Shown here: positions 1-64,000 of the stretch, piece after piece
Layout: every line of letters begins with the position of its first letter
Numbering within the stretch: the stretch's first letter is position 1
Assembly: GCA_021463845.1 (NCBI GenBank)
Contig: JAJTXV010000001.1
Coordinates: 518,174-582,173 of the forward strand
Origin: Anaerolineales bacterium
GTDB taxonomy: Bacteria; Chloroflexota; Anaerolineae; Anaerolineales; UBA11579
Length of the DNA: 64,000 nt
Direction: 5' to 3'
The notes under the pieces: model-generated
What the model was told of the DNA's origin: nothing
Database searches by the model: none
Seen by the model: the letters and a program-made list of their open reading frames with translations, nothing else
Program-made: the position numbers and the translations under genes

Positions 1-789
1 TATGCCGAGCTGCAGGCCAGGATTGTCGTCGCCAGGCTCTTGGCAGGCCGCGGCGGTTGCCGTGGCGGCCGCCAGCAGCTGGCCCAGATCTATGCCCAGC
101 AAGGCTGCCGGCACCAGGCCGAAGTACGAGAGGGCTGAATAGCGCCCGCCGATGTTTGGGTCGGCGAGGAAAATGCTGCGGAACTGGTGCTGGTCGGCCA
201 GCGTGGCCAGGCTACCTGGGTCAGTGATGGCGATGAAATGGTGTCCCGCTTGTGTTTCCGGTTTGGAGATTGCTTCGTCGCTTAGCGGCTGCGCCGCTGC
301 ACGTCCTCGCAATGACTGCTGGACTTCGTTGTAAAAATACTTGAACAGGGAAAGCGTCTCAACTGTCCCGCCGGATTTGGTGGAGACGATGTATAGCGTA
401 TGGGCTGGGTCGTACTGCTCGGCAAACTGGCGAATATATTCCGGATCGGTGCTGTCCACGACGCCAAGCTGCATGCCGCTTTGGGAAGCCAACAATTTAC
501 TGAATACTTCAGGCGCCAGGCTGCTGCCGCCCATTCCAAGTAGCAGCGCATGCGTGAAGCCTTCGCGCTGGAGTTGGCGCGCGTACAGGGTCAGCGCAGC
601 CGCTTCCGGCTGCATGCGTTCGGCAATGTCCAGCCAGCCCAAGCGGTTGCTGATCTCGGTTGGCTCAGGAGCCCAGACAGCGTGGTCGCGCTGCCAGATG
701 CGCTCAGTGACGTGGCTGGCTTCAGCCGCTTGCACAGCCGCGGCGTAGGCAGAAGCATGTGTTCCCAAGTTCAGGTGGATGTTTGGCAT
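1..789 (-). CDS. pgi: Glucose-6-phosphate isomerase, N-terminal part (gene continues past window start)
   Basis: Not in the ORF track because it has no stop inside the window. I translated the minus strand from ATG (789..787): MPNIHLNLGTHASAYAAAV...LLLGMGGSSLAPEV...YIVSTKSGGTVET...ADPNIGGRYSALSYFGLVPAALLGIDL. These are the SIS-domain motifs typical of PGI. The frame stays open to position 1. Confidence 0.85.
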   Translation of the reverse strand, partial: MPNIHLNLGTHASAYAAAVQAAEASHVTERIWQRDHAVWAPEPTEISNRLGWLDIAERMQPEAAALTLYARQLQREGFTHALLLGMGGSSLAPEVFSKLLASQSGMQLGVVDSTDPEYIRQFAEQYDPAHTLYIVSTKSGGTVETLSLFKYFYNEVQQSLRGRAAAQPLSDEAISKPETQAGHHFIAITDPGSLATLADQHQFRSIFLADPNIGGRYSALSYFGLVPAALLGIDLGQLLAAATATAAACQEPGDDNPGLQLGI

Positions 790-861
790 TGCTGGAAGTA
801 AACCACAAGTGTAGCCGCAATGCTATGCGGTTATACTCTGCGCCCGCTGGAGGGCGGCAGT

Positions 862-1569
862 ATGGCTAACGAGCGCACATATCCTTTATTGCCTTGCAGA
901 GAACTGGATGAATCGATTGCTTTCTATGAAGTGCTGGGCTTCAAAAGAACCTACCGTCAGTTGCGGCCGAACCCAGCTGCCGTAGTGCAGTACGAAGATA
1001 TTCACCTGCACCTGTTCGGCATTGATGGCTTCAATCCTGCGGATTCGTATGGTAGCGTAATTGTTGTTGTGCCGGATACCGATGCGCTGTATCGCCAATT
1101 TGCAGAGCGTCTTAGGGCTTCCTTCGGCAAGCTGCCGGTGTCTGGAATCCCGCGAATTTTGCGCCCGCGTAAGAAGTTCGGTACAGTGACCGGCTTCAGC
1201 CTGGTGGACCCGGGCGGCAACTGGCTACGAATTTATCAATCGAGCTCCATTGGAGATGATGAGACGGCTGAGGGTTTGGAGCATTTTGTGCAAGTGGCGG
1301 CTCGCCTGGGTGATGCAAAGGGCAGCGAGGCAGAAGCGCTGCGAACCCTCGATAATGGTCTGGCGCGCTTCCCCCAGGCTAGCAAATTGGAACGCGCCCA
1401 TGCATACCTCTACCGCGCTGAGCTGGCTGTGCGCCTGGCAAACGAAAGCATGGCCAAGGAATCTTTAGCTGCAGTGACGGAGCTTGGCTTGGATGCTGAG
1501 GAACTGCGCCAAGTTGAGGATGAGCTTGCGCATATGACCGCGCTGGTAAGCGAGTTAGCTAGTAGTTAG
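862..1569 (+). CDS. VOC (glyoxalase/bleomycin-resistance) family protein with helical C-terminal extension
   Basis: ORF 820..1569. The likely start is ATG 862, preceded by GGAGGG. The N-terminal half ([18 protein letters not shown]...IHLHLF...[15 protein letters not shown]) resembles the VOC fold. Confidence 0.6.
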
Positions 1570-3585
1570 CTGGCTTGCTAGGTCGGCTGCCGTGTTCACC
1601 GGCAGCTGACATGCAAAGTTGCGACAGACATACGCCGTGGCCAGCCCGTCTTTGAGCGGCCGCTCGGCCAGCAGGGGCGGGCCGCCGGCCGCCGGAGGAT
1701 AGGACGAAACCGCGGCCACATCGAACGGCCGCCACGCACTCCATAAGGTTTCCACAAGCCCATCAGCGTCTTCACCCACGATCGCCACCTCGCGGCCGCC
1801 AGCCAAAAGCCAGCTGCCTGCGTATAGCCACTGGGCAAACGCGGTGGGGTAGCGCACCGCCGCGCCGGCAATGCCCGCCAGCATACTGCTGGCGCGGGCA
1901 TGCCAATCACTGTTGCCGGTGTAGGCATGCAGCTGCAGCAGGGCCAGCGCCGCCAGGGCGCCGCCGCTGGGGGTGGCATTGTCTTGCATATCCTTGGGCC
2001 GCGTGATCAGCGCTTCGTGATCATCACGCGTGTCGAAGAAGCCGCCGGCCGGGTCGGCAAAATGCTGGGTGAACTCGCCGGCTAGCTTTTCGGCGGCGGC
2101 GTACCAGCGCACATCGCCATCGCTCTGGTACAGCGCCAGCAAGCCCAGCGTCAGCGCGGCGTAGTCCTCGAGGTAGGCATTGTGCTCGGCGCGGCCGGCT
2201 CGCCAGGAGCGCAGAAGCCGGCTGCCGTCATGCAGTTCACGCAGCAGAAAGTCTGCATTGGCTTGGGCGATCTGCAAATAGTCTGGCCGCTGCAGGTAGC
2301 GGGCCGCCTCCGCGAACGCTATTAACATCAGCCCGTTCCATGCGGTCAATACTTTGTCATCCGTCCCGGGGCGGGTGCGCTGGCTGCGGGCCGCCAGCAG
2401 GCTGGCGTGGGCCGCGGCCAGCTGCTGGCGCACGGCGGCCGCGTCTTCCAATCCGAATTGTGTTGCGAGCGCGGCGTCATCCTTGACGCGTTGCAGCACG
2501 TTGTGGCCCTCAAAGTTGCCTGCTTCGCTAACGCCGTAAGCGGCTATCACCAGGTCCGCGGCCGGCTTCTCCAGGTGAGCATGGATCTCGGCCAGGCTCC
2601 ATACGTAGAACTTACCCTCTTCCCCTTCAGAATCCGCGTCCAGGCTGCTGTAGAAGCCGCCGTCCTCATGGCGCAGTTCGCGCACGACAAAATCCAAAGT
2701 CTCTTCACATACCTGGCGCAGGGTTTCATCGTTGCTGAGCAGATAACCGTGCAGGTACACGCGTGCCAGCTGGGCATTGTCGTAAAGCATCTTTTCAAAG
2801 TGGGGCACACGCCAGTGATCATCCACGCTGTAGCGGGCAAAGCCACCCCCGACCACATCGTACATGCCGCCCAGCGCCATGCTCTGCAATGCGTGGCGCG
2901 CCATGTCGAGCGCCAGCTGGTCGCCCTGGGTGGCGCGCCCCAGCAGGAAATCGATGGTCATGGGCTGCGGGAACTTGGGCGCCTGGCCCCAGCCGCCGTG
3001 ACGCCAGTCGTAGGCCTGGGCCAGCGCCATCACCGCCTGGCTCAGCGCTTCGGGCTGCAGGCTCTCTCCAGCCGCCTGCGGGGTGCTGTGAGCTTGCAGG
3101 TGCTGCGTGATCACGCGGCCGTTTTCGAGGACTTTGTCGCGTTCTTCGGTCCACAGGCGGCGCACATGCTGCAGCGCGTCCATGAAAGAAGGCATGTTGT
3201 AGCGCGCCACCGGCGGGAAGTACGTGCCACCCAGGAACGGTTGGCCGTCTGGCGTCATGAACACGCTCATCGGCCAGCCGCCAGAGCCGGTCATCGCCAC
3301 CACGGCGGTCATGTAGATGCCGTCGATATCGGGCCGTTCTTCGCGGTCCACCTTGATGTTGATGAAGTGCTCATTCATGTAGGCCGCGGTCGCTTCGTCT
3401 TCGAACGATTCGTGGGCCATGACATGGCACCAGTGGCATGCGGCATAGCCAATGCTCAGAAAGATCGGCTTGTCTTCGGTTTTGGCCCGTTCTAACGCTT
3501 CCGGCCCCCAGGGATACCAATCGACTGGATTGTCCTGGTGTTGCAGCAGATACGGCGAATTGGAAGTGGCGAGGCGGTTGGCCAT
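1555..3585 (-). CDS. Thioredoxin-domain protein, YyaL/DUF255 family
   Basis: 676 aa. The N-terminus [45 protein letters not shown] is the hallmark of the DUF255/YyaL (SPATA20-like) family. A long alpha/alpha-toroid-like C-terminal region follows. Confidence 0.85.
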
Positions 3586-4010
3586 CAGCGCAGCGCCACC
3601 AGGAATGTGCCACCTGCCACCAGCACGATACCCAGCCAGTTGAGCGGCGTGAGCGTTTCGCCCAGGAGGGTGACGCCGAACAGGGCCACGAAGACCACAC
3701 TGAGCTTATCGATCGAGACGACTTGCGCCGCCTGGCCCGTGCTAAGGGCACGGTAGAAGGCCAGCCAGGAGGCCGCCGTGGCCAGGCCGGAGAGCGCCAG
3801 TAGCAGAATGTTGCGCGGCGTCCACTCCTGCGTTTGCGCAAACTGCCCGGTCGCCCACAGCACCAGCGCCATGGCCGGCACCACGATGAGTGTGCGCACG
3901 AAGGCGCCTATATCCGAACTGATGCCGCTGATGCCCATTTTGCCCAGCAGGGTTGTGGCGGCTGCGAACAGGGCCGAGAGGAAAGCCCAGAAGACCCACG
4001 ATTGGCTCAT
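3585..4010 (-). CDS. Small EamA/DMT-superfamily membrane protein
   Basis: ORF 3585..4040. The start at ATG 4010 (MSQSWVFW...) avoids overlap with the upstream gene. It has four or five hydrophobic helices and an EamA-like ending ([17 protein letters not shown]). Confidence 0.6.
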
Positions 4011-4011
4011 G

Positions 4012-4785
4012 CTAGGCGATGTCCTCCAGAGACTGAGCATCTTCGGCGCTCAGCTCGATCGCCTGGGCCTTGTAGTTGGCCTTGATGTTCTCCGGCCTGG
4101 TGGAGCGCGGAATGAGAATCAGGCCTTTGCCCAGCAGCCAGGCCAGCGCCAGCTGCTGCGAGCTGGCGCCGTATTTGGCGCCCAGCTCGCTCAGCCGCGT
4201 CTGGGCCGCTTCGCTGCCCAGGCTGCGGATGGGGCTGTAGGCGGTGACGGTGATGTTATTGGCCTGGCAGAAGGCCACAATGTCGTCCGGACGCGTCTCC
4301 AGGTTGTACTTGATCTGATTATTGGTGACCTGCACGCCGGTCTTTAGCGAACGTTCCAGCAAAGCCACATCAAAGTTCGAGACTCCCAAGGCGCGCACTT
4401 TGCCGCTCTGACGCACGGCTTCCATGGCCGGCAAAGTCTCCTCCGGCTCGGCTTCTTCGCGCGGCCAGTGGATGAGCAGCAGGTCGATGTAGTCGGTGCC
4501 AAGCTCGTTGAGGAAGCGCTCCACCGCCTGAGCCACTTTGTCAGCCGTGACAGAATGGCGCCACAGTTTGGTGGTGATGAATACTTCGTTGCGCGGCAGG
4601 CCGCTTTCGCGCACGGCCGCGCCGACTGCCAGGTGGGTTTCGTAAATATCGGCGGTATCGATGTGGCGATAGCCGGTGCGCAAAGCGTGCAGCACGCTGG
4701 CTTGCGCCATCTCCTTCAGGCCGGAGGTGCCGAAGCCAAGTTGCGGGATCTGGATGGTTTCAGTGAGGGCAATGGTCTTGTTCAT
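4012..4785 (-). CDS. Aldo/keto reductase
   Basis: 257 aa. AKR motifs: GFGT, GYRHIDTADIY, LLLIHWP, GVSNF. Confidence 0.85.
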   Translation of the reverse strand: MNKTIALTETIQIPQLGFGTSGLKEMAQASVLHALRTGYRHIDTADIYETHLAVGAAVRESGLPRNEVFITTKLWRHSVTADKVAQAVERFLNELGTDYIDLLLIHWPREEAEPEETLPAMEAVRQSGKVRALGVSNFDVALLERSLKTGVQVTNNQIKYNLETRPDDIVAFCQANNITVTAYSPIRSLGSEAAQTRLSELGAKYGASSQQLALAWLLGKGLILIPRSTRPENIKANYKAQAIELSAEDAQSLEDIA

Positions 4786-4797
4786 GATGTCATGCAG

Positions 4798-5565
4798 CTA
4801 GGCGCTGGCATCCAGCGCGGCCACATCCTCCTTCTTCAATGTGAGTTCCAGCGAGCGGAAGTTGCTGTCAATGTGCTTGGGATTGTTCGAGCGCGGGATG
4901 ACGATAAAACCTTTGGCCATCAGCCAGGCCAGGGTGACTTGCTCCGGGGTGCTGTCGTAGGCCTCGGCCAGGTTGGCGACGAGCTTGCGCGCCTTGGCGC
5001 GCCCGCCCACTTTGACCGGGCTGTAGGCTGTGACGGTCACATTGTTGGCCAGGCAGAACTCGGCCACATCATCGGCGCGCACTTCCAGGTTGTACTCGAT
5101 CTGGTTGTTGCATACCGGCAGGCCAGTGGCGAGGGCGGCGCGCATGTCTTCGGCTTCAAAGTTGGACACGCCTATGGCGCGCACCTTGCCCGCCGCCCGC
5201 GTCTCTTCCATGGCGGCCAGGCTTTCCTCAGCCGGCGTGCCGGACAGCCAATGGATCAGCAGCAGGTCAATGTAGTCGGTGCCCAGCTCCTTCAAGAAGC
5301 GGTCCACAGCTGGGCCAACCTTAGCGGAGGCCAGGGTGCTGCCATATAGCTTGGTCACCAGGAAGATGTCTTCGCGCCGCAGGCCGCTGTCTTTCATCGC
5401 CTGGCCCACTTCGGTGTGGTTGTGATAGTAGTCGGCTGTATCCAGATGGCGGTAGCCGGTTTGCAGCGCGTGCAAGGTGGCCTGCTTGGCATCCTTAAGC
5501 GCCCAAGTGCCAAAGCCCATCTGCGGAATGTGTATGTTGTCCACCAGTGGAAGTGTTTTGTTCAT
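4798..5565 (-). CDS. Aldo/keto reductase (tandem paralog of 4012..4785)
   Basis: 255 aa. It has the same AKR motifs (GFGTW, GYRHLDTADYY, LLLIHW, GVSNF) and is collinear with its neighbour. Confidence 0.85.
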   Translation of the reverse strand: MNKTLPLVDNIHIPQMGFGTWALKDAKQATLHALQTGYRHLDTADYYHNHTEVGQAMKDSGLRREDIFLVTKLYGSTLASAKVGPAVDRFLKELGTDYIDLLLIHWLSGTPAEESLAAMEETRAAGKVRAIGVSNFEAEDMRAALATGLPVCNNQIEYNLEVRADDVAEFCLANNVTVTAYSPVKVGGRAKARKLVANLAEAYDSTPEQVTLAWLMAKGFIVIPRSNNPKHIDSNFRSLELTLKKEDVAALDASA

Positions 5566-6251
5566 TCGATATTGTCTTTCTTGGCCAGATTATGCCTTGC
5601 GCAAAGCAGCTGGATATTATTCGCAAGTAAAGAAGTCCCGCCTTTTGAGAAAGGGATCACGTGGTCAAAATGAAGCTCAGTGTTCTTCCCACATTGAACG
5701 CATTTCCCTCTATCTCTAGTCCAGACTTCTAGCTTGACACTGGATGGAATAATACGACTCGGTTCCAGTTCTCGAATTGTTTGAATTGAAAGATCACCCA
5801 GATTATCAGCGAGTCGGAGTTTGAACTTAAAGACATTTCTTATGCTGTCTGAAGAAATCCAGGCATCAATTAACTCGAATAGTCCATTGTTGGACCAAAT
5901 GCCACTGTGAATTTTTTCATAGACTCGCACTTTTTCCGCAGCGCGCTGCCCACCTTTATAGTCCTGAGCCGCCGTGAAGAACAACCCATTCTGAGTCAAA
6001 GTGCCTGATGATGTCTTCATCGGCTGGTCTATGGTTTTTACGTCTACTCCAGGTCTTCTTGATGCATCGTGTCCTTCATAAATCAGAACAGTGCCATTCT
6101 CTTGAAGTGCGTCGTTATATGGCGCATTTCTTCTAAGTGACATCAGGATTACTGAGTAACTTTTGCCGAGTTGATAGTTCATGCCCCGCTGAAGGCTTAC
6201 TCCCTCAGTTTGACACATCTCGATATAGGGAATAATTTCATTGTTCCGCAT
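5562..6251 (-). CDS. SRA(YDG)-like domain fused to an HNH nuclease; putative modification-dependent (type IV) restriction endonuclease
   Basis: 229 aa in a low-GC stretch. The C-terminus CVQCG...LHFDHVIPFSKGG...NIQLLCARHN is an HNH motif. The N-terminal ~150 aa (VILMS...YNDAL..NGTVLIYEGHD...DQ..T.GTLTQNGLF...KVRVYEK...NGLFELIDAW...VFKFKLRL) follows the order of SRA/YDG-domain landmarks. Confidence 0.6.
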   Translation of the reverse strand: MRNNEIIPYIEMCQTEGVSLQRGMNYQLGKSYSVILMSLRRNAPYNDALQENGTVLIYEGHDASRRPGVDVKTIDQPMKTSSGTLTQNGLFFTAAQDYKGGQRAAEKVRVYEKIHSGIWSNNGLFELIDAWISSDSIRNVFKFKLRLADNLGDLSIQTIRELEPSRIIPSSVKLEVWTRDRGKCVQCGKNTELHFDHVIPFSKGGTSLLANNIQLLCARHNLAKKDNIE

Positions 6252-6261
6252 GGAGCTAATT

Positions 6262-6840
6262 CTACGGCTTGAAGAAGCTCATGCCAACGCCCATCCTTTG
6301 CAGCCCTTCGCTGGCCCAATGCTCCAGCATGGTTGATTCGCTATCGAGCAGCTTGAATAGGGCGGGGATGGCGCGCGTATCGCCGATGAGCGCCAGGGCT
6401 CGCGCGGCTTCCACCTGGGCGTTCTGAGTGCGGTTGTCTTGCAGCGCGTCCGCCAGCGGTTCGACCGCGGCGGCGCCCTGCGCCACCAGCGCGTCGCCCG
6501 CCAGGCGCGATAGCAAGCCGTCCTCGCTGGCCAGCAATTCCACCAGCGCGGGGATGGCGCCTGCGTGCGGCCGCTGGCTCAACGCCAGCGCGGCGCACTG
6601 CTGCACGCTGCCGTCGCCATCGGCCAAGGCTGCGGTCAACAGTTCACCGGCCTTGGGATGTAAAAAACCCGCCAGCGAGCGCACAGCCCACCAGCGGGTC
6701 TCAGGGTCAGGGTTTTGGAGCAGGGGAGCTAGCGCAGCCAGCCCGGCCTCGGCGTGAGCGGGCAGCGCCGCCGCCGCTGCCTCGCCGCGCTCGCTATCGC
6801 CGCTTTGCAGGTCAGCCAGCAGATAGGCCAGCGTGCTCAC
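6262..6840 (-). CDS. HEAT-repeat protein
   Basis: ORF 6262..6978. The likely start is GTG 6840, 5 nt after the upstream stop. It has repeated PETRWWAVRSLA / VQQCAALAL / EAARALALIGDTRAIPAL helices typical of PBS-lyase-type HEAT repeats. Confidence 0.6.
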   Translation of the reverse strand: MSTLAYLLADLQSGDSERGEAAAAALPAHAEAGLAALAPLLQNPDPETRWWAVRSLAGFLHPKAGELLTAALADGDGSVQQCAALALSQRPHAGAIPALVELLASEDGLLSRLAGDALVAQGAAAVEPLADALQDNRTQNAQVEAARALALIGDTRAIPALFKLLDSESTMLEHWASEGLQRMGVGMSFFKP

Positions 6841-6845
6841 GCTGT

Positions 6846-7073
6846 TTAGTCGGCCGCGGTCTTGGGGGCGGGCACTTCCAGCTTGTCTTTGGAGGTGCTG
6901 ACCCATTTGTCGCCGACCTCGATCAGCATGACCGGAATGTCGTCGATCACCGGGTACTTGCGCCCACACTCCGCGCACACAAACCAGGCTTCTTTATAGA
7001 ACTCAAGCTCGCCTTTGCCGCTTTGAACACAGTGGGGGCAGCGCAGGATCTCGATCAGTTCAGTGCTTACCAT
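6846..7073 (-). CDS. Trm112/YcaR-family small zinc-ribbon protein
   Basis: ORF 6846..7166. ATG 7073 is preceded by AGGAG. The sequence LIEILRCPHC...LVCAECGRKYPVIDDIPVML is the Trm112p-like signature. Confidence 0.75.
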   Translation of the reverse strand: MVSTELIEILRCPHCVQSGKGELEFYKEAWFVCAECGRKYPVIDDIPVMLIEVGDKWVSTSKDKLEVPAPKTAAD

Positions 7074-7086
7074 AGCTCTCCTAACC

Positions 7087-8388
7087 TTATTGTACAGCTT
7101 GAATGCGTGCGCCCAGGCTGCGCAGGCTGGCTTCCAGATCTTCGTAGCCGCGCGTGATGTGGTCAATGCCGTGCACGCGTGACTTGCCTTCGGCCATGAT
7201 GGCGGCGATGAGATATGTGAAACCGGCGCGCAGATCAGGCACCACTACCTCCGCCGAACGCAACTGGCTTGGACCCTTGATAACGGCGCTGTGCTTGTAA
7301 CTGCTACTGGCAAAGCGGCAACGGTGGCCCATGCAGCTGTCATACAGTGCGATCTCGGCGCCCATGTCTTGCAGCGCTTTCACAAAACCAAAGCGGTCCT
7401 CGAATACGGTCTCGTGCACCACGGACATGCCCTCGGCCTGCGTGAGCAGCAACAGGAAGGGCGACTGCCAGTCCGTCATGAAGCCGGGGTGCACACTGGT
7501 TTCCACATGGATGGCTTGCAGCGGGCCATTATAATAAAAACGAATGCCGTCTTCCTGCACTTCAAACTTGCCCCCCACGCGGCGCAGCGTGTTGAGGAAA
7601 GTGAGCATGTCTTGCTGGCGGGCATTGCGCACAAACACATCGCCGCGGGTGGCCACCGCCGCCGCACCCAGGGATGCGGCTACGATGCGGTCAGGCAGCA
7701 GACGGTGCTTTGCGCCGGTGAGCTTGTTGACGCCTTCGACTACGAAAGTGCGGTCAACCTGATAATCAATAATGGCGCCCATCTTTTGCAGATAGCTCAC
7801 CAGGTCCACCACTTCCGGCTCAATGGCTGCGTTCTGGATGATGGTGCGGCCGCGGGCCATGCTAGCGGCCATCAGCAGGTTCTCGGTGCTGGTCACGCTG
7901 GGATAATCGAGGGTGATCTCAGCCCCGCGCAGGCCGTCGGCCTCGATGACGTAGTTGCCATCTTTCACTTCCACGCGGGCGCCCATGCGCTGGATGCCCT
8001 GAAGGTGAAAATCCACCGGGCGCGGGCCGATCTGGTCACCGCCGGCCGCGGCCGGTATGACGGCCTTGCCGGTGCGGTGCAGCAGAGGGCCGAGCAGCAT
8101 GATCGCCAGGCGGTTGCGGCCGCCCAGCTCCTTGCTGATCGTGTTGCTGGTGATGGTTGGAGTGCTGACCTGCAGGCTGTTGCCGCTTTGGCTGGCAAAC
8201 TGGGCGCCGACCGCGGCGCACATCTCCTGCGTGATGTTGCGGTCGCCAATGTTGGGCACATTGCTGAACTGGCTGGGTTGCTCGCTCAATAGCGAGGCCA
8301 CCAGCAGCTTGGTAATGGAGTTCTTGGCTCCACTTACGCTGATCTCGCCGCGCAGCGGCTCGCCGCCGTCAATTGCCCAGGTGTTCAA
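7087..8388 (-). CDS. murA: UDP-N-acetylglucosamine 1-carboxyvinyltransferase
   Basis: 433 aa. It opens with G.PL.GEI.VSGAKNS and reads GPRPVDFHLQG at the active-site loop, and it has MurA length and architecture. The active-site position is Asp (GGDQIGPRPVD), not Cys. Confidence 0.9.
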   Translation of the reverse strand: MNTWAIDGGEPLRGEISVSGAKNSITKLLVASLLSEQPSQFSNVPNIGDRNITQEMCAAVGAQFASQSGNSLQVSTPTITSNTISKELGGRNRLAIMLLGPLLHRTGKAVIPAAAGGDQIGPRPVDFHLQGIQRMGARVEVKDGNYVIEADGLRGAEITLDYPSVTSTENLLMAASMARGRTIIQNAAIEPEVVDLVSYLQKMGAIIDYQVDRTFVVEGVNKLTGAKHRLLPDRIVAASLGAAAVATRGDVFVRNARQQDMLTFLNTLRRVGGKFEVQEDGIRFYYNGPLQAIHVETSVHPGFMTDWQSPFLLLLTQAEGMSVVHETVFEDRFGFVKALQDMGAEIALYDSCMGHRCRFASSSYKHSAVIKGPSQLRSAEVVVPDLRAGFTYLIAAIMAEGKSRVHGIDHITRGYEDLEASLRSLGARIQAVQ

Positions 8389-10269
8389 CTATTCTCCAGA
8401 GGATGGCGGAGCCGGCGGCATGCCCGGCGTGCCGGGGCCGTATTGGTACACAGCTGCCCAGGGTTGGTACTTGGTCGTGATGACATCTTCGTTGATTACC
8501 TCGCCGTTGCGGTACACCGTGCGCGTCACGCGCACGGTAGCGCCCTCAGCAGCATAATCCACTTGATCGATCTCGCCAGTGGCAAAATCGGGATTCTCTT
8601 CGTACTTATCCTCCAGCGCCGGCACAATATCGCGCGGGCCGGTTGTGTTCCACTCCACGCTGCGCCCATCTGAGGTGGAGTAGAACTTCCAGGTGATGGA
8701 GCGGGCCGCCACGTTGACGTATGTCTCCATCAGTAGCCAGCTGTCGGTATCGTTCTGGAACTTGAAGTCAACCACCGGCGCGTACACTGTTGCATCCAGG
8801 CCCACCAGACGCGGGTCGCGCTGTACGGCGGCATTGTACTCGTAGTAGCTCACGCGGTAGGCATGGGCATAGCGTTCGATGATAGGGAAGCCGCCAAAGA
8901 ACGCGGCCCGGAACAGAGTGGTACTCACCTGGCACACGCCGCCGCCCACGCCCTGGATGGTGCGCCCACCGAAGATGATCAACGCCTCGGCAAAGCCGGA
9001 ATCGAGGCTGATGTCGCCGATGTTGTCCACCATCGAAAATACTGCGCCAGGCGGCACCAGCAGGCCATGAAAGCGCTCGGCGGCGGTCTGTATGTTCTGA
9101 ATGCGCTCCGGGCTGGAGCCGTAGAAATATGTGGTGGCTTCGACGACCAGCTCACGCAGGCCGAGGTCAGCGGCCTTGGCGTCATCCAGCACGGTGGGTT
9201 CGGTGAGGGTGTATTGCAGGTCGATCTGATGGGCGCCTTGGGCCAGCTGGGCGTTGATGTGATCAATGCTGTTTTGCACATGTAGCTGGCGGCCAATAAT
9301 GGCTGATTTGTAGAGATCGAGTTCGCGCGTCTCGTCATTGAAGATGAAGCGCGCATTGCGCGGCGTAGCAGCCACATCGGCAGACAGCGGCAGCAGGATC
9401 GCGGCCAGCTTGTCTGACTGCAGACCCACCTGGTAGTGTGCGCCATCGCCAGTTTCCACGCGCTCGATGCTCAGCATACCTGCCAGCTGCTCCGGCTCCA
9501 GCGTCCACGGTCCCGGGGCGTCCTCGTAATCGCCACCAGGGGCGATCACGAGCGGCTGGCTCAGGATGCCGCGGGCGATCTCGGCCTGCGCGCTCACGTC
9601 CAGGATGCGCGGCGGCTGCTCGATAACGGCCAGCGGCACGCGCACGTCTTGCATATCCAGCAGGGTGGCGGCCAGGAAGGCGCCCGTGCGCTCGGTATCC
9701 AGGGTCAGGCCCACTTGGCCGGGCTGCACTTGCACATCCAGCCCGTTGACGCTGAGCTGGGCTTCGACGGTGGGGCGGTTGAATTGGCTCGCCAGGCCTT
9801 GCAGAGTCAGCTGGGCCTGGTCGCCATTGAAAATCAGGCGCGGCGCCAGCTGTGCGCCGCCGCGCAGCGATTGGATCTTCTCGGCAATGCCTTCCCACGG
9901 CAGCCAGCTGCGGCCAAAGCCATAGGCCGCCTGGGCGCTGGCTTCGGCATCCAGCAGCAGGCCCAACTGGGCCGGGCTGTAGGTCCAGCTCTGGTCGCCA
10001 TAGGTCAGCGTCACCTGCCCGCTGAGCGGGTAGGTGAGCTGCTGGCTGAGGTAGGCGATCGCCTCGGTGCGGCGCATGCCGCCGATGTCCACGCCGCCCA
10101 CGCTGACGCCGGGATACACGCGGCCCAGGTACATCAGGCCAAAGATGACCGAGAACAGGAAGGCGGCCAGCGCAAGCAGCCCGGCGGCTACCGCCAGGGC
10201 GGCTGCCGCCTTGGCTACGAAGCGCGGTGGGGCAGGGCTATAGGATTGCGGGTAAGCCGTGGTAGACAT
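8389..10269 (-). CDS. VanW/YoaR-like protein with N-terminal membrane anchor
   Basis: 626 aa. It has an N-terminal TM helix and repeated peptidoglycan-binding-like segments. The C-terminal VanW-type core reads GGGVCQVSTTLFRAAFFGGFPIIERYAHAYRVSYYE. Confidence 0.75.
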   Translation of the reverse strand: MSTTAYPQSYSPAPPRFVAKAAAALAVAAGLLALAAFLFSVIFGLMYLGRVYPGVSVGGVDIGGMRRTEAIAYLSQQLTYPLSGQVTLTYGDQSWTYSPAQLGLLLDAEASAQAAYGFGRSWLPWEGIAEKIQSLRGGAQLAPRLIFNGDQAQLTLQGLASQFNRPTVEAQLSVNGLDVQVQPGQVGLTLDTERTGAFLAATLLDMQDVRVPLAVIEQPPRILDVSAQAEIARGILSQPLVIAPGGDYEDAPGPWTLEPEQLAGMLSIERVETGDGAHYQVGLQSDKLAAILLPLSADVAATPRNARFIFNDETRELDLYKSAIIGRQLHVQNSIDHINAQLAQGAHQIDLQYTLTEPTVLDDAKAADLGLRELVVEATTYFYGSSPERIQNIQTAAERFHGLLVPPGAVFSMVDNIGDISLDSGFAEALIIFGGRTIQGVGGGVCQVSTTLFRAAFFGGFPIIERYAHAYRVSYYEYNAAVQRDPRLVGLDATVYAPVVDFKFQNDTDSWLLMETYVNVAARSITWKFYSTSDGRSVEWNTTGPRDIVPALEDKYEENPDFATGEIDQVDYAAEGATVRVTRTVYRNGEVINEDVITTKYQPWAAVYQYGPGTPGMPPAPPSSGE

Positions 10270-10303
10270 GGGGAAATTGTATCGCTTACTCTCACAGATA
10301 TGA

Positions 10304-10332
10304 TTGACATTTAAAAATATGAGTGATATAAA
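10304..10332 (+). promoter_or_regulatory. Sigma70-like promoter upstream of the S12 paralog
   Basis: TTGACA (10304-10309), a 17-nt spacer, then TATAAA (10327-10332), about 40 nt upstream of ATG 10372. Confidence 0.45.
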
Positions 10333-10371
10333 CTACTGCTTATAAACAAGAATAGATGCTAGGACTGGTAA

Positions 10372-10797
10372 ATGCCAACAATTAATCAATTAGTTCGCAA
10401 GGGTCGTAAGACAAAGAGATCAAAGCAAAAGGCTAAGGCCTTTAAGTTCATTCTAAACTCAAAACTCTCGCTGCGAAAAAAAGATAAGAAGGGTTCCCCA
10501 CAAAAGCGTGGGGTTGCAACCGTAGTCCGCACGATGACGCCACGCAAACCTAATTCGGCGCTTCGAAAGATAATGCGCGTAAGATTATCGAATGGGATGG
10601 AAGTAACTGCTTATATACCAGGTGAAGGTCACACTTTGCAGGAGCACAGCGTCGTTCTAGTTAAGGGCGGAAAAGTTAGAGACTTACCTGGCGTAAGGTA
10701 TCATGTTGTGAGAGGCGCTTTAGATGCTACCGGCGTTGAAGGTAGAAAGCAAAGTAGAAGTAAATACGGAACTAAAAAAGCCAAGAAGGCGAGTTAG
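10372..10797 (+). CDS. rpsL: Ribosomal protein S12 paralog (divergent, stand-alone)
   Basis: 141 aa. S12 motifs run end to end: [20 protein letters not shown](R)[22 protein letters not shown](R)[14 protein letters not shown]. It has no rpsG/fusA/tuf neighbours and lies in low-GC context. Confidence 0.85.
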
Positions 10798-10819
10798 CCC
10801 TTTTTTTAAGGTGGTTGCT

Positions 10820-11326
10820 TTGGTTCAGGATGAAAAAATTGTAGCAATTGCGTATAAGCTTCATGTTGATGGAGCTTTATATGAAAGCGTCTCTAGCCAA
10901 GCTCCATTTGAGTATCTTCATGGTGGCAGTAATATCCTTACCGCGCTTGAAAAGGTGCTGCAGGGCAAATCAATTGGTGAAACTGTTGAAGTCAAGCTTT
11001 TAGCTGACCAAGCTTTTGGGGATTATGATGAGGACAGCGTAGAGGTGGTTCCGCGGAGTGATTTTGTCTTTACCCAGCCCGGCATCAATATAGAAGTTGG
11101 CCAGCAGGTTCAGCTAGTTGACAGTGAAGGCAATCTTACAAATTATGTTGTAACGAGATTTGATGACGCTGTTGTGGTTTTAGACCCTAATCATCAATTA
11201 GCGGGCAAGCAATTAAGTTTCACGATTGAAGTTGTAGGAATTAGGGAGCCATCTGCAAGCGAGCGTGATCGAGGTGTACCTAATAGTCTCGACTCAAGGC
11301 TTGGAGTGGTATTGAGACAGGAATAA
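10820..11326 (+). CDS. slyD: SlyD-like FKBP-type peptidyl-prolyl isomerase (no His-rich tail)
   Basis: ORF 10724..11326. The plausible start is TTG 10820 (SD AAGGTGG 5 nt upstream), with GTG 10811 as an alternative. It is collinear with SlyD: IVAIAYKLHVDG...PFEYLHGGSNILTALEKVLQGKSIGE...DPNHQLAGKQLSFTIEVVGIREPS. Confidence 0.75.
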   Translation: MVQDEKIVAIAYKLHVDGALYESVSSQAPFEYLHGGSNILTALEKVLQGKSIGETVEVKLLADQAFGDYDEDSVEVVPRSDFVFTQPGINIEVGQQVQLVDSEGNLTNYVVTRFDDAVVVLDPNHQLAGKQLSFTIEVVGIREPSASERDRGVPNSLDSRLGVVLRQE

Positions 11327-11375
11327 AATTTGTTGTTTTGATAGGCGGAGTGTTATTGTCTATACGGAGATTGAA

Positions 11376-12629
11376 TTGAAAAAGCTCCTTCTCGGGTGTC
11401 TCGGCGTTCTTCTGTTTGCATGTTCACCGGTGAGCAACTCTGGCACTGTTACTACGCTTCGAATTTTTGACTATTCACCAGATGCAGCAGCTTTCTGGGT
11501 CGAAATTATCCCACTGTTTGAACTTGAATACCCAGACATTGAAATTGTACACGAGTCGGTAACCCCGGATGTTTTTTTTCAATTGAAGTCTGCGAAAATT
11601 GCTGGTCAGAGCGTTGATATTATCTCAGGGCAACCACAAGACGACCTATTTACTAAGGCAAATAGAGATCTCTTTCTCCCATTGTCTGGCGAGGATTTCC
11701 TTGCAAATTTTTATCCTGATTTAGTTCAGCAGGGAGTAGTGGATGGGGAGATTTACTTAGTGCCGACAAGTATGGAAACGGTTTTAGTGTTTTATAACAA
11801 AGAAATCTTTGCCGAGCATGACCTCTCGATCCCTAGAACTTGGTCTGAATTCCTAAGTTGCCTTGAGGTTTTAGAAGCTGCCGGACATATTCCCATTTTA
11901 TTCGGTGGCCAACAGCAATGGCCTGTTGCCATGCACATTATTGCTCTAGAAACTGCGATTGTTAGAAGTGCTAACCCGGATTTTTATAGTCAAGTAAGAA
12001 TGGGAGAGAGTGCACACAATGATCCGGAGTGGGTAGAAGTCTTTGAAAAGCTATCAGTGCTTAAGGATTACTATCAACAATTTAGTCTTGGTCAGGACTA
12101 CGATCAAATTCCAAGTCTTTTCGCTTCAGGTACCGGGGCGATGATTATTGATGGGAGCTGGCAGGCTGGAGCTATAACAAAAGCTCAGCCGATCTTTGAT
12201 GTCGGAGTCTTTGCACTTCCAGGGACCGATGACGTTGATGCAAATGGCGTTGTATCAACAAAAATGGGGAATGGCTTTATGGTACTCAAGGATTCCCCAA
12301 ATCACGAAGCAGCTTTGAAATTCCTTGAGTTCTTCTCCCGACCAGAGATATACCAATTGTATGCTAATGCTACTGGCCGGCTACCATCGCAGCGTTCCGC
12401 GGAAATTACTGACTCCGTTTTGTTGGAGATCTTACGAACAATTAATGATGAGAAGTATCGTCAAGTAATGGTTTGGGAAAATTTAGTAATTCCTGGTGCT
12501 CGTTATGATTTTGATGCGCTTGGAATAGCGGTTGTGTCCGGAGATCTTTCGGGAATTGAGGCGGCAAACCGAATGCAGCAAAACATTTTAGATACTAAGG
12601 ATGATTGGGAAGAAATAGAGCTTCCATGA
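11376..12629 (+). CDS. ABC transporter substrate-binding lipoprotein (carbohydrate/CUT1-like)
   Basis: 417 aa with a TTG start. It has a lipobox (LLFACSP) and the layout of extracellular solute-binding family 1. Two MalF/MalG-type permeases follow it. Confidence 0.75.
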   Translation: MKKLLLGCLGVLLFACSPVSNSGTVTTLRIFDYSPDAAAFWVEIIPLFELEYPDIEIVHESVTPDVFFQLKSAKIAGQSVDIISGQPQDDLFTKANRDLFLPLSGEDFLANFYPDLVQQGVVDGEIYLVPTSMETVLVFYNKEIFAEHDLSIPRTWSEFLSCLEVLEAAGHIPILFGGQQQWPVAMHIIALETAIVRSANPDFYSQVRMGESAHNDPEWVEVFEKLSVLKDYYQQFSLGQDYDQIPSLFASGTGAMIIDGSWQAGAITKAQPIFDVGVFALPGTDDVDANGVVSTKMGNGFMVLKDSPNHEAALKFLEFFSRPEIYQLYANATGRLPSQRSAEITDSVLLEILRTINDEKYRQVMVWENLVIPGARYDFDALGIAVVSGDLSGIEAANRMQQNILDTKDDWEEIELP

Positions 12630-12662
12630 AAAGCGTAATGAGCACAATTCGGCTAGCTTAGT

Positions 12663-13568
12663 GTGTTCAAAAAACCGTTGTGGTCGAAAATTTCAGTTTA
12701 CCTTCCTTTTTTCGCGGCTGTCTTTCTCTTTTCCTTCTTTTTTTTGCTCCCAGCTTTTTTGAACTTAGTCTTCTCAGTTACAGATTTTGATGGAAATATT
12801 AATCAGATTCATTATATTGGTTTGCAAAACTTTGTTCGTGCATTTACGCTCGACCAAATGCGGATTTCTAACTCCCTCTTCGTAACATTAGTTTTTACAA
12901 TTGGGTCAGTCATCCCTTTAAATACTTTGGGCCTAGCATTGGCAGTTCTTGCTTTGGATGACACCCTCTACAATAGGGTTATCCGAGTAATAGTTTTTTC
13001 TCCTGCCATTTTGGGAACAATAGTTGTGGGGCTTACGTGGAGGCTGATGCTTGATCCTACGCGTGGACCTGTGAATGCTTTTTTACAAAAAATTGGAGAA
13101 GGCTCGGCGCTTTTGGGGGACTTGACGCTCTCTCTGCCCTTGGTCATTTTTGTTCGAGTTTGGATGTACTTGGGTTATACGATGCTCATATACACGATAG
13201 GCTTAAAAGCAATTAATTCAAGTATATATGATGCTGCTGTGGTAGACGGAGCCTCCTCGTTTCAGGTGTTTAGATTAATTTCTCTTCCTCTTCTTATCCC
13301 CGCAATATTAGTGAACTTGTTTTTTACAACTGTCGGCGCCTTAAATACATACGACATAATTGTTGTGCTTACAAATGGAGGGCCGCTGGATCGAACGACT
13401 ACACTCCCACTTTTTGTATATCGTATCCTTACTTCTGGCAGTACAATTGCATCTAGATATGGGACATTGGCCTATGGGACTGCAATTTCTACTGTTCACT
13501 TTATCTTGGTGATGTTAGCCGCGCTGGTTGCATACATTATTCTAAGGAAAGCGGCGAGCTCTTTTTGA
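12663..13568 (+). CDS. ABC transporter permease (MalF-like)
   Basis: 301 aa with six TM helices. The EAA-type loop reads IDGASSFQVFRLISLPLL. Confidence 0.8.
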   Translation: MFKKPLWSKISVYLPFFAAVFLFSFFFLLPAFLNLVFSVTDFDGNINQIHYIGLQNFVRAFTLDQMRISNSLFVTLVFTIGSVIPLNTLGLALAVLALDDTLYNRVIRVIVFSPAILGTIVVGLTWRLMLDPTRGPVNAFLQKIGEGSALLGDLTLSLPLVIFVRVWMYLGYTMLIYTIGLKAINSSIYDAAVVDGASSFQVFRLISLPLLIPAILVNLFFTTVGALNTYDIIVVLTNGGPLDRTTTLPLFVYRILTSGSTIASRYGTLAYGTAISTVHFILVMLAALVAYIILRKAASSF

Positions 13569-14383
13569 TGCAAGGACTTTTCAGCAGGAAAATTGCCAGG
13601 ATAAGTCTTGCGTGGTTTGCAGGATTAGTACTTGTGCCACTCTTATTGATTCTTCGGGTGTCATTGAAAGGAGAGGTTGATTGGCTGCAAAGGCCTCTTG
13701 ATTTCTTTTCTCCAGTTTATTTTGAAAACTACTTGGTTGCGTGGACAACTGCCCAGCTGGGAAAATCCTTTGCAAACAGTTTATTGTATTCATTATCAAC
13801 TGCCCTGATTGTGTGCCTAAGTGGCTTGATTATCGCTTACCCGATTTCCAGAAGAAATGTGCCCTACAGTTTATTTTGGCTTGCTTTGTTTGCGATTGGC
13901 CTTGTGATCCCCTTGGGGTTGATTCCTAGCGTTTATTTATTTAGATACTTGGGACTATACAACACTTACTTTGGATATGTGCTAGTTAGCTGCGCTATTA
14001 ATTTGCCCGTGGCGGTATTTTTGTTCGTGGCGTTCATTAAAACTATGCCTATTGAGCTTGAAGAAGCAGCCATCTTGGACGGATGCTCATACTTTGGTTT
14101 TCTTTATAGGATTTTGATTCCTCTAATGAAACCGGCAATTTTTGTTTCCGGATTATTGACGATAATATCAGTTTGGAATGACTTCATTAATCCCATGCTT
14201 TTTATTTCTGAAGCTTCATTGAGGCCTCTAACAACAAGTATTTATGTGTTTCAAGGGCAATTCGCGACTAACTGGCCATTATTGTCTGCTGCGATTGTCA
14301 TGATATCTCTGCCATTGGTCGCTATATTAATACTTTTGCAAAAAGAATTGGTGCCTAGTTTGCTTATAGAGTCATCAAAATAG
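13565..14383 (+). CDS. ABC transporter permease (MalG-like)
   Basis: 272 aa. It overlaps the upstream permease by 4 nt. The EAA loop reads EEAAILDGCSYFGFLYRILIPLMKP. Confidence 0.8.
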   Translation: MMQGLFSRKIARISLAWFAGLVLVPLLLILRVSLKGEVDWLQRPLDFFSPVYFENYLVAWTTAQLGKSFANSLLYSLSTALIVCLSGLIIAYPISRRNVPYSLFWLALFAIGLVIPLGLIPSVYLFRYLGLYNTYFGYVLVSCAINLPVAVFLFVAFIKTMPIELEEAAILDGCSYFGFLYRILIPLMKPAIFVSGLLTIISVWNDFINPMLFISEASLRPLTTSIYVFQGQFATNWPLLSAAIVMISLPLVAILILLQKELVPSLLIESSK

Positions 14384-14395
14384 ATGGGCGTGTAA

Positions 14396-14908
14396 ATGAC
14401 ATCTACTAACTCCTCTCCCCAACCCGTCTCCGTTTCGCGCATCACCATCTCCCAGCTGATGCAGCCGGAGAATGCCAACCTGCTCGGCAATGTCCACGGC
14501 GGCCACATCATGAAGCTGGTCGACGAGGCCGGCGCCCTGGCCTGCATGAAGCACAGCCGCCAGCGCGTGGTCACCGTGGCGGTGGACCGCATGACCTTCC
14601 AGCATCCCATCCGCATCGGTGACCTCATCATCATCCATGCCGAGGTCAGTTATGTCGGCAGCACCTCGATGGAGGCCGAGGTCTCTGTGCACGCCGAGAA
14701 CCCCACCACCGGCGAGAGCTGGCACACCAATACCGCCTACCTGGTCTATGTAGCCTTGGGCGAGGACGGCAAGCCGGTGCGCGTGCCGCCGCTGGAAGCT
14801 GAGAACGACTTCCAGCGCCAGCGCATGGAGCAGGGCGCCGCCCGCCAGAAGTATCGCCTCGAACAGGCCAAGCAGGAACGCTCCCTCTTCGGCAAAGACT
14901 CTGCATGA
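14396..14908 (+). CDS. Acyl-CoA thioesterase (hotdog fold)
   Basis: 170 aa. ISQLMQPENANLLGNVHGGHIMKLVDEAGALA is the YciA/ACOT-type hotdog signature. Confidence 0.8.
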   Translation: MTSTNSSPQPVSVSRITISQLMQPENANLLGNVHGGHIMKLVDEAGALACMKHSRQRVVTVAVDRMTFQHPIRIGDLIIIHAEVSYVGSTSMEAEVSVHAENPTTGESWHTNTAYLVYVALGEDGKPVRVPPLEAENDFQRQRMEQGAARQKYRLEQAKQERSLFGKDSA

Positions 14909-15489
14909 GTTCGCCGCGCATCATTGCCGGCAGCGCCCGCGGGCTGCGCCTCAAGTCGGTGCCGGGCGACGGCACCCGGCCCATTACCGACCGCGCCAAA
15001 GAATCGCTGTTCAACATTCTGCGCCCCAATCTGCCCGGCGGCGCATTCCTCGACTTGTTCGCTGGCACCGGTTCTGTTGGGATCGAAGCGCTCAGCCAGG
15101 GCGCCGGGCATGTTCGCCTGATCGACAACAGCCGCGCCGCGGTCGAGACCATCTACAGCAATCTCACCGCCGCCAAGCTGCAGGCCCGCGCCGAAGTGCG
15201 CCAGGCGGACGCCTTTACGCACCTGGCGCTGCCGCCTGACCGCCAGTTTGACTACGCCTTCATCGCTCCGCCGCAGTATCACGGCCTATGGAAGCGCGCC
15301 CTGCTGGCGCTGGATGCCGCGCCCGGCTGGCTGGTAGATGACGCCTGGATCATCGTGCAGATCGACCCGACTGAATATGAAGCTGTTGAGTTGCAGAACT
15401 TAGAGGAATTTGACCAGCGCAAGTATGGCAATGTGCTGCTGGTGTTTTACGAACTTACACCCTCACCCGTAGACTCAAGTACTGAATGA
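14905..15489 (+). CDS. rsmD: 16S rRNA (guanine966-N2)-methyltransferase
   Basis: 194 aa. Motifs: RIIAGSARGLRL..P.G..TRPITDRAKESLFNIL, FLDLFAGTGSVGIEALSQGA, and a PPQY-type motif. Confidence 0.8.
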   Translation: MSSPRIIAGSARGLRLKSVPGDGTRPITDRAKESLFNILRPNLPGGAFLDLFAGTGSVGIEALSQGAGHVRLIDNSRAAVETIYSNLTAAKLQARAEVRQADAFTHLALPPDRQFDYAFIAPPQYHGLWKRALLALDAAPGWLVDDAWIIVQIDPTEYEAVELQNLEEFDQRKYGNVLLVFYELTPSPVDSSTE

Positions 15490-15521
15490 TTTAGTCCGCC
15501 CTCTCTGATTGAGAGAGGGCG

Positions 15522-16118
15522 CTACACCGCCCGTTTCAACTTCTGCCCGCAGTTCGGGCATTCTTTCTCTTTCGCCAGGATCACAAAACCGCACTTCGGG
15601 CAGCCGCTGGGTTGCACATCGCCCATCGGCGCCCCGCAGGCCACGCAGCGGCCCTCGCCCACGGCGTTGGCTGTGTTGCAGTAGCTGCAGGCCATGCGCT
15701 GCATGCGCCGCGCCAGCTGGGTACTGGCGCCGCCGTTGGCTGCCATGCGGTCGAGCAGCTTCCAGACTTGCTGCTCCAGCGAGAGGTTTTCGATGTCGGC
15801 GGCAATGTCATCCAGGCGGCCCAGCAGGTTGATCGGGTTGAGCCAGGTCAGCAGGGCGCTGGCGCCAAGGCTGCCAGCTAACCCCAGCACAGACTGCTCG
15901 CCTACACTGGCCTCGATGCGTTCGCCGCGTTTGGCCAGCGCCACCGCCAGGCTGGTGCGCCCGCCGCTGGTGCGGTTGTCGCGCGTGTTGATGCTCACAT
16001 AGGCGGTGTCGCCGCGCACGGATGATTGCGCCGCCAGCCCGCCGCGGTTGAAGAAGTTCGCCAGCGTGGTCGCCATCTCCTCGTGGTCAAGGTCGCCGTG
16101 GTATCGCTTGGTTTTCAT
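15522..16118 (-). CDS. Hypothetical protein with C-terminal double zinc ribbon
   Basis: 198 aa. The C-terminus is CSYCN..17..CVACG...CPKCG..11..CPNCG. I do not recognise the N-terminal domain. Confidence 0.5.
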   Translation of the reverse strand: MKTKRYHGDLDHEEMATTLANFFNRGGLAAQSSVRGDTAYVSINTRDNRTSGGRTSLAVALAKRGERIEASVGEQSVLGLAGSLGASALLTWLNPINLLGRLDDIAADIENLSLEQQVWKLLDRMAANGGASTQLARRMQRMACSYCNTANAVGEGRCVACGAPMGDVQPSGCPKCGFVILAKEKECPNCGQKLKRAV

Positions 16119-16160
16119 CGCGCACTCATCCTGCGCTGATTATAATCATGGCGTTTCTCA

Positions 16161-16790
16161 ATGAAATCCCTGCGACTTTTCTCCATCAGTTGTGCGCTCA
16201 TGCTGGCAGGCTTGTTCAGTTTGCTGGCCGCGCCCCTGTTCTCGCCGGCCTATGCTGCGCCAGATTTCCAGCAGCCCACGGTCTCCATCGCCACCGTCAC
16301 CGGTACGCCAGTGGGCGCGTATATCATCGTTGACCCCTCGCATGTGCAAGTGAACGTGCGCAGCGGCCCCGGTACCGACTATCCGACAGTGGGTGTCTTG
16401 GTTGGCGGCGAGCAAGTAGCCGCCAAGGGCCGCTCGGTGGCCGGCGAATGGATCCAGGTCTTCTACCCGGCGGTGGCGGAGGGCGTGGCCTGGGTGTACG
16501 CACCGCTGGTGACCTTGTTCGGCACGGCGCAGCTCAACATCGTTGAGCCGCCGCCCACGCCGACCCCGCGGGTCACGCCCACCATTGACCCCACGCTGGC
16601 GGCCCAGTTCGTGCTGGAGATCCCCGCCACGCGCATGCCCACTTTCACCCCGCCGGAGCCGCTGGAGATCCCCGAATTCGAGCAGGCTGGCACCGGCCGC
16701 GTGGGCGGCGTGCCGGTAGGCATGTTGATCACCGGCGTTGGGTTGATGGGCCTGTTCGCCGCGGCGGTCAGTTACCTGCGCGAGCGTTGA
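16161..16790 (+). CDS. Secreted/anchored SH3b-domain protein
   Basis: 209 aa. It has a signal peptide, an SH3b-like core (VNVRSGPGTDYPTVGVL..GEQV...GEWIQV), a Pro/Thr linker and a C-terminal TM helix. Confidence 0.6.
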   Translation: MKSLRLFSISCALMLAGLFSLLAAPLFSPAYAAPDFQQPTVSIATVTGTPVGAYIIVDPSHVQVNVRSGPGTDYPTVGVLVGGEQVAAKGRSVAGEWIQVFYPAVAEGVAWVYAPLVTLFGTAQLNIVEPPPTPTPRVTPTIDPTLAAQFVLEIPATRMPTFTPPEPLEIPEFEQAGTGRVGGVPVGMLITGVGLMGLFAAAVSYLRER

Positions 16791-16812
16791 GCTAGAAGAG
16801 AAGAGGAGAACA

Positions 16813-17133
16813 ATGAAGGACACGAGAACACTGGGGATTGGCTTGGTGTTGGTGCAGCTGGCCGATATTGCCCTGCATGTAGCTACCGGCCAGTTTGAAC
16901 CGATGCGCGTGGTTGCCAGCCTGGTGCTCGCCTCATGGGCGCTGACGGCGGGCAATGCCCGCCCAGCAGCTGGCTGGGGCGCGCTGGCGGTGTATCTGGG
17001 CTTGAATGCGCTGTTCCTGTTGCAAAACGGCCTCACCAATCCAGAGCAGGGCGGCGCGTTGCGCATCACCTTGTTCGCCCTGGTGCTGATCTCTACAGTG
17101 CTGACCTTCCTCATTCAGCGCAACAAGCGCTAG
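16813..17133 (+). CDS. Small membrane protein (3 TM)
   Basis: 106 aa and hydrophobic. I recognise no family. Confidence 0.45.
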   Translation: MKDTRTLGIGLVLVQLADIALHVATGQFEPMRVVASLVLASWALTAGNARPAAGWGALAVYLGLNALFLLQNGLTNPEQGGALRITLFALVLISTVLTFLIQRNKR

Positions 17134-17144
17134 CACGTTTGCAA

Positions 17145-17180
17145 AAAGAAAAAGGCTGCTCATTGAGCAGCCTTTTTTTG
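17145..17180. terminator. Bidirectional rho-independent terminator
   Basis: The stem is GGCTGCTC-ATT-GAGCAGCC, flanked by an A-run (17145-17153) and a T-run (17173-17179). It lies between convergent genes. Confidence 0.7.
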
Positions 17181-17194
17181 TTAGCTGGTTAGGG

Positions 17195-17683
17195 TTAGTG
17201 CCCGCCGCAGCCACAGCTTGCGCCGCTGGCGTGCGAGTGGCCGCCATGCTCGTGGCTGCCGCCGCAACCGCAGCCGGCCGCGCCGTGGTGGTCAGGCGCA
17301 TCCTGGCCGTCGGTGCGGAAGGAATGGCCGCAACCACAGGCCGAGGAGGCGTTGGGGTTATCGATCTTGAAGCCGCTGGCCATGACGTCATTAATGTAGT
17401 CAATGTTGGCGCCGCGCAGGTAGCCGAGGGACACCTCGTCGACCACGACGCGCACGCCATGCTGCTCGACCACCATGTCGCTGTCGCGCACGGTGGATTC
17501 GAGGGCCATGCCGTATTGGAAGCCGCTGCAGCCGCCACCCTGAACGAACACGCGCAGAGCGTGGTCCTGCAGGTTGCGCTGGGTCATCAAACCGCGCACC
17601 GCTTCTGCGGCGGCAGGGGTAACAGTCAGTTGGGGAGTCTCAACCATCGGTTGAGCGTTGATTTGGGTTTCAGCCAGTGCCAT
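17195..17683 (-). CDS. IscA/ErpA/HesB-type Fe-S assembly protein with His/Cys/Gly-rich C-terminal tail
   Basis: 162 aa. The HesB core reads LRVFVQGGGCSGFQYGM...NPNASSACGCGHSF. It is followed by about 35 extra residues: RTDGQDAPDHHGAAGCGCGGSHEHGGHSHASGASCGCGGH. Confidence 0.8.
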   Translation of the reverse strand: MALAETQINAQPMVETPQLTVTPAAAEAVRGLMTQRNLQDHALRVFVQGGGCSGFQYGMALESTVRDSDMVVEQHGVRVVVDEVSLGYLRGANIDYINDVMASGFKIDNPNASSACGCGHSFRTDGQDAPDHHGAAGCGCGGSHEHGGHSHASGASCGCGGH

Positions 17684-17765
17684 GAAAGCTCCTTTTCAAA
17701 GTGATACCCGTCTATTTTATCAATAGTTTGGACGGAAAGGCAAGTGGTTTTTAGCCCCATCCAAA

Positions 17766-18293
17766 TTAGAGATCGGTGATCACCGCTTCCTGTGTATCAG
17801 GGTCGTAGCGCACGGGAACCACCGCGCCCGGCTGCAACCGCCCCAGGCTCTCCGGGCGCATGATCTGCTCGGCTTCGGCGTGGAAAGCGCTGCGGTCACC
17901 CGGCTCGACTTCCAGGACAAAGCGCATGACGGCATTGTTGTTGATGCGCGTGCCAGTGGAGACCATGCTGACCACTTTGGCGTTGGCACTCTTGCCGATG
18001 TTGCGAAGTTTCTGATTGGTGTAGGCCGACACGCCGGTGGAGCCGAAGATCAGCGCCATGGAAAGTAACGAAAGGCCGAGGGTGACGACGGTCGAGATCT
18101 CGCTGAGGCGAGAGAACTCGCCTGCGCTGGTGCTCATCAGACCGGGCAGGATTTGGTTGACCCGTTCGGCAAAGCGAAAGCCGGCGCTGCCGAAGATCTC
18201 CGGCGCGTTGCCGGCAAATATGCACAGGAACGGCAGCCACATGAAGGCGAATAGCAAACGGCCGAGGGTGTACATCCATTTGGCGTGTTTCAT
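17766..18293 (-). CDS. Membrane protein (DUF3592-like)
   Basis: ORF 17766..18524. The realistic start is ATG 18293 (MKHAKWMY...), which overlaps the hutH stop as ATGA. It has two TM helices and a beta-rich C-terminal domain. Confidence 0.5.
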   Translation of the reverse strand: MKHAKWMYTLGRLLFAFMWLPFLCIFAGNAPEIFGSAGFRFAERVNQILPGLMSTSAGEFSRLSEISTVVTLGLSLLSMALIFGSTGVSAYTNQKLRNIGKSANAKVVSMVSTGTRINNNAVMRFVLEVEPGDRSAFHAEAEQIMRPESLGRLQPGAVVPVRYDPDTQEAVITDL

Positions 18294-19831
18294 AGTGCAG
18301 ACAATTCTCCTGCGAGCAGCATGGTTTTGACGCGCTCGACGCCCGGCGCCCACAGCGCGTCGTGCTCGTGGGCGGGGACGTGTTTGCGGATGGCGGCCAG
18401 CGCCGCAGCGGTGCCGCGGCCCGCCTGGGCCTGCGGGTGCTGGCCCAGGCGCAGTTCCAGGGCGCGTGCGCCCAGGGTCAGCTCCACGGCCAGCACATGA
18501 GCGCAGTTGTGGGCCACTTGCCATGCATGGCGGGCGGCGGTCATCGAGTTGGCGTTGTGATCCTCCTGCCCGGCGCTGGTGGGCAGCGAGCGCACCGAGT
18601 CGGGCGCGGCCAGCGTTTGGTTCTCGAGCACCAGCGAGGCGGCCGTGTACTGGAGCATCATCATGCCGGAGTTGAGCCCGGCCGCCTCCGGCGAGGCGAC
18701 CAGCATGGCGGGCAAGCCGCCGTTCATCTTGCTGTCGAGCAGCAGGAAGCTGCGCCGCTCGGAGACAGCCGCGATCTCGCTGAGGGCGATCTTGAGGAAA
18801 TCGAGGGCCATGCCAACCGGCTCGCCGTGAAAGTTGCCGCCCGAGATGCTTTGAGAATCAAACAGCAGAGGATTGTCGGTGGCGGCGTTGATCTCGCGCT
18901 CGATGACGGTGCGCACGTATGCGAGGGCATCGTGGGCCGGGCCTTGGATCTGAGGTGCGCAGCGCAGCGAATACACATCCTGGACGCGGCCCGCCGTATC
19001 CAGCAGGGTGCTGCCGGCGGTGAGGGCACGCATACGCTCAGCCACGGCCATCTGGCCGGGCTGCTTGCGGGCGGCGTGCAGCCGCGGGTCCAGTGCGGCC
19101 GATGCGCCTTGCATCGCATCCAGCGCCATGGCCGCGCTCAGGCTGGCTGCGTCCAGCAAGGTTTCGGCCAGCACCAGGGTCAGCGCGCCCAGGGCGGCCG
19201 AGAAGGTAGCCCCGTTGGTAATGGCCAAGCCTTCTTTCGGGCCGAGCACCAGGCGCGGAATGCCGGCGGCGGACATGGCGGCTTTGCCGCTCATGCGCTG
19301 GCCGTCGTAGACGGCCCAGCCGGAGTCTTCGTCGCGGTCAGCGGCGTCGGTGCTGAGCACCAACGCCAGCTGGGACAGCGGCGCCAGATCGCCCGAGGAG
19401 CCCAGCGAGCCCTGCGAAGGGATGATGGGGGTTACATCCTTGTTCAGCATCGCCAGCAGGGTTTCGATGAGCTCAGGCCGCGCGCCGGAGTGGCCGGCGG
19501 CCAGGGTGTTGGCGCGGATCAGCATGGCGGCCCGCACCACTTCGGCGGGCAGTTCCGGCCCGGTGGCGGTGGCGTGGCTGAGGATGAGATTGCGGTTGAG
19601 GGTGCGTGTATCCTGCGGGGAGATCTGCTTATCGGCAAAGATGCCAAAGCCAGTGTTGATGCCGTAGACCGGCTTGCCGCGGGCGATGATCTCTTCCACC
19701 CAGGCTTGCGACTGGGCGACCCGCTGGCGGGCAGTTGCGGCAAGGCGAACGTCTGCCTGGCCGTGGGCCACCTGCACGACTTCGTGCAGGCTGAGATGCT
19801 CGCCGTCAATTGCAATGCTGGATTTGGGCAT
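18290..19831 (-). CDS. hutH: Histidine ammonia-lyase family (MIO-dependent ammonia-lyase/aminomutase)
   Basis: 513 aa. The HAL/PAL family layout includes GINTGFG, the MIO loop GSLGSSGDLAPLS, NGATFS, YSLRCAPQ and QEDHNANS. Confidence 0.8.
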   Translation of the reverse strand: MPKSSIAIDGEHLSLHEVVQVAHGQADVRLAATARQRVAQSQAWVEEIIARGKPVYGINTGFGIFADKQISPQDTRTLNRNLILSHATATGPELPAEVVRAAMLIRANTLAAGHSGARPELIETLLAMLNKDVTPIIPSQGSLGSSGDLAPLSQLALVLSTDAADRDEDSGWAVYDGQRMSGKAAMSAAGIPRLVLGPKEGLAITNGATFSAALGALTLVLAETLLDAASLSAAMALDAMQGASAALDPRLHAARKQPGQMAVAERMRALTAGSTLLDTAGRVQDVYSLRCAPQIQGPAHDALAYVRTVIEREINAATDNPLLFDSQSISGGNFHGEPVGMALDFLKIALSEIAAVSERRSFLLLDSKMNGGLPAMLVASPEAAGLNSGMMMLQYTAASLVLENQTLAAPDSVRSLPTSAGQEDHNANSMTAARHAWQVAHNCAHVLAVELTLGARALELRLGQHPQAQAGRGTAAALAAIRKHVPAHEHDALWAPGVERVKTMLLAGELSAL

Positions 19832-19842
19832 GCGGCTCCCTG

Positions 19843-20295
19843 CTAGTCACGGTTCTTCATGGCGCGGGCCATTTCGCGTTCAGCGTCGCGCTTGGCAATA
19901 TCTTGGCGTTTATCCCACTTCTTCTTGCCCTTGGCCACCGAGATCTCGAGCTTGGCGCGGCCTTTCTTGAGGTAGATCTGCAGCGGCACGATGGTGCTGC
20001 CATTGCGCTTGACCTCTTCGTACAGGTCGGCGATCTCGTCGGCATGCAGGAGCAGCTTGCGCTCACGCAGCGGCTCGTGCCCGTCTTTGCCAGCCTGACT
20101 GTATGGCGCGATATGGGCGTTGACCAGGAAGGCCTCGCGCCCATTGGTGCGCACGTAAGCCTCTTTGAGGCTGACCTGGCCGGCGCGGATGGATTTGATC
20201 TCGCTGCCCATCAAGGCCAGCCCGGCCTCGTACTTCTCTTTGAGGACGTAGTCATGGCTGGCCTTGCGGTTGCGGGCGACTACTTTTTCTGCCAT
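19843..20295 (-). CDS. smpB: SsrA-binding protein
   Basis: ORF 19843..20331. The likely start is MAEKVVARNRKASHDYVL at 20295. Motifs: YEAGLALMGSEIKS, LLLHADEI. Confidence 0.85.
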   Translation of the reverse strand: MAEKVVARNRKASHDYVLKEKYEAGLALMGSEIKSIRAGQVSLKEAYVRTNGREAFLVNAHIAPYSQAGKDGHEPLRERKLLLHADEIADLYEEVKRNGSTIVPLQIYLKKGRAKLEISVAKGKKKWDKRQDIAKRDAEREMARAMKNRD

Positions 20296-20313
20296 AGGAG
20301 TGTTGATTCTACT

Positions 20314-20348
20314 AGACAGTGGACAGTTCACAGTTGACAGTTGACACC
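20314..20348. repeat. Five tandem 7-bp repeats (consensus TGACAGT)
   Basis: agacagt ggacagt tcacagt tgacagt tgacacc, read directly from the sequence. The repeats create two TTGACA hexamers on the + strand. Confidence 0.9.
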
Positions 20349-20579
20349 CAAGTCACTGGGTTTGCCTGGAGAGATTCCCGCCACGAGTGTGAAGTTATTA
20401 TGCGCGGAAGAGGGAGGGGGTCAGAGTTAATAACTTTAACAACTAACAACTTTGCGGCAGGTGCTGGATGGCCTGGCTTGGTCTGAAGGTGGCTATGCGG
20501 CACAGGGTATCTATAACGCGGAGTTGCGGGCGTGGCAAGGGCGTGGCAGGGATTTCAAGGTGTTGGACAGGCGTAAACC

Positions 20580-20643
20580 CAGATTGCTTCGGGGCTGAAA
20601 GTTGCATGTTCATGCAACTTTCAGCTACCTCGCAATGACGGGG
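20580..20643 (-). repeat. Hairpin repeat unit, copy 1 (arms CCCGTCATTGCGAGG ... CGAAGCAATCTG with an internal hairpin)
   Basis: The minus-strand reading is ccccgtcattgcgagg-tagctgaaagttgcatgaacatgcaactttcagc-cccgaagcaatctg. It shares both arms with copy 2. Confidence 0.8.
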
Positions 20644-20708
20644 TGGGAGAGAGGCGCAGCATGCTGCACCTCTACGGCTAGTCTCGCTTATGCGCCTCGG
20701 ACAATGGT

Positions 20709-20747
20709 GTCATTCCGAACGAGCTGCGGAGCGGCGAGGAGGAATCC
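20709..20747 (+). repeat. Variant hairpin repeat unit (GTCATTCCGA...GAGGAATCC)
   Basis: The sequence is gtcattccgaacgagctgcggagcggcgaggaggaatcc. A reverse-complement arm, cctcggaatgac, lies at 20862-20873. Confidence 0.6.
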
Positions 20748-20900
20748 TTTAGGGCATTGTAAAACCGGCTGGTCTTATTTTGATCTAAGGGATTCTTCCG
20801 CTGGAAAGCACAGCGGCTCGGCTTGTTAGCGCTATGCTCTATAGGCTGCCGAAGAACGCCGCCTCGGAATGACGAATGGTGCAATACATTGCGCCGTCTA

Positions 20901-20955
20901 CCCGTCATTGCGAGGCCGTGCGGCGGCGAAGCCGCCAAGCAACGAAGCAATCTGG
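20901..20955 (+). repeat. Hairpin repeat unit, copy 2
   Basis: The sequence is cccgtcattgcgagg-ccgtgcggcggcgaagccgccaagcaa-cgaagcaatctgg. It has a 15-nt and a 12-nt arm identical to copy 1 in inverted orientation. A third 3' arm (cagccccgaagcaat) lies at 20967-20981. Confidence 0.8.
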
Positions 20956-20990
20956 TTTTTTGACCGCAGCCCCGAAGCAATGACAGTGAT

Positions 20991-21024
20991 TAAAAAAGAG
21001 GCGCAGCTAAAAGCTGCGCCTCTT
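20991..21024 (-). terminator. Rho-independent terminator of the TPR/peptidase operon
   Basis: On the minus strand the stem AGAGGCGCAGC-TTTTA-GCTGCGCCTCT is followed by TTTTTTAATC, about 20 nt after the stop at 21044. Confidence 0.75.
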
Positions 21025-21043
21025 TGATTCGTAGGGAGCGTGG

Positions 21044-23953
21044 TTAGCGGCTGACGGCCAGCTTGACTACTTTGCCTTGCGCGTCCATGGTGATGCGGGC
21101 GTACTTGGGGTGCATGCGCCCAGCGCTGGGTACTTTCTTGCTCAGGGTGACCAGACTGCGGCTGGGCGCCAGGATGGTGCGCTTGGCCCCGCTGTTGTGA
21201 TGGTGCGGCAGCGGGCAGTTGTGGTTCTGGCAGTTGGTGTGCTCGTGGCTGACGCTGACCTCGCTGCCTTGCATGCCGGGCAGGTACTCCTTGACCACGG
21301 CTTTGACGGTGGCCAGGGTTTCTTCGGGCAGCGCTTCCATGGGGATGTTGTCGCCCAGGCCGTAAGCATCCGGCAGGTCGCAGACGGTGGTCATCTCGCT
21401 GCTCTCGGCGCGCAGGATGCGCTTGGGCAGGCTGGCATCCGTATTGACCTGGGCCAGCGGATCGCCATACAGCACGAAGGAGATCAGGGTCTTCTGGTCC
21501 TCGCCATCCAGGTAGCCCTGACGGCGGTGCATGGTCTGGGCCATGGCGATCTTGGCGCGGCGCAGGGCCTCGCCAGCGGGGTGGCCTTCGTTCAGCAGTC
21601 GCCAGAAGGTCTGGCCCAGCAGGTCGGCGGCGATCAGCGGCGTGGAGACCGCGCCGTAGGAGGTGACGGTGGAGCCGACCACGGCTTTGCTGCCCGAGTC
21701 GATGAACTTGAGCGCCAGGGCATTGTCGACAGTCTTATTGAAGATGTTGGCGCCGAAGCAGGCTTCGCTGAAGACCACTTGCGGAGCGCGGCCGTGGTTG
21801 ACCACATCGTTGGGGCTGAGGGCTATGGGGTAATCCGGCCCGGTGGGGGTCAGCAGCGGGTCGCGCTGGCCGTACCAGTCTGGCCCGTCTTCCACGCCGT
21901 GCAGGTTGAAGTAGGCCACTTGCAAAGCCTTGCTAGCTTCCTTGGGCAGCTTGCCGGTTTCGGTGGGCGGGCTGAGGCTGAGGCGCTTGGGCTCGCCAAT
22001 CGTGCGGTAGACCGAGTGGGAGGCACGCTGCCAGACCTGGGCGGTGTAGCCAAAGCTGCTGCGTTTGGGCTTCCACAAGCCGAACATCATCAGCAAACGG
22101 TTGATCAATTGACGCAGCGGGTCTTGCTTGGCCACAATATTTTCGCGGCTGGCCTCGATGCGGTTAAGCGCCTTAAGCAGCGCGCCGGGGTCTTTCTCGT
22201 TACCGGTTGGCAGGCGGCCAGCCGGCCAGGTGGGCACGAAGTAGTTCTCGTCCAGGCTGGCGTATGGGTTATCCGAAGGAACATCCTTGTCGTCGTCGTC
22301 AACCGGATTGGGCAGGTGATGGAACGGCACGATCCTCGGGCCGCCCACGATGAGCAGCGCGCCGATCATTTCGCCGTTCTTGCGCAGGGCCTCGTCAAGG
22401 TCGGCCAGCATGTGTTTGATGGCCCACGGATCGTTGGTGTTGACGGCCTGCAGGCCGAATGAAGCCATGCAGGCTTTATCGTCGGCGTAGATGACGTAGG
22501 AGCCCCACTTGGGCAGCGCATCGGTGGCGGTGGCCACGGCGCGCAGGCTGGCGTCCACCGTAGCGAAGCCATCCATGCCGTATTGGCGCACCAGGTTGTC
22601 TTTGGAGCTGAGCAGAATGTAGGCCGGGTAGCGGCCGTCGGCGCGCAAACGCAGGGTCTCGGCGGTGGCCGTGTTGATCTCTTCGAGATCGATCAGGGTT
22701 TCAGGCAAGGACGAGAGAGCGTGCTGCAAGGTTTCATTGGTGACATCGTCGTTCAGGCTCTGGCTGATAGAGGTTTCAGACTTCGCTTCCAAAAAATCTG
22801 GCGCGCTTACAGGCGCGAATTCGATGGCGTTCTCGCGTTGGTCTGGGCTATTTGCTTCGGTAGCGCTAAATTCGGCAGCCTTGCTTTCGGCTTTGGCTTC
22901 GTCGCTATCGATCGATTTAGCAAATTCGGCTTTTAGTTTGCCAAACTTTAGTGCCCAGCCGCTGAACATAGGCGTGTGGCCTTCTTCGTTGAGCAAGTGC
23001 TTTTCGTTCTTGATGCCCTTGGCGAAATCTTTCTTGACCTGGCGAGTGTTGAGAGCCTCGGCATCCAGCATGGGCGCATGCACAGACTCCAGTTGTGGCT
23101 CAACGTCCTTGGCTTCAGCAGGTTGGCCGAAAGTGAAAGTGTCGATCTGGTTCCAGCCCAGGCCGGCCGCCACTTTGGCGGGGATGGGCGTGCTGATGGT
23201 GTGCTGCAGGGCAGCCGGCCACAGGGCGGCGAAGCGGTGGCTGGCGCCCCACAGGCGGCGAGGCACCTGGCCGCTGACATCTTCGGCGGCGCAGTCGTGC
23301 AGTACGTCCACCGCAGCATTCTCCTGGCCGCTTTCCATCAGGAAGTTGGCGTGGAGCAAGCGCAGCTGCAAGCAATGCGGCCAGCTGCCGCTGTATAGCT
23401 CGACAAGATTCTCAATTGCCAGCCAGGTCAGCCCTTGCGCCTGCGCAATTTGAATGTGCAGCAGGGCCGGCAGCGGTGACGGAGGCTCGGCCAGCAGGGC
23501 GGCCTGCACATTCAGCTCGGCCTGCTCCAGATCGCCGACCTTGAAGGCTTGCTGGGCGCGCAGCAGACTCTGCGCCCAGGGCTGAATGTCGGCAGGCACC
23601 TGGAAGGGCTGGCGCAGCACGGTGGCGGCGGCGCGGGCGGCCTCGGCCACGGCGGGCTTGATGCGGCGGGCCAACTTGGCCAGCTGCTCCTGCGCTTCGA
23701 CGAATTCAGGGTCGAGCTCGCATAGACGGCGCAGCACTTTGAAGGCGACTTCAGGCTTGCCGTCCTTGATCAAGGCCTGGGAGCGCAGCAACTCGACATG
23801 CAGGTCGTAAGGATAGGCATTGAGCCAATCTTCGGCCACCTGGCGCACGAAGCGCATCTCGCCCGCGTTCAGGGCGACCTGGAGCAGGGTCAGCACGGCA
23901 GCGCGGTCTACGGCCTTGCCGGTGGAGATCTGCTTCTTTAATGTGTCGTTCAT
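21044..23953 (-). CDS. TPR-repeat protein fused to a gingipain-like (peptidase C25, clan CD) cysteine peptidase domain, with His/Cys-rich tail
   Basis: 969 aa.
- The N-terminal ~260 aa are TPR-like, followed by an acidic linker.
- The C-terminal half shows C25-type landmarks in order: ALLIVGGPRIVPF, SDNPYASLDENYFVPTWPAGRLP, YFNLHGVEDGPDWYG (His) and VVFSEACFGANIF (Cys).
- The tail reads HEHTNCQNHNCPLPHHHN.
- There is no signal peptide. Confidence 0.55.
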   Translation of the reverse strand: MNDTLKKQISTGKAVDRAAVLTLLQVALNAGEMRFVRQVAEDWLNAYPYDLHVELLRSQALIKDGKPEVAFKVLRRLCELDPEFVEAQEQLAKLARRIKPAVAEAARAAATVLRQPFQVPADIQPWAQSLLRAQQAFKVGDLEQAELNVQAALLAEPPSPLPALLHIQIAQAQGLTWLAIENLVELYSGSWPHCLQLRLLHANFLMESGQENAAVDVLHDCAAEDVSGQVPRRLWGASHRFAALWPAALQHTISTPIPAKVAAGLGWNQIDTFTFGQPAEAKDVEPQLESVHAPMLDAEALNTRQVKKDFAKGIKNEKHLLNEEGHTPMFSGWALKFGKLKAEFAKSIDSDEAKAESKAAEFSATEANSPDQRENAIEFAPVSAPDFLEAKSETSISQSLNDDVTNETLQHALSSLPETLIDLEEINTATAETLRLRADGRYPAYILLSSKDNLVRQYGMDGFATVDASLRAVATATDALPKWGSYVIYADDKACMASFGLQAVNTNDPWAIKHMLADLDEALRKNGEMIGALLIVGGPRIVPFHHLPNPVDDDDKDVPSDNPYASLDENYFVPTWPAGRLPTGNEKDPGALLKALNRIEASRENIVAKQDPLRQLINRLLMMFGLWKPKRSSFGYTAQVWQRASHSVYRTIGEPKRLSLSPPTETGKLPKEASKALQVAYFNLHGVEDGPDWYGQRDPLLTPTGPDYPIALSPNDVVNHGRAPQVVFSEACFGANIFNKTVDNALALKFIDSGSKAVVGSTVTSYGAVSTPLIAADLLGQTFWRLLNEGHPAGEALRRAKIAMAQTMHRRQGYLDGEDQKTLISFVLYGDPLAQVNTDASLPKRILRAESSEMTTVCDLPDAYGLGDNIPMEALPEETLATVKAVVKEYLPGMQGSEVSVSHEHTNCQNHNCPLPHHHNSGAKRTILAPSRSLVTLSKKVPSAGRMHPKYARITMDAQGKVVKLAVSR

Positions 23954-26900
23954 AGCGCACTCACTTCCTGCGGTTGGTGGATCAAGTTCAGGGCGATCAC
24001 GGCGGCCAGCTGGCGCTGGATGCTGCGCTCACGTGGTGCCAGCTGGGCGGCCTTGCGCAGCGCGGCCTCGGCGGCGGTGTAGTCTTTGACATCTTTCAGC
24101 GCCTGGGCGGTCTGCAAGTGCGGCTGCGGGCTGTGCGGCGCGGCCGCGGCGGCCAGCTCAAAGGCATGGATGGCCTGCTTGAACTGGCGGCGGTTGAGGA
24201 ACACCTGGCCGCGCTCGATCTGGACTTCGCTGAGGTGCGGCGCCAGGGCGGCGGCTTCATCCAGGTGATGCAAGGATTGGTCCAGCTGGCCGCAGCTCTT
24301 GAGCAGCTTGCCCAGGTGCAGGTGCAGACGGGCTTGCTGCGGCAGCGGCAGCGTGTCGGCCTTCTTGGCGGCACGCTGGGCAGCCTGGATGGCGTCGAGG
24401 GTCTCGCCAGTGTTGGCCAGCATCTCGGACAGGGTCAGGTACACATCCGGGCGCTCGGTGTTGGCCTTGCTCAGGCGCAACACTTCGCTGAGGCCCTTCT
24501 CGGCCGGCAGCAGTTGAGCGCGACGCAACTGGATGGGCAGCTTGTCGGCCGCGTATTGCTCGGAGCGTTCGAGCACGGCCAGGGCATCGTCAACTTCGCC
24601 CATGGCGTGCAGGCACTCGGCGTACAGACTGAGGACGTGGCTGTCAGTGGGGGTCAGGCGCAGGGCGCTCTCGGCCAGGCTCTTGGCGGTGGCGGTGTCA
24701 GTATTGTGCAGGGCGATCTCGGCCTGCAGTACCAGCGCGGCGTTGGAATTGGGCGCCAGCTTGTGAGCGGCGGCGGCCTTCTCGCTGGCCTGTTTCAGGT
24801 TACCGGCCTGCTTGTAGGCCTGGGCCAACGCCAGCATGTATGCGCCAGACTTGGGCTGCAGCTTGGCGGCCTGCTCGAAGGCGTGCTGGGCCAGTGGATA
24901 CTGTTCAGCCTCGAGCTGGGCCTGGCCCAGTTCGAAGTGACGCTCGGCTTCGCCGGGCTGCATGGCTACGGCGTGCTCGAAGTAGTCGATGGCATCGGAC
25001 AATGCACCCGCCCGCTGCAGCAGCTTGCCGGCGAAGGCCTGCCACAGCGCTTGCACGGGGGAGAGGGCGATCGCCTGGCGGATGTGTTCCAGAGCGGTCT
25101 GGGCTTGGCCAGCCTGCTGGGCGAAGCGGGCGGCCAGCGCGTGGTACGGCGCGGTGTGAGGCTTCTGCTCCAACGCGCCCAGCATCCACTTCAGGGCGCT
25201 GCTGGCATCGGCATCGCCGAAGGCCAGGGCGCGCTCGACCAGGACTTCGGGCGAACGCCAAAAGCCTTTGGCGTTCGCCTCGACCGTGCGCAGGTCGCCG
25301 CGGGTGCGGGCGGCGTAGACCAGCGCGGCGGCTTCGCCGGCGCTGCTGGGGTAGCCGGTGGGCATGCTGGCTACGTCGGAGCCGGCGCCGAAGCGCAGGG
25401 CGGCGCGGGCCAGCCAGTGCTCCAGCTGGGCGCGGGCGGCCGCGAACGGCGCGGTGCTGAGCGCGGCGGAGAAGGCGGCGCGAGCGGCGGCATAGGCTTC
25501 GGCGCTGGTGGCGGCTTCGCCAGGGGCGCCGGACACGGTATCGCTGGCGGCGCACAGCTGCTGCCATTCGGCGCGGTGCACGATGGCCTTGCCGAGCGCG
25601 AACTGCGCCAGGGCCTGGCCGGGCACCAGCTTGACGGCCAATTGCAGCAGATTCACGGCGGCTTCATAGTTCATCACATTTTGAGAAGCACGTGCCAGGC
25701 TGATGAGGGTGAAGGCGTCTTGCGGTTCGCTGAACTTGTTGTTCACCATGTCCAGCGCAGTATTCAGGTAGTGCTCAGCCTGGGTGCGGTCAGCGCGGCG
25801 GGCGGCCAGCTGGGCTTGCAGCGCCAGCACGCGGGCCGACTGCGCTTCGCCTTCGAGGGCGGGCGCCAGCGCCTTGGCGGCGGACAGCTCTTCGTTGCTG
25901 TCGAGAGCCAGCTCGGCTTGCAGGCAGGCTAGCTCGGCCTGCGGGGCTTCGGCCAGCTTGGCTTCGGCCAGCAGGGAGCGGGCGCGCTCGGGTTGCAGGG
26001 TGGCGAGCGCAAGCTCGGCAGCCAGCAGCAGCAAGGGCTGGTGGGTCAGGTCGAGGTGGAAGGCTTTCTCGGCGGCGGTGAGGGCGGCAGCCCATTCGCC
26101 GGCGGCACGCAGCAGGCGGGCCTTGTTGGCCAGCAGGCCCAGATCATTGGGCATGCGTTCGATGGCTTGCTCAAGCGCCTCGAGGGCGGCCTGCGGGCGA
26201 CCTGCCGCCTGCAGTACGCGCGCCTTGCGGGCCAGCAGGGTGGGCTGGCCGGGCTCGGCGGCCAGACTCTTCTCAATGATAGCCAGCGCTTCGTTCCATT
26301 GCTGGCTGTGCTCGTAGGCTTCGGTCAGCGCGTCCAGCAGGGCGGGCGTCTCTTCCAGTTCGATGGCGCGCTTAAAATATGACACGCTGGTGGCGGCGGC
26401 GCGGCGCTCCAGCAGGAAGCGGCCGGCTTTGGCCAGCGCGGCGCTATTCGCGCTGCGCAGCAAGTTGGCCAGCGTGTCTACGGCTTTCTCGTGGGTGCCG
26501 TCCTGCCATTCCAGCTCGGCCAGGCGCAGCACATGGGCGGCCGAGCCGTGCTCGGCAATGCCCTTGCTGAGGGCGCGGCGGGCGTCTTCGCCCTTGCCGA
26601 GCGCTTCGGCCTGGTTGGCGAACCACAGCACATCCTGCTCGTGCTTGCCGCTGGTCATATAGACCTTGCTGGCGATCTGGAAGGCTTCTTCGGTGCGGCC
26701 GGCCTGGCTGTATGCCATGCACAGCGCGTGCAGTACGTCAGGGTCACCGGGGGAAGTGACATCCAGCGCTTCGAGGATGCTCAGCGCTTCCTCGTGCTCG
26801 CCCTGGCTGGCCTGGGCCAGAGCTTTGCCCAGGACCAGACGCTTGTTCCAGCCCGGCTCTTGGGCCAGGTCGGAGCGCAGGGCGGCTTCAAATTCGTGGA

Positions 26901-29076
26901 TGGCTTCGGTGTGCTTGCTCTGGGCGGCCAGCGCTTCGCCGAGCAGGGCGGTGGCCAGCGAGGAAGGGCGCATATCCAAGGCGGCGCGCAGCAGGGCCTC
27001 GGCTTCGACGGCGGCCTTGTTCAGTAGTTGGGCCTGGGCTGCATCCAGCAAGGCTTCTATATTGTTCGGCTCGGCCTGCAAGGTGACCTGCAGGGCGGCC
27101 AGCGCAGCGGGGGCTTCCTTGTGGGCCAGCAGCAGCTTGCCCAGCTCGTGTTGCAGGCCAGCGTGCTGTGGATACGTATTCACGCCGCGCTCCAGTGTGT
27201 GGCGGGCCTGGTTGGTGTGGCCGAGAGCGCGCTGCAGGCGGCCCAATTGCAGGGTGGCATTTTGGTTCAGTAGGTTGTTGGGCTGAGCAGTGGGCTCAGC
27301 CAATAACTCAACAGCTCGCGAGAAGGCGCCCAGGGCGGCCTCGTTCTCTTGCAGAGCCAAATAAATTTCACCCAGCAAATATTGCAGGTCGGCGCTGGGT
27401 TTGGTGAACTGCTGGGCATTGAAGAGCGTGTCACGGGCGGCCTGCACATCGCCCTGGTCGCGCAGCAGCTCGGCCAGCACGATCCAGGCCTCGTGCTGCG
27501 CCGGGGCCAGTTCGGTGGCGCGGCGCAAGTGCTCGACGGCGCTGTTGGCATCGCCCTGGGCTACGAGAGCCTTACCCATCACGGCGTGGGCGCCGCCGTG
27601 GGTGGCCTGCACGGCCAGCACGCGCTGGCAGGCCTGGATGCACTCAACCAACTGATCGGCGTCCAGCGCGGTCTGCGCCAGACCAAACAGGTCATCCAGA
27701 GTCGGCTCGGTCTCCTGCGCCATCACGGCCAGCCATTCGCTGTAGGCATCGGCGCCTTGCTGGTTGGCCTGCAACGCCTTGGCCAGTTGGCGGCGCAGGT
27801 CACTACGCTCCGGCGCCAGGGCGGCGGCCAGATGGGCGGCCTGCAGGGCGCGGTGGGGCTCGTTGCAAAGCGTCATCACGCGGCTCAGGAAGGCGGCGCT
27901 GTCGGCATCATTGGGAGCATGCTGCACAGCCAACTCTGCGGCCTGGCGGGCGGCTTCGCCCAATTTCAGATCAACAAAAATTTCGCCGAGTTGGCGCATC
28001 AAAGCGGCGTTCTCGCCCGCGGCGCTGTCTTGCGCGGCGGCCAGTGCGGCGGCGGCCATGCGCTGGGCTTCGGAAGCATCGCCGGACTTCAGCGCCACGC
28101 GGGCGGCAGCGATCAGGGCGGCGGGATGCTTGCTGCCGGCGCTCTTGGCAGCCGCGGCGGCGCTTTCCGGCAGGGCGGCCAGACCAGGGGCATCAGCATG
28201 CACGGCGGCGTTCTCGGCCAGCTTGCCGGCCAGTTCGGCCTGCACGCGTTGGGCCGCGCCCCAGGCGGCATGCAGCAGGGGGGCGGCTTCTTCCGGCTGA
28301 CCGCTGAGCTGGCGGATCTCGGCTTGCAGCAGCAAGCGTTCGATCTGGCTCAGTTCGCTGCCTTCGTCTTGTGGCGCAGTGTCCAGCTTGTGCAGTGCAA
28401 AGCGAGCTGCTTGCTGGGCTAGCGGCAGGTGCATGTGCGCCAGTTGGCGCAGCACAGATACGAATTGAGGGATGGGGTAGTCAGCAATGGTTTGCAGCAA
28501 CACCGCGCTTTGCTCATCCGCCGTTAGCGGATTGCTGGTGAGGGCGTGCAGGCCCAGCTTGTGCAGCTCGGCCTCCGGCGCGCTCAACAGGGCGGCCAGC
28601 AGATCCTGCGGCTCCGGCAGCATGCCGAACAGCACCGCCACTGGCAGCTTCCAGAATTCCGGCGAAGCAACGCTGAGATCCTGAGCCAACTGCTCCCAGC
28701 TGCCCAGGACGCGGCGACGCTCACGCAGGGCCAGCGCCAGCAGGGCGGCCAGCTCGACGGTGGGTGCAGCCTCTGCGCCTTGAGTGGATACTTGCTCATA
28801 GGCGCTGGCGGCCTGGTAGCGCAGCTTTTCCGCCACCGCCTCACGCAATTCCGCACGCAGCTCCGCATGCAGACCTGACTGGCCCAGACGCAGCAAGCCC
28901 AGAAAGGCCGGCGACCACGCATTGCGTTGGGCGCCGGCGGCTTCCAGGGCTTGCGCGCCAAAGTCGGCCTGCTGCAACTCAGCCCACAGGGTGGGCTCGT
29001 TGCGCAATGCGGCCACTACCAGCGGCCATTCACTTTGCGGCAGGCGGTTCTTGAGGTCTGCGATGAATGAGCTCAT
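23950..29076 (-). CDS. Giant tetratricopeptide-repeat protein (1,708 aa)
   Basis: After a ~250-aa unrecognised N-terminus, the whole length is Ala/Leu-rich 34-aa TPR-type helical hairpins (repeated A..Y/F..AL...P). Its stop overlaps the next gene's ATG (ATGA). Confidence 0.7.
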   Translation of the reverse strand: MSSFIADLKNRLPQSEWPLVVAALRNEPTLWAELQQADFGAQALEAAGAQRNAWSPAFLGLLRLGQSGLHAELRAELREAVAEKLRYQAASAYEQVSTQGAEAAPTVELAALLALALRERRRVLGSWEQLAQDLSVASPEFWKLPVAVLFGMLPEPQDLLAALLSAPEAELHKLGLHALTSNPLTADEQSAVLLQTIADYPIPQFVSVLRQLAHMHLPLAQQAARFALHKLDTAPQDEGSELSQIERLLLQAEIRQLSGQPEEAAPLLHAAWGAAQRVQAELAGKLAENAAVHADAPGLAALPESAAAAAKSAGSKHPAALIAAARVALKSGDASEAQRMAAAALAAAQDSAAGENAALMRQLGEIFVDLKLGEAARQAAELAVQHAPNDADSAAFLSRVMTLCNEPHRALQAAHLAAALAPERSDLRRQLAKALQANQQGADAYSEWLAVMAQETEPTLDDLFGLAQTALDADQLVECIQACQRVLAVQATHGGAHAVMGKALVAQGDANSAVEHLRRATELAPAQHEAWIVLAELLRDQGDVQAARDTLFNAQQFTKPSADLQYLLGEIYLALQENEAALGAFSRAVELLAEPTAQPNNLLNQNATLQLGRLQRALGHTNQARHTLERGVNTYPQHAGLQHELGKLLLAHKEAPAALAALQVTLQAEPNNIEALLDAAQAQLLNKAAVEAEALLRAALDMRPSSLATALLGEALAAQSKHTEAIHEFEAALRSDLAQEPGWNKRLVLGKALAQASQGEHEEALSILEALDVTSPGDPDVLHALCMAYSQAGRTEEAFQIASKVYMTSGKHEQDVLWFANQAEALGKGEDARRALSKGIAEHGSAAHVLRLAELEWQDGTHEKAVDTLANLLRSANSAALAKAGRFLLERRAAATSVSYFKRAIELEETPALLDALTEAYEHSQQWNEALAIIEKSLAAEPGQPTLLARKARVLQAAGRPQAALEALEQAIERMPNDLGLLANKARLLRAAGEWAAALTAAEKAFHLDLTHQPLLLLAAELALATLQPERARSLLAEAKLAEAPQAELACLQAELALDSNEELSAAKALAPALEGEAQSARVLALQAQLAARRADRTQAEHYLNTALDMVNNKFSEPQDAFTLISLARASQNVMNYEAAVNLLQLAVKLVPGQALAQFALGKAIVHRAEWQQLCAASDTVSGAPGEAATSAEAYAAARAAFSAALSTAPFAAARAQLEHWLARAALRFGAGSDVASMPTGYPSSAGEAAALVYAARTRGDLRTVEANAKGFWRSPEVLVERALAFGDADASSALKWMLGALEQKPHTAPYHALAARFAQQAGQAQTALEHIRQAIALSPVQALWQAFAGKLLQRAGALSDAIDYFEHAVAMQPGEAERHFELGQAQLEAEQYPLAQHAFEQAAKLQPKSGAYMLALAQAYKQAGNLKQASEKAAAAHKLAPNSNAALVLQAEIALHNTDTATAKSLAESALRLTPTDSHVLSLYAECLHAMGEVDDALAVLERSEQYAADKLPIQLRRAQLLPAEKGLSEVLRLSKANTERPDVYLTLSEMLANTGETLDAIQAAQRAAKKADTLPLPQQARLHLHLGKLLKSCGQLDQSLHHLDEAAALAPHLSEVQIERGQVFLNRRQFKQAIHAFELAAAAAPHSPQPHLQTAQALKDVKDYTAAEAALRKAAQLAPRERSIQRQLAAVIALNLIHQPQEVSAL

Positions 29077-29100
29077 GCGTACTTCCGTTTCTGTGATGGT

Positions 29101-29430
29101 TTAGGCCCAGTTGACTTGCAGAACGACCCAGAAGCCGCCGGCCATCAAAGCCAGGCCCAGCGAAGTCAGGAAAATGCCAACGCCGGTAGCGGTCTTGACC
29201 ATTTGCTGCACACCTTCAAGCAGTGCGCTGGCGCCGGTGACGAGCTGGGCTACATCCTCAGCAATGCCTTTTTGCACCAGCTGGGCGGTGTGCTTGCTCA
29301 GGTTTTTGACTTCCTTGCTGTGGGTGCGGGTGACAAGGATGAAAAGCCCCATGGCTAGGGCGCACATGCCAAAGAAGAACAGGGCGGCGGCCATCAACAG
29401 CAGGGTGTCAGATTGGTTCAGTACGTACAT
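29101..29430 (-). CDS. Small two-TM membrane protein, first gene of the TPR operon
   Basis: ORF 29101..29466. The start at ATG 29430 (MYVLNQ...) has a GGAGGA SD 4-5 nt upstream. It has two hydrophobic helices flanking an amphipathic segment. Confidence 0.5.
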   Translation of the reverse strand: MYVLNQSDTLLLMAAALFFFGMCALAMGLFILVTRTHSKEVKNLSKHTAQLVQKGIAEDVAQLVTGASALLEGVQQMVKTATGVGIFLTSLGLALMAGGFWVVLQVNWA

Positions 29431-29501
29431 GTCTTCCTCCGAGAAAAGACTAAAGTGAAACCCCATGTTGCAAGAAGCGTGCCTGTTCGGCCTGGCGGGA
29501 A

Positions 29502-29530
29502 TTGACGGGTGGGGGCGGATGGGCTAAAAT
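29502..29530 (+). promoter_or_regulatory. Sigma70-like promoter for L25/Ctc
   Basis: TTGACG (29502-29507), a 17-nt spacer, then TAAAAT (29525-29530). Confidence 0.5.
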
Positions 29531-29546
29531 TCGGCCTGCATTTCGA

Positions 29547-29588
29547 AAGTTGCAGGTGCAACTTACGTCTCCGCTACGGAGACGTTTT
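29547..29588 (+). promoter_or_regulatory. Two-hairpin leader of the L25 gene (second hairpin is terminator-like)
   Basis: P1 is aagttgca-gg-tgcaactt (29547-29564). P2 is acgtctccg-cta-cggagacgt (29565-29585), followed by TTTT. Confidence 0.4.
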
Positions 29589-29669
29589 CGCGGAATGGTC
29601 TAGCGGGATGATTGGTAACTGGCGCTGCGAGACTTGGCGTTGGTGAGAGGCGTCCCAAGGATGGATCGA

Positions 29670-30326
29670 ATGGAACGTTTCACTTTAAAGGCCACCAAGC
29701 GTGATGTGGTGGGCAAGAAGGTATCCAAGCTGCGCCGTGAGGGCAAACTGCCCGCGGTGCTGTATGGCCGCCATGTAGACAAGCCGATCGCGGTCACTTT
29801 GGACCGTGGCGAAACCTCAAAGGTTCTCAAGCGCATCAACTACTCCAGCCTGGTCTTGATCGACCTGGAGGGTGAGGAGCACAATGTGCTCGTGCGTGAT
29901 TTCCAGGTCGATGCGATCCTGCGCGATCTGACCCATGTCGATTTTCTGGTGGTGTCACTGACCGAGACCGTGCGCGCTGAAGTCAGCGTGGTGCTGGAAG
30001 GCAAGGCGCCTGTGATCAGCAACCTGGGCGGTCTGCTGGTGAACGGTCTGGAGCATGTGGAAGTGGAAGCGTTGCCGCAGGATCTGCCCGAGCGTTTCCA
30101 TGTTGATGTTTCCGGCCTGGAGAACTTTGGTGACGGCATCTTTGTGCGTGACCTGGTGGTGCCGGCGAATGTGACCGTGCTGAGCGACCCGGATGAACTG
30201 ATCGTGGTGGCCAGTGCGCCGGTGACGGAAGCCGAGAGCGCCCCGCGTGACGGCGCCCCGGCCGGCGATGCAGCTGCCCCCGCAGCTGCGGCTCCCGCGG
30301 CTGGCGGCGACGCCGACAAGAAATAG
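29670..30326 (+). CDS. rplY: 50S ribosomal protein L25/general stress protein Ctc
   Basis: ORF 29634..30326. The start MERFTLKATKRDVVGKKVSKLRREGKLPAVLYG is at 29670. It is the long Ctc form with an acidic/Ala-Pro tail. Confidence 0.85.
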   Translation: MERFTLKATKRDVVGKKVSKLRREGKLPAVLYGRHVDKPIAVTLDRGETSKVLKRINYSSLVLIDLEGEEHNVLVRDFQVDAILRDLTHVDFLVVSLTETVRAEVSVVLEGKAPVISNLGGLLVNGLEHVEVEALPQDLPERFHVDVSGLENFGDGIFVRDLVVPANVTVLSDPDELIVVASAPVTEAESAPRDGAPAGDAAAPAAAAPAAGGDADKK

Positions 30327-30355
30327 TGCGCCGCGAGCGGCGCGAGGTTGTGCAA

Positions 30356-30391
30356 ATAAAAAAGCCCGCCATTCGGCGGGCTTTTTTTTTA
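30356..30391. terminator. Bidirectional rho-independent terminator
   Basis: AAAAAAA-AGCCCGCC-ATTC-GGCGGGCT-TTTTTTTT, between convergent genes. Confidence 0.8.
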
Positions 30392-31081
30392 TGTGTCGCT
30401 TGGCTCCAGCAGGGTCTCGTGGACGCGGCCCGCTTTGCGTTGCAGCCGGTGAACGCGTGCGCCGCGGCCGAAGGCCAGCACCTTGTGCAACTTACCGTTG
30501 ATGTAGTGCACCGCGGCCAGGTCGTCAAGCGCAAGGCCGGCTTTGACAGCGCCAGCAGCGACCAGCTTGCGGAAGGTAGGGCGGCGGCCAGCTTCGCTAT
30601 CGTAGTGCGGACAGCAGCTGCCGGGTAGCCAGCCCAAGCAGTCCATAGGTAACAGCTTGCCAGGTACGGAGTCGGTGATTCCTTGTTCAAACCAACAGAT
30701 GGCGCCGGCGCTGCCGCCTGCCAGCACGGTGCCGCGGGTGTACGCGGTATGCAGGGCTTCGTCCACGCCCCAGGCGCGCCACAACGCCAGCATGTTGCGC
30801 GTGTTACCGCCGCCGACCCAGATCAGGTCTTGCGCCAGCAACAGCTTGCTGACATCAGCGGTATTGGGCTGGATCAGGGTGAGATGCGAGACGCGCGCGC
30901 CAAGCTGACTGAAGGCGCGCGTCACGCGGGTGATATGGCGGGGCAGGTCGCCGCCGGCGGTAGGCAGGAAGCAGACGCGCGGTGCGCGCGCTTGAGTGGC
31001 GGCCAGCAGGTAGCGCTCCAGTGGCGCGCCGCGGCGGCCAATGGCTTTGGAGCCTGCGCCCACCGCGATGATCTGTTGCAT
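30389..31081 (-). CDS. Peptidase S51 family (dipeptidase E/cyanophycinase-like)
   Basis: 230 aa. CFLPTAGGD...LIWVGGGNTRNMLALW...VLAGGSAGAICWFE is typical of the S51 Ser-His-Glu hydrolases. Confidence 0.7.
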   Translation of the reverse strand: MQQIIAVGAGSKAIGRRGAPLERYLLAATQARAPRVCFLPTAGGDLPRHITRVTRAFSQLGARVSHLTLIQPNTADVSKLLLAQDLIWVGGGNTRNMLALWRAWGVDEALHTAYTRGTVLAGGSAGAICWFEQGITDSVPGKLLPMDCLGWLPGSCCPHYDSEAGRRPTFRKLVAAGAVKAGLALDDLAAVHYINGKLHKVLAFGRGARVHRLQRKAGRVHETLLEPSDT

Positions 31082-31084
31082 GAA

Positions 31085-31879
31085 CTAGAGAGTGGGGTGC
31101 TGCACGGCGAAGGCGGCCTGCAGGAAGGCTAGTACGCGCTCCGGGCCGTCAGCCTTGGCGGCCACTTCACTATACGGCAGCAGGGCACCGTGCCAGCCGC
31201 CCGTGTTCCAGCGGGCGCCAGCCGGCAAAGCCTGCTGGCCTAGCGCTTTGTCGAACGGGTGCGGGCTGACATAGAAATACTCATTGCCCGGCTGAGTGGA
31301 AAGGCCAAAGGTGATGGTCTTGTCATCGCCATTGACCGGGGTCACGAAGGACAGATCAAACATGCGCGGCCACAATTGGACTACGTCAGAAGCCTGGCCC
31401 AACTGCTTGCGGGCATCTTCGAAGATCTGGTTGGCCAGCCGCAGAGTGGCCAGGAAGCGCTCGGCATCGTCGAGGGCATAGTCACGCTTGGCGTCGCTGC
31501 TGTAGCTCTTGGCGGGCACTTTGCCCTGCACGCCGAGCTCGGCCAGGCGGGCGATCAGTTCGTTGCCGAGCTGCGTGCCGCTGAGCCCTTCGCTCAGGCG
31601 CAGCTGCTGGACATGGCCGCCGCTGGTGCTGAGGATGAAGTAGTGATTGCGCAAATCGAGGCTCAGGGCGAAGGTCTGGGCCGGATCCTCGGGAAATGAG
31701 ATGGGCGTGGTAGTGAGGCCGGAGGTGTAGACGCGCAGGCCGAGGTGGCCGTGGCGCGGCTGCTCGGCGGTGAAGGCGGCGCGGATGGCGCTGGCCACTT
31801 TGCAGTAGGCGTGCAGCGTATCGCGCGTGCCGCGCCAATCGTCAAGAACGGGGAATTGAGATTTGTCTTCGCGAGCCAT
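31085..31879 (-). CDS. Conserved hypothetical protein (DUF5996-like)
   Basis: 264 aa. The W.GTRDTLHAYCKV...IR opening resembles my recollection of DUF5996. The family assignment is weak. Confidence 0.4.
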   Translation of the reverse strand: MAREDKSQFPVLDDWRGTRDTLHAYCKVASAIRAAFTAEQPRHGHLGLRVYTSGLTTTPISFPEDPAQTFALSLDLRNHYFILSTSGGHVQQLRLSEGLSGTQLGNELIARLAELGVQGKVPAKSYSSDAKRDYALDDAERFLATLRLANQIFEDARKQLGQASDVVQLWPRMFDLSFVTPVNGDDKTITFGLSTQPGNEYFYVSPHPFDKALGQQALPAGARWNTGGWHGALLPYSEVAAKADGPERVLAFLQAAFAVQHPTL

Positions 31880-31915
31880 AGCAACCCAATATTACTATAG
31901 CTGTTGCCGAAACCT

Positions 31916-31990
31916 TAACCACAAAGACACGAAGGACACAAAGAACTGCATTGAAGGGTTCACTTTGTGCTCTTCGTGTCTTTGTGGTTA
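31916..31990. repeat. Imperfect 28-bp inverted repeat (hairpin element) in the divergent tkt upstream region
   Basis: taaccacaaagacacgaaggacacaaag (31916-31943) pairs with ctttgtgctcttcgtgtctttgtggtta (31963-31990). There are 2 mismatches and a 19-nt loop. Confidence 0.85.
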
Positions 31991-32010
31991 GAATTGCCTT
32001 TATAGATGCC

Positions 32011-34026
32011 ATGACTGACTCTCAAGACCTTCAACGCTTAGCGATCAACACCATTCGTTTCCTCTCGGCGGATGCCGTGCAGGAGGCCAACTCCGGCCAC
32101 CCGGGCCTGCCGATGGGCGCGGCCTCGATGGCCTACGCCCTGTGGATGCGGCACTTGCGCCACAATCCGAAGGACCCCCAGTGGGCCAACCGTGACCGTT
32201 TTGTGCTGTCAGGCGGGCATGGTTCCATGCTGTTGTATTCGCTGCTGCATTTGACCGGCTATCCGCTCAGTCTGGCGGAGATCAAGCGCTTCCGCCAATG
32301 GGAGAGCAAGACCCCCGGCCACCCAGAATACTGGGTTGCCCCCGGCGTCGAGACCAGCACTGGCCCACTGGGCCAGGGCTTTGCCAATGCGGTGGGCATG
32401 GCCATCGGCCAGGCCCACCTGGCGGCGCGCTTCAACCGAGCGGGCCACGACATCTTTGACTATTACACCTATGCCATCGTCACGGATGGCGATCTCATGG
32501 AGGGCATCACCTCCGAAGCCGCCTCGCTGGCGGGGCATCTCAAGCTGGGCAAGCTTATCTTCTTGTATGACGACAACAACATCTCGATCGATGGCAGCAC
32601 CCATCTGACCTTCACAGAAGATGTGGGCCAGCGCTTTGAGGCGTATGACTGGCATGTGCAGCATGTGGCCGATGGCAACGATGTGGACGCCATTGACGCG
32701 GCGCTGGCGGCGGCACAGGCTGACCCGCGGCCTTCACTGATCCGGGTCAAGACCATCATTGGTTACGGCTTGCCCAAACGCCAGGGTACCGAGAAGGCCC
32801 ACGGCGAGCCGCCCGGCAACGAAGAGCTCGAAGGGGCTAAGCGCGCCTTGGGCTGGCCGCTGGAGCCGCGCTTCCTCATCCCCGGCGAAGCGCTGGAGCA
32901 TTTCCGCGGTGCGGTGGAGCAGGGGGCTGAGCTCAAAGCCGCCTGGGACAGCAAGCTAGCCGGCTACAAGGCAGCCTATCCTGAGCTGTATAGTGAACTG
33001 CAGCGCATCCTGGCCGGCGAGCTGCCGGAGGGCTGGGACGCGGAGCTGCCCGAGTTCCCGGCGGACGCCAAGGGCATGGCCACGCGCGTGTCCTCGGGCA
33101 AGGTCATCAACGCCATTGCCGATAAGTTGCCGGATCTGCTGGGCGGCTCGGCGGACTTGCATCCTTCCACTAAAACTTTCATCAATTCTGCGCCGGACTT
33201 TCAGCCCGGCACACCGCAGGGGCGCAGTATCCACTATGGCGTGCGTGAGCACGCCATGGGCGGCATCGTCAATGGACTCAGCGTCACACCGGGTGTGATC
33301 CCCTTCGGGGCCACCTTCCTGGTGTTCTCGGATTACATGCGTGCCTCCATGCGCCTGTCGGCGCTCTCGCCGTACCCCAGCATCTGGGTCTTCACGCACG
33401 ACAGCATTGGCGTGGGCGAGGACGGGCCGACCCACCAGCCCATCGAGCACTTGGCCGCCCTGCGAGCCATCCCCAACATGCGCGTCATCCGCCCGGGTGA
33501 CGCCAACGAAGTGCGCGAAGCCTGGATCGCGGCGGTGCGTGACCGCAAGAACCCCACCACGCTGGTCTTCTCGCGGCAGGACCTGCCGACGCTGGAGCGC
33601 GGGCGCGGTGAGTTTGCGGCGGCCAAAGGGCTGCACAAGGGCGCGTATGTGCTGGCCGATTGGGGCAAGAAGAAAAAACCCGACATTATTCTGATGGCGT
33701 CCGGGTCGGAAGTCTCGCTGATCGTAGAAGCGGGCCGCAAGCTGGCCAAAGACGGCGTCACGGTGCGCCTGGTGTCGTTCCCGAGCTGGGAGCTGTTCGC
33801 GGCCCAGCCCAAGAGCTACCGCGACAAGGTGCTGCCGCCGGCGGTGACCGCCCGACTCTCGGTAGAGGCGGGTGTGGCGCAGGGCTGGCAGCAGTGGGCC
33901 GGCGTCCAGGTCAGCCTGGAGCGCTTCGGTGCCTCGGCGCCCGGCGACGAAGCCATGCGCAAGCTGGGCTTCAGCGCGGCCAACGTGCTGAAGCACGCCC
34001 GGGCGCAGCTGCCGAAGAAGAGGTAG
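32011..34026 (+). CDS. tkt: Transketolase
   Basis: ORF 31951..34026, with the start at ATG 32011 ([32 protein letters not shown]). Motifs: GDGDLMEG-type, [21 protein letters not shown]. Confidence 0.92.
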
Positions 34027-34029
34027 CAG

Positions 34030-34890
34030 GTGGCCCCGCGCCGCAAGCTGGCCGTCACCGCCCGCGTGGTGCATGGCGACAATCTGGCCGTGCTGCGCGG
34101 CTTGCCCGACGCGTGCGTGAACCTCATATACATTGATCCGCCGTTCAACACCGGCAAGAAGCAAGCCCGCAGCCGCCTGCGCACGGAGCGCAGCCAGGAT
34201 GGCGACCGGGTGGGCTTCGGCGGGCGGCGCTACAGCACGACAGTGCTGGGCAGCCGCGCCTTCGACGACGCCTTTGACGACTATCTGGAATTTCTGGAGC
34301 CACGTTTGCGCGAGGCGCACCGCGTGCTGGCGACGGACGGCAGCTTCTATTTCCATGTCGATTACCGCGAAGTGCACTATTGCAAGATCCTGCTCGACGA
34401 GATCTTCGGCCGGCACAATTTCTTGAACGAGATTATCTGGGCCTATGACTATGGCGGGCGATCCAAGGACCGCTGGCCCGCCAAGCACGACAACATTCTG
34501 CTGTACGTCAAAAATAACAAGCGCTACACCTTCAACGTTGAGGACATCGAGCGTATCCCGTATATGGCGCCGGCGCTGGCGGGTGAAGCCAAGGCCGCCC
34601 GCGGCAAGCTGCCCACGGACACCTGGTGGCATACCATCGTGAGCCCGACGGGCAAGGAGAAAACCGGGTACCCTACCCAGAAGCCGCTCGGCGTGCTGCG
34701 CCGCATCATCACGGCCTCGTCCAACCCGGGCGACCTGGTGCTGGACTTCTTTGCGGGCAGCGGCACCACCGGTGCGGCTGCCCTGGAGCTGGGGCGCCGC
34801 TTCCTGCTGGTGGACAGCCACAAGGAAGCGATTGATGTAATGCGCGCCAGGTTTAAGAGCAAGGAAGTGGAATTCACAGAAGAAAAATAG
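34030..34890 (+). CDS. Beta-class DNA methyltransferase (N6-adenine or N4-cytosine), orphan
   Basis: 286 aa with a GTG start 4 nt after the tkt stop. Motif IV (IYIDPPFNTG) precedes motif I (VLDFFAGSGTTGAAA), which is the beta-class order. No nuclease gene is adjacent. Confidence 0.8.
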   Translation: MAPRRKLAVTARVVHGDNLAVLRGLPDACVNLIYIDPPFNTGKKQARSRLRTERSQDGDRVGFGGRRYSTTVLGSRAFDDAFDDYLEFLEPRLREAHRVLATDGSFYFHVDYREVHYCKILLDEIFGRHNFLNEIIWAYDYGGRSKDRWPAKHDNILLYVKNNKRYTFNVEDIERIPYMAPALAGEAKAARGKLPTDTWWHTIVSPTGKEKTGYPTQKPLGVLRRIITASSNPGDLVLDFFAGSGTTGAAALELGRRFLLVDSHKEAIDVMRARFKSKEVEFTEEK

Positions 34891-34891
34891 A

Positions 34892-34930
34892 GAGTAGAGA
34901 TTGGAGATTTAAATCTCTACTCTCCAATCT
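34892..34930 (+). terminator. Overlapping, mutually exclusive hairpins after the methyltransferase gene
   Basis: gagtagagatt (34892-34902) pairs with aatctctactc (34912-34922). agattggaga (34897-34906) pairs with tctccaatct (34921-34930). An inner palindrome reads gagatttaaatctc. Confidence 0.45.
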
Positions 34931-34975
34931 CTATTCTCGTTCTCGAAGCAGACGTATTGCATACAAGGAGTTCTC

Positions 34976-36109
34976 ATGACCACCAAACCCCAAAAACTCT
35001 ACGCCCTGGGCCAGTCCCTGTGGTATGACAACATCGAGCGCCGGTTGTTGGAGAATGGCGAGCTCAAGGCCATGATCGAGCGCGGCGATATTTATGGCGT
35101 CACCTCCAACCCCAGCATCTTCAACAACGCCATCGGCAAGTCCACCGATTACGATGGCCAGCTGGCTGAACTGGCGCGGGCGGGCAAGAACACTGCCGCT
35201 ATCTACGACGCGCTGACAGTGCAGGATATTCAGGCGGCCTGCGACCTGTTCCGCCCGCTGTACGACAGCACGCGCGGCGGGGATGGGTATGTCAGCATCG
35301 AGGTGCACCCAGACCTGGCGCACGACACGGCCGGCACGGAGGAGGAAGCCCGCCGCCTGTGGGCGCTGGTGGACCGCCCTAATCTCATGGTCAAGATCCC
35401 GGCGACGAAGGAAGGCATCCCTGCCATCCAGTCCTCGATCGCGCGGGGCATCAACATCAACATCACGCTGATCTTCTCCCTCCAGCGCTATGCCGAAGTC
35501 ATTGAGGCGTACCTGGCGGGTCTGGAAGAACGCATCGCCAACAATCTGCCCATCGGGCACATTGCCTCGGTGGCGTCTTTCTTTATCTCGCGGATCGATA
35601 CCAAGGTGGACGGCTGGCTGGACGCGCTGGCCGGCGAGCAGGCCAGCGTGGGTTCGACCCTGGCCGCCAAGGCGGCCGCGCTCAAGGGCAAGATCGCGGT
35701 GGCGAATGCCAAACTGGCCTACAAGCTGTTCCGCGACACCTTCTCCGGCGAGCGCTTTGAGGCGATCGCCCACAAGGGCGGCCGCCGCCAGCGCCCGCTG
35801 TGGGCCTCGACCAGCACCAAGAACCCGGCCTATCCTGACCTGCTCTATGTGGACATGCTGGTGGGCAAGGACACCGTGAATACGGTGCCGCCCCAGACCC
35901 TCGAAGCGGCCAAGCACCACGCCGCTGCGGTGCTGAGCATTGAGGACGGGATGGATGAGGCCCGCTACCAGCTAGCGAATCTAGAGATGCTGGGGCTCTC
36001 GTTGGATAAGGCGACCGATGAAGTGGAGCAGGAGGGCGTGGCGGCTTTCAGCAAGGCCATCAATGACCTGTTCGCTACGATCGAACAGCGCGCCGCCGAA
36101 TTCCGCTAG
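34976..36109 (+). CDS. tal: Transaldolase (long form)
   Basis: 377 aa. Motifs: LWYDNIERRLL, GVTSNPSIF, VSIEV, MVKIPATKEG. Confidence 0.9.
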   Translation: MTTKPQKLYALGQSLWYDNIERRLLENGELKAMIERGDIYGVTSNPSIFNNAIGKSTDYDGQLAELARAGKNTAAIYDALTVQDIQAACDLFRPLYDSTRGGDGYVSIEVHPDLAHDTAGTEEEARRLWALVDRPNLMVKIPATKEGIPAIQSSIARGININITLIFSLQRYAEVIEAYLAGLEERIANNLPIGHIASVASFFISRIDTKVDGWLDALAGEQASVGSTLAAKAAALKGKIAVANAKLAYKLFRDTFSGERFEAIAHKGGRRQRPLWASTSTKNPAYPDLLYVDMLVGKDTVNTVPPQTLEAAKHHAAAVLSIEDGMDEARYQLANLEMLGLSLDKATDEVEQEGVAAFSKAINDLFATIEQRAAEFR

Positions 36110-36181
36110 TACAGATTACCCAGCCCAGCGAGGGGCCAAGCCGGAGTATAGGGCCGTATACTCATAACAAATTAATTCAGC

Positions 36182-38950
36182 GTGCGTTTCCTGCACATGA
36201 GGAGATTCCGCTTGCGCTCTATACACTTGCCTCGCCTAAGCTTTATATTGCTCCTTTCGCTGGTTCTGGCCGCCTGTGGCGGCTCTGCCGCCAGCCCGCC
36301 AGATTTTGCCCCGACGGCTACTCCCGATATTGACATCCCCATCGAAGACCTGCTGGTGTTTGTGCCCGGCGGGCCTTTTATTATGGGCAGTGATCCCGAG
36401 GTGGATACGCTGGCACGGGAAGATGAACTGCCGGCGCGGCGTGTCACCTTGAGCGGCTTTCTTATCTATCGTAATGAAGTTACCAACGAGATGTACGCGC
36501 AGTGTGTGGAGGCCGGCGAATGCACAAGCCCGGCCGTGATCGAGGACGAGGAAGACCCCGAAACCGACACAGCTACGCAGCATTACGGCGACCCTGAGTA
36601 CAAAGACCACCCGGTGGTGGGCGTCAATTGGTATCAGGCGCAGGATTTCTGCGGCTGGCTGAATGCACGCTTGCCCAGCGAAGCGGAGTGGGAGAAGACC
36701 GCCCGCGGCGAGCTGGCCGCGCTGTACCCCTGGGGCGATGACGAGCCGCTGTGTGACCGCGCCAACGGCGGCGACTGCATTTTGGACACGATCACTGAAA
36801 AGATCGGCCAGCTTCCGCTGGGCGAGAGTGTGTACGAAGCCAATGATCTGGCTGGCAACGTGTGGGAGTGGACGGCCGATTGGTACGACCCTGAATACTA
36901 CGAACTCGGTGTGAGCAGCAACCCGCTTGGCCCGCAGGACGGCGAGCTGAAGGTGGTGCGCGGCGGCAGCTATCTGGATGCGGCGCAAGACTTGCGCTCA
37001 GCGGCGCGCTTTGCGCTGGACCCTGAGGACGCGTTCAACGAAGTGGGTTTCCGCTGTGTGCCGATCGGCGTGGACCAGCCGGCAGGCACGCGTGCCCCGT
37101 ATTGCCAGCCTGCGTATACACCGCTGTGTACTGACCCTGACAACCCCGGCGGCGACTGTACTCCGCCGAATGATGGCGGCGAAACCACTGATCTTGAGTG
37201 GTTGGGCTTCGCCTGCCCGCGTGACGGCTACATTCGCTTCACGATCGATGGCGGCGGCCGCTCAGCGGACGATTACGATGTGACTATCAACGGCATTCCG
37301 TACAACTGCTTTGACTCCACGGTCAACCCCGGCCGCTGGATCTGTGAGGGCACGGCCCAGTCGCAAGGCACCCTGGTCACTGTTACGGCCTGCCCTGCGC
37401 CGCAAGGCGCGCTGCCAGCTCCGCAGTTGGCGGCCTACACGCCCACGCCTGAGGGTCAGACGGCTGGGCTGGTAGGCTTCCAGCCGCCCAGCGGGCCGGC
37501 TGTGCAGCTGGTGGCCTTCGACCCGCACAGTGTTGCGCTGCAGCCGGCGGTTTTGCAGGCCTTCGCGCCTCAGGCTGCGCCTGCTTTGCAAGCTGCAGCC
37601 GCCTACTGCCCAGAGGGCCTGGTGTTCGACCCGGCTACAGGCCAGTGCCTGCCGCAGGAATCATCCTGCCCGGACGGCTGGACCTATGACAGCGCGCAGA
37701 TGCAGTGTGTGCCCGATGGCCAGTCTGACTGTCCGGAAGGCACGACTTACAACGCCACGGCGCAGTCTTGCATCCCCGGCGGCGGTGATGACGGCGAGCC
37801 CTTATGCCCGGAGCCGTTTGTATATGACCGCCTGACGGGGTATTGCCAACCACCCAGCAATGACGACGGCGGAGGATTGTGCGGGCCGGGCTACTTCTAT
37901 GACCGCAATATTATGTGCTGCTCACCGATCCAGGGTCGCCCTGAGACTTGTGATGATGGCAGTGCGCGCAACCCCTTGACCGGCGCGTGTGAAACCCAGG
38001 ATGTAAATGGCTGCCCGGAGGGCACCGTGTACAACCAGTATGACGGCGTGTGCTATCCGGTCACGATCACCCACCGAGCCGCCAACAACCCCGACAGCAA
38101 TGTGGATGTGGAGTGCGGCCCGAACCAATACTATGACTCGCGCAGTCTGCAGTGTGTGGACTTGCCCGATGGGATTTGTGGCCCTGGCTACTACTATGAG
38201 AGCCGCCAGCAAACCTGTGTGCCGACGGATGGCCCCGGCAGTGGCTGTGCACCTGGCTATACATTCAGCTCACGCTTGAACTGCTGTGTGGGCACACCGG
38301 GCAACGATGGCAGCACCTGTGCGGATGGACAGAGCGGTACGTCTCGATTGCAAAGCTTTGCGTATGCGGCGGCGACAGGCGGCACCTACTGCGACCCCGG
38401 CCCGGGCAACAGCGATGGCTGCCCGCAGGGCTATTACTTTGACACTGCTCAGCAAACCTGCATGCCGGCAACAGGGGCGGGAGTGCCTTCGCAGGATGGG
38501 TTGTGCCCGCAGGGTATGTACTACGACACTGCCTTTGGCGCATGCTTCCCAATGACGCCCACTGCTCCCATGGGTTGCGGCCCCGGCCAGTACTTTGATC
38601 ACCAGCTCGGCTTCTGTGTACAGGCGGGGTGCGGTGGCTGTGCGCTCGGCTACACCTTGAACCCACGCACGCAGACCTGCCAGCCCATCAGCGGCACAAC
38701 CTCTGAAGGTTGTTGGACTATTACACAGTCTGTGCCTGTATGCGCGTTTGAGCCTACGGCCACCCCGGTATGTCCGACCGGAGAAATCTGGGACCCGATC
38801 GCTTTGCGTTGTGACGATATCCCAGAAGATCAGCCTGGCGGATCAACGATAAATTGTAGTCAGATTAGCCCAACCTCATGCAATAGCACCCCTGGATGCC
38901 GGCTAGTAATACCTCCTGCTGGCGGTCCAGCATACTGCACGAATCAGTAG
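36182..38950 (+). CDS. Lipoprotein: FGE/SUMF1-type (formylglycine-generating-enzyme-like) domain plus ~15 tandem Cys-pair repeats
   Basis: 922 aa. It has a lipobox (LVLAACGG). The FGE-sulfatase domain reads RRVTLSGFLIYRNEVTNEMY...HPVVGVNWYQAQDFCGWLNARLPSEAEWEKTARG...NVWEWTADWY...VVRGGSY...GFRCV. Repeated C-[PGA]-x-G-x-x-[YFW]-[DN]-x(3-6)-C modules follow. Confidence 0.7.
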   Translation: MRFLHMRRFRLRSIHLPRLSFILLLSLVLAACGGSAASPPDFAPTATPDIDIPIEDLLVFVPGGPFIMGSDPEVDTLAREDELPARRVTLSGFLIYRNEVTNEMYAQCVEAGECTSPAVIEDEEDPETDTATQHYGDPEYKDHPVVGVNWYQAQDFCGWLNARLPSEAEWEKTARGELAALYPWGDDEPLCDRANGGDCILDTITEKIGQLPLGESVYEANDLAGNVWEWTADWYDPEYYELGVSSNPLGPQDGELKVVRGGSYLDAAQDLRSAARFALDPEDAFNEVGFRCVPIGVDQPAGTRAPYCQPAYTPLCTDPDNPGGDCTPPNDGGETTDLEWLGFACPRDGYIRFTIDGGGRSADDYDVTINGIPYNCFDSTVNPGRWICEGTAQSQGTLVTVTACPAPQGALPAPQLAAYTPTPEGQTAGLVGFQPPSGPAVQLVAFDPHSVALQPAVLQAFAPQAAPALQAAAAYCPEGLVFDPATGQCLPQESSCPDGWTYDSAQMQCVPDGQSDCPEGTTYNATAQSCIPGGGDDGEPLCPEPFVYDRLTGYCQPPSNDDGGGLCGPGYFYDRNIMCCSPIQGRPETCDDGSARNPLTGACETQDVNGCPEGTVYNQYDGVCYPVTITHRAANNPDSNVDVECGPNQYYDSRSLQCVDLPDGICGPGYYYESRQQTCVPTDGPGSGCAPGYTFSSRLNCCVGTPGNDGSTCADGQSGTSRLQSFAYAAATGGTYCDPGPGNSDGCPQGYYFDTAQQTCMPATGAGVPSQDGLCPQGMYYDTAFGACFPMTPTAPMGCGPGQYFDHQLGFCVQAGCGGCALGYTLNPRTQTCQPISGTTSEGCWTITQSVPVCAFEPTATPVCPTGEIWDPIALRCDDIPEDQPGGSTINCSQISPTSCNSTPGCRLVIPPAGGPAYCTNQ

Positions 38951-38971
38951 TAACCAGGATAGTTACTGAGT

Positions 38972-39010
38972 ACACAACGAGGCGCAACCGATTGCGCCTC
39001 GTTGTGTTTA
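38972..39010 (+). terminator. Terminator-like 16-bp hairpin
   Basis: acacaacgaggcgcaa-ccga-ttgcgcctcgttgtgt, followed by TTTAAG. The U-tract is short. Confidence 0.55.
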
Positions 39011-39026
39011 AGAACCTAACTTGCTT

Positions 39027-39782
39027 ATGAACGGAATTGAATTCGCACTTGACAGTAATTCGATCGCTACCTTGACGGTCAACCGGCCACAGGTGCGCAA
39101 CGGGCTGGATTGGGCCGCAATGGATTCGTTTGCGGCGGCGATCAAGCGCGTGGCGGAGGCCAGGAGCATCCGTGCCCTGATCATTACCGGCGCCGGCGAG
39201 ACCTTCGTCTCCGGCGGCGATCTGAAGGCGCTGGCGCCGTACACCAAGCGCAAGGATGGCATGCGCCTGGCGACAGTGATGGGCAAAGCGCTCGGCGCAC
39301 TGCGCGGGCTGCACTGCCCAACGATCGCAGCGATCAACGGCCCAGCGCGTGGCGGCGGCGCCGAGATCGCCGTGGCATGTGACCAGCGCATCATGGCTGA
39401 AGATGCGGACATCGGTTTCGTGCATGCCAAGCTGGGCATCACCACCGCCTGGGGTGGGGCGCGCTATCTGCTGCAGCTGGTGGGCTATCCCACCGCGCTG
39501 GAGCTCCTCACCACGGCGCGTGTGCTGCCGGCCCACGAGGCCAAGGCGATCGGCTTGGTGGGCCACATCAGTGCGCCGGGCGGCGCACTGGAGGCGGCCC
39601 GCAAGCTGGCCGGCGAGATGGCCCAGCACCCGGCCGAAGCGGTGCAGGCGGCCAAGCGGCTGCTGCAGTTCGCGGTGGCCAGCCCGTTGGTGGCGAAGCA
39701 CGCCGAGCGGCGCCTGTTCTCGTTCCTGTGGGACACCGAATACCGCCGCCAAGCGGTGGCGCGCTTTTTGAAACGCAAATAA
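39027..39782 (+). CDS. Enoyl-CoA hydratase/isomerase (crotonase) family protein
   Basis: ORF 39021..39782, with ATG at 39027. Motifs: LTVNRPQVRNGLD, ITGAGETFVSGGDLK, INGPARGGGAEIA. Confidence 0.8.
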   Translation: MNGIEFALDSNSIATLTVNRPQVRNGLDWAAMDSFAAAIKRVAEARSIRALIITGAGETFVSGGDLKALAPYTKRKDGMRLATVMGKALGALRGLHCPTIAAINGPARGGGAEIAVACDQRIMAEDADIGFVHAKLGITTAWGGARYLLQLVGYPTALELLTTARVLPAHEAKAIGLVGHISAPGGALEAARKLAGEMAQHPAEAVQAAKRLLQFAVASPLVAKHAERRLFSFLWDTEYRRQAVARFLKRK

Positions 39783-39853
39783 GCGTTGACAGGGTGAAGG
39801 CAGTGTTAAACCTGGTATCTAGATTCCTGGATTGATTGCACTAGTATTCCCGC

Positions 39854-40348
39854 ATGCCTGATATCAGCTTATTGACTTTTGCGCGCTGGGTGCATGTCCT
39901 CGGCGGCGCGGCCTGGCTGGGCGAAGTGGTGGTGATCGTCTTCGTGCTGGTGCCGACCGCGCTACGCATGGAGCCAGCCGCTCGCCTGGATTTTGTGGGC
40001 CGCGTGTTCCCGCGTATCTTTCGTTTGGCTTCCGTGCTGGCTTCGTTCACTCTGATCGCGGGGGCGGCGCTCAACTATCTGCTGACCGGCTGGCAGAACC
40101 TTGGGGCTTATTTCAGTTCGCCGCGCGGCGTATTCATTGCGATCGGCGGCGGCTTGGGTCTGGCGCTGGGCTTGTTTCATTTCTTTGTAGAGCACCGGAT
40201 CGAACCTGGCATTAAGGTAATGTCACAGAACATGAGCCCTGAGGAGGCGGCGCGTATTGTCAAGGTGCTGACGATCGTGCCGCGAGCGGGCTTATGCGTG
40301 ATGCTGGCCATCTTTGTTTCCATGATGATCGGCGCGCGTGGTTTCTAA
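39854..40348 (+). CDS. Membrane protein (4 TM; CopD/DUF2269-like)
   Basis: 164 aa. The opening FARWVHVLGGAAWLGEVVVIVF resembles CopD-type helices. The assignment is weak. Confidence 0.4.
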   Translation: MPDISLLTFARWVHVLGGAAWLGEVVVIVFVLVPTALRMEPAARLDFVGRVFPRIFRLASVLASFTLIAGAALNYLLTGWQNLGAYFSSPRGVFIAIGGGLGLALGLFHFFVEHRIEPGIKVMSQNMSPEEAARIVKVLTIVPRAGLCVMLAIFVSMMIGARGF

Positions 40349-40394
40349 ACCTCTGGCTTAGGCTATAGTAGTACGGTAACCTGAGGAGGTTGCC

Positions 40395-40814
40395 ATGGCT
40401 GACGGTCCGCAGACAGTTAGTGAGTACATCAAAACATTCCCAAAAGGCACGCAGGAGAAACTGACCGCGATTCGCAAGATCATCAAGAGTGTTGCGCCAG
40501 CCGCAGTTGAATCGGTCAGCTATCGCATCGCGGGCTATAAACTGGATGGCAAGGTGCTGATGTATTTCGCCGGGCACAGCCAGCATGTGGCCGTGTATCC
40601 CATTCCTCCGCTACCTCCGGCAGATGAAAAGCAGGTCAAGCCCTATCTGGTATCCAAGGGTACGCTGCGCTTCGCGCTGGATAAGCCGCTGCCGCTGGGT
40701 TTGATCCGCAAGGTGGCTCAGGGGCATCTGAGGCGCGTGGGAGCTTCCGGTTCCAAGGCCAAGACGACAACCAAGAAGGCGACCAAAGCCAAGACGAAGC
40801 GCGCCGCAAAGTAG
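40395..40814 (+). CDS. DUF1801 (YdhG-like) domain protein with Lys-rich tail
   Basis: 139 aa. VSEYIKTFPKGTQEKL..IRKIIKSVAP.A.ESVSY...YKLDGKVLMYFAGH resembles the DUF1801 pattern. The tail reads KAKTTTKKATKAKTKRAAK. Confidence 0.55.
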   Translation: MADGPQTVSEYIKTFPKGTQEKLTAIRKIIKSVAPAAVESVSYRIAGYKLDGKVLMYFAGHSQHVAVYPIPPLPPADEKQVKPYLVSKGTLRFALDKPLPLGLIRKVAQGHLRRVGASGSKAKTTTKKATKAKTKRAAK

Positions 40815-40836
40815 CGCCAAGATATAGGAGTTGTGC

Positions 40837-41748
40837 ATGAAAATCGCCATGATCGGCCTGGGCCGCATGGGCGGCAACATGAGCCGCCGCTTGCTGAAGG
40901 CTGGCCACGAAGTAGTGGGCTACAACTTGAGCGAAGATGTCACCCGCCAGCTGCAAGAGGAGGCCGGGCTGCTGCCAGCCTTCTCGCTGGCAGAGGCGGT
41001 GGGCCAATTGGAAGCGCCGCGGGCGGTGTGGCTGATGCTGCCCGCTGGCGAAGTGACCGAGAGCACGATCGAGGTGCTGGCGGGCCAGCTGGCGGCCGGC
41101 GACACAATCATTGACGGCGGCAATGCCAACTTTCGCGACAGTATGCGCCGCGGCGCCATGCTGGCTGAGCGCGGCATCCATTTTGTTGACGTTGGGGTCA
41201 GCGGGGGCGTGTGGGGCCTGGAGAATGGCTACGGCCTGATGATCGGCGGGGATGCGGCCGCGGTGGAGCGCTTGGAGCCTGTTTTTAAGGCGCTGGCGCC
41301 GGCCGAGGACAAGGGCTGGGGCCGGGTTGGCCCGAGCGGGGCTGGGCATTACGTTAAGATGGTCCACAACGGCATCGAATACGGCCTGATGCAGGCGTAT
41401 GCTGAAGGATTCGAACTGATGGCGACCAAGGAGGAGTTTGCGCTGGATGTGCACCAGATCGCAGAGATGTGGCGGCACGGCACGGTGGTGCGCTCCTGGC
41501 TGCTGGATCTGGCAGCCCGCGCACTGGAATCCGACGCGAAGCTCACAGATATCGCTGGCTATGTAGAAGATTCTGGCGAGGGGCGCTGGACCGTTTTTGA
41601 GGCGATCAATCAGGATGTTCCGGCGCCGGTCATCACACTGTCGCTCATGCAGCGCTTTGCCAGCCGCCGGCCAGAGAGCTTTGCCAATAAGCTGATCGCC
41701 GCCCTGCGCAACCAGTTTGGCGGGCACGCGGTCAAGAAGGCCGAATGA
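40837..41748 (+). CDS. gnd: 6-phosphogluconate dehydrogenase, short (about 300 aa) decarboxylating form
   Basis: ATG 40837 lies 6 nt after AGGAG. Motifs: [39 protein letters not shown]. Confidence 0.85.
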
Positions 41749-43250
41749 GCAGCAAGAACGGGCACTCCAAGGGCGCGGCAGCGCTGGTCATCTTTGGGAT
41801 CACCGGCGACCTGGCGCACCGCAAGCTGGTGCCGGCGCTGTACCAGCTTGCTTTGGATGGCCAGCTACCGCCCGAGACCAGCATCATTGGCGTTGGCCGC
41901 CGCGAGTGGAGCGACGACAAACTTCGTGGCGAGATGCGTGTAGCCATAGAGAAGTTTGCGCGCACTCAACCTGTGGATGAAGCCGCTTTGGAGAGCCTGC
42001 TGGAGCGCATGCAGTACGTGTATGGCGACTTTGCCGAGAAGCCCGGCTATGCGCGCTTGCTGGCCAAGCTGGAAGAGCTGGGTGCCCACAATCGCTTGTA
42101 CTACCTGGCGACCCCGCCCAGCGTATATGACGAGATCATTACCAATCTGGGCGCGGCCAACCTGGCACACAATGAGCGCGGCTGGACCCGCATCATTGTT
42201 GAGAAGCCCTATGGGCACGACCTGGCTTCGGCGCAAGAGCTGGAAACCATCATTCACAATGTGTTCGACGAAGAGCAGATCTTTCGCATTGATCATTATC
42301 TGGGCAAAGAGACGGTGCAGAACATTCTGTTCTTCCGCTTTGCCAACGGCATCTTTGAGCCGCTGTGGAACCGCCGCTATGTGAACTGTGTGCAAATCAC
42401 GGTAGCAGAGACGATCGGCGTGGATGGGCGCGGCGCGTATTTTGACAGCGCCGGAGTCATCCGCGATATTGTGCAGAACCACGCCCTGCAGCTGCTGACC
42501 CTGACAGCGATGGAGTCGCCGGTGGCGTTCAATGCCGACGCGGTGCGCGACGAGAAGGTCAAGGTGCTACGCGCCCTGCGCCCGCTGACGGGCGAGGATG
42601 CGCTGCGCAATACTTTGCGGGCGCAGTATGCGGCCGGCAAGCAAGACGGCAAGCAGGTGGATGCGTATCTGGCGCACGAGGGCGTGGCCAAGGACTCGCA
42701 GACCGAAACTTTCCTGGCTATGCGTGTAGCCATAGACAACTGGCGCTGGGCCGGGGTGCCGTTCTTTATTCGATCGGGCAAGCACCTGGCCGAGCGCGTG
42801 ACTGAGATCGCCATCCAATACCGGCAGGTGCCGCTGGCCTTGTTCGGTGCGCAGAATATGGCAGGCGACGCGCCCAACCGGCTGGTGCTCAACATCCAGC
42901 CGGACGAAGGCATCACGCTGACCTTCGGCGCCAAGGTGCCCGGGCCAAACAACAAGCTCAAGTCGGTCAAGATGGATTTCTCGTATGCCGAGGCGTTCGG
43001 CTCGGCGACGCCGGAAGCCTACGAGCGCTTGCTGCTGGACTGCATGCACGGCGATGCCACGCTGTTTACGCGCAGCGATGAAGTGCTGGAGGCGTGGAAA
43101 TTCATCGACGGGGTCTTGCAGGCTTGGCAAGCACAGCCCAAGCGCAAGCTGCCGCAGTACGCGCCTGGCAGCTGGGGGCCGGGCGAGAACGACAAGTTCA
43201 TCGCCGAGCACGGCCACAGCTGGCGTGAGATGACCCAGGTGCCGGGCTAA
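41745..43250 (+). CDS. zwf: Glucose-6-phosphate 1-dehydrogenase
   Basis: 501 aa. It overlaps gnd as ATGA. Motifs: [30 protein letters not shown]. Confidence 0.92.
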
Positions 43251-43858
43251 GCGAGGCCGAGGGCCTGTAAAAAGATCAGGGTGATGCGAGCGGTCACCCC
43301 CCACAATAATTCGCGATCATATTGAGTGAAGTACACCACGCGCACCGCGGCCCCGTTGGGCGCGGTGCGTTCGCGTTCCTCGCGGTTGGCGGGATCCGCC
43401 AGCCAGGGCAGCGGGATGGTGAAGATGCGCTGCACCTCGCCAGGCTGCGGGTCGAGCTTGATAGGCCAGGGGATCACGCCAACCACGGGTGTGACGCGGT
43501 AGCTGCTGATGGTGATGAAATCTTCCAGGTTGCCAAGCAGGCGCACCTGGTCAGGTGGCAGGTTGACCTCTTCGTGGGCCTCGCGCAGGGCGGCCTGCTC
43601 GGCCTGGGTCTCGCCGGGGTCCCAGCGGCCGCCGGGGAAGGCGACCTGGCCGCTGTGCATGTCGCCCTCGTGGACCGAACGCAGAATGTAGAGCAAGTGC
43701 CACTCATCGTCCTGGCGCAATAGAGGCAGCAGCACGGCGGCTGGCCGCGGCGTGCGCACCTCGTAGCCCTCGTTCATGATGCTGACTAGCGGATCAGCCT
43801 TGCGGGCGGCCAGGCGCTGACGGATCTCGTCTTCGCTGAAATCGGGAATGGTGACCAT
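43247..43858 (-). CDS. NUDIX hydrolase (CoA pyrophosphatase-like)
   Basis: 203 aa. The Nudix box is [31 protein letters not shown]. The preceding AAVLLPL motif is typical of the CoA pyrophosphatase subgroup. Confidence 0.75.
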
Positions 43859-44454
43859 CAGGCGGCTTGTGGGTGCACCACGCTGGCGCAGTAGCGGCAG
43901 CGGGTGGCGCGGCCTGCCGCCAATGGCTCCAGGCTGCCGTGGGCGCCGCAGTAGGGGCAGGTGTCTGGACTGGGAGTGGCGGCGGCCGGCAGTGGCTGGG
44001 GCGTGAGCCCGGCAAGCCAGGAAGCCAGTTCGCTGGCGTGTTGAGGGTGCTGGACGTTGATCTCGGCCAGGTAGCGCTGGCTCTCGGTTTGCAGCAGAGG
44101 CCAGCGTTGCTGGCCAGCCAACTGCTCCAGGCCGCGGCGGGCGTGCTGAATGGAGAGGTCAAGCTGCTCGCCGAGCAAGTAGGCATGAGCAGCTTGCAGG
44201 TATAGCATGGGGACGGGATAGATAATGCTGCGGTCGTGAGCGCGGCCAGCCATATCTTCAAAGATACGGGCCGCGGCAATGTGGTCACCGACGGTCATGA
44301 GGTGATTGGCGCGCTGCAGCTCTTTTTGCTGGCGCGGGTTAAGCGAGCGGCCGGGCACCACCGAGCCGCGCGGGCGGCGCTCCTTGAAGCTTTGCAAGCG
44401 CTCGGCTAGCGGACGGCGCGCATAGGGGAAACGGCGGCGGGGTTTGCCCGGCAT
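43858..44454 (-). CDS. Hypothetical protein with C-terminal zinc ribbon
   Basis: 198 aa. It has a basic N-terminus and ends in CPYCG..16..CRYC. It overlaps both neighbouring genes by 1 nt. Confidence 0.45.
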   Translation of the reverse strand: MPGKPRRRFPYARRPLAERLQSFKERRPRGSVVPGRSLNPRQQKELQRANHLMTVGDHIAAARIFEDMAGRAHDRSIIYPVPMLYLQAAHAYLLGEQLDLSIQHARRGLEQLAGQQRWPLLQTESQRYLAEINVQHPQHASELASWLAGLTPQPLPAAATPSPDTCPYCGAHGSLEPLAAGRATRCRYCASVVHPQAA

Positions 44455-45251
44455 CAGAACTCCGCCTGCAGCCCATCGGCCAGGCGGCGGGCGAATATAA
44501 GGAAGCCGGTGTGGGCCACCATGGTGTCAGCCGGGCGCAGGCGGCCGGCGCTGGCCTTGTAGTAGCGGTGCATGAGCTCCGAGACCTCGACAAAACCAAA
44601 CGAGTGCTGCTTGAGGGCTTCGAGCGCCTTGCTGACCTGGTTGGTGGTGGGCAGTATGCAGCCAAAGAAGCCGCCGGGCTGCAGAGCGGCGCGTACTTGG
44701 GCCAAATAGTCCTCGGGATTGGGCAGGTCGAGAAAGACGGCGGAAATCTGCTGCTCCAGGAAGCCGTCGCCAATATCGTGAAGGTGCAGGGTCACGCGGC
44801 TGTCGAGCCCGAGGTGCTGCAGGTTGCGGCGGGCCATCTCCTGGGCCTTTTCGCGGTTCTCGTAGCTGAAGACGTGGCCATGCTCACCGACCGTGTGGGC
44901 CAGGGCCACCGTGAGCGCGCCGGAACCGGTGCCGGCTTCGATAACCTGAGAGCCTGGGCCAACGCCAAGATTGAGCAATATGTAGCCAATGTCTTTCGGG
45001 TATATGACCTGGCTGGCGCGTTCAATGTCGCGCAGCAGGTCGTCCAGCGCGGGTTGCAGGATAGTGAAGATGGTGCCGAGGTGAGTGCTGATCTGCGTGC
45101 CCCATTCACGGCCGATGATGTCGGCGTGTTGGATGACGCCGTGCATGCTTTGGACGCGTTCGCCCGGCGTGAGCTTGACGGTGAGGGAGTGGCCGCGTGG
45201 GCCGGAGAGGAAGGCCAGATCGCCGGCGCGAGCGGTGGACGAGCTACTCAC
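44454..45251 (-). CDS. trmI: tRNA (adenine58-N1)-methyltransferase
   Basis: ORF 44454..45476. The probable start is GTG 45251. GCD14/TrmI motifs: VIYPKDIGYILLNLGVGPGSQVIEAGTGSGALT, VFLDLPNP. Confidence 0.8.
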   Translation of the reverse strand: MSSSSTARAGDLAFLSGPRGHSLTVKLTPGERVQSMHGVIQHADIIGREWGTQISTHLGTIFTILQPALDDLLRDIERASQVIYPKDIGYILLNLGVGPGSQVIEAGTGSGALTVALAHTVGEHGHVFSYENREKAQEMARRNLQHLGLDSRVTLHLHDIGDGFLEQQISAVFLDLPNPEDYLAQVRAALQPGGFFGCILPTTNQVSKALEALKQHSFGFVEVSELMHRYYKASAGRLRPADTMVAHTGFLIFARRLADGLQAEF

Positions 45252-45510
45252 GCGGCTGCACCACGAAGACCCAGTGCCCGGCGAACAGCGCGGCCAGGCT
45301 GGCCAGCACGGCAATGCCCAGGTAGAGCGGGCCGAGGCGGAACAGCGTCCAGCCCATTTGCTGGGCGGCGAGGTGGCCGCCCCAGAAGCCAGCCCAGGCC
45401 AGGCCGAGGTAGAGCAGCAAGCGCCCCATGCCGCCGCCGCGCCAGAGGTGAAAGGCTGCACCGAACAGGGTGGCAATGGTTGCGCCGAGGACGAATGAAG
45501 GCAGGGTCAT
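45244..45510 (-). CDS. Small membrane protein (3 TM)
   Basis: 88 aa and strongly hydrophobic. It is first in the trmI operon. Confidence 0.5.
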   Translation of the reverse strand: MTLPSFVLGATIATLFGAAFHLWRGGGMGRLLLYLGLAWAGFWGGHLAAQQMGWTLFRLGPLYLGIAVLASLAALFAGHWVFVVQPRE

Positions 45511-45521
45511 TGGAACTTATT

Positions 45522-45604
45522 CCACAGATGAACGCGGATGCTTTAGGGATGAAATCAGATAACCATATCAGCTTTATCGGTTTTGTATCTGTGTTCATCT
45601 GTGG
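45522..45604. repeat. CCACAGATGAAC... repeat element (inverted pair, about 83 bp)
   Basis: ccacagatgaacgcggatg lies at 45522-45540. The reverse complement of ccacagatgaacacagata lies at 45586-45604. Confidence 0.85.
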
Positions 45605-46685
45605 ATTCTGTAGTTTTCGCGGCTATCAGCCCGCCGCCCAAGACTTCGCCATCCTTGTAGACCACGGCCGCCTGGCCGGGCGTGATGTCGCGCAACGGCT
45701 GGGCGAAGTCCATGATGGCGCGGCCATCGGCCAGCGGAGTGACGCGGGCGGGCGCCTTGCGGGCACTGTAGCGGATCTTGACCTCGGCCTCGAAGGGCTG
45801 GCTGGGCGCCTGCTCGCTGACCCAGTGCATCGGCTCGGTGGTGAGTTGGGTGCCGCCCAGCTCGTCTTGTGTGCCGACCACCAGCTGGTTGCTGGCGGTG
45901 TCTTTGGCGATGACATACAGCGGCTGGGCAGCCGGGATGCCGAGGCCCTTGCGCTGGCCGATGGTGTAGCTGGCCAGTCCCTCGTGTTGGCCCAGCGGTT
46001 GGCCGGAGGTATTGACGATGGCGCCAGGCTGAATGAGCTGTGGTTGGTAGCGGTGGAGGAAGTCGCGATAGTCCTGCCCAGCGAGAAAGCACAGGTCCAT
46101 GCTCTCTTTGGAGGTGGCGGCCGGGAGGTTGAGCTCGGCGGCGATGGCGCGCACTTGCGGTTTGGTCAGCTCACCCAGCGGGAAGAGGGCGTGCTGCAGC
46201 TTAGCCTGGTTGAGCACATGCAGGACGTAAGACTGGTCCTTGTGGGTATCGACGGCTTCGAACAGGCGCACAGGCTCATTGGCGTTGCGGGTGAGGCGGA
46301 CGTAGTGGCCAGTGGCCATATAGTCAGCGCCGAGGGCCAGGGCGCGGTTTAGCAAAAACTCCCAGCGGATCTGACGATTGCAGGCTAGGCAGGGGTTGGG
46401 CGTGCCGCCCGTGGCGTAGCCATCCAGGAAATACTTGACGACCACATCGTGAAAGTTGTCCTGGGCGTTGACGGCGTAGAAGGGGATGCCCAGCTGGCCT
46501 GCGACGCGGCGGGCGACGCTCATGGCAGCGGGCGTACAGCAGCGGTTGCTGGCCTCGCGGCCGGGCTCGCTCCATAGGCGCAGCATCATGCCAATGACTT
46601 CGTAGCCTTGCTGCTGGAGCAAGGCGGCGGCAACGGAGCTGTCGACTCCGCCGCTCATGGCGACGACAACTTTGCCCTTGCTCAT
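45555..46685 (-). CDS. mnmA: tRNA 2-thiouridine(34) synthase
   Basis: 376 aa. It has the PP-loop VVVAMSGGVDSSVAA plus CC..A and GHY motifs. The last ~17 codons run into the repeat element. Confidence 0.9.
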   Translation of the reverse strand: MSKGKVVVAMSGGVDSSVAAALLQQQGYEVIGMMLRLWSEPGREASNRCCTPAAMSVARRVAGQLGIPFYAVNAQDNFHDVVVKYFLDGYATGGTPNPCLACNRQIRWEFLLNRALALGADYMATGHYVRLTRNANEPVRLFEAVDTHKDQSYVLHVLNQAKLQHALFPLGELTKPQVRAIAAELNLPAATSKESMDLCFLAGQDYRDFLHRYQPQLIQPGAIVNTSGQPLGQHEGLASYTIGQRKGLGIPAAQPLYVIAKDTASNQLVVGTQDELGGTQLTTEPMHWVSEQAPSQPFEAEVKIRYSARKAPARVTPLADGRAIMDFAQPLRDITPGQAAVVYKDGEVLGGGLIAAKTTESTDEHRYKTDKADMVI

Positions 46686-46699
46686 GCGAAATCCTTAAG

Positions 46700-46781
46700 C
46701 CGCAGATGTGCGTGGCTTCGCCACGCCGCAGATAAACGCTGATGTGAGCTTTTATCTGTGTTCATCTGTGTTTATCCGCGG
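46700..46781. repeat. CCGCAGAT.../CCACAGATGAAC... repeat element
   Basis: The sequence is ccgcagatgtgcgtggcttcgccacgccgcagataaacgctgatg, followed at 46752-46781 by the reverse complement of ccgcggataaacacagatgaacacagataa. Confidence 0.85.
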
Positions 46782-47952
46782 CATTAATTTCTAAGTTGCC
46801 TTCAAGAGCTCGAGCCCGTTCGACCAAACTGGGCAGGGCGGTGAGGAGCGCGTCGACATTGGCTGGGGTGGTGTGCTTGCCCAGCGTGATGCGCAGGGAG
46901 CCTGCGGCCCACTCCGGGGTGATGCCCATGGCGAGCAGGACCTCACTGGGTTGCGGGTCGCCGGTCTTGCAGGCCGAGCCGGAGGAGCAAGCGAAGCCGG
47001 CATCATCCAGCAGCATGAGGAGTGCGTTGCCATCCACACCCTTGAATACGAAGCTGGCATGGTTGGGGAGACGCTGGGCTGGGTGGCCGGTCAATTGTGA
47101 AGCGGAGATCTCCAGAACTTTAGAAATGATGCGGTCGCGCAGTCTAACTAGCTGACTGGTGGTTTGGTCAACTTCCGATTGGGCCAGCTCGAAGGCTTCA
47201 GCCAGGCCGACGATGTAGGGCACATTGTGGGTGCCGGCGCGCAGGCCTGATTCGTGGCTGCCGCCGGTTTGGATGGGCAGCAGGGGAGTGCCGGCGCGCC
47301 GGTACAGCAGGCCGACGCCCTTCGGGCCGTAGAGTTTGTGGGCGCCCAGGCTGAGCAGGTCAATGCCCAGATCGTTCACATTGAGCGGCCGATAGGCCGG
47401 GGCCTGGATGGCATCGCTATGCAGCAGCACGCCGCGCTCGCGGCAGATGGCGGCGATCTCGCTGATGGGGTTGATGGTGCCAATTTCGTTATTGGCCAGA
47501 ATCACCGAGACCAACGCAGTGTCCGCAGTAAGCAGGCGGGCCACGTCTTGCGGGTGCACCATGCCATATTCGTCGACGGGCAGGCGCACCAACTCGAAGC
47601 CGAACTCGGTCGCCAGCTGCTCGGCGGTGCGAGCTACGGCGGAGTGCTCGACGGGGCTGACCAGCAGGCGGTTGGCGCCACGCTGGCGGCGGGCGGCCAG
47701 GGCTGCGCCGCGCAGGGCCAGGTTGTTGCTCTCGGTGCCGCCGGAGGTGAACACGAGCTCCTCCGGCTGGCAGCCTAAAGCGGCGGCCAGCCGGCCGCGG
47801 GCGCTCTCCACGGCGGCTTCGGCGCGCTGGCCGTAACCGTGGACCGAGGACGGATTGCCGAACTCGGTCTCGAAGTAAGGCTGCATAGCGGCCCAAACGC
47901 GCGGGTCGAGCGGAGTGGTGGCGGCGTAGTCAAAATAGTTCTGCGCGCTCAT
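46762..47952 (-). CDS. Cysteine desulfurase (IscS/NifS class V aminotransferase)
   Basis: ORF 46762..47988, with the start at ATG 47952 (MSAQNYFDYAATTPLDP). Motifs: GFELV, SLGAHKLYGPKG, SSGSACK. It is adjacent to mnmA. Confidence 0.88.
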   Translation of the reverse strand: MSAQNYFDYAATTPLDPRVWAAMQPYFETEFGNPSSVHGYGQRAEAAVESARGRLAAALGCQPEELVFTSGGTESNNLALRGAALAARRQRGANRLLVSPVEHSAVARTAEQLATEFGFELVRLPVDEYGMVHPQDVARLLTADTALVSVILANNEIGTINPISEIAAICRERGVLLHSDAIQAPAYRPLNVNDLGIDLLSLGAHKLYGPKGVGLLYRRAGTPLLPIQTGGSHESGLRAGTHNVPYIVGLAEAFELAQSEVDQTTSQLVRLRDRIISKVLEISASQLTGHPAQRLPNHASFVFKGVDGNALLMLLDDAGFACSSGSACKTGDPQPSEVLLAMGITPEWAAGSLRITLGKHTTPANVDALLTALPSLVERARALEGNLEINAADKHR

Positions 47953-47984
47953 GACAGCGTGATTATAGCGGGTGCAGGAATTGT

Positions 47985-48015
47985 CCACAGATGAACACAG
48001 ATACCGCAGATGCAG
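47985..48015 (+). repeat. CCACAGATGAACACAGATA repeat copy
   Basis: ccacagatgaacacagataccgcagatgcag, read directly from the sequence. Confidence 0.85.
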
Positions 48016-48036
48016 TGCTGTGCGAATGCAGAGTTT

Positions 48037-50058
48037 CTATTCCAACACTAGTTCGCGGACGTGGATGTGATAGCCGTTGGCTGGCTCAGGCGAGAGGTCT
48101 TTGATCTCGATGTGCAGGATGCGCAGGCCAGATTCGTTGGCGGGTAGTTCAAGGCTGACGGTGGGGTCCGAAGGCAAGTTACTGTAGTTCTGCTTGATGT
48201 CGTGCAGGCTGCCATCCTCGTAGGTGAGAAAGAGGCTGACTTCAAACTCGTGTAAGCCTGCCAGAGTCAGCTGCAGGCTGCGAGCCTGGCGGGCAGGCTC
48301 AAACTCGAACTCAATGACCAACGGGTTGGCGCCCGCGCCGCGCATCAGCGAGTCAAAGTTGCCATCCAACACGTCCTCAATGCGCCCGCTATCCAGGCTG
48401 GAGTAGTGCACCAGGGCCTGACCATGCCAATCCACCCATTGGCTTTCGAGACCGACGACCGGCTCGATCACGCGCAAGCCTTGCACGGGCGCGGCGTGGA
48501 ACATGGGCAGGCCGGCGCGGCTGGTGAAGAGCTGGGCGGGGAAGCGTTCGGCGCAGGCTTCCAACTGGGCGGCGGGCAGGCTTTCGCGATAACTCCAGAT
48601 GATCACTGCCGGGCCTTGCAGCGTGGCTTCCAGAGCGGTGCAGCTCAACTCGTCTGCTTGGATGTGGTGAAAATTCGCCGGGCGGTCCATCTCATCATGA
48701 ATGCTGATCGGCTCAGGCATGCTGGACTCCCAACAGCAGCCCACAAGATAAACCTGAGTGTTGTCGGGCAGCAGATTGGCGTAATCGGTAATGTGGCGAG
48801 CGATGGGCGTATTGCGGTACGGCAGCCCGTTGATATAGGCGCCAAAGTAGCCAATGAGATTCAGGGCGGCAATGGTAGCCACCAGCAGCACCAGGATGGC
48901 TGTGGCAGTAACTTTGCTAAGGCGGGTGCGCAGCCACAGGCCCAGCTGCCACAGACCGCTGGCGACGAAGAGATAAGCCAGCGGCGCCGCGCCAATGGTG
49001 CGGGTGGCCGAGGGCACCTCTGTGCTGTTGGCTACGACCAACATGGAGGGCACGTGCATGAGCAGGAAGATGATGAGCAGGATCATGCCTTCACGGCGGC
49101 GCGGCTGGCGCAGCCAGAACACTATGCCCAACAGGAAGAAGACCCCACTGATGACATCGAGATGCGGGCGGTGGGCGATGTTGACACGGCTGATGCTGTC
49201 GCCCCGGATGTTGTAGGCGGCCAGCGCCTTCAAGCCATTCTGGGCCATCTGCCACAGGCCGGCCGCGCTGAGCTCGAACTTGCCGCCCAGGTAACCTTCT
49301 GAAGTAAAGGCGACTGCGTTCTGGGAGACGATCCAAGCGTAGGGAAGCGCGAGAATCAGAAGGAGAGCGATCACGCGCAGCCAGTCCGCAGCAGGCGGCC
49401 TTGGCGCGCTGAAGTGAAGCAGCAGCATGGCCAGCAGCAAGGCAGCCGGCAGTAGGTAGGCGCCGGGGTAGGTATAAAGGCCGAGGATGGAAACGACCGC
49501 GGCCCACAGCAGGTAGCGGCGCTGCGGCTGCTGGATGTAGCAGACCAGCAGCCAGGCCAAGGCGGCGGCGAGCAGCGGCACCACGATGGGCACGTTGCCG
49601 AGACGGCTGTGGATGAGCAGCCAGTATGAGATGCCAGCGATGAAAGTGGCCAGGGTTGCGAACAGCGGGCCAAGCAGCCGGCGGGCAAGGGCATAGGTGA
49701 AAGCCAGCGCGCCAAGACTGATAAGTACCGAAGTCAGCTTGAGGCTGAGGTAGTTCAGGCCGAGGGCCAAAGCGGCCGGCGCGGCGAGATAGTGGAAGAG
49801 CGGGCCAGTGCTGAGCGGAATGTAGAAGGGCCAGCGGCCGTGAACGATGTCCCAAACGTAGATGGTAGCGGTGCTGATATCGCCAAACACTTCGGCTTGC
49901 AGGTGCTCAAGGTTCCAGAAGCGCACCGCCAGCACGGCCAGCAGCATGCCCCAGAAGGCCAGAGTGGCCAGCTGGGGCGCGGCGGCCTGCAGGCGGGTGG
50001 AGAGGGCAGGTTTGGTGCTTCGTTTGGCTCTTTTAGCCGGGCGTTTGGCGGCGCTCAT
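48037..50058 (-). CDS. Membrane glycosyltransferase (GT39/GT83, ArnT/PMT-like) with C-terminal beta-rich domain
   Basis: 673 aa. About 12 TM helices follow a basic N-terminus, as in dolichyl/undecaprenyl-phosphate sugar transferases. The ~230-aa soluble C-terminal domain ends in a jelly-roll-like segment. Confidence 0.6.
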   Translation of the reverse strand: MSAAKRPAKRAKRSTKPALSTRLQAAAPQLATLAFWGMLLAVLAVRFWNLEHLQAEVFGDISTATIYVWDIVHGRWPFYIPLSTGPLFHYLAAPAALALGLNYLSLKLTSVLISLGALAFTYALARRLLGPLFATLATFIAGISYWLLIHSRLGNVPIVVPLLAAALAWLLVCYIQQPQRRYLLWAAVVSILGLYTYPGAYLLPAALLLAMLLLHFSAPRPPAADWLRVIALLLILALPYAWIVSQNAVAFTSEGYLGGKFELSAAGLWQMAQNGLKALAAYNIRGDSISRVNIAHRPHLDVISGVFFLLGIVFWLRQPRRREGMILLIIFLLMHVPSMLVVANSTEVPSATRTIGAAPLAYLFVASGLWQLGLWLRTRLSKVTATAILVLLVATIAALNLIGYFGAYINGLPYRNTPIARHITDYANLLPDNTQVYLVGCCWESSMPEPISIHDEMDRPANFHHIQADELSCTALEATLQGPAVIIWSYRESLPAAQLEACAERFPAQLFTSRAGLPMFHAAPVQGLRVIEPVVGLESQWVDWHGQALVHYSSLDSGRIEDVLDGNFDSLMRGAGANPLVIEFEFEPARQARSLQLTLAGLHEFEVSLFLTYEDGSLHDIKQNYSNLPSDPTVSLELPANESGLRILHIEIKDLSPEPANGYHIHVRELVLE

Positions 50059-50114
50059 CCCGCTGAGTATACGAGAAAGCTGTGTATGGAGTGATGCCTA
50101 TGCAACTCGATGCT

Positions 50115-50142
50115 TTGAGTTCTGCGGGCCATCTGCTATAAT
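50115..50142 (+). promoter_or_regulatory. Possible promoter of the phosphoglucomutase-family gene
   Basis: TTGAGT (50115-50120), a 16-nt spacer, then TATAAT (50137-50142). Confidence 0.35.
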
Positions 50143-50182
50143 CAGCTTGTACTAAAAATCACATTTACAAGGGACTTGCTGC

Positions 50183-51607
50183 ATGGCCAAAGATATTCGC
50201 TTTGGAACAGATGGGTGGCGGGGGGTGATCGCCAAGGATTACACATTTGACGCTGTGCAGCGCGCGGCCCAGGGGTATGCAACCTACATCAAGAACCACA
50301 ACAAGGCCGCTATGGGCGTTGTGGTGGGGTATGACAAGCGCTTTCATTCTGAGAACTTTGCTGCCACGGTGGCCAGCGTGCTGGCCGGTAATGGCATCAA
50401 AGCCTGGCTGACCAAGGAAGCCACGCCCACGCCGGTGATCGCCTACGCGGTGCTGACCCAGAAGGCAGGCGGGGCGATCAACATCACCGCATCGCACAAC
50501 CCGCCGACCGATAATGGCTTCAAAGTGCGCGACGAGAACGGCGGGGCGATCGACCCTGAAGGTCTGGCCGAGATCGAAGCGGCCATCCCCGATACTGCCG
50601 CCGGCGTGAGCAGCATGGACTTTGAGGATGCCCAGGCGGCGGGCCTGATCGAGATCTTTGATGCCGCGCCCAAATATATTGAGCATTTGCACAAACTGAT
50701 CGATGTGCAGCCGATCAAGGATGCAGGTTTCACCGTGATGGTTGACACCATGTGGGGCAACGGCGCCGGCTGGTTCCCGCGCCTGTTGGCCGGCGGCAAG
50801 ACGCGCGTGCTGGAGATCCACAATGAGCGCAACCCCATCTATCCGGAGATGGAGCGCCCGGAGCCGATCCAGCCGAATGTGGATGCAGGCCTGGCGGCGA
50901 CGGTGGCCAACAAGGCTGACGTGCTGCTGATCACGGACGGCGACGCCGACCGCATGGGCCTGGGTGACGAGAAGGGCCAATTCATTGACCAACTGCGCGC
51001 CTACGGTCTGCTGGCGTACTACCTGCTGGAAGTGCGCGGCGAGCGCGGCCCGATCGTGAAGACTCTCTCCACCACCACCATGCTGAACAAGCTCGGCAAG
51101 CTGTACGATGTGCCGGTGTACGACACTGGTGTGGGCTTCAAGTATGTGGCGCCCAAGATGATGGAAGTGGATGCCATGATCGGCGGTGAGGAATCTGGCG
51201 GATATGCGTTCCGCGGCAATGTGCCGGAGCGCGACGGCATTCTGGCGGGGCTGTATGTGCTCGACATGATGGTCAAGCTCAACAAGAAGCCGACCGAACT
51301 GATCGAGTGGTTGTTTGCCAAAGTTGGCGCGCACTACTATGACCGCATTGACAGCCTGTTTGAAGGCGATCGCGCCGCGGTGGAGAAGCAGATTGTGGAC
51401 GCCAAACCGGCCACCCTTGGCGGGCTCAAGGTCACCAGCCTGGATACTACGGATGGCTTCAAGTTCAATCTGGAGGACGGCGGCTGGCTGCTGGTGCGCT
51501 TCTCGGGCACGGAGCCCAAGATCCGCGTGTATACCGAGACCACGCATGGCGATAAAGTGCAGGCCATTTTGCAAGATGGCTTGCGCACAGCAGGCATTGC
51601 GCAGTAA
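50183..51607 (+). CDS. Phosphoglucomutase/phosphomannomutase family protein
   Basis: 474 aa. It has the active-site loop [15 protein letters not shown], the metal loop DGDADR, and GGEESGG. Confidence 0.88.
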
Positions 51608-51611
51608 ATGA

Positions 51612-52418
51612 ATGGCACTGGTAGATACGCATTGCCATTTGGATTTTGACGCCTTTGACAGTGACCGGGCGGCAGTAGTGGCCCGGGCGCAGGAGGCTGG
51701 TGTGGATGCAGTATTGAATCCCAGCACTGATATTGCCAACGCCGCGAAGGTGGTTGCCTTGGCGCACGAGACGGCGTGTGTGTGCGCTGCAGTCGGCGTG
51801 CACCCCAACAGCAGCCTGGAGTGGGGCGCGCACAGCGCAGACGAGTTGCGTGCGCTGGCGCGGAAGCCCAAAGTGGTGGCCATTGGCGAGATCGGCCTGG
51901 ATTATTACTGGGATGAAGCGCCGCACGATGTGCAGCGGAAAGTGTTGCAAGCTCAGTTAGAATTGGCCGCAGAAATGGAATTGCCCGTGATATTGCACAA
52001 CCGTGAAGCCAGCGAAGACTTGCTGGCTATTTTGCTTGAATGGCAGGCTGGCTTGCGCGCCAGTGGCTCACCGCTGGCGGCCAAGCCTGGCGTGCTGCAC
52101 TCGTTCTCGGGTGATCAAGCCATGGCTGAAAAAGCTGCCGCTGCCGGCTACTTTCTCGGCTTCACAGGTCCGCTGACTTTCAAGAATGCGCCTGAGCTGC
52201 AGGCGATCGCTGCGCAGGCGCCGCTGGAGCAGATCCTGGTCGAGACGGACAGCCCGTTCCTTTCCCCGCACCCGCTGCGCGGCCAGCGCAACGAGCCGGC
52301 CCGCGTCAAGCTGGTGGCAGAGAAGCTGGCGGAACTCAAAGGCTTGCCATACGAAGAGGTGGCGGCCGCCACCTCAGCCAATGCACAACGGTTGTTTGGC
52401 ATTGGAGGGCAGCAATGA
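51612..52418 (+). CDS. tatD: TatD-family metal-dependent hydrolase
   Basis: 268 aa. Motifs: LVDTHCHLDF, AIGEIGLDYYW, PVILHNREA, VETDSPFL. Confidence 0.88.
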   Translation: MALVDTHCHLDFDAFDSDRAAVVARAQEAGVDAVLNPSTDIANAAKVVALAHETACVCAAVGVHPNSSLEWGAHSADELRALARKPKVVAIGEIGLDYYWDEAPHDVQRKVLQAQLELAAEMELPVILHNREASEDLLAILLEWQAGLRASGSPLAAKPGVLHSFSGDQAMAEKAAAAGYFLGFTGPLTFKNAPELQAIAAQAPLEQILVETDSPFLSPHPLRGQRNEPARVKLVAEKLAELKGLPYEEVAAATSANAQRLFGIGGQQ

Positions 52419-53380
52419 CCATGCTGGACTTTCACGCCCAGGTGCAAGCGCAGCTGCCCGAAGTTGAGGAGCGCATGCGCCGGGTAGCCGATGGCTACCA
52501 CCCCGAACTGAGCTATGCGTTGGAACAGCTGCTCAACTCCGGCGGCAAACGAGTGCGCCCCACGGTGACTCTGTTGGTGGCGGGCATGCTGAATGCGCCG
52601 CACAAGCATGCGGTCACGGTGGCGGCGGCGGTGGAGATGCTGCATACGGCCACGTTGGTGCACGATGACCTGATCGACGGCGCGACGCTGCGGCGCGGCG
52701 AACCGACGCTGAATGCGATGTGGAACTCGGCCGCAACCATCCTGGCGGGCGACTTCTTGTTCTCGCAGGCGGCCTGGCTAGGCTCGCAGGCTGAGTCTGT
52801 TGAAGTGATGCAAATGTTCGCCAAGACGCTTTCGATCATTGTGAATGGCGAAGTCAACCAGATCTTTACGCGCAATGTCTACCCGACCCGCGAAGAATAC
52901 AACCAACGCATCTACGCCAAGACCGCTTCGATGTTCGAGCTGGCTGCCAAAGCACCGGCGCACCTGGCAGGCGTATTCCCCAAGTATGGCGAGCTGCTCA
53001 ATACGTACGGAAACAGCATCGGCATGGCCTTCCAGGTTGTGGATGATGTGCTCGACTTTTCCTCTGACGAGGAGACCTTGGGCAAGCCAGTAGCTAGCGA
53101 CCTGCGGCACGGCTTGTTCACCTTGCCGACCCTGTACTATCTTGAGGGCAAGCCTGCCGACGAACGCGTACAGGTTTTATTGGACGGCGGTGTATTGGAA
53201 GAGGAGCGCATGGAAGCGCTGATCGACGACATCCGCACCAGCGGGGCATTGCAGCGAGCCAACGAGGAAGCCCACCGCTATGTGCGCCTGGCGCTGGATG
53301 CGCTGGAAGCGATGCCGGCGTGTGACGAGCGCGATGGTCTGGCTGATTTGGCTGAATACGTCGTTCAGCGCTTGCATTAA
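52415..53380 (+). CDS. Polyprenyl diphosphate synthase (trans-IPPS, long-chain type)
   Basis: 321 aa. The first DDxxD is LVHDDLID and the second is VVDDVLD. It overlaps tatD as ATGA. Confidence 0.85.
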   Translation: MTMLDFHAQVQAQLPEVEERMRRVADGYHPELSYALEQLLNSGGKRVRPTVTLLVAGMLNAPHKHAVTVAAAVEMLHTATLVHDDLIDGATLRRGEPTLNAMWNSAATILAGDFLFSQAAWLGSQAESVEVMQMFAKTLSIIVNGEVNQIFTRNVYPTREEYNQRIYAKTASMFELAAKAPAHLAGVFPKYGELLNTYGNSIGMAFQVVDDVLDFSSDEETLGKPVASDLRHGLFTLPTLYYLEGKPADERVQVLLDGGVLEEERMEALIDDIRTSGALQRANEEAHRYVRLALDALEAMPACDERDGLADLAEYVVQRLH

Positions 53381-53431
53381 GCGTAATTTTCGCTACACTA
53401 TTCCCTTATTCGTCTGAAACAAGGAGCCAAC

Positions 53432-54025
53432 ATGACTCTGCAAGAGCAACTCAATCAACGTATCGAAAAGAAGGCGCTGCTGAAGCACCCCTTCTATCAG
53501 GCATGGGAATCCGGCGAGCTGCCGGTGGACGCCCTGCGCACCTACGCCCGTGAATACGGCGCGTTCATTGCCACCATGCCGGCTGGCTGGGAGACCCTGA
53601 AGGACGCCGAGACGGCCCAGGAAGAGCGCGAGCACGCCGAGCTGTGGCAGGAGTTCGCCGCAGGCCTGGAGACCGAAGTAGGCGCAGCGGAGCTGCCAGC
53701 GGTGAGCAAGCTGGTGGCCGACTCGGCTGCCCTGTTCGCCAAGCCCGCCACGGCGCTGGGCGCCCTGTACGCCTTTGAGGCTCAGCAGCCCGAGACGGCC
53801 AAGAGCAAGCTGGAGGGCCTGCGCGCCCACTACAGCCTGCCGGCCCAGACTGAGCCCTACTTTGAGGTGCACTCGGCCAACCATCACGAAGCCGCCAAAC
53901 TGCTGACTGCCATCAACGGCCTGAGCAGCGAGGAGCAGGCCGAGGCGCTGGCGGCGTGCGAGCAGATGAGCGCGGCCCTGTGGGATGCGCTGACGGATAT
54001 TTACGACAAGCACTGCGCGATGTAG
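53432..54025 (+). CDS. Heme-oxygenase-like fold protein (TenA/PqqC family)
   Basis: 197 aa. HPFYQAWESGELPVDALRTYAREYGAF matches the PqqC/TenA-type opening helices. Confidence 0.6.
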   Translation: MTLQEQLNQRIEKKALLKHPFYQAWESGELPVDALRTYAREYGAFIATMPAGWETLKDAETAQEEREHAELWQEFAAGLETEVGAAELPAVSKLVADSAALFAKPATALGALYAFEAQQPETAKSKLEGLRAHYSLPAQTEPYFEVHSANHHEAAKLLTAINGLSSEEQAEALAACEQMSAALWDALTDIYDKHCAM

Positions 54026-54053
54026 TTTCTGCGCCTAAAAAGCTAGAACTAAA

Positions 54054-54081
54054 CAGCCGAGCGAAAGCTCGGCTTTTTTTG
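54054..54081 (+). terminator. Rho-independent terminator
   Basis: AGCCGAGC-GAAA-GCTCGGCT followed by TTTTTTT. Confidence 0.8.
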
Positions 54082-54157
54082 TGACATTCTTGGGACATTT
54101 GTATCTACTAGCCTCCCGGGGCAGGCCGTAAAGTAGGGGCGTAACGAGGAGGTATCA

Positions 54158-54601
54158 ATGAATACTCATAAAGTAGTCGATTGGATGACCAAGGATGTGA
54201 TCTCAATAACGCCCGGCACCACGCTGCCCGAGGCCACGGCGCTGATGCGTGAGAAGCACATTCGCCGCCTGCCGGTGGTAGAGAACGGCCATCTGGTTGG
54301 CATCGTAACGTATGGCGACTTGCGCAAGGCAAGCCCTTCTGACGCCACGGGCCTCAGCATTCATGAGATCGGGTATCTGTTGCAGCGCATCAGCGTGGAG
54401 AAGCTGATGACGCGCAAGCCCTTCACGGTAAGCCCGGATACGGCACTGACCGAAGCGGCGCGGCTGATGCTGCAGCACAAGATCGGTGCGTTGCCGGTGA
54501 TGAAGGATGGCGGGCTGGTTGGCATTATTACGGAATCTGACATCTTTCGGGCGTTCATGCGCCTGTTGGATGAAGAGCCCGTGGCTGTAGCGGCAGTTTA
54601 G
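54158..54601 (+). CDS. CBS-domain pair protein
   Basis: 147 aa with two CBS repeats (ITPGTTLPEATALMREKHIRRLPVVENGHLVGIVT; VSPDTALTEAARLMLQHKIGALPVMKDGGLVGIIT). Confidence 0.85.
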   Translation: MNTHKVVDWMTKDVISITPGTTLPEATALMREKHIRRLPVVENGHLVGIVTYGDLRKASPSDATGLSIHEIGYLLQRISVEKLMTRKPFTVSPDTALTEAARLMLQHKIGALPVMKDGGLVGIITESDIFRAFMRLLDEEPVAVAAV

Positions 54602-54615
54602 CTTCAGCATCTTTA

Positions 54616-54673
54616 CCCTCCTCAGGAGGGCGGGCATGTAACTCTCCTTGCGTGCTCGCCCTCCCCTGAGGGC
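54616..54673. terminator. GC-rich hairpin cluster between convergent genes
   Basis: The hairpins are ccctcc-tca-ggaggg (54616-54630) and gccctc-ccct-gagggc (54658-54673). An alternative pairing joins ggagggcg to cgccctcc. Confidence 0.4.
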
Positions 54674-54686
54674 AAATCTCCAGGGG

Positions 54687-56348
54687 TTAGCGCTCGCCGC
54701 AGAACTTGCAGGCGAGTTTTTGTGCAGCCATGATGGCCTGGTCGCTGCTCCAGAAGAAATTCTGTTCGCCGACTTCGTCCACCAGGCCACCGCGCTCCAG
54801 CATCGCCTTCACGTTCTTATGCACGCCTGCAAACATGAGTGTGCCGCCCTGCGCACGAACGCGTTCGTGCAGCTTGCGAATGGCCTCGATGCCGGCGGTG
54901 TCGACCAGCGGCACGCCGCGCATGGAGAGGATCAGGGCATGCGTGTTGTTCAGGCCGGACAGCGCTTCGCCAAAGGTGGCGGTGGCGGCAAAGAAGAGCG
55001 GCCCGGTGACGAAGGCCACGTGCATGTGCTCGCATGGATGCTCTAGCTGCACGCCGCGCTGGCGCAAACGCTCCGGGTCGACTTTGGTGACCTCCACTTC
55101 GAGGCTGGCGATGCGATTGAGAAAGATGGCGCCGGCCAACAGCGAGCCGATGAGAATGGCCTGGGTGAGATCCAGGCTGATGGTGGCGAACATGGTGATG
55201 AGGAACGCGCCGATATCGGTCTTGAAGCGGTGGCTGAACATGAAGCGAATGGCGTGCCATTCGTTCATGCGCCAAGCGGTGACCATGAGCACGCCAGCCA
55301 GGGCGGCCAGTGGGATGCGCGCCATCAGCGGAGCCAGCAGGAACATGGAGAGCAGCAGGCCGAGGGCGTGAATGATGCTGGTGAGGCGGGTCTGGCCGCC
55401 GGACTTGATGCCCACGCTGGAACGGGCGATGGCCGCAGTGGCTGGCACGCCGCCGAAGAACGGCAGGACGATGTTGCCGATGCCCTGGCCAACGAGCTCC
55501 TGATTGGCTTGCAGGCGGATGCCGGTCATGTTGGCGGCAACCGCGCCGCACAACAGCGACTCGACCGTGCCCAGGGCCGTGATGGTGAGAGTGGGCGGCA
55601 GCAGGGCGGGCAGCTGGCTCCAGTCAAAGGCTAGTGGATCGAAGCGCTGGGCCAGCAGCAAGGTCTGGGGGATGGCGCCAATCTGCTCGACCTGCCAACC
55701 TGTCGCCACGGCGGCCACCGTGGCGGCGATGATGCCAAGCAGCGAGGCGGGCACCACGCGGTCCCATTTTCTGGGCCAGAGCAGCATCAGGCCGATGACC
55801 ACCATGCCAATCAGCATAACGTGCCAGTTGGGCGTAAAGCCACCCTCGAAGTAGCCGAGCAGTTTTTGCAGTGCGCTTTCATGCTCGGCGGTGTGGACAC
55901 CGAGGAAGTTGTCGATCTGGCCGATGAAGATGATGAGGGCGATGCCGGAGGTGAAGCCGGTGATCACGGAGGAAGGGATGAACGCGATGAAGCGCCCCAG
56001 CTTGAGCAGGCCGATGAGAAGGAGTAGGACGCCGGAGAGCAGACCTGCGGCCCAGATGCCATCCAACCCGTAGCGGCTGACCAGCACGATGAGCACCGCG
56101 CTCATGGCGCCGGTGGGGCCGCTGATCTGGTAGGGCGCGCCGGAGAGGGCGCCGATGACCAGGCCGGCGATGATAGCGGTGACCAGGCCGGCGGCGGCCG
56201 TGGCGCCCGAGGCCACGCCGAAGGCCAGGGCCAGCGGCAGGGCCACGGCGGCAACAGTGAGGCCGGCCAGCAGATCCTGGCGGAACTTTGTCAGGTTGTA
56301 ACCGGAGAATTCGGAGCGGTAGAGCTGGGCTAAGTTTCGCCGTGGCAT
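54687..56348 (-). CDS. SulP-family anion permease with C-terminal STAS domain
   Basis: 553 aa. It opens with LLAGLTVAAVALPLALAFGVASG, has about 11 TM helices and a STAS domain (ALILSMRGVPLVDTAGIEAIRKL). Confidence 0.88.
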   Translation of the reverse strand: MPRRNLAQLYRSEFSGYNLTKFRQDLLAGLTVAAVALPLALAFGVASGATAAAGLVTAIIAGLVIGALSGAPYQISGPTGAMSAVLIVLVSRYGLDGIWAAGLLSGVLLLLIGLLKLGRFIAFIPSSVITGFTSGIALIIFIGQIDNFLGVHTAEHESALQKLLGYFEGGFTPNWHVMLIGMVVIGLMLLWPRKWDRVVPASLLGIIAATVAAVATGWQVEQIGAIPQTLLLAQRFDPLAFDWSQLPALLPPTLTITALGTVESLLCGAVAANMTGIRLQANQELVGQGIGNIVLPFFGGVPATAAIARSSVGIKSGGQTRLTSIIHALGLLLSMFLLAPLMARIPLAALAGVLMVTAWRMNEWHAIRFMFSHRFKTDIGAFLITMFATISLDLTQAILIGSLLAGAIFLNRIASLEVEVTKVDPERLRQRGVQLEHPCEHMHVAFVTGPLFFAATATFGEALSGLNNTHALILSMRGVPLVDTAGIEAIRKLHERVRAQGGTLMFAGVHKNVKAMLERGGLVDEVGEQNFFWSSDQAIMAAQKLACKFCGER

Positions 56349-56394
56349 GGTTCGTTGGCCGGAGCCGTGAAAAACGCCGCACTATACCATGTTT

Positions 56395-56426
56395 CATAGG
56401 CTTGATTGTGTACAATCAAGCCTATG
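56395..56426. promoter_or_regulatory. Perfect 15-bp inverted repeat (2-nt spacer) in the divergent intergenic region, covering the downstream start codon
   Basis: cataggcttgattgt-gt-acaatcaagcctatg. The terminal ATG (56424-56426) is the in-frame start of the DUF4239-like gene. Confidence 0.6.
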
Positions 56427-57173
56427 ATCTGGAAATCGTTCGGATTTTCGATAGTGTGCGCGCTTCTGTATTGGCTTGTGCGCAGCAACCTGCACACTGA
56501 AGTTTATATTCATGATGTTGGCGGGTTGAGCTCGTTCCTGGGCGTGTTCGGCACTTTGTACGGCATCCTGGCAGCCTTTGTGGTGTTTGAGGTGTGGAGT
56601 CAGTACAACCGCATCTCGGCGCTGATCGGCAAGGAAGCTCAGGCGCTGGAACAGTTATTTAGACTAAGCCTGTACTTCCGTGACGAGCGATTTGCTGAGC
56701 GCATGAAGGCCGGCATCCGCGAGTATGTTGTCTGTGTAGTGGAGGGTAACTTTCGCCAACTGGCCAAGGGCGAGCGCAATGCCAAGAGTGGCCTGGCGCT
56801 GCGCAAGATCTCCGAGATCATCCAGAGCATTGAGTTCGATGACGATCACGACTCGATCGTCTTCGATCAGATCGTGCAGCATTATGGCGATGTGGCCCAG
56901 CTGCGCACCGAGCGCACCAACGAGAGCCGCAACCGCTTGCCGCGCTTTCTCAAGTATTTTATTTATCTGGCGTCGGCGTTTGCCCTGACCACGTTTCTGG
57001 TGATGCCCTTCGAAGTCGCTCTGTATGGGTTGTTCTCGGCCTTTGTTATCGGCTTCCTGCAAGCGATGGTGTTCCAGCTTATCGAAGAGCTGGACAACCC
57101 CTTCAAAGGTCATATGCAGCTCACCCCGGCGCCGTTCGTTTTAGCCCTCAAGCATATTGAAGAAGATTATTGA
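56424..57173 (+). CDS. Membrane protein (DUF4239-like)
   Basis: ORF 56406..57173, with ATG at 56424 (MIWKSFGFS...). It has two N-terminal and two C-terminal TM helices around a soluble helical region. The family assignment is from memory only. Confidence 0.45.
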   Translation: MIWKSFGFSIVCALLYWLVRSNLHTEVYIHDVGGLSSFLGVFGTLYGILAAFVVFEVWSQYNRISALIGKEAQALEQLFRLSLYFRDERFAERMKAGIREYVVCVVEGNFRQLAKGERNAKSGLALRKISEIIQSIEFDDDHDSIVFDQIVQHYGDVAQLRTERTNESRNRLPRFLKYFIYLASAFALTTFLVMPFEVALYGLFSAFVIGFLQAMVFQLIEELDNPFKGHMQLTPAPFVLALKHIEEDY

Positions 57174-57179
57174 TCCGGC

Positions 57180-57713
57180 ATGGCTAAGTACGTAGCCTTG
57201 ATCCGCGGCATCGCCCCCGCGTTCCCGAACATGAAGAACAAGGACCTGTGTGGCGTTCTGGAGCGGGAAGGCTTTGCAGGCGTTCAATCGGTGCTTTCCA
57301 GCGGCAACATTATTTTTGAAGCTGACAAAGCGGAGGTGAAAGCGTGGGAGCGTCAACTGGAAACTGCCTGGCCAAAGCAGCTGGGCTTTAAGGCCACAAC
57401 AGTTATCAAGAGCGAGAAAGAGCTAGCGAAACTAATGGCGGCAGAACCGTTTGCCGGCGTAACGCACGGGGGCAAGTCTTACCTGTTGGTGACCTTCTTC
57501 AAGCATCGCTTGAAGTTGGGCTTTGAGTTGCCGCACCGGCCCGCAGGCAAACCGTTTCGGTTTGTGTATTATGCCAATGGCGCGTTGTTCAGCGTAACGG
57601 ACACAACCATGCCAGGCGACCCCGGCGGTTGGCTGGAGCGCCAGTATGGCAAAGAGATGACGTCACGCACGCCACAAACCGTTGAGCGCATTTTGCGCAA
57701 GATGGCTGGCTAA
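57180..57713 (+). CDS. DUF1697-domain protein
   Basis: 177 aa. YVALIRGI...NMKNKDL...LEREGFAGVQSVLSSGNIIFE matches the DUF1697 opening pattern. Confidence 0.6.
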   Translation: MAKYVALIRGIAPAFPNMKNKDLCGVLEREGFAGVQSVLSSGNIIFEADKAEVKAWERQLETAWPKQLGFKATTVIKSEKELAKLMAAEPFAGVTHGGKSYLLVTFFKHRLKLGFELPHRPAGKPFRFVYYANGALFSVTDTTMPGDPGGWLERQYGKEMTSRTPQTVERILRKMAG

Positions 57714-58225
57714 CTCCACTTCTCCCATTTCACCAATTCATCAAAGTCCTTGCGGCCCTTGAGCAGCTTGGCGAGGCGCAGCTTTTCTTTCTCGGCTGGA
57801 TAGCCGAAGGAGATCGCCATCAAGGCCTGCCAGTCGTCAGGGATGTTGAGCAGGGCGGCCACTTTGTCGCTGTCGTACAGCGTGGCCAGGCACGAGCCGA
57901 CGCCCAGCTCGGTGGCGGTGAGCTGCATGTAGGCGGCGGCCTGGCCAGCGTCGAAGAGGGCGCCGTAGAACTTGTCGGGCGGAGGCGTGAGGATGAGCAC
58001 GCCCAGCGCGGCGCCGGCCAGGTGCCCGGCAAACTGGCCGAGCTTGCTGACCTGGCGCAGCGTTTCGCGCTGGCGGATGGCGAGGAAGCGCCAGGCCTGG
58101 CGGTTCTTGGACGACTGGGCGCGGCGGCCGGCCTTCAGGATGGCGGTCACCACCTCATCAGGCAGCGGCTCATCGGTGAAATCGCGGATGGCGCGCTTGC
58201 GGCGAATGGCTTCGGAAACTTTCAT
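57710..58225 (-). CDS. Nitroreductase-family protein
   Basis: ORF 57710..58405. The start at ATG 58225 is preceded by GGAGGAAG. The sequence MKVSEAIRRKRAIRDFTDEPLPDEVVTAILKAGRRAQSSKNRQAWRF is nitroreductase-like. Confidence 0.8.
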   Translation of the reverse strand: MKVSEAIRRKRAIRDFTDEPLPDEVVTAILKAGRRAQSSKNRQAWRFLAIRQRETLRQVSKLGQFAGHLAGAALGVLILTPPPDKFYGALFDAGQAAAYMQLTATELGVGSCLATLYDSDKVAALLNIPDDWQALMAISFGYPAEKEKLRLAKLLKGRKDFDELVKWEKWS

Positions 58226-58233
58226 GCTTCCTC

Positions 58234-59163
58234 CTAGAATTTGGCTGCCTGCGGCAACACGCTGGCGGCCAGGGCTTCGAGCCCGGCAATATCGTCCTGG
58301 TCGATCCACTGCAGCATGACCTGCTGGCAGCCAGCCGCCGCCAGCGCGGCCAGCTGCTCGGTGAGCTGGCCTGCTTCGCCGACCAGCGCGCCGCGGGCGC
58401 GCCACTCGTCGGCGGTGAAGGGAGTGGCGGCCAGCTTGCTGGCCAGCTCGGCGGCGGTGCGGCCGAACAGGGCGCGCACCATCACGCTGCGCTTGACTTC
58501 GCTGGGATGGCGGCCTTGTTGCTCAAGATACTTGGCCAGCAAGGGCACACGCTCGGCATAGGCGTCTGCGGTCAGCCCGACGCCGTTCCATTCTCTGGCA
58601 TATTTGGCGGCCAGCTTCAGGGTGCGTTGCTTGCCATTGCCACCGACCAGGATCGGCGGGCCGCCCGGCCGCTGCGGCCGCGGCAGCAGGATGGCTTCTT
58701 TGAGCTGGTAGTGCGCGCCGTCAAAATCCACGGGCGCATCACTTGCGAGCAGGCGAGTGACGACTTCGAGCCCCTCTTCGAAGCGGCGCATGCGCTCGGG
58801 CAGCTCAAGCAGGTCGAGGCCGAACATCTCGTGCTCGCGCACCTGCCAGCCGGCGCCCAGGCCGAGCACCAGGCGGCCGTCGCTGAGATCGTCGACGGCG
58901 GCGGCCATGCGGGCGGTCATGCTGGGATGGCGGAAGGAAAAAGGCGCCACCAGCGAGCCGAAGTGGATGCGCTTGGTGTGGCTGGCAAGCCAGGTGAGCG
59001 AGACCCACAGCTCCAGCGAGTCCTTCTCCGGAGGGTTCATGTTGGTGTAGTGGTCGCTACGATACAGGCCAGCGAAACCGAAATCCTCGGCGGCCTGGGC
59101 CAGCCGCTGCCAGCGCGGCCAAGTGAGGCCGTCTTGCCCTTCGATCATGATGGAAAGTTCCAT
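58234..59163 (-). CDS. Luciferase-like (LLM class) oxidoreductase, probably F420-dependent
   Basis: 309 aa. The sequence MELSIMIEGQDGLTWPRWQRLAQAAEDFGFAGLYRSDHY...RLVLGLGAGW resembles the F420-dependent LLM subgroup. Confidence 0.7.
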   Translation of the reverse strand: MELSIMIEGQDGLTWPRWQRLAQAAEDFGFAGLYRSDHYTNMNPPEKDSLELWVSLTWLASHTKRIHFGSLVAPFSFRHPSMTARMAAAVDDLSDGRLVLGLGAGWQVREHEMFGLDLLELPERMRRFEEGLEVVTRLLASDAPVDFDGAHYQLKEAILLPRPQRPGGPPILVGGNGKQRTLKLAAKYAREWNGVGLTADAYAERVPLLAKYLEQQGRHPSEVKRSVMVRALFGRTAAELASKLAATPFTADEWRARGALVGEAGQLTEQLAALAAAGCQQVMLQWIDQDDIAGLEALAASVLPQAAKF

Positions 59164-59179
59164 GACTTACTCCTTATTT

Positions 59180-59208
59180 CCACAGATGAACACAGATAAA
59201 CACTGATG
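59180..59208 (+). repeat. CCACAGATGAACACAGATAAACACTGATG repeat copy
   Basis: Read directly from the sequence. It is followed by a short cactgat...atcagt hairpin. Confidence 0.85.
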
Positions 59209-59239
59209 GCAATCTTGCTTATCAGTTGGCGAGTTGTTC

Positions 59240-60277
59240 TTATGAAACTAAGAACAGGCTTCTTGCCTTATCCATGACCGGCTTCCATTCTTCGCCTTCG
59301 GCATACGGCGAGGGTCCGACCGCGTCAGTGATCTCCTGGCCCAACAGAGCTTGCACCGCGGCCAGGCCGCAGGCCGCCGCGGCGTCGAGGTCATAGCCGC
59401 CTTCGAGGACGAGGGCGATCCTGCCGCCGCAGTGCTGCTGCGCCCATTGGCGCAGCGAGGCGATGGCGCGGCCGTAGCCGGCGGCGCTGACCTGCAGATT
59501 GGCGAGCGGGTCCTTCCAGTGCGAATCGAAGCCAAAGCTCACCAGTAGCATCTCAGGCTTGAAGTCATCCAGGAGGGCTGGGAACAGCTCGCCATAGGCG
59601 TGGGCGAAGGCCGCATCCCCGCTGCCGGGAGGCAGCGGCAGGTTGGCGGTGAAGCCCAGGCCGGGGCCGTGGCCGCGCTCTTCGACGCGGCCGGTGCCCG
59701 GCCACAGCGGCAGCTGCTGAGTATTGCAGAACAGCACATCCGCCCGCTCGTAGAAAATGTCCTGCGTCCCGTTGCCATGGTGCACATCCATATCCAGAAT
59801 GGCGAGGCGGGTGGCACCCTCGTGCTGCAGCAGGTGCTGGGCCGCCAGGGCAACATTATTAAGCAGGCAGAAGCCCATGGGCTGGGAGCGGGTGGCGTGG
59901 TGGCCCGGCGGCCGCGAGAGCGCAAAGCCGGTTTGGGCCTCGCCACGCCACACGGCCCGCGCCACCGCCACTGCGCCCGCGGCGGCGTTTTGCGCCAGCG
60001 GCCAGCTATGGCGGGTGGTGTAGGTGTCGGCATCCAGGTTGCGCTGCTCGGCTGCATGCTGCTGGATAGCTTGCAGCATCTCCTGGCTATGGACGGCGGC
60101 GAGCACATCGGCCGCCAGCGGCTCACCCGGCAACTGCGGCCCCAGCTGCCACAACCCGGCCTGCTCCAGCGCCTGGCGGATGACTTCGACGCGCTTGGGG
60201 CGTTCCGGATGGTTGGGTTGCGAATGGGCGCTGTGGCCCTCAGGGTAAAAATAGGCAATGGGAGCGCTCATACGCAT
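59240..60277 (-). CDS. Histone deacetylase-family (acetoin-utilisation/AcuC-like) deacetylase
   Basis: 345 aa. Motifs: SRPPGHHA, DMDVHHGNGTQDIF, GGYD. Confidence 0.85.
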   Translation of the reverse strand: MRMSAPIAYFYPEGHSAHSQPNHPERPKRVEVIRQALEQAGLWQLGPQLPGEPLAADVLAAVHSQEMLQAIQQHAAEQRNLDADTYTTRHSWPLAQNAAAGAVAVARAVWRGEAQTGFALSRPPGHHATRSQPMGFCLLNNVALAAQHLLQHEGATRLAILDMDVHHGNGTQDIFYERADVLFCNTQQLPLWPGTGRVEERGHGPGLGFTANLPLPPGSGDAAFAHAYGELFPALLDDFKPEMLLVSFGFDSHWKDPLANLQVSAAGYGRAIASLRQWAQQHCGGRIALVLEGGYDLDAAAACGLAAVQALLGQEITDAVGPSPYAEGEEWKPVMDKARSLFLVS

Positions 60278-60336
60278 GATTATAGAATGTTTGATGGGCT
60301 AAAATTGAAATACCTCCAACATAAGGAGCATTCGTC

Positions 60337-61170
60337 ATGGCAGAAGATAACCAAACTGAAGAGAAGAGCAAGAAGGCAGCAGGTGGAGCGCGCGCGATCT
60401 GGTCCGGCGCGATCGCCTTTGGCCTGATCAACATTCCGGTAAAGCTGTTCTCGGCTACTCGTGAGAACGAGCTGTCTTTCAATCAATTGCGCAAGAGTGA
60501 CCACTCGCGTATCAAGTATTTGCGGGTAGCTGCGGCGGATGGGCAGGAAGTGCCCTACGACCAGATCGTCAAGGGCTTTGAGGTGGAAGACGGCCGCTAC
60601 GTCGTGATCGAAGACGAGGACATCAAGAACGCCAGCCCCAAGAAGACGCAGAGCATCGAGATCCTCTCGTTTGCGAACGAGGACGAGATCGACAGTGTTT
60701 ACTTTGATAAGCCGTACTATCTGGGGCCGGACAAGAACGCGGCGCGTGCATACAGCTTGCTGCGTGAGGCGCTGAAGCAATCCAAGAAGGTGGCGGTAGC
60801 CAAGTTTATTCTGCGGACCAAAGAGAACCTGGCCATTCTCAAGCCTGAGGGTGATGTACTCATCCTTAACCAGATCCGCTACCAGTCAGAAGTGCGCGAA
60901 TCGGATGGACTGAACCTGCCGGGCGCGGATGAGGTCAAAGAAAGCGAGCTTGACCTGGCGCTGAATCTGGTGAACCAGCTCACGCAGCAATTTGAGCCTG
61001 AGAAGTATCAGGACACCTTTACGGCTGAGATCAAGCGCATCATCGAGCAGAAGGCCCAGGGCATGACGCCGGAGGTTGTTGGCGCGGCCCCCGAGCAGAC
61101 CAAGGATGACGACCTGCTGGCCTCGCTGCGGGCCAGTATTGAAGCCAGCAAAGCCCGCGTAGACGCCTAA
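60337..61170 (+). CDS. ku: Ku protein (non-homologous end joining)
   Basis: 277 aa. IWSGAIAFGLINIPVKLFSATRE...FNQL is the bacterial Ku core. The C-terminal tail is basic. Confidence 0.9.
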   Translation: MAEDNQTEEKSKKAAGGARAIWSGAIAFGLINIPVKLFSATRENELSFNQLRKSDHSRIKYLRVAAADGQEVPYDQIVKGFEVEDGRYVVIEDEDIKNASPKKTQSIEILSFANEDEIDSVYFDKPYYLGPDKNAARAYSLLREALKQSKKVAVAKFILRTKENLAILKPEGDVLILNQIRYQSEVRESDGLNLPGADEVKESELDLALNLVNQLTQQFEPEKYQDTFTAEIKRIIEQKAQGMTPEVVGAAPEQTKDDDLLASLRASIEASKARVDA

Positions 61171-61178
61171 CGAGCAAG

Positions 61179-63782
61179 GTGGGCGTGGCAGACCCCAACA
61201 AGAGCTTACAGGAGTATCGCGACAAGCGCGATTTCTCCAAGACCAGCGAGCCTCAGCCGAACAGTGTGCCGGCTGAGGCTACTGGTATTGGCGCCCATCA
61301 AGCGCGCTTTTGCATTCAAAAACACAACGCCACGCGCTTGCACTACGACGTGCGCTTAGAAATTGACGGCGTCCTGGTGTCGTGGGCTGTGCCGCAAGGC
61401 CCTTCGTATGACCCGGTGGTCAAACGGCTGGCCGTGCGCACCGAAGACCACCCGATGGAGTATCTCAACTTTGAGGGCGTGATCCCCAAAGGCGAATACG
61501 GGGCGGGGCCAATCATTCTGTGGGACCAGGGCATCTACACCAATATTCGCGGGACCAAACGCAAGCCCTTCACTATGAAAGAGTCGCTTGATGCCGGGCT
61601 TGTGGAAGTGCGCCTGGAAGGCGAGAAGGTCAAGGGTGAGTTTGCCCTGGTGCGTACGAAGCATGAAGGCAAGCAAGAGAACTGGCTGATGGTGAAGATG
61701 AAGGATTCGTTCGCGAATCCTGAGTACGACATTGTGACTGATCTGCCGCTGTCCGTGAAGAGCGGCAAGAGCATTGAGGAGCTTGAGGAGGAAGGCAGCC
61801 GCGCCCAGCTGCCGGCGGCGCTGCGCAGCCTGCAGCCCGAGGCGCTCGAAAAGCTGACGCTCGACGACTTCCCGGGTTGGAAGGAGCCGATGCTGGCTTC
61901 GCCGGAAGATCGCCCATACGAGCGCGCCAACTGGATCTACGAACCCAAGCTGGATGGGCAGCGTGCGATCGTGTACCGGCGCGGCGGCCAGGTGCAGATG
62001 CTCTCGCGCAACAAGCTGATCATTACTGAGCAATATCCTGAGTTGGTTGCGGCGCTGAAGGAGCATGGCCGCGGCGACTTTGTGGCGGATGCTGAGATCG
62101 TCTCGTTCGAAGGCGAACGGGCCAGTTTTGAGCAGATGCAAAAGCGCATGCATGTACAGAAGCCGAGCAAGGAATTGGTAGAGGAAGCGCCGGTCTTCAT
62201 GTATTTGTTCGACGTTACATACTATGAAGGTTACGACACGACCCGCCTGAGCCAGTTGGAGCGCAAGCAACTGTTGCGGGGCCTGGTGGAGTACAAGGAT
62301 CCGCTGCGTTACATGGAGTATCAGGAGGGCGGGGGGTTGGAGCTGTTCCAGCGCTCTTGTGCCAGTGGGCAGGAGGGCGTGATCGCCAAGGATGGCAGCG
62401 CGCCGTACCAGCGCAGCCGCTCCAAGAGTTGGCTGAAGTGGAAGTGCGTGCGCCAGCAGGAATTTGTTGTGGGTGGCTTCACGCTGCCCACCGGCGGCAT
62501 GCGCGGCTTTGGGGCCCTGTTGGTTGGTTACTATCCAGAGGGCAGCGAGAAGCTGCAGTTTGTGGGTGGGGTCGGCACTGGTTTCTCCGACGAAGCCATT
62601 CGAGACGTGCGCCAGAAGCTGGATGCGCTCGCCACCCGCGAGAACCCGTTCATGCAGGATGATCTGCTGCCCTTGGAGGGTGTGCAGTGGGTGCGGCCAG
62701 AGCTTGTGGCACAGGTGGGCTTTGGCGAATGGACCAAGCTCAACAAGATCCGCCACCCGCGCTATCTCGGGCTGCGGGCGGACAAGGACGCGGCCAGCGT
62801 GCGGCGTGAGCCGACCGCCGCCGAGCCGGCTGCCTCGCCGCCTGTGGCTGAGCCGCCGCGGGCGGCAGCCGGCGACGAGATGCGCGAGGTGGATGGCCAG
62901 AAGATCAAGATCACCAACCCGGGCAAGATGCTGTTTCCAGATGTCAATAAAGCCCGCGTGATCGATTATTACGATCAGATCGCCCCGGTGATGCTGCCGC
63001 ATCTGGTTAACCGGCCGATCAGTATGCAGCGCTTCCCTGACGGCATACGCGCCCAAGGTTTCTTTCATAAGGAAGCGCCGGAATACTTCCCCAAGTTCGT
63101 CAGCCTGGTGGAAGTGCGCACCAGCGCCAGCGCGGCCGAAACTCAGCTGCAGGTCATGATCAACAATGCGGCCACGCTGGTGTATCTGGCACAGTTGGCC
63201 TCGTTCGTGATCCATATCTGGACCAGCCAAGTGCCGTTGCTGGAGCAGCCCGACAAGATCGTGTTCGATCTTGATCCGTCCACGGATGACAGCTGGGATG
63301 CGGTGGTGAGCGGAGCGCAGGATATGCGCCGCATGCTAACCGAGATGGGCCTGCCCTCGTTCGTGATGGCGACCGGCTCGCGCGGCTTGCATGTGTGCGT
63401 GCCGCTGGTGCCGCAGCACAATTTTGACACCGTGCTGCTGTTCGCAAAGGCGGTCTGCACCACGCTGGAGCGGCGCGATGCGAAGTTCACTACGCAGATC
63501 CGCAAGGACAAGCGCAAGGGGCGTATCTTCTTGGACTACTTGCGTAACCGCTATGCCCAGACGGGCATAGCGCCGTATTCGCTGCGGGCCAAGCCGGGTG
63601 CGCCGCTGGCGGCGCCCCTGGCTTGGGAGGAGCTGGACGACCTCAGCTTCCGGGCCGACAAGTTCACGGTGAGCAACATCATGCAGCGCCTTTCGAACGG
63701 TGGAGACCCGTGGGCAGGCTTCTTTGAGGCGCGCACCGCACTGCCGGACTTTGGCCTGATCGAACAGGTGCTTAAGGCTTAG
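61179..63782 (+). CDS. ligD: Multidomain ATP-dependent DNA ligase LigD (phosphoesterase-ligase-polymerase order)
   Basis: 867 aa. The PE domain reads FCIQKHNATRLHYDVRLE. The ligase adenylation motif is EPKLDGQRA. The C-terminal primase-polymerase domain reads IVFDLDPS...GSRGLHV. Confidence 0.9.
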   Translation: MGVADPNKSLQEYRDKRDFSKTSEPQPNSVPAEATGIGAHQARFCIQKHNATRLHYDVRLEIDGVLVSWAVPQGPSYDPVVKRLAVRTEDHPMEYLNFEGVIPKGEYGAGPIILWDQGIYTNIRGTKRKPFTMKESLDAGLVEVRLEGEKVKGEFALVRTKHEGKQENWLMVKMKDSFANPEYDIVTDLPLSVKSGKSIEELEEEGSRAQLPAALRSLQPEALEKLTLDDFPGWKEPMLASPEDRPYERANWIYEPKLDGQRAIVYRRGGQVQMLSRNKLIITEQYPELVAALKEHGRGDFVADAEIVSFEGERASFEQMQKRMHVQKPSKELVEEAPVFMYLFDVTYYEGYDTTRLSQLERKQLLRGLVEYKDPLRYMEYQEGGGLELFQRSCASGQEGVIAKDGSAPYQRSRSKSWLKWKCVRQQEFVVGGFTLPTGGMRGFGALLVGYYPEGSEKLQFVGGVGTGFSDEAIRDVRQKLDALATRENPFMQDDLLPLEGVQWVRPELVAQVGFGEWTKLNKIRHPRYLGLRADKDAASVRREPTAAEPAASPPVAEPPRAAAGDEMREVDGQKIKITNPGKMLFPDVNKARVIDYYDQIAPVMLPHLVNRPISMQRFPDGIRAQGFFHKEAPEYFPKFVSLVEVRTSASAAETQLQVMINNAATLVYLAQLASFVIHIWTSQVPLLEQPDKIVFDLDPSTDDSWDAVVSGAQDMRRMLTEMGLPSFVMATGSRGLHVCVPLVPQHNFDTVLLFAKAVCTTLERRDAKFTTQIRKDKRKGRIFLDYLRNRYAQTGIAPYSLRAKPGAPLAAPLAWEELDDLSFRADKFTVSNIMQRLSNGGDPWAGFFEARTALPDFGLIEQVLKA

Positions 63783-63801
63783 TTGCTTTAGAATTTTGTA
63801 C

Positions 63802-64000
63802 ATGAGCATCGCACCCATCACCAACATTCCCTGTTCCCTCGAATCGCTGAACGCACAAGAGCCCATGGCTGGCACTGCGCCCAAGGCGCAAGTGTGGTTC
63901 ATGCTGGAGTACGCGCCGCGTTGGGGCCATAAGGCCTGGGAAGAGAGCAGCATTGATCCTGAGATTCGCCAGGCTGTTGATGAGCAGCTTAAGCGGATCC
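63802..64000 (+). CDS. Sucrase/ferredoxin-like (thioredoxin-fold) family protein, N-terminal fragment
   Basis: My translation from ATG 63802 is MSIAPITNIPCSLESLNAQEPMAGTAPKAQVWFMLEYAPRWGHKAWEES... It stays open to the window end. The EP.AGTA....W..LE....W pattern resembles the family. Confidence 0.45.
   Translation, partial: MSIAPITNIPCSLESLNAQEPMAGTAPKAQVWFMLEYAPRWGHKAWEESSIDPEIRQAVDEQLKRI

Follow-up and report, generated by a model that had tools for sequence, protein, structure and literature searches.

Positions 10286-14395 of the window, by which we mean the whole 64,000-nucleotide stretch of Anaerolineales DNA that was analysed, are a horizontally acquired operon located where a short spacer separates two divergently oriented core genes. 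The operon carries five genes: a paralogue of ribosomal protein S12 (S12'), a SlyD-like chaperone (SlyD'), a substrate-binding lipoprotein and two ABC permeases. This cargo looks like a mosaic of two modules, the importer and the S12'-SlyD' pair. We lean, with modest confidence, toward an explanation that combines acquisition at an insertion hot spot, a two-module mosaic and an S12' that would confer insensitivity to streptomycin-class drugs.

An AT-rich insertion at a recurrent site

Along the sequence, GC content falls from 0.58-0.70 to 0.36-0.47 at about 10290 and rises to 0.63-0.68 at about 14390. The 4.1-kb AT-rich block so delimited (10286-14395) has a GC content of 0.40-0.45, uniform over all five genes, and lies more than 4 standard deviations below the genome (mean 0.612, sd 0.045, from 1-kb windows). 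The five genes have GC3 values of 0.35-0.41, as against a genome mean of 0.73 +/- 0.10, 0.77 for the canonical rpsL and 0.75-0.85 for the genes that flank the island. The initial annotation had described a sharp-bordered low-GC block at 10290-14392, and both the sliding GC profile and the GC3 comparison with the genome and with rpsL bear this description out. It had also reported that mobility genes, a tRNA site and flanking repeats were absent. This too was confirmed: Pfam detected no mobility domains among the five island ORFs, no tRNA was found in positions 1-25000 of the window and repeats flanking the island are at background level. A search of Rfam returned zero matches. Of the hallmarks of an integrase-type genomic island, the block thus shows deviant composition and absence from relatives, and lacks an integrase or transposase, a tRNA or att site and flanking direct repeats.

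The left flank is a core VanW/PG_binding_4/G5 gene (8389-10269, minus strand; Pfam VanW, 1.2e-36), which is 86-94% identical across congeners and there adjoins the thioesterase gene. The right flank is this core 4HBT/YciA-like thioesterase gene (14396-14908, plus strand, the orientation of the island; Pfam 4HBT, 1.9e-21), with 73-96% identity in 22 congeners. The two genes are divergent, and in four congeners (G016, G018, G002 and G006) their start codons are 48-64 bp apart and the site is empty. G012 has a 2.5-kb low-GC insert with four orphan ORFs at the same spot, and G003 and G017 have a 1.53-kb low-GC insert there that encodes a GmrSD_N+HNH protein. Across the 8 species compared, this pair of core genes encloses nothing extra in four and one of three distinct cargos in the others; the block itself is absent from the related genomes. 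In this genus, low-GC cargo has repeatedly been inserted into the VanW-thioesterase spacer, which has no integrase, transposase, tRNA or repeat. The genome holds 39 low-GC patches, comprising 3.7% of its length, of which the island is one.

The junctions are sharply defined. In the left junction zone (10286-10301), homology to the congeners stops after GGAAATTGTATCG, which ends at 10285, and the inserts in G003, G017 and G012 likewise start directly after GGAAATTGTATCG. The sequence CTCACAGATAT (10291-10301) may be a leftover of the old thioesterase promoter, or else the left-hand half of an imperfect palindrome whose arms lie on either side of the -35 box. The right junction zone (14384-14395) consists of the 12 nt from the permease stop to the thioesterase ATG, and homology to the congeners restarts at that start codon.

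Many hot spots of horizontal transfer lack mobile elements, with recombination at the flanking core genes (PMC5635113). The spacer resembles the hot spots of this kind described by Oliveira, Touchon, Cury and Rocha (2017, PMC5635113) in that the cargo varies between the same core genes, recognisable mobile-element genes are lacking and the cargo includes strain-specific genes here and, in sister species, a gene for defence (GmrSD/HNH). It differs in its unusually large GC contrast (about 18 points) and in borders that are sharp to a single spacer, and flank recombination is something that we only infer here. Entry would have been by illegitimate recombination or by homologous recombination mediated by the flanks, as in hot spots without mobile elements.

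Transcription of the operon and the sugar importer

A predicted promoter with a close match to consensus (10304-10332, plus strand) was read directly from the sequence. It comprises TTGACA (10304-10309), a 17-nt spacer and TATAAA (10327-10332), extended by TG at 10324-10325 to give TGaTATAAA. The TTGACA-17-TATAAA promoter motif that had been noticed ahead of the genes is thus upheld. An automatic promoter scan passed over it solely because the scan requires the -10 hexamer to end in T. Profile searches also verify the five-gene content originally proposed. The ORFs are all in the same orientation, with ATG, TTG (10820), TTG, GTG and TTG as start codons in gene order and gaps of 22, 49, 33, -4 and 12 nt, the last being that to the thioesterase. 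The promoter, of sigma-70 type and internal to the island, would drive both modules. The TATAAT box that lies 8-15 nt upstream of the thioesterase ATG in congeners is missing here, and no terminator-like sites were found between 14383 and 14396. Transcription probably continues into the thioesterase gene, which lacks its own -10 box, and into rsmD, so that the thioesterase is probably transcribed by read-through from the island. High expression is made less likely by the AT-rich codons of these genes, given the high GC content of the host.

The last three genes encode what is, from its domains and motifs, a coherent and ordinary CUT1 sugar importer. The substrate-binding lipoprotein (11376-12629, plus strand, 417 aa; SBP_bac_1 and SBP_bac_8, 1.3e-32) has the N-terminus MKKLLLGCLGVLLFAC followed by S, a lipoprotein-type signal peptide that ends in Cys (LLFAC, then S). 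Two of its relatives are 42-44% identical and the rest at most 35%. Permease 1 (12663-13568, plus strand) is of the MalF/UgpA type (Pfam BPD_transp_1; NCBIfam UgpA/MalF-like), with the EAA loop DAAVVDGASSFQVFRLISLPLLIP, and is 43% identical to the permeases of the loci L035 and L036. Permease 2 (13565-14383, plus strand) is of the MalG/UgpE type (BPD_transp_1, PF00528), has the EAA loop EEAAILDGCSYFGFLYRILIPLMKP and is 41-43% identical to permeases of the same two loci; its start overlaps the permease 1 stop. Both proteins match PF00528, and their EAA motifs were read from the translations, so that the pair of permeases expected in a CUT1 system is present.

All three importer proteins are thus related equally (41-44%) to the same LacI-SBP-permease-permease modules, and none of them is more than 44% identical to anything known. 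One of the two nearest modules adjoins genes for a sulfatase, a GH130 protein and a sulfatase-maturase-like radical-SAM protein; by analogy with this context, the substrate of the island importer is probably an oligosaccharide. No S12 or SlyD gene was found near the related importer modules. The lack of an ATPase gene had been presented as an oddity, which is not borne out. CUT1 importers commonly share an ATPase of the MalK/MsiK type, of which the genome encodes a single example (C16:113779-114891, a 370-aa ABC ATPase ORF with an OB_MalK match), and this would energise the importer. The island system is like CUT1 (MalEFG/UgpBAE-type) importers with a shared MsiK/MalK in its SBP_bac_1 lipoprotein, its pair of EAA-loop BPD_transp_1 permeases and an ATPase located elsewhere. 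It is unlike its two nearest relatives, which have an adjacent LacI-type regulator.

The S12 paralogue and its SlyD-like neighbour

S12' (10372-10797, plus strand, 141 aa) is a full-length uS12 protein (TIGR00981/PF00164): it scores 198.2 bits against a TIGR00981 cut-off of 112.95 and covers positions 1-123 of the 124 in that profile. Alignment and comparison with 120 sequences identified the changes C34A, K43R, R83K, R86K and K88R (E. coli numbering, Met1 counted), and the tolerant-type residues suggested by the initial annotation are accordingly present in K43R and K88R. The decoding loop TPKKPNSA reads TPRKPNSA as a result of K43R. The loop GGRVKDLPGV is present with R86K and K88R, as is Asp89, the target of RimO. 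The C34A change leaves S12' free of cysteine; all of the 120 relatives compared have C34. The protein retains 89 of the 99 S12 positions that are highly conserved. Ten deviations affect positions with conservation of 90% or more, and three of these (K43R, R86K and K88R) are among the six sites classically linked to a streptomycin phenotype (hypergeometric P = 0.013). Conservative replacements predominate among the ten (four exchanges between K and R, one of C by A and one of L by F), and there are zero frameshifts or stops. The codons for K43R (CGC) and K88R (AGA) are opposed to the AT bias of the island.

The nearest relatives of S12' are Anaerolineae S12 proteins. It is a singleton among 5.8 billion proteins, known from one population, with a terminal branch of 0.53 compared with a median of 0.012 (about 44 times), a length that also fits relaxed constraint. 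Among 401 Anaerolineae genomes, with 41 relatives also checked, the host is the only one with a bona fide second S12; none was found in 22 congeners or in the 400 other class members, and three other double matches in the class survey are partial or contig-end copies. The canonical rpsL (C20:2749-3165) is wild type and has S7 downstream of it. S12' instead precedes the SlyD-like gene and lies outside a str-operon context (rpsL-rpsG-fusA).

SlyD' (10820-11326, plus strand, 168 aa; Pfam FKBP_C and NCBIfam SlyD profile) starts at the TTG at 10820 and not at the overlapping ATG at 10724; a ribosome-binding site, AAGGTGG, was read at 10808-10814. An FKBP domain (PF00254, 2.9e-06) with an IF insertion is present, and the match to PRK10737 spans positions 4-150 of the 196 in that profile. 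The score of 90.5 bits is below the SlyD equivalog cut-off of 174, and the C-terminus, ERDRGVPNSLDSRLGVVLRQE, has no run of His or Cys such as would form a metal-binding tail. The best database relative is 45% identical and the host's own SlyD-like gene product 32%. The best matches of SlyD' are of proteobacterial type, whereas those of S12' are of Anaerolineae type, which suggests separate ancestries. No S12-SlyD pairing was found elsewhere: in 81 metagenome S12 loci, S7 was nearby in 77, three were cut off and SlyD was near none.

Possible drug tolerance and competing explanations

In the reading that we prefer, S12' would take the place of the canonical S12 in a fraction of the ribosomes, which would then be insensitive to streptomycin-class drugs, and SlyD' may help S12' to fold or assemble. 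To judge from the sequence, drug tolerance through S12' is plausible. Against it counts the classical dominance of streptomycin sensitivity in merodiploids. An example of rpsL counter-selection appears in PMC4182516. A K42R rpsL gene on a plasmid gives rpsL+ E. coli streptomycin resistance in trans (PMC6763770), and K42R confers high-level resistance and is non-restrictive (PMC2916820). The streptomycin-resistance changes found most often in M. tuberculosis are K43R and K88R (PMC4061058). S12' is like these chromosomal rpsL alleles (K43R, K88R; E. coli K42R) in having the same amino acids at the same residues. It differs from them in adding R86K, R83K and C34A, and in residing in an extra gene beside a wild-type canonical rpsL.

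A second precedent is duplicated-target resistance (GyrB, EF-Tu, FabB/F and DnaN copies; ARTS genome mining; PMC5570205, PMC9290621). In both cases an essential target exists in a second copy, obtained horizontally, that carries resistance residues; S12' is indeed an extra, phylogenetically incongruent copy with a signature of horizontal transfer. The differences are that S12' is neither in nor beside a biosynthetic gene cluster, that its flanks are core genes and that its role is a predicted one. No aminoglycoside-modifying, rRNA-methylase or biosynthetic genes were found within the island. The broader proposal is that S12' and SlyD' form a horizontally transferable target-replacement module, in which the altered S12 would enter some of the 30S subunits and make the cell tolerant of natural products that contact S12, those of the streptomycin class among them; this seems to us unlikely. 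If true, the module would represent a resistance route so far undescribed for S12; we found no report in the literature of an acquired second rpsL that acts as target-replacement resistance.

The strongest competitor, which we consider possible but doubtful, is that the island is a recent and selectively irrelevant insertion, with a redundant, drifting S12' whose drug-site changes are coincidental. The singleton status of S12' in one population, its long terminal branch and an island codon usage ill matched to the host would all be expected of such a neutral passenger. Moreover, about 8% of canonical Anaerolineae S12 proteins carry a single K43R, K88R/Q/T or R86K/S, so that variants at residues 43, 86 and 88 are tolerated natural ones that need not signal drug selection. 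However, the five ORFs are all intact, with good ribosome-binding sites and a near-consensus promoter, and the changes in S12' are mostly conservative and spare the great majority of conserved positions. The CGC codon for K43R is three steps from a Lys codon, and this change is therefore an old, maintained one.

It is quite improbable that the pair serves instead as an alternative-ribosome module, in which S12' would tune decoding accuracy or speed, or would provide a Cys-free S12 under stress, with SlyD' as an assembly helper. The absence of the otherwise invariant cysteine fits this proposal. Positions 43, 86 and 88 also determine accuracy, but K42R stands alone among the resistance changes in reportedly having no effect on it (PMC2916820). 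Ribosomal-protein paralogues are a known principle, as illustrated by the Zur-regulated C- forms of L31, L33, L36, S14 and S18 (PMC7431078). S12' resembles these in being a second copy that might define a ribosome sub-population; it differs in having neither Zn-ribbon logic nor a Zur-type context, and in being foreign and unique to one species. Also against the proposal, neither a regulator nor a promoter element tied to stress could be recognised, S12 is not known to belong to the established families of ribosomal-protein paralogues, and the class survey revealed no family of S12 paralogues.

The initial annotation had speculated that the cassette is coupled, the importer taking up or sensing an aminoglycoside-like sugar while S12' protects the ribosome. 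The shared orientation and short gaps, the even GC content and the tolerant-type residues of S12' agree with this idea, which we nonetheless hold to be very unlikely. The only modules even moderately close to the importer are under LacI control; one of these adjoins genes for a sulfatase and a GH130 protein, and S12 or SlyD accompanies none of them. The S12' and SlyD' matches point to separate ancestries; and to import a ribosome poison would be counter-productive. A mosaic, offered as the alternative, fits better, but the chance accident envisaged does not, because the spot is a recurrent insertion hot spot.

Finally, a misjoining of foreign low-GC DNA by assembly or binning is barely conceivable, even in a 20-contig assembly with several low-GC patches at contig ends: four congeners have the flanks side by side and three more have other inserts between them, the junctions have no repeats able to mislead an assembler, and an independently assembled 4755-bp Logan contig (run SRR17318676), equivalent to 10023-14777 of the window, covers both junctions at 100% identity.

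Composition, borders and gene content of the island

The island (window positions 10286-14395) lies between a VanW gene on its left and a thioesterase gene on its right. In 300-nt windows the GC content is 0.58-0.70 until about 10200, 0.36-0.47 across about 10290-14390 and 0.63-0.68 again by 14500. The genome of the window (G000; 2.33 Mb in 20 contigs, with the window at C1:518174-582173) has a GC content of 0.612, with a standard deviation of 0.045 among 1-kb windows, and on this scale the island falls more than 4 standard deviations below the mean. The five island genes have GC3 values of 0.35-0.41, which may be compared with 0.75-0.85 in the flanking genes and 0.73 ± 0.10 for long ORFs genome-wide. 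Both measures confirm the abrupt drop in GC described in the initial annotation. Nor does the island share the composition of the host's highly expressed genes, as the canonical rpsL has a GC3 of 0.77. An independently assembled Logan contig of 4755 bp (run SRR17318676) is 100% identical to window 10023-14777, a stretch that includes both junctions, and part of the island is present in a second sequencing run. The island is real, inserted and foreign, and it carries no mobility genes. The sole comparable low-GC stretch in the 64-kb window is a sharply bounded 0.7-kb patch at 5562-6251 (minus strand), whose 229-aa product carries an HNH nuclease domain at its C-terminus (Pfam HNH, 7.7e-08).

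Domain and profile matches upheld the gene calls of the initial annotation. The first gene (10372-10797, plus strand) encodes S12', a second ribosomal protein S12 that scores 198 bits with TIGR00981 against a cut-off of 113. The next, SlyD', encodes a SlyD-like FKBP protein and most likely begins at a TTG at 10820, 22 nt past the S12' stop and with the ribosome binding site AAGGTGG, rather than at an overlapping ATG at 10724. The remaining genes specify a CUT1 sugar importer: an SBP_bac_1 protein (SBP) whose signal peptide has a terminal Cys (...LLFAC|S), and two BPD_transp_1 permeases, both with intact EAA loops. From S12' through the thioesterase the intergenic gaps are 22, 49, 33, -4 and 12 nt. 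The promoter proposed earlier is present, as a consensus match only, in the form TTGACA (10304), 17 nt, TGaTATAAA (10332). An imperfect palindrome at 10292-10326, TCACAGATAT ... ATATGAGTGA (8/10 complementary), lies on either side of the -35 box and could be an operator. Searches of the island region for tRNAs, Rfam families, mobility domains and flanking repeats above background found none. An 18-nt similarity between the S12' and thioesterase starts (GTAAATG...) was considered as an att site and rejected, as it is matched by about 60 chance families.

The VanW-thioesterase spacer in related genomes

The thioesterase neighbourhood was fetched for 20 congeners and the spacing of the start codons of VanW and the thioesterase gene was measured. 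In the more distant congeners VanW does not adjoin the thioesterase gene. In the sub-clade that possesses the pair, 4 of 8 species carry an insert, and three unrelated low-GC cargos occupy the one spacer. The site is empty in G016, G018, G002 and G006, with a spacer of 48-64 bp (GC 0.33-0.44). In G012 it holds 2538 bp (GC 0.47) with four orphan minus-strand ORFs without a Pfam match (3218-5313 of the fetched locus L029), and in G003 and G017 it holds 1527-1529 bp (GC 0.41) with one GmrSD_N+HNH ORF, type IV restriction-like (minus strand, 5539-6984 of the G003 locus L044). The insert in G000 comprises 4.1 kb (GC 0.40-0.45) with the five island genes. A conserved GGAAATTGTATCG directly precedes the start of all three inserts. 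In G003, G017 and G012 the cargo is opposite in strand to the thioesterase gene, and a TATAAT is kept 8-15 nt before the thioesterase ATG. In G000 the cargo and the thioesterase gene run in the same direction, the TATAAT box is absent and the ATG follows the permease stop after only 12 nt; from this arrangement we infer that the thioesterase gene and rsmD are now probably transcribed by read-through.

The best reading of these data is that the spacer is a recurrent insertion hot spot and the island a two-module cargo within it. Hot spots of gene transfer without mobile elements have been described, in which turnover is thought to proceed by recombination at the core genes on either side (PMC5635113). 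The spacer shows the same pattern of cargo. As foreign cargo in a transfer hot spot the island is an object of a known kind, and an ordinary one, although a very clean example, with borders as sharp as a single spacer, three cargos among the eight sister species and an absence of mobility genes.

The whole genome contains 39 low-GC patches of 0.85-9.8 kb each, totaling 86.8 kb (3.7%), with GC contents of 0.41-0.49 in a backbone of 0.61. Hypothetical, defence-like or polysaccharide genes make up most of their cargo. A few patches adjoin tRNA ends or an integrase, the majority do not, and several lie at contig ends in this 20-contig genome. No common motif was seen at the edges of the 39 patches. 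The largest, C3:21851-31650, contains apparent adenylation/acyl-carrier-type and glycosyltransferase-like ORFs.

Ancestry of the importer, SlyD' and S12'

Among 5.8 billion proteins SBP has two moderately close relatives (44% and 42% identity), the remainder being at or below 35%. Both belong to loci with the order LacI / SBP / permease / permease, followed on the longer contig by a sulfatase, GH130, a radical-SAM/SPASM gene and a SulP transporter. A profile search with SBP gave a single 42% match, on a 5-kb MAG contig, with others at or below 29%, and no close relatives were found in genome contigs. The island permeases are 41-43% identical to those of the LacI loci, in the same gene order. 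Because the relatives, identity level and order are the same, SBP and the permeases constitute one co-evolving CUT1 module. Neither S12 nor SlyD is a neighbor in these related loci, and the importer is, as judged from its relatives, an ordinary sugar module unrelated to S12'. The initial annotation had speculated on a tie to an aminoglycoside-like sugar compound; nothing supports this link. The missing ATPase gene had also been noted. For CUT1 importers it is normal to lack an ATPase gene of their own, Streptomyces (MsiK) and Bacillus (MsmX) offering examples, and a single MalK/MsiK-type ATPase gene is present in the genome, at C16:113779-114891. The first ~120 nt of that gene have a GC content of 0.43-0.48, rising to 0.72 from the Walker A codons, and it directly adjoins a low-GC patch (C16:112651-113800); there may be a recombination joint inside it.

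SlyD' possesses both an FKBP and an insert-in-flap part, but its score does not reach the equivalog cut-off for SlyD and it has no metal-binding tail. The best matches to it, at 38-45%, are housekeeping SlyD genes from contigs of proteobacterial type, none of them with S12 in the vicinity, and it is 32% identical to the host's own SlyD-like gene. The nearest proteobacterial-type homologues (L100, L101, L102, L103 and one further contig) consistently lie beside a JmjC_2/RoxA-type ribosomal oxygenase gene. No link between SlyD and S12 was found, published or genomic; the literature on SlyD with S12 or aminoglycosides yielded incidental mentions only, with SlyD as a model protein.

S12 is normally strictly single-copy. 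The canonical rpsL of the host lies on contig C20, followed by S7, and S12' is 77% identical to it. When 22 congeners and 18 further relatives were compared, a second S12 was found only in G000. Among 401 Anaerolineae genomes four gave two S12 matches, and S12' is the only bona fide case, the second copies in G272, G316 and G432 being partial or at a contig end. In the protein database S12' is a singleton; the next matches are at 74-78%, and all named ones belong to Anaerolineae or Chloroflexi. Firmicutes S12 proteins are up to about 66-70% identical. JGI metagenomes contained no relative above 74%, all matches having S7 adjoining, and in plasmid and phage collections the matches were all ordinary rpsL genes on pieces of chromosome that had been wrongly labelled. 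S12' has been seen in one population only. In a maximum-likelihood tree it falls in an unresolved polytomy within Anaerolineae sequences, not beside the host's own S12, on a terminal branch of 0.53 (median 0.012). Since S12', SlyD' and the importer seem to differ in ancestry, we favor the view that the island is a mosaic, which would have been put together in an unsampled low-GC donor.

Streptomycin-site residues of S12'

A comparison of S12' with the 120 relatives nearest to it gave 99 positions of 90% conservation or more, and at 10 of these S12' has a different residue: S19Q, P22K, L24F, a Q-to-S change in the lineage insert, C34A, K43R, A53M, R83K, R86K and K88R (E. coli numbering, Met1 counted). 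Three of these changes lie at classical sites for streptomycin phenotypes, of which there are six (43, 54, 86, 88, 91 and 92), with a hypergeometric P of 0.013 in a post hoc test. The two Lys-to-Arg changes run against the AT bias of the island. Codon 43 reads CGC, and as this is three steps removed from a Lys codon, K43R is not a fresh mutation. Of the original reading, then, two parts stand: the island is foreign and lacks mobility genes, and its S12 has tolerant-type residues (K43R, K88R). The importer proves unrelated and the absence of an ATPase gene ordinary.

S12' may act as an alternative, drug-insensitive S12. The usual objection to resistance conferred by S12' is that streptomycin sensitivity is dominant. 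This objection is weakened because rpsL+ E. coli is rendered resistant in trans by a plasmid-borne K42R rpsL (PMC6763770); K42R gives high-level resistance with no hyper-accurate phenotype (PMC2916820). The AT-rich codons may limit expression of S12' in G000. The long branch of S12' is also compatible with relaxed constraint. Of the nearest S12 proteins of the canonical type in Anaerolineae, about 8% carry one natural streptomycin-site change (K43R, R86K/S or K88R/Q/T), and these residues are therefore tolerated natural variants. Such changes occur in P0002, P0011, P0017, P0018, P0020, P0042, P0064, P0093, P0103 and P0107; P0002 has K43R and R86S, and S7 follows it. Dityromycin-type resistance was rejected, as the contact residues R31, V33, R56, H77 and V79 are unchanged, and so was a zinc-sparing paralogue, as S12 has no zinc ribbon, there is no Zur context and SlyD' lacks a metal tail.

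S12-based streptomycin resistance is known only from point mutations in the resident gene, and the acquired, site-altered S12 of the island is new. If a foreign S12 with K43R, R86K and K88R were expressed and assembled, a deeply embedded core ribosomal protein would be horizontally suppliable as a resistant or alternative target. This would matter for resistance surveillance, where such a gene would be annotated merely as "rpsL", and for target-directed genome mining and ideas of ribosome heterogeneity.

A paper on 14 virus-encoded ribosomal proteins does not mention S12 (PMC6375957). A search of viral contigs gave one S12 homologue that stands alone. It is 54% identical to S12' and lies at 4998-5405 of a 442-kb contig filed as viral (L104, IMGVR_UViG_3300029288_005873). 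It keeps K43, R86 and K88, is surrounded by hypothetical ORFs with no S7 within 5 kb, and could be either a huge-phage uS12 or part of a misfiled cellular contig.

Follow-up and report, generated by a model that had tools for sequence, protein, structure and literature searches.

The known diverged paralogs of ribosomal proteins are mainly Zn-motif proteins (PMC3353972). The alternative paralogs described so far, that is the Zn-independent forms of L31, L33, L36, S14 and S18 and the bS21 paralogs of Francisella, are encoded by a diverged second gene outside the main operons and could make ribosomes heterogeneous, and the additional S12 gene that we describe here resembles them in both respects. 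However, the known cases are Zn-motif or small peripheral proteins that are conserved across lineages and regulated (for example by Zur), whereas S12 is a core protein of the decoding site, the gene is found in one strain, it has no Zn motif and it does not belong to a conserved family. A second copy of S12 is unusual.

Ribosomal protein genes are also known to be transferred, as reported for the Zn and non-Zn forms of S14 and S4 (PMC3087516), and there, as here, an informational gene has moved between lineages. Nevertheless, in most of those cases the transferred gene is a replacement or an old paralog that whole clades have in common, while the gene analysed here was added very recently and travels together with operational genes.

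Two kinds of resistance determinants are the other natural comparison. The streptomycin-resistant rpsL alleles of E. coli, Salmonella, Klebsiella and mycobacteria (K42R/K43R and K87R/K88R) affect the same residues with the same substitutions, but they are point mutations in the sole native gene, and they are effective since no wild-type copy remains. In our case both changes are found together in a diverged extra gene, in a host whose species keeps a wild-type copy. Target replacement of the dfrA/sul type is similar in that a variant of a drug target with resistance-type residues has been acquired; however, dfrA/sul resistance is dominant and rpsL resistance is recessive, and the island that carries the extra S12 is not flanked by mobility genes. 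Regarding natural second rpsL genes, we found nothing in the literature searched.

The low-GC island and its insertion site

The window, by which we mean the whole stretch of 64,000 nucleotides analysed, contains a 4.1 kb block of five genes, in the order S12, SlyD-like FKBP, sugar-type ABC binding protein and two permeases. The features of the locus are the following.

8389..10269, minus strand: host flank, VanW/PG_binding_4/G5 protein (Pfam; syntenic in relatives)
10285..14395, plus strand: strain-specific low-GC island, 42% GC, between the VanW and 4HBT genes (blastn, GC3)
10288..10303, plus strand: probable remnant of the old thioesterase promoter/start at the left junction, CTCACAG...ATATGA (weak; comparison with the intergenic region of relative L108)
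10304..10332, plus strand: candidate sigma-70-like promoter, TTGACA/17 nt/TATAAA (consensus match read from the sequence)
10362..10365, plus strand: putative Shine-Dalgarno AGGA before the S12 start (read from the sequence)
10372..10797, plus strand: second uS12 (rpsL xenolog), 141 aa, 44.6% GC (homology and profile searches)
10543..10545, plus strand: codon 58 of this gene, CGC, which encodes Arg where E. coli has K43, or K42 in mature numbering (profile alignment, codons)
10663..10680, plus strand: loop K98-G-G-K101-V-R103, canonical R-G-G-R-V-K (alignment, codons)
10820..11326, plus strand: SlyD-like FKBP-type peptidyl-prolyl isomerase (Pfam FKBP_C, NCBIfam)
11376..12629, plus strand: lipoprotein-type solute-binding protein of a carbohydrate-type ABC importer (Pfam SBP_bac_1/SBP_bac_8)
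12663..13568, plus strand: ABC permease 1 (Pfam BPD_transp_1)
13565..14383, plus strand: ABC permease 2 (Pfam BPD_transp_1)
14396..14908, plus strand: host flank, 4HBT thioesterase (Pfam, junction sequence)

The preliminary description of this locus had placed the S12 gene in a block of about 40% GC, as judged by eye, inside a chromosome in the mid-60s, and it had noted the use of AGA/AGG and TTA codons. Both observations hold: the block has 42.0% GC against 62.5% in the rest of the window, the GC3 values agree (0.35-0.41 in the island, 0.75-0.85 in the flanking genes), the foreign composition being uniform across the five genes, and the extra S12 gene uses seven AGA/AGG and four TTA codons, of which canonical rpsL has none.

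Horizontal acquisition, which had been proposed on these grounds, is supported by comparison with other genomes. In the two closest relatives the VanW gene lies directly beside the 4HBT thioesterase gene, without any island, and the block is an insertion relative to GCA_019637675.1 and GCA_026129255.1. In blastn comparisons with L108 and L109, two relatives that lack the island, the homology ends at position 10284 and restarts at 14417, and the spacer that these relatives have at the insertion site measures 62-73 bp. Furthermore, the island binding protein is missing from a conspecific 2.25-Mb chromosome. At the island we found no integrase, transposase or tRNA integration site, and no convincing terminal direct or inverted repeats at its borders. 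A possible 4-nt ATGA duplication can be seen at the junctions, which is too short to count.

A block of this kind may also be produced by a chimeric mis-assembly, or by contamination joined to a high-GC contig, and there are features that would fit it, since the composition switches sharply and exactly at gene borders and the Logan contig L001 stops about 350 bp outside each junction. However, both junctions were recovered at 100% identity in the independent assemblies of several runs as well as in the 792-kb NCBI contig. Logan contigs from at least five runs (SRR17318673, 674, 676, 677 and 679) agree with the window at 100% identity, and a number of these contigs, 8-43 kb long, run across both junctions and reach far into host sequence on either side. 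We regard an artefact as almost out of the question. Thus, the block is a strain-specific, recently acquired foreign island.

Regarding the genes that accompany S12, the SlyD-like isomerase and the sugar-type ABC importer had been named correctly before. The FKBP_C domain is matched at 2.2e-6 (28.4 bits, cut-off 21.1), whereas the PRK10737 model for SlyD, whose cut-off is 174 bits, gives only 91 bits, with the alignment starting at residue 3; therefore this protein is SlyD-like but no SlyD equivalog. Its likely start is TTG at 10820 (or GTG at 10811), after AAGGTGG at 10808-10814, and the gap to the S12 gene is 22 nt without a terminator. Gene callers stretch the FKBP reading frame back to an ATG at 10724-10736, inside the S12 gene, and often lose the latter. 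The binding protein matches SBP_bac_1 and SBP_bac_8 at 1.3e-32, the matches to NCBIfam sugar-binding models being weak, and no ATPase gene for the importer is present in the island. Permease 2 stops 12 nt upstream of the ATG of the thioesterase gene, which is now cut off from its former promoter region and, judging from this arrangement, is probably read through from the island operon.

Upstream of S12 we found only a putative, constitutive-looking sigma-70-type promoter, whose candidate hexamers are TTGACA (10304-10309) and TATAAA (10327-10332), with TG at 10324-10325. The automatic promoter scan passed over this candidate because it accepts a second hexamer only if that hexamer ends in T. 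No RNA leader or riboswitch was found at the locus.

The gene had also been described as standing alone, and this is the case, as neither S7 nor EF-G follows it. The canonical str-operon layout, with rpsG, fusA and tuf after rpsL, is absent at 10372..10797, whereas about 77 of 80 reference genomes have S7 directly after S12. Another S12 gene without S7 nearby (locus L034) was considered as a paralog and rejected, because there rpsL follows rpoC in an operon that has been broken up.

Identity of the extra S12 and its residues at the streptomycin positions

The extra S12 is a genuine, intact bacterial uS12. The end-to-end match of the 141-aa reading frame, already seen in the preliminary description, is borne out by S12 entries of the PDB (E = 4e-54, residues 1-139), by PF00164 (1.4e-35) and by the NCBIfam equivalog TIGR00981, where it scores 198.2 bits over residues 1-138; the native S12 of the host species, P0254, scores 217.1, and the curated cut-off is 112.95 bits. 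It is identical to P0254 at 107 of 141 positions (76%). The core that contacts the rRNA and the decoding site is conserved throughout. The core motifs PNSALRK, GEGHxLQEHS and [14 protein letters not shown] are retained, and so are the decoding-site motifs ([25 protein letters not shown]) together with Asp104, next to the K88 position, which is the counterpart of the Asp that is modified by RimO in E. coli.

The N-terminal segment is unusually diverged, with KAF in the place of the otherwise invariant PAL and RGVA in the place of the RGVC of the family, although RGVA is also present in ordinary S12 of Firmicutes. The same segment had been taken for a Lys-rich insertion of some 15 residues, and this has to be rejected. 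These residues are extra only in comparison with the S12 of E. coli and Thermus. An N-terminal segment of the same length is present in each of the 119 closest S12 (Anaerolineae, 136-166 aa), which align without gaps, as do the S12 of the Bacillus/Listeria/Staphylococcus type in the PDB, and therefore there is no insertion: the segment is the normal long N-terminus of Chloroflexota and Firmicutes S12. The extra protein thus shares its fold family and length class with the canonical long-form uS12 of the Chloroflexota/Firmicutes str operon. It differs from it in the KAF and RGVA motifs and in the four swaps K43R, K88R, R83K and R86K, and its gene, with 45% GC (native 62%), differs in lying in a foreign island and without rpsG-fusA-tuf downstream.

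The presence of Arg at both positions homologous to the classical streptomycin-resistance lysines, K43 and K88, stood up to profile (HMMER) alignment and to inspection of the codons. Apart from codon 58, codon 103 is AGA at 10678-10680, and Arg103 aligns to E. coli K88, so that the loop at 10663..10680 reads R83K, R86K and K88R in E. coli numbering. Altogether, four charge-conserving Lys/Arg swaps are clustered in two decoding-site loops.

Among the 119 closest S12 the K43 position is Lys in 117, R83 is found in all 119, R86 in 117 and K88 in 112. Lys at both 43 and 88 occurs in 108 of the 120 listed S12 (the query entry and its 119 closest), and Arg at both occurs in none of the 119 and in none of 80 genome-representative S12 genes. 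In nature, canonical rpsL genes do occur with K43R or K88R singly; therefore Lys at 43 and 88 characterises the family without strictly defining it. Several solved structures of ribosomes (5li0, 8bh6 and others), as deposited, contain a long-form S12 with Arg at both positions.

K42R confers high-level streptomycin resistance without hyperaccuracy, for which a structural reason has been given (PMC2916820), and it is a non-restrictive, nearly cost-free allele (PMC2916820, PMC4182516). K87R is resistant too, but it has a fitness cost (PMC4182516).

Native rpsL and the origin of the extra copy

That the gene is an accessory copy rather than the only rpsL had been proposed from the window, and a canonical GC-rich rpsL operon was looked for and found, both in a conspecific and in the runs of the host. 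A canonical rpsL with Lys at both positions lies in rpoB-rpsL-rpsG-fusA-tuf on the conspecific chromosome CP075527.1, whose MurA is 99.3% identical to that of the host; the GC content of the canonical gene is 61.7%, compared with 44.6% in the extra one. Contigs with the canonical operon are present in runs SRR17318678 and SRR17318679, with 97.6-97.9% identity to CP075527.1, and SRR17318679 contains the island and the canonical operon (contigs L134 and L008). A canonical rpsL is present in all the relatives examined. Since the canonical operon is found in the species and in the host's own runs, the extra S12 is very probably an acquired second copy; from the co-occurrence in one run and the conspecific chromosome, we infer that both genes lie on one chromosome. 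Another entry, P0004, was considered as the host's own S12 and rejected, because it stems from unrelated samples.

A xenologous replacement, in which the native rpsL has been lost and the imported S12 is the sole copy of an intrinsically streptomycin-resistant strain, would solve the problem that resistance in rpsL is recessive. It could also appeal to the absence of the exact island S12 from most gene calls, which is due only to the preference for the overlapping reading frame. However, the canonical rpoB-rpsL-rpsG-fusA contigs in the island's runs (L134 and L008 of SRR17318679) share about 97.8% identity with the conspecific chromosome, which agrees with the MurA divergence of the host, and the canonical gene is kept by all relatives. 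Therefore, we consider a replacement very improbable.

Regarding the origin of the extra copy, none of the island genes has a close relative in public data: the best S12 match among 5.8 billion proteins is at most 78% identical, and the best relatives of the island FKBP and of the binding protein reach at most 44%; exact copies of the latter occur only in the host's 792-kb contig and in the Logan runs, the next best being 44% identical, and two of its relatives, P0285 and P0286, have 42-44% identity. Among the matches listed, the nearest S12 belong to Chloroflexota of the host's own class, Anaerolineae, with 74-78% identity. The description of the gene as imported is thus upheld as far as horizontal acquisition is concerned, while a donor from a distant phylum is not. 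A Firmicutes donor, at which the best PDB matches hinted, was rejected, as the nearest S12 among the matches listed are those of Anaerolineae. The GHTLQEHS signature, moreover, is common only to Anaerolineae-type S12 in the sample compared.

The acceleration of the extra S12 is modest (mean identity to outgroups 70.0% versus 73.1%), its terminal branch being about twice the median. It has no stable sister in the distance tree, where its pairing with low-GC Dehalococcoidia S12 looks like an effect of long branches or of composition and was not accepted. The closest relatives lack the gene, and no paralog family is conserved across related genomes. We did not find any close S12 borne by plasmids or phages: identity reaches about 70% at best, or 80% when a partial match is counted, and the plasmid and phage matches mostly look like chromosomal fragments filed as such. 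The donor was presumably an unsampled, low-GC lineage, probably also from Chloroflexota.

Passenger or accessory isoform

We lean, with a confidence little better than even, towards the view that this is a recently acquired second uS12 xenolog, competent for the ribosome and probably a passenger of the foreign island. The protein would be expressed and would assemble into a fraction of the 30S subunits against its native competitor, and such subunits would bind streptomycin poorly. Arg at K42/K43 would lose two hydrogen bonds to the drug and keep the salt bridge to 16S rRNA, and Arg at K87/K88 would add another known resistance change. In cells with both alleles, though, sensitivity would dominate over resistance, and therefore no strong resistance would be expected from the extra S12 while the native gene is present. 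A caveat of the preliminary description, that resistant rpsL alleles are recessive, is backed by the literature: the K43T allele is recessive (h = 0), and mobile elements hardly ever carry resistance alleles of rpsL (PMC7355013). Simple resistance is therefore unlikely. The useful cargo of the island, if any, would be the transporter, and the double Arg together with the two Arg-to-Lys swaps of the loop are most simply regarded as traits of the donor S12.

Not everything fits a passenger. If the gene was the sole S12 of its donor, an rpsL that is not followed by rpsG is unusual (about 3 of 80 reference genomes), and this counts against a passenger. Neither the strong candidate promoter right before S12 nor the position of S12 as lead gene of the operon would be expected of useless cargo, and a selected accessory role is possible.

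A selected accessory isoform, giving aminoglycoside-insensitive ribosomes or an altered decoding accuracy, was proposed in the preliminary description and is the leading alternative, although we hold it to be less likely than a passenger. Such an isoform might provide tolerance or a specialised ribosome pool, and its preferential assembly would perhaps be helped by the SlyD-like chaperone or by high expression from the strong candidate promoter. The reading frame is intact, and upstream of it are a candidate promoter close to the consensus and a putative Shine-Dalgarno sequence; the FKBP gene is 22 nt away with no terminator between them; the two Arg residues fall precisely on the resistance positions of low cost, a combination that no other S12 shows among the about 200 that were compared; R83K and R86K are in the same loop, at sites that are invariant in relatives (R86 in 117 of 119); and the K42R change is non-restrictive and nearly cost-free. 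In addition, the two Lys-to-Arg swaps run against the AT-rich compositional trend of the gene, which could indicate selection over drift. However, rpsL resistance is fully recessive and almost never mobile (PMC7355013), and the island, restricted to one strain and with a composition that has not ameliorated, has left little time for selection in this host. The pair of S12 and FKBP is also absent from all of the 18 metagenome loci with FKBP relatives, no similar S12 was found elsewhere, and the 64-kb window does not contain any gene for aminoglycoside biosynthesis or resistance, or any related one.

A more specific proposal is that the island carries a naturally transferable, drug-insensitive uS12, a case of target replacement in a core ribosomal protein, in which the Arg/Arg protein would outcompete the native one in 30S assembly and form a streptomycin-tolerant or accuracy-shifted pool. 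The strong candidate promoter, perhaps together with the co-transcribed SlyD-like chaperone, would favour the Arg/Arg S12, and the pool would arise in spite of the textbook recessivity of rpsL resistance. We find this proposal rather improbable.

Finally, the protein might have a role outside the ribosome, for example in chaperoning RNA, or in working with the neighbouring SlyD-like FKBP as its partner or client. In vitro, S12 acts as an RNA chaperone; the gene adjoins an FKBP chaperone gene, with which it is in our view co-transcribed, and not translation genes, and its N-terminus departs from residues that are invariant in the family (PAL to KAF, RGVC to RGVA). Nevertheless, the conserved rRNA and decoding-site core and an equivalog score far over the cut-off argue for a ribosomal protein, the pairing with FKBP is not conserved elsewhere, and RGVA is also that of ordinary Firmicutes S12. 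An extraribosomal role therefore seems to us highly doubtful.

The locus is of interest in several respects. Firstly, the extra S12 remains uncalled in most assemblies of the locus, where the longer overlapping reading frame is preferred, and this is a problem of annotation. Secondly, the ribosomal proteins for which a diverged second copy is known are mainly small ones with a Zn motif, and uS12 belongs to the decoding centre and is the target of streptomycin. From experiments and surveys, resistant rpsL alleles are expected almost never to transfer horizontally, as the resident wild-type copy masks them; an intact and seemingly expression-ready double-Arg S12, newly acquired by a host that keeps a native rpsL, offers a concrete object on which to test this rule of dominance, and also the heterogeneity of ribosomes in Chloroflexota. 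If it is a passenger, it would be a clean example of a core informational gene carried freely along with operational genes.

The S12 gene and the island that it opens

The ORF that the preliminary description had taken for an S12 protein does match bacterial S12 from end to end. Solved bacterial S12 proteins align with its residues 1-139 (PDB HMMER alignment, E = 4e-54), Pfam PF00164 matches it with 1.4e-35, and TIGR00981, the NCBI equivalog model for bacterial S12, gives 198 bits where 113 are required (217 for the species' native S12). This gene, here called the island S12, is the first of five genes in a low-GC island and, as had been noted, it is not followed by rpsG-fusA-tuf; FKBP, solute-binding protein (SBP) and permease genes come next:

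10304-10309, +, predicted -35-like hexamer TTGACA upstream of the island S12, read by eye
10327-10332, +, predicted -10-like hexamer TATAAA, with TG before it, after a 17-nt spacer
shortly 5' of the island S12 ATG, +, Shine-Dalgarno AGGA, read by eye
10372..10797, +, island S12 ORF, 141-aa product
22 nt 3' of the island S12, no terminator between, SlyD-like FKBP gene (Pfam FKBP_C; SlyD model under cut-off)
after the FKBP gene, gene of a lipoprotein-type SBP_bac_1 solute-binding protein
after the SBP gene, two BPD_transp_1 permease genes

The automatic promoter scan missed the TTGACA/TATAAA pair owing to its own rule on how the second hexamer must end; the predicted promoter and the Shine-Dalgarno are consensus matches and no proof of expression. 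There is no ATPase gene in the island, and neither an integrase, a transposase, a tRNA gene nor a convincing terminal repeat was found for it, nor any Rfam element at the locus. Its composition is uniformly foreign, with a GC content of 42.0% versus 62.5% in the rest of the window and a GC3 of 0.35-0.41 in its five genes versus 0.75-0.85 in the flanking genes.

The island is a real, strain-specific insertion. The locus is present at 100% identity in the per-run Logan assemblies of SRR17318673, 674, 676, 677 and 679, and several Logan contigs (4.8-43 kb) span both junctions; a misjoin of foreign sequence during assembly is an unlikely explanation. The closest sequenced relatives of the host, Anaerolineales bacterium, are GCA_019637675.1 and GCA_026129255.1 (MurA 92.6% and 90.3% identical), with syntenic flanking genes. 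In both, the VanW and thioesterase genes are direct divergent neighbours with a spacer of 62-73 bp, and the nucleotide homology of the window to them ends at 10284 and restarts at 14417. Exact copies of the island SBP were found only on the 792-kb NCBI contig of the host and in the Logan runs; the database searched also includes the proteins of the conspecific chromosome CP075527.1 (2.25 Mb), which lacks it.

At the left junction (10288-10303) there is a probable remnant of the old thioesterase promoter region, CTCACAG...ATATGA; ATGA occurs at both junctions, but four nucleotides are not enough to claim a target-site duplication. About 4 kb away, a 229-aa ORF with an HNH-endonuclease domain (5562-6251, -) has a foreign composition like that of the island (GC 0.44, GC3 0.43) and is a second strain-specific insertion, possibly from the same donor or event. 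It is absent in both close relatives: in one a HEAT-repeat gene is directly followed by the aldo-keto reductase gene, and in the other an unrelated 150-aa ORF occupies the site.

Since the island sits between the former promoter region of the host 4HBT thioesterase gene and its start codon, with only 12 nt between the permease stop and the ATG (14384-14398), this gene and that of an RsmD-like methyltransferase are probably now transcribed from the island.

Regarding the gene model, the S12 gene is uncalled in most assemblies of the locus (L005-L008, L107). Gene callers pull the FKBP ORF upstream to the ATG at 10724 (10736 in some contigs), inside S12, which gives a product of 196-200 aa and an overlap at 10724-10797. 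The SlyD model alignment begins at residue 3 of the FKBP version starting with TTG at 10820, which favours a gene model with a short FKBP and a distinct S12. Thus, the choice of the overlapping ORF hides the S12 in most public assemblies of the locus.

The canonical rpsL of the species

A canonical GC-rich rpsL operon does exist in the species. CP075527.1, whose MurA is 99.3% identical to that of the host, encodes a 139-aa S12 (P0254) with Lys at both streptomycin positions (K/K), in the order rpoB-rpsL-rpsG-fusA-tuf-rpsJ. The same protein in the same gene context is found on Logan contigs of SRR17318678 and SRR17318679 (97.6-97.9% DNA identity to CP075527.1), and the latter run also contains the island locus (contig L008). 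The canonical operon likewise occurs in the island-free GCA_026129255.1. With a K/K rpsL on a conspecific chromosome and in an island-bearing run, the island S12 is very probably not the only rpsL of the genome, and we infer that both lie on the same chromosome. Replacement of the native gene by the island S12 is accordingly unlikely.

The two proteins are identical at 107/141 positions (76%), and their genes differ in GC (44.6% in the island versus 61.7%) and in codons, AGA/AGG being used seven times and TTA four times in the island gene and neither in the native one. An imported accessory paralog, as first proposed, is supported by the island-free relatives, the foreign GC and the K/K rpsL kept in the species.

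P0254 occurs in two arrangements (L129 versus L127), with tuf-rpmG-secE-nusG-rplK downstream on one JGI contig and tuf-rpsJ-rplC in CP075527.1; this implies two tuf loci in the species or a rearrangement of the operon between strains. Elsewhere, a canonical rpsL is rarely found without rpsG directly after it (L014, L082, and 5001-5375 of L034, a Zixibacteria MAG in which rpoC-rpsL is followed by unrelated genes), so breaks in the str operon do occur now and then.

Arginines, decoding loops and the N-terminal segment

Codons 58 and 103 of the island S12 are CGC (10543-10545) and AGA (10678-10680), and both arginines fall on E. coli K43 and K88, as originally read, when the protein is aligned to its 119 closest S12 relatives with E. 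coli and Thermus S12 as rulers; the same mapping is seen in the HMMER matches to PDB chains. Among the 120 listed S12 proteins (the island S12's own entry and these 119 relatives), 108 have K/K, five have K88R alone, two have K43R alone, and R/R is found in one, the island S12 itself. Canonical genes with a single Arg also occur among 80 species-representative genomes (e.g. K88R in several Planctomycetota), in which no R/R was seen, and the K43R protein P0002 is an ordinary rpsL with rpsG next. Therefore, each Arg is natural alone and the pair is rare. Furthermore, R83K and R86K lie in the same loop as K88R, at positions invariant or nearly so in relatives, so that the loop reads KGGKVRD versus the canonical RGGRVKD.

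One long-form S12 is present in the PDB in two otherwise identical versions, K/K in 5nd8 and 20 other entries and R/R in five (5li0, 8bh6, 8bh7, 9rvc, 9t4r). As deposited, a double-Arg S12 is thus compatible with a working ribosome. We take these ribosomes to be from Staphylococcus aureus. The two versions (5li0_l and 8bh6_l versus 5nd8_l) may reflect a strain difference or different reference sequences.

A single widely sampled Anaerolineaceae S12 (P0017, P0018, P0036, P0040) comes in K/K, K43R-only and K88R-only versions that scarcely differ otherwise, which suggests that streptomycin-resistance polymorphism is natural in the canonical rpsL genes of Chloroflexota in the environment. The canonical S12 of a low-GC Dehalococcoidia MAG (L018, 5001-5414) is yet another natural variant of the R83-K88 loop: it reads GGKVPD, with Lys in place of R86 and Pro in place of K88. 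The distance tree placed this protein beside the island S12.

The supposed Lys-rich insertion did not hold up. It is only against E. coli and Thermus that this stretch ([21 protein letters not shown]) is longer, and a segment of equal length aligns without gaps in 119/119 closest S12 proteins and in the best-matching long-form S12 proteins of the PDB, presumably those of Listeria, Bacillus and Staphylococcus. What does differ is that K and F replace the invariant P22 and L24 in the PAL motif, and that the Cys of RGVC is Ala, a residue also found there in some ordinary Firmicutes S12.

Origin and possible role

The island genes have no close relative in public data. Identity of the S12 reaches 78% among 5.8 billion proteins, the best matches all being from Anaerolineae/Chloroflexota, and 74% among the matches listed from 185,579 species representatives; the FKBP (in JGI metagenomes) and the SBP reach 44% each. 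Within the sample compared, the island S12 has its GHTLQEHS signature in common with Anaerolineae-type S12 only. In the distance tree it has a branch of 0.143 versus a median of 0.075 and no stable sister, and on average it is slightly less similar to outgroups than the native S12 is (70.0% versus 73.1% identity). These data point to a donor that is probably an unsampled, low-GC lineage within Chloroflexota. We infer purifying selection on the gene until recently; since the island composition is not ameliorated, selection in the present host can hardly be judged from the ORF being intact.

Regarding function, K42 in S12 contacts streptomycin through two hydrogen bonds and A913 of the 16S rRNA through a salt bridge; K42R loses the drug contacts and retains the salt bridge, giving high-level resistance without hyperaccuracy (PMC2916820). 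K87R is resistant too, with some growth and virulence cost (PMC4182516). From these effects, ribosomes with the island S12 should bind streptomycin poorly.

The preliminary description, mostly right in what it observed, saw here a selected accessory isoform for tolerance or altered accuracy. The strong predicted promoter directly before S12 would fit this, as would four charge-conserving swaps clustered in the decoding loops, two of them opposing the gene's AT bias. However, resistance in rpsL is fully recessive (h = 0 for K43T) and such alleles are almost never found on natural mobile elements (PMC7355013), so strong resistance would not be expected beside a native K/K gene, and we regard a selected isoform as doubtful. 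Elsewhere the window contains housekeeping genes, among them pentose-phosphate genes, bL25 and LigD, and no aminoglycoside-related ones. Between its transketolase and transaldolase genes there is an N6/N4 DNA methylase gene (34030-34890, +) with no obvious restriction partner adjoining.

We lean, with some reserve, towards a ribosome-competent xenolog. A small operon carrying S12 and the transporter would have entered the host recently, the transporter, if anything, being the useful cargo, and the Arg/Arg state would have been carried over from the donor's S12. An extraribosomal role of the island S12 is unlikely.

In its general kind the island S12 belongs with what is already known, ribosomal-protein paralogs and xenologs. 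Yutin et al., who surveyed 995 bacterial genomes, do not list S12 among the never-duplicating proteins, and their supplementary partition table contains 998 'S12' strings in total, which hints roughly at a very small number of extra copies (PMC3353972). The literature library searched yielded no account of a second rpsL that is natural and diverged. Whereas all the highly diverged paralogs of that survey are Zn-motif proteins (PMC3353972), what is new in the island S12 is a very recent gain of a core decoding-site protein with resistance-type residues, beside the wild-type gene.

Follow-up and report, generated by a model that had tools for sequence, protein, structure and literature searches.

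A predicted sigma-54-promoted operon of Chloroflexota for a TPR-fused C25-type peptidase, a giant TPR protein and a small membrane protein, with a possible link to cell division

A window of 64,000 nucleotides from an Anaerolineales bacterium, the whole stretch of DNA analysed here, carries three co-oriented genes for a small membrane protein, a giant TPR protein and a protease in which TPRs precede a catalytic domain of peptidase family C25. Our leading reading, which we consider to have an even chance of being right, is that these genes form a sigma-54-transcribed operon whose products make up a membrane-associated complex that carries out regulated proteolysis inside the cell, probably in connection with cell division. 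No published description of the three-gene operon or of its function was found in the literature, in line with a preliminary description of this DNA, made from the sequence alone, whose author knew of no described function.

The genes lie on the minus strand in the order small membrane protein (ORF 29101–29466 as first called, 121 aa), TPR protein (23950–29076, 1,708 aa) and protease (21044–23953, 969 aa). The tight packing that had been described was found again, with a 24-nt gap followed by an ATGA overlap, and a 4-nt gene overlap is also present in 32 of 60 related loci. The operon ends at an intrinsic terminator (20991–21025, minus strand) with a 14-bp G+C-rich stem and then a U-run, which was not picked up by a simple pattern scan and was found by folding; its folding energy of −24.8 kcal/mol (z = −7.3 versus shuffled sequences) agrees with its having been called strong.

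The start of the small gene had to be moved. The start given in the preliminary description (ATG 29466, 121 aa) lies only 2 nt past the conserved −12 element of a sigma-54-type promoter, and because that promoter ends 2 nt before ATG 29466, translation most likely starts at ATG 29430 and yields a protein of 109 aa (29101–29430, minus strand). A Shine-Dalgarno sequence GGAGG, read from the sequence at 29436–29440 (minus strand), stands 5 nt 5′ of the revised start and is kept in close relatives, and the homologues, with 106–113 aa, fit the 109-aa form. Hydropathy gave two hydrophobic segments, corresponding to two transmembrane helices around a conserved loop of ~48 aa, in which the best-conserved stretch of the protein is found (LaqKGiaed.aGLVgnAsaLl). 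K/R residues occur on either side of the first helix, and the loop probably faces the cytoplasm. The protein belongs to no family in Pfam, NCBIfam or PADLOC; we propose that it serves as a membrane anchor.

The predicted −24/−12 promoter, AGGCACGCTTCTTGCA (GG-N10-GC; 29469–29484, minus strand), agrees with 10 of 11 consensus positions of TGGCAC-N5-TTGCA, with GG and GC exactly 10 nt apart, and the single exact match to GGCAC-N5-TTGCA on either strand of the 64-kb window is the one directly before the operon. Among related loci the motif precedes the small gene in 40 of 58 (control windows: 17 of 232), at a constant spacing of ~38 nt to the start codon. An unbiased tally in ~3 Mb returned 91 strong matches, of which 29 lie upstream of the small-gene family and 57 precede one of three families: the small gene, ftsZ and pre444, a gene of no known function upstream of ftsZ in relatives. 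Directly upstream of the operon in 12 related loci are rpoN, a PAS histidine kinase and an NtrC-type activator; the sigma-54 activator beside the operon in relatives is devoid of a DNA-binding domain, and two further loci, L057 and L069, have the activator gene ahead of a pre444-ftsZ-operon array. The 64-kb window itself contains no rpoN or sigma-54 activator gene. The earlier remark that no sensor gene is present holds for the window; relatives, however, carry rpoN, the PAS kinase and the NtrC-type activator upstream. Likewise, the idea of a regulated proteolysis or scaffold system stands as regards proteolysis and scaffold, in view of the C25 match, the dyad and the co-occurrence presented below, and its trigger, left unspecified before, can be refined: judging from the promoter, it is probably delivered via transcription, which would depend on sigma-54 in vivo.

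The 1,708-aa protein was matched by 20 TPR-type Pfam families (best 4e-40), with TPR signal from about residue 341 to the C-terminus. Its N-terminal 340 aa had no match in Pfam or PDB, so that the repeat-free part is ~340 aa and not the ~250 aa of unrecognised domain described before. Orthologues range from 1,292 to 2,044 aa (median 1,787), and we propose a role as scaffold. In neither large protein did hydropathy detect a segment of signal-peptide or transmembrane grade (top 19-aa Kyte-Doolittle scores: 1.43 for the TPR protein and 1.29 for the protease protein), bearing out the earlier observation that signal peptides are absent; together with a confidently modelled N-terminal TPR domain in the protease, this is consistent with a cytoplasmic location of both.

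The protease protein is divided into four parts, all on the minus strand: an N-terminal TPR domain (23159–23953, residues 1–265) of ~13 helices, a linker of variable length that is predicted to be disordered (22637–23149, residues 269–439), the clan CD/Peptidase_C25 catalytic domain (21434–22636, fold at residues ~440–840, Pfam match at 506–834) and a C-terminal alpha/beta domain with a Cys/His cluster (21047–21346, residues 870–969). AlphaFold pLDDT was 84–96 over most of the TPR domain, where Pfam TPR_14 matched residues 55–94, and < 50 in the linker, in which homologues show large insertions and deletions. All the motifs listed in the preliminary description were located (LLIVGGPRIVPF, SDNPY...AGRLP, NLHG, SEACFG and HEHTNCQNHNCPLPHHHN), and its assignment to C25 was confirmed by profile search: PF01364 scored 54.3 bits against a cutoff of 23 (E 1.7e-14) when residues 430–969 were scanned alone, the match spanning profile positions 43–372 of 374, and it was not reported in a Pfam scan of the full-length protein. 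PF01364 was matched by 11 of 21 homologues (best E 4.3e-15), and PGAP labels some homologues 'C25 family cysteine peptidase'.

An AlphaFold model (pLDDT 78.7, pTM 0.82) led to the same family. Its best PDB matches were the gingipains RgpB and Kgp (E 1e-10 to 4e-8), with RgpB at the top of the Foldseek result (1cvr, E 1.1e-10) and gingipains at prob 1.0, in keeping with the clan CD fold that had been suspected; these were followed by separase (human, fifth-best, E 5e-5), SAVED-CHAT and TPR-CHAT (8tl0, 1.6e-4; 7y84, 1.6e-3), with prob 0.97–1.0 overall. The structural match was moderate (TM-score 0.42–0.51, with up to 0.53 among the clan CD folds), and a sequence profile of the protease family searched against PDB reached no gingipain.

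In clan CD, the His/Cys dyad lies at the C-terminal ends of the adjacent core strands H-beta3 and H-beta4 (PMC4357240). Both candidate residues named before, His685 in NLHG (codon 21899–21901, minus strand) and Cys732 in SEACFG (codon 21758–21760, minus strand), did not vary among 90 homologues with identities as low as 29%, nor in a 21-sequence alignment. In the AlphaFold model, His685 comes 3 residues past the predicted strand V679-F682 and Cys732 3 residues past V726-S729, a predicted placement at strand ends such as the clan requires. The catalytic domain also has an invariant acidic loop, NPVDDDDKDVPSDNPY (residues 549–564), following the LLIVGG strand, with D553, D555 and D561 invariant. 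In RgpB, the acidic S1 residue that confers Arg/Lys specificity is Asp163. The position of the invariant loop after the first core strand suggests that the Chloroflexota enzyme would cleave with Arg or Lys at P1. As for the C-terminal domain, it was modelled as one helix and four beta-strands with low confidence in the loop that bears the Cys/His cluster SHEHTNCQNHNCPLPHHH (21197–21250, minus strand, residues 902–919). Across 90 sequences, C858, C908, H911, C913 and H948 show conservation of 90% or more, whereas the trailing HHH is not conserved. The cluster probably binds a metal.

Like RgpB and Kgp of Porphyromonas gingivalis (C25, clan CD), the protease has the Pfam C25 domain over nearly the whole profile and a predicted His/Cys dyad after two adjacent strands. 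As in the NSD-CSD-IgSF layout of RgpB, its caspase-like core is flanked by additional strands on the N-terminal side and by a beta-rich domain at the C-terminus. Its acidic residues are candidates for the position of the S1 Asp. Identity in the structural alignment is ~15%. Unlike the gingipains, it appears to be intracellular, with no signal peptide by hydropathy, and it is devoid of the inhibitory prodomain and of the T9SS C-terminal domain. Instead, it contains a TPR domain of 265 aa and a disordered linker of 170 aa; its gene stands behind a sigma-54-type promoter together with the genes for the membrane protein and the giant TPR protein, and its host phylum is Chloroflexota rather than Bacteroidota.

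Co-occurrence of the three genes, which the preliminary description had proposed as a check, was complete: they were found in one order in all 56 loci with enough flanking DNA (56/56). The occurrence of the protease extends to at least 406 GTDB species, among them the cultured Leptolinea tardivitalis and one represented by a Limnocylindria genome; all of the best 80 belong to Chloroflexota, and an exhaustive search gave 1,464 representative clusters. Housekeeping genes flank the operon, which is conserved across Anaerolineae-type Chloroflexota and seems to have been inherited vertically. In the clade of the window the operon sits between the genes for L25 and SmpB/HAL, with no ftsZ within 10 kb. 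In 24 loci, which fall into five or more clades of the protease tree, a canonical ftsZ (TIGR00065 above cutoff) was found within ~2 kb, upstream of the operon in 15 and downstream in 9. Where ftsZ is upstream, the operon is usually without a promoter of its own and, if post258 is present, the gap from it to the operon is ~10 nt, an arrangement in which the operon is probably co-transcribed with ftsZ. Neighbours in other contexts (AlaRS, S41 protease, metallophosphoesterase, NUDIX) indicate no single process.

From these features we arrive at the following model. The 109-aa two-helix protein would sit in the membrane and display its conserved loop to the cytoplasm; the ~1,700-aa TPR protein would dock on this loop as a scaffold; and the protease protein would join through its own N-terminal TPR domain, its long flexible linker carrying an active C25 protease with the His685/Cys732 dyad. 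The three proteins would in this way form one complex tethered to the membrane. Expression would be turned on by a sigma-54 activator, controlled in relatives by the PAS histidine kinase and the NtrC-type regulator lacking a DNA-binding domain that are encoded beside rpoN, and the target would be a cytoplasmic or membrane-proximal protein tied to division or septation in these filamentous bacteria. The promoter type shared with ftsZ and the repeated adjacency to ftsZ make division-linked cleavage the most likely role, one that may be read from gene context. A narrower version, which we advance only tentatively, is that the operon encodes a lineage-specific divisome regulator or component of filamentous Chloroflexota, in which the membrane-anchored TPR platform would place the protease at the division site to cleave a division inhibitor or FtsZ-associated factor, with the operon, ftsZ and pre444 forming a small sigma-54 regulon under the PAS kinase and the activator without a DNA-binding domain.

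HetF of Anabaena sp. PCC 7120, a divisome component built of TPRs, a transmembrane segment and a CHAT domain of clan CD, cleaves PatU3 after Arg117 (PMC8406250, PMC9457339). By analogy, HetF may be the best model for how the Chloroflexota system works: in both, a clan CD protease is combined with TPRs and, as proposed for the Chloroflexota system, with attachment to the membrane, the hosts being filamentous and multicellular; HetF is functionally tied to FtsZ-driven division and cuts after Arg. In HetF, one polypeptide contains the transmembrane segment, periplasmic TPRs and a CHAT/C50-like protease domain, whereas the Chloroflexota system divides these parts among three proteins, with far larger TPR regions that are predicted to be cytoplasmic, and its protease is C25-like. 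Separase (C50, clan CD) similarly has a large helical-repeat region and a C-terminal caspase-fold protease and acts in the division cycle; it is a eukaryotic single chain of ~2,000 aa that is regulated by securin and cleaves cohesin, and the likeness is that of a shared clan fold.

It is possible, if somewhat doubtful, that the same sigma-54-dependent scaffold-protease complex acts in a process other than division, such as envelope or membrane stress, nutrient-responsive remodelling or protein quality control. The operon lies away from ftsZ in the clade of the window and in several others, and therefore the ftsZ link could be inherited synteny rather than shared function. In bacteria elsewhere, sigma-54 regulons are often devoted to nitrogen status, the cell exterior or membrane stress, themes that would suit such a process, and the PAS domains of the sensor kinase suggest a metabolic or redox cue. 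Against this, the sigma-54 motif in ~3 Mb is specific to the operon, ftsZ and pre444, with almost nothing else; adjacency to ftsZ persists through rearrangement from upstream to downstream in at least five clades; and the ~10-nt gaps suggest co-transcription with ftsZ-post258.

The preliminary description saw a flavour of abortive infection in the operon, and a module for programmed cell death or anti-phage defence of the TPR-CHAT, orthocaspase or metacaspase type, whose TPR array would sense an invader and free the protease, appears unlikely to us. Its architecture, TPRs N-terminal to a caspase-fold protease, is that of TPR-CHAT (Csx29) in the type III-E CRISPR 'Craspase', SAVED-CHAT and TPR-CHAT are among the fold matches, and systems of this type are abundant in multicellular bacteria (PMC7159879). 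However, the fold match to them is weaker than that to gingipains, and the CHAT HMM PF12770 scored 15.5–16.1 bits on the protease, below its cutoff of 24, with weak matches only in 15 of 21 homologues (best E 0.0019), while C25 is well above threshold. The protease and the small protein have no PADLOC match, and the TPR protein has one weak repeat-level match (E 0.005) to a candidate-system model. Nor does the neighbourhood fit: the window flanks contain no NTPase, CRISPR, SAVED or other sensor gene, and neither a type III-E CRISPR effector nor a SAVED or other cyclic-nucleotide sensor was found in them or in 84 related loci. The operon is present as one locus per sampled genome, its G+C content is typical of the 64-kb window, and its stable housekeeping synteny over hundreds of species is unlike that of patchy, mobile defence islands, so that without PADLOC support and with housekeeping flanks and apparently vertical inheritance the suggestion of abortive infection was not upheld.

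Very unlikely, in our estimation, is a non-hydrolytic function, either as a pseudo-protease within a giant TPR scaffold or as a clan CD transpeptidase or ligase like PorU and the legumain-type ligases. TPR content does dominate the operon and some clan CD enzymes catalyse transpeptidation, but the strict invariance of His685, Cys732 and the neighbouring G/A/E residues in 90 sequences argues for catalysis and speaks against the pseudo-protease, and would suit hydrolysis and transpeptidation alike. A secreted nutritional gingipain-like peptidase, as metagenomic peptidase inventories usually count C25 members, is hardly credible despite the family membership, given an N-terminus that is a confidently folded TPR domain with no signal peptide, transmembrane segment or Tat motif by hydropathy and sequence, translational coupling to a TPR protein predicted to be cytoplasmic, and the lack of a gingipain prodomain and of a T9SS C-terminal domain in a phylum that is not known to have a T9SS. 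One survey placed C25 among the extracellular peptidases common in its MAGs, Chloroflexi included (PMC8359207), a count that would favour secretion.

In the operon described here, the C25 family would be represented by an intracellular, scaffold-embedded enzyme whose gene belongs to the core set of an entire class of filamentous bacteria that are abundant and for the most part uncultured. Elsewhere, C25 (gingipain) peptidases are known as secreted virulence and nutritional enzymes of Bacteroidota, and if the family is an intracellular core gene in Chloroflexota, metagenomic C25 counts would overestimate extracellular proteolysis by this phylum. The three-protein module, the putative sigma-54 regulon that includes ftsZ, and the two genes flanking ftsZ offer a rare handle on the cell biology of Chloroflexota, and all of them are open to testing in cultured members of the Anaerolineae, for example Leptolinea tardivitalis. 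If the divisome reading is true, sigma-54 would gate cell division in this class at the level of transcription, and a separase- or HetF-like protease would do so after translation. Should the link to division hold, three multicellular lineages would each have evolved clan CD protease control of division or differentiation on their own, as separase in eukaryotes, HetF in cyanobacteria and the present operon in Chloroflexota.

The operon spans positions 29466-21044 on the minus strand and consists of three tightly packed, co-oriented ORFs, encoding a small membrane protein (29101-29466 as first called, 121 aa), a TPR protein (23950-29076, 1,708 aa) and a TPR-fused protease (21044-23953, 969 aa). 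The 24-nt gap between the small gene and the TPR gene and the ATGA overlap shared by the TPR and protease genes were both read as given in the preliminary description, and every peptide landmark quoted there was found in the protein sequence. The strong terminator placed after the operon was also recovered, as a G+C-rich hairpin with a 14-bp stem and a trailing U-run, right after the last stop codon (21025-20991, minus strand); a simple terminator pattern scan overlooked this hairpin, and it was found by folding (−24.8 kcal/mol, z = −7.3 compared to shuffles). No paralogues of the operon genes were found in the 64-kb window.

Minus-strand positions 29484-29469 carry a sigma-54-type promoter, AGGCACGCTTCTTGCA, with its GG and GC exactly 10 nt apart. 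It fits TGGCAC-N5-TTGCA at 10/11 positions, and the sole exact GGCAC-N5-TTGCA of the 64-kb window (both strands) sits within it. Since this motif ends only 2 nt before ATG 29466, that codon cannot be the start of the small gene. The next ATG, at 29430, has GGAGG just before it and gives a product of 109 aa, in agreement with the small-protein homologues (106-113 aa), and the ATG at the earlier position is absent from several relatives; the gene coordinates first proposed therefore hold for the ORFs, except that the small-gene start moves from 29466 to 29430. Across related loci, the motif was found ~38 nt before the small-gene start in 40/58 loci versus 17/232 control windows. In an unbiased tally over ~3 Mb, counting matches of at least 10/11 positions on both strands, 91 strong hits were obtained, 29 before the small gene, 15 before pre444 (a conserved gene upstream of ftsZ), 13 before ftsZ and 4 before any other gene, with 30 not near any gene start. 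The operon and ftsZ have this promoter motif in common. Near-perfect sigma-54 promoters were seen ~35 nt upstream of ftsZ in the related loci L023, L031, L035, L050, L053, L056, L057, L065 and others; they follow TGGCAC-N5-TTGCA, many at 11/11 positions, and keep the −24/−12 elements with a spacer that differs between clades. The literature searched yielded no description of sigma-54 control of ftsZ, and no account of it in Chloroflexota.

A census of gene order in 84 loci and the window gave four recurrent settings: NUDIX ... L25 (divergent), operon, SmpB and HAL, which is the window's own; pre444, ftsZ, (post258) and operon, in 15 loci; rpoN, a PAS histidine kinase, an NtrC-type regulator and operon, for instance in Leptolinea; and rpoN, kinase, regulator, operon, pre444, ftsZ and post258, in 9 loci. 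The order regulator, pre444, ftsZ, operon was seen in two more loci. The neighbouring ftsZ clears the TIGR00065 equivalog cutoff, and in the protease tree ftsZ-linked settings occur in at least five clades and regulator-linked ones in at least three; the operon is repeatedly linked, physically, to ftsZ and to sigma-54 regulatory genes. In most loci of the second setting no motif precedes the operon itself, which comes ~10 nt after post258 if that gene is present, suggesting that in these loci the operon is co-transcribed from the ftsZ promoter. The gene pre444 (~444 aa; L050:238-1581 and L041:12684-14012 in two related loci) stands immediately 5' of ftsZ, in the place expected of FtsA, and in 15 loci a sigma-54-type promoter precedes pre444 itself. 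The gene post258 (~258 aa; L050:3313-4089, L041:15621-16358), downstream of ftsZ, encodes an N-terminal transmembrane segment. Both flank ftsZ in many Anaerolineae, and neither they nor other conserved unknown neighbours gave a Pfam or NCBIfam match.

The regulator of these loci carries REC, sigma-54-interaction and lid domains without a DNA-binding domain. The activator beside rpoN (L041:3233-4426; cluster of 14 loci, median 391 aa; REC, AAA+ and lid) aligns with positions 1-388 of the 463-position ntrC model, and we take an activator of this kind, devoid of a DNA-binding domain, to resemble FlgR and CtcC. No clear candidate for a conserved upstream activator-binding site was seen in the window clade, which fits such an activator. 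The earlier remark that no sensor gene is present agrees with our search of the 64-kb window, in which rpoN, the kinase and the activator were all absent. A role of the same complex unrelated to division would suit the window clade, which has no ftsZ nearby; we hold it to be less likely than not, and it leaves unexplained both the specificity of the motif and the adjacency to ftsZ that persists through rearrangement.

When the catalytic region served as query in an exhaustive search, 1,464 representative clusters passed E ≤ 1e-3, and 427 of them E ≤ 1e-30; nearly all of the top 150 clusters had the same ~850-1,000-aa architecture, with a few shorter entries. Among GTDB species representatives, 406 stretches encode a protease relative; the best 80 of these 406 are all from Chloroflexota, mostly Anaerolineae. 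Cultured Leptolinea tardivitalis is among the carriers, as is a genome of Candidatus Aquidulcis (class Limnocylindria). The TPR and small genes were present in the same order in all 56 of the 56 loci with >6.3 kb of upstream DNA, confirming that the three genes co-occur across genomes, and the 4-nt overlap of the TPR and protease genes was seen again in 32/60 loci. This conserved operon with a sigma-54-type promoter is core and vertically inherited. The abortive-infection flavour given to it in the preliminary description found no support: a defence or cell-death module is improbable in view of the lack of a meaningful PADLOC match, the lack of sensor or NTPase genes, the stable housekeeping synteny and the typical G+C content of the operon.

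Residues 430-969 of the protease (the C-terminal 540 aa) alone matched PF01364 Peptidase_C25 with 54.3 bits and E 1.7e-14 (cutoff 23) over profile positions 43-372 of 374, in support of the C25 similarity first proposed. Peptidase_C25 was found in 11/21 homologues (best E 4.3e-15), and PGAP labels some homologues 'C25 family cysteine peptidase'. Scanned at full length with Pfam and NCBIfam, the 969-aa protein gave TPR_14 and a sub-threshold CHAT alone; a TPR/CHAT protein without C25, as these scans would have it, was rejected as a filtering artefact, the catalytic region by itself passing C25. Because full-length hmmscan omits Peptidase_C25 even at E ≤ 1 while the C-terminal part passes, automated annotation of this TPR-protease family is likely inconsistent, and the artefact may lie behind the mixed names 'hypothetical', 'TPR repeat protein' and 'C25 family'.

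Sequence searches of the PDB (single sequence, full-length profile and catalytic-only profile) returned designed TPR proteins or nothing; the gingipain similarity is undetectable in this way. A first AlphaFold run (full length, 21 sequences) modelled the catalytic domain poorly (mean pLDDT 58.8), resolving just the TPR domain (residues 1-265, pLDDT 84-96 over most) and a disordered linker (269-439), and was replaced for the catalytic domain by a second model of residues 430-969 from 90 homologues (pLDDT 78.7, pTM 0.82). The best PDB fold matches of the second model were gingipain R (RgpB-type 1cvr at the top, E 1.1e-10; 4ief) and gingipain K (4rbm, 6i9a), with further matches to human separase, SAVED-CHAT and Craspase TPR-CHAT, so the AlphaFold model upholds the proposed likeness to the gingipain/caspase fold. 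The proposed catalytic residues, His685 (NLHG) and Cys732 (SEACFG), proved invariant in the 21- and 90-sequence alignments, down to 28-29% identity. In the predicted model His685 lies three residues past beta-strand 679-682 and Cys732 three past 726-729, a predicted placement just after beta-strands, which is how the dyad of clan CD is defined (PMC4357240). A pseudo-enzyme or a transpeptidase is quite unlikely, though the invariant catalytic residues disfavour the former only. The acidic loop NPVDDDDKDVPSDNPY after the LLIVGG strand, including D553, D555 and D561, is invariant, and because it would sit roughly where gingipain R has its S1 Asp163, cleavage after Arg or Lys is predicted. The model folds the last 100 residues into a small alpha/beta domain, and C858, C908, H911, C913 and H948, conserved in at least 90% of sequences, fit a putative metal site; the trailing His run, also part of the metal-binding C-terminus first suggested, is not conserved.

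In neither large protein is any stretch hydrophobic enough for a signal peptide or a transmembrane helix; both are therefore most likely cytoplasmic, and the initial observation that they lack signal peptides stands. A secreted gingipain-like enzyme is very improbable, there being no export signal of any kind and the protease being fused to a cytoplasmic TPR domain; the protein is an intracellular C25-family protease with its dyad intact. The 1,708-aa protein comprises 22% Ala and 15% Leu, with TPR-type matches from ~residue 341 to the C-terminus. Its first ~340 residues had no family or structure match, and an N-terminal query of 340-445 aa gave nothing beyond a TPR-like signal from ~residue 341; an unrecognised N-terminus is indeed present, with a length of ~340 aa and not ~250. 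The TPR domain of the protease showed only generic repeat similarity to the giant TPR protein. In one related genome (L002 / L018) the giant gene is in two ORFs, 4883-8761 and 8859-10004 (1,292 and 381 aa); the split could be genuine, or could come from a frameshift or from faulty assembly. In the small protein, a ~48-aa loop (LaqKGiaed.aGLVgnAsaLl) lies between two hydrophobic helices and is conserved better than the rest of the protein. As Lys/Arg residues come after the first helix, the loop probably faces the cytoplasm, and we infer that the small protein is a membrane anchor for the scaffold.

Elsewhere in the window, the divergent ribosomal protein L25 gene (29634-30326, plus strand) has a hairpin in its leader (29565-29592, plus strand), with a sigma-70-like promoter 5' of it (29502-29530, plus strand). 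The hairpin, ACGTCTCC-N4-6-GGAGACGT then TTTT, is kept across the window clade and may be an autoregulatory attenuator; an Rfam scan of the whole 64-kb window gave no match, this hairpin included. A strong bidirectional terminator (30358-30387, both strands) follows the L25 gene. Further neighbours encode a VanW/PG_binding_4/G5 cell-wall protein, a Peptidase_S51 protein and a DUF5996 protein (jointly 8389-10269 and 30389-31879, both minus strand), and neither these genes nor the bidirectional terminator showed linkage to the operon in other genomes. Positions 10001-14400 form a low-G+C island (0.42-0.46 versus ~0.62 elsewhere) with genes for an FKBP-type isomerase and for an ABC transporter (solute-binding protein, two permeases); the island was probably acquired horizontally.

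In the mechanism we propose, the small protein would tether the TPR scaffold to the membrane and the TPR-protease would be brought in by that scaffold; expression would depend on RpoN and a PAS-kinase signal, and the protease would cut a target related to division. As an analogy, HetF of Anabaena would be the best functional precedent, a clan CD (CHAT) protease with a transmembrane segment and TPRs, which is located at the divisome and cuts the division inhibitor PatU3 after Arg117 (PMC8406250, PMC9457339). Judging from sequences, predicted models and gene context, we hold the molecular description of the system with high confidence and its role in division only tentatively, and give the explanation as a whole about even chances. 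No account of the operon or of a cytoplasmic TPR-fused C25 peptidase was found in the literature searched. Although of a known family, the protease is unlike every characterised member in where it is located, in its partners and regulation, and in its phyletic role.
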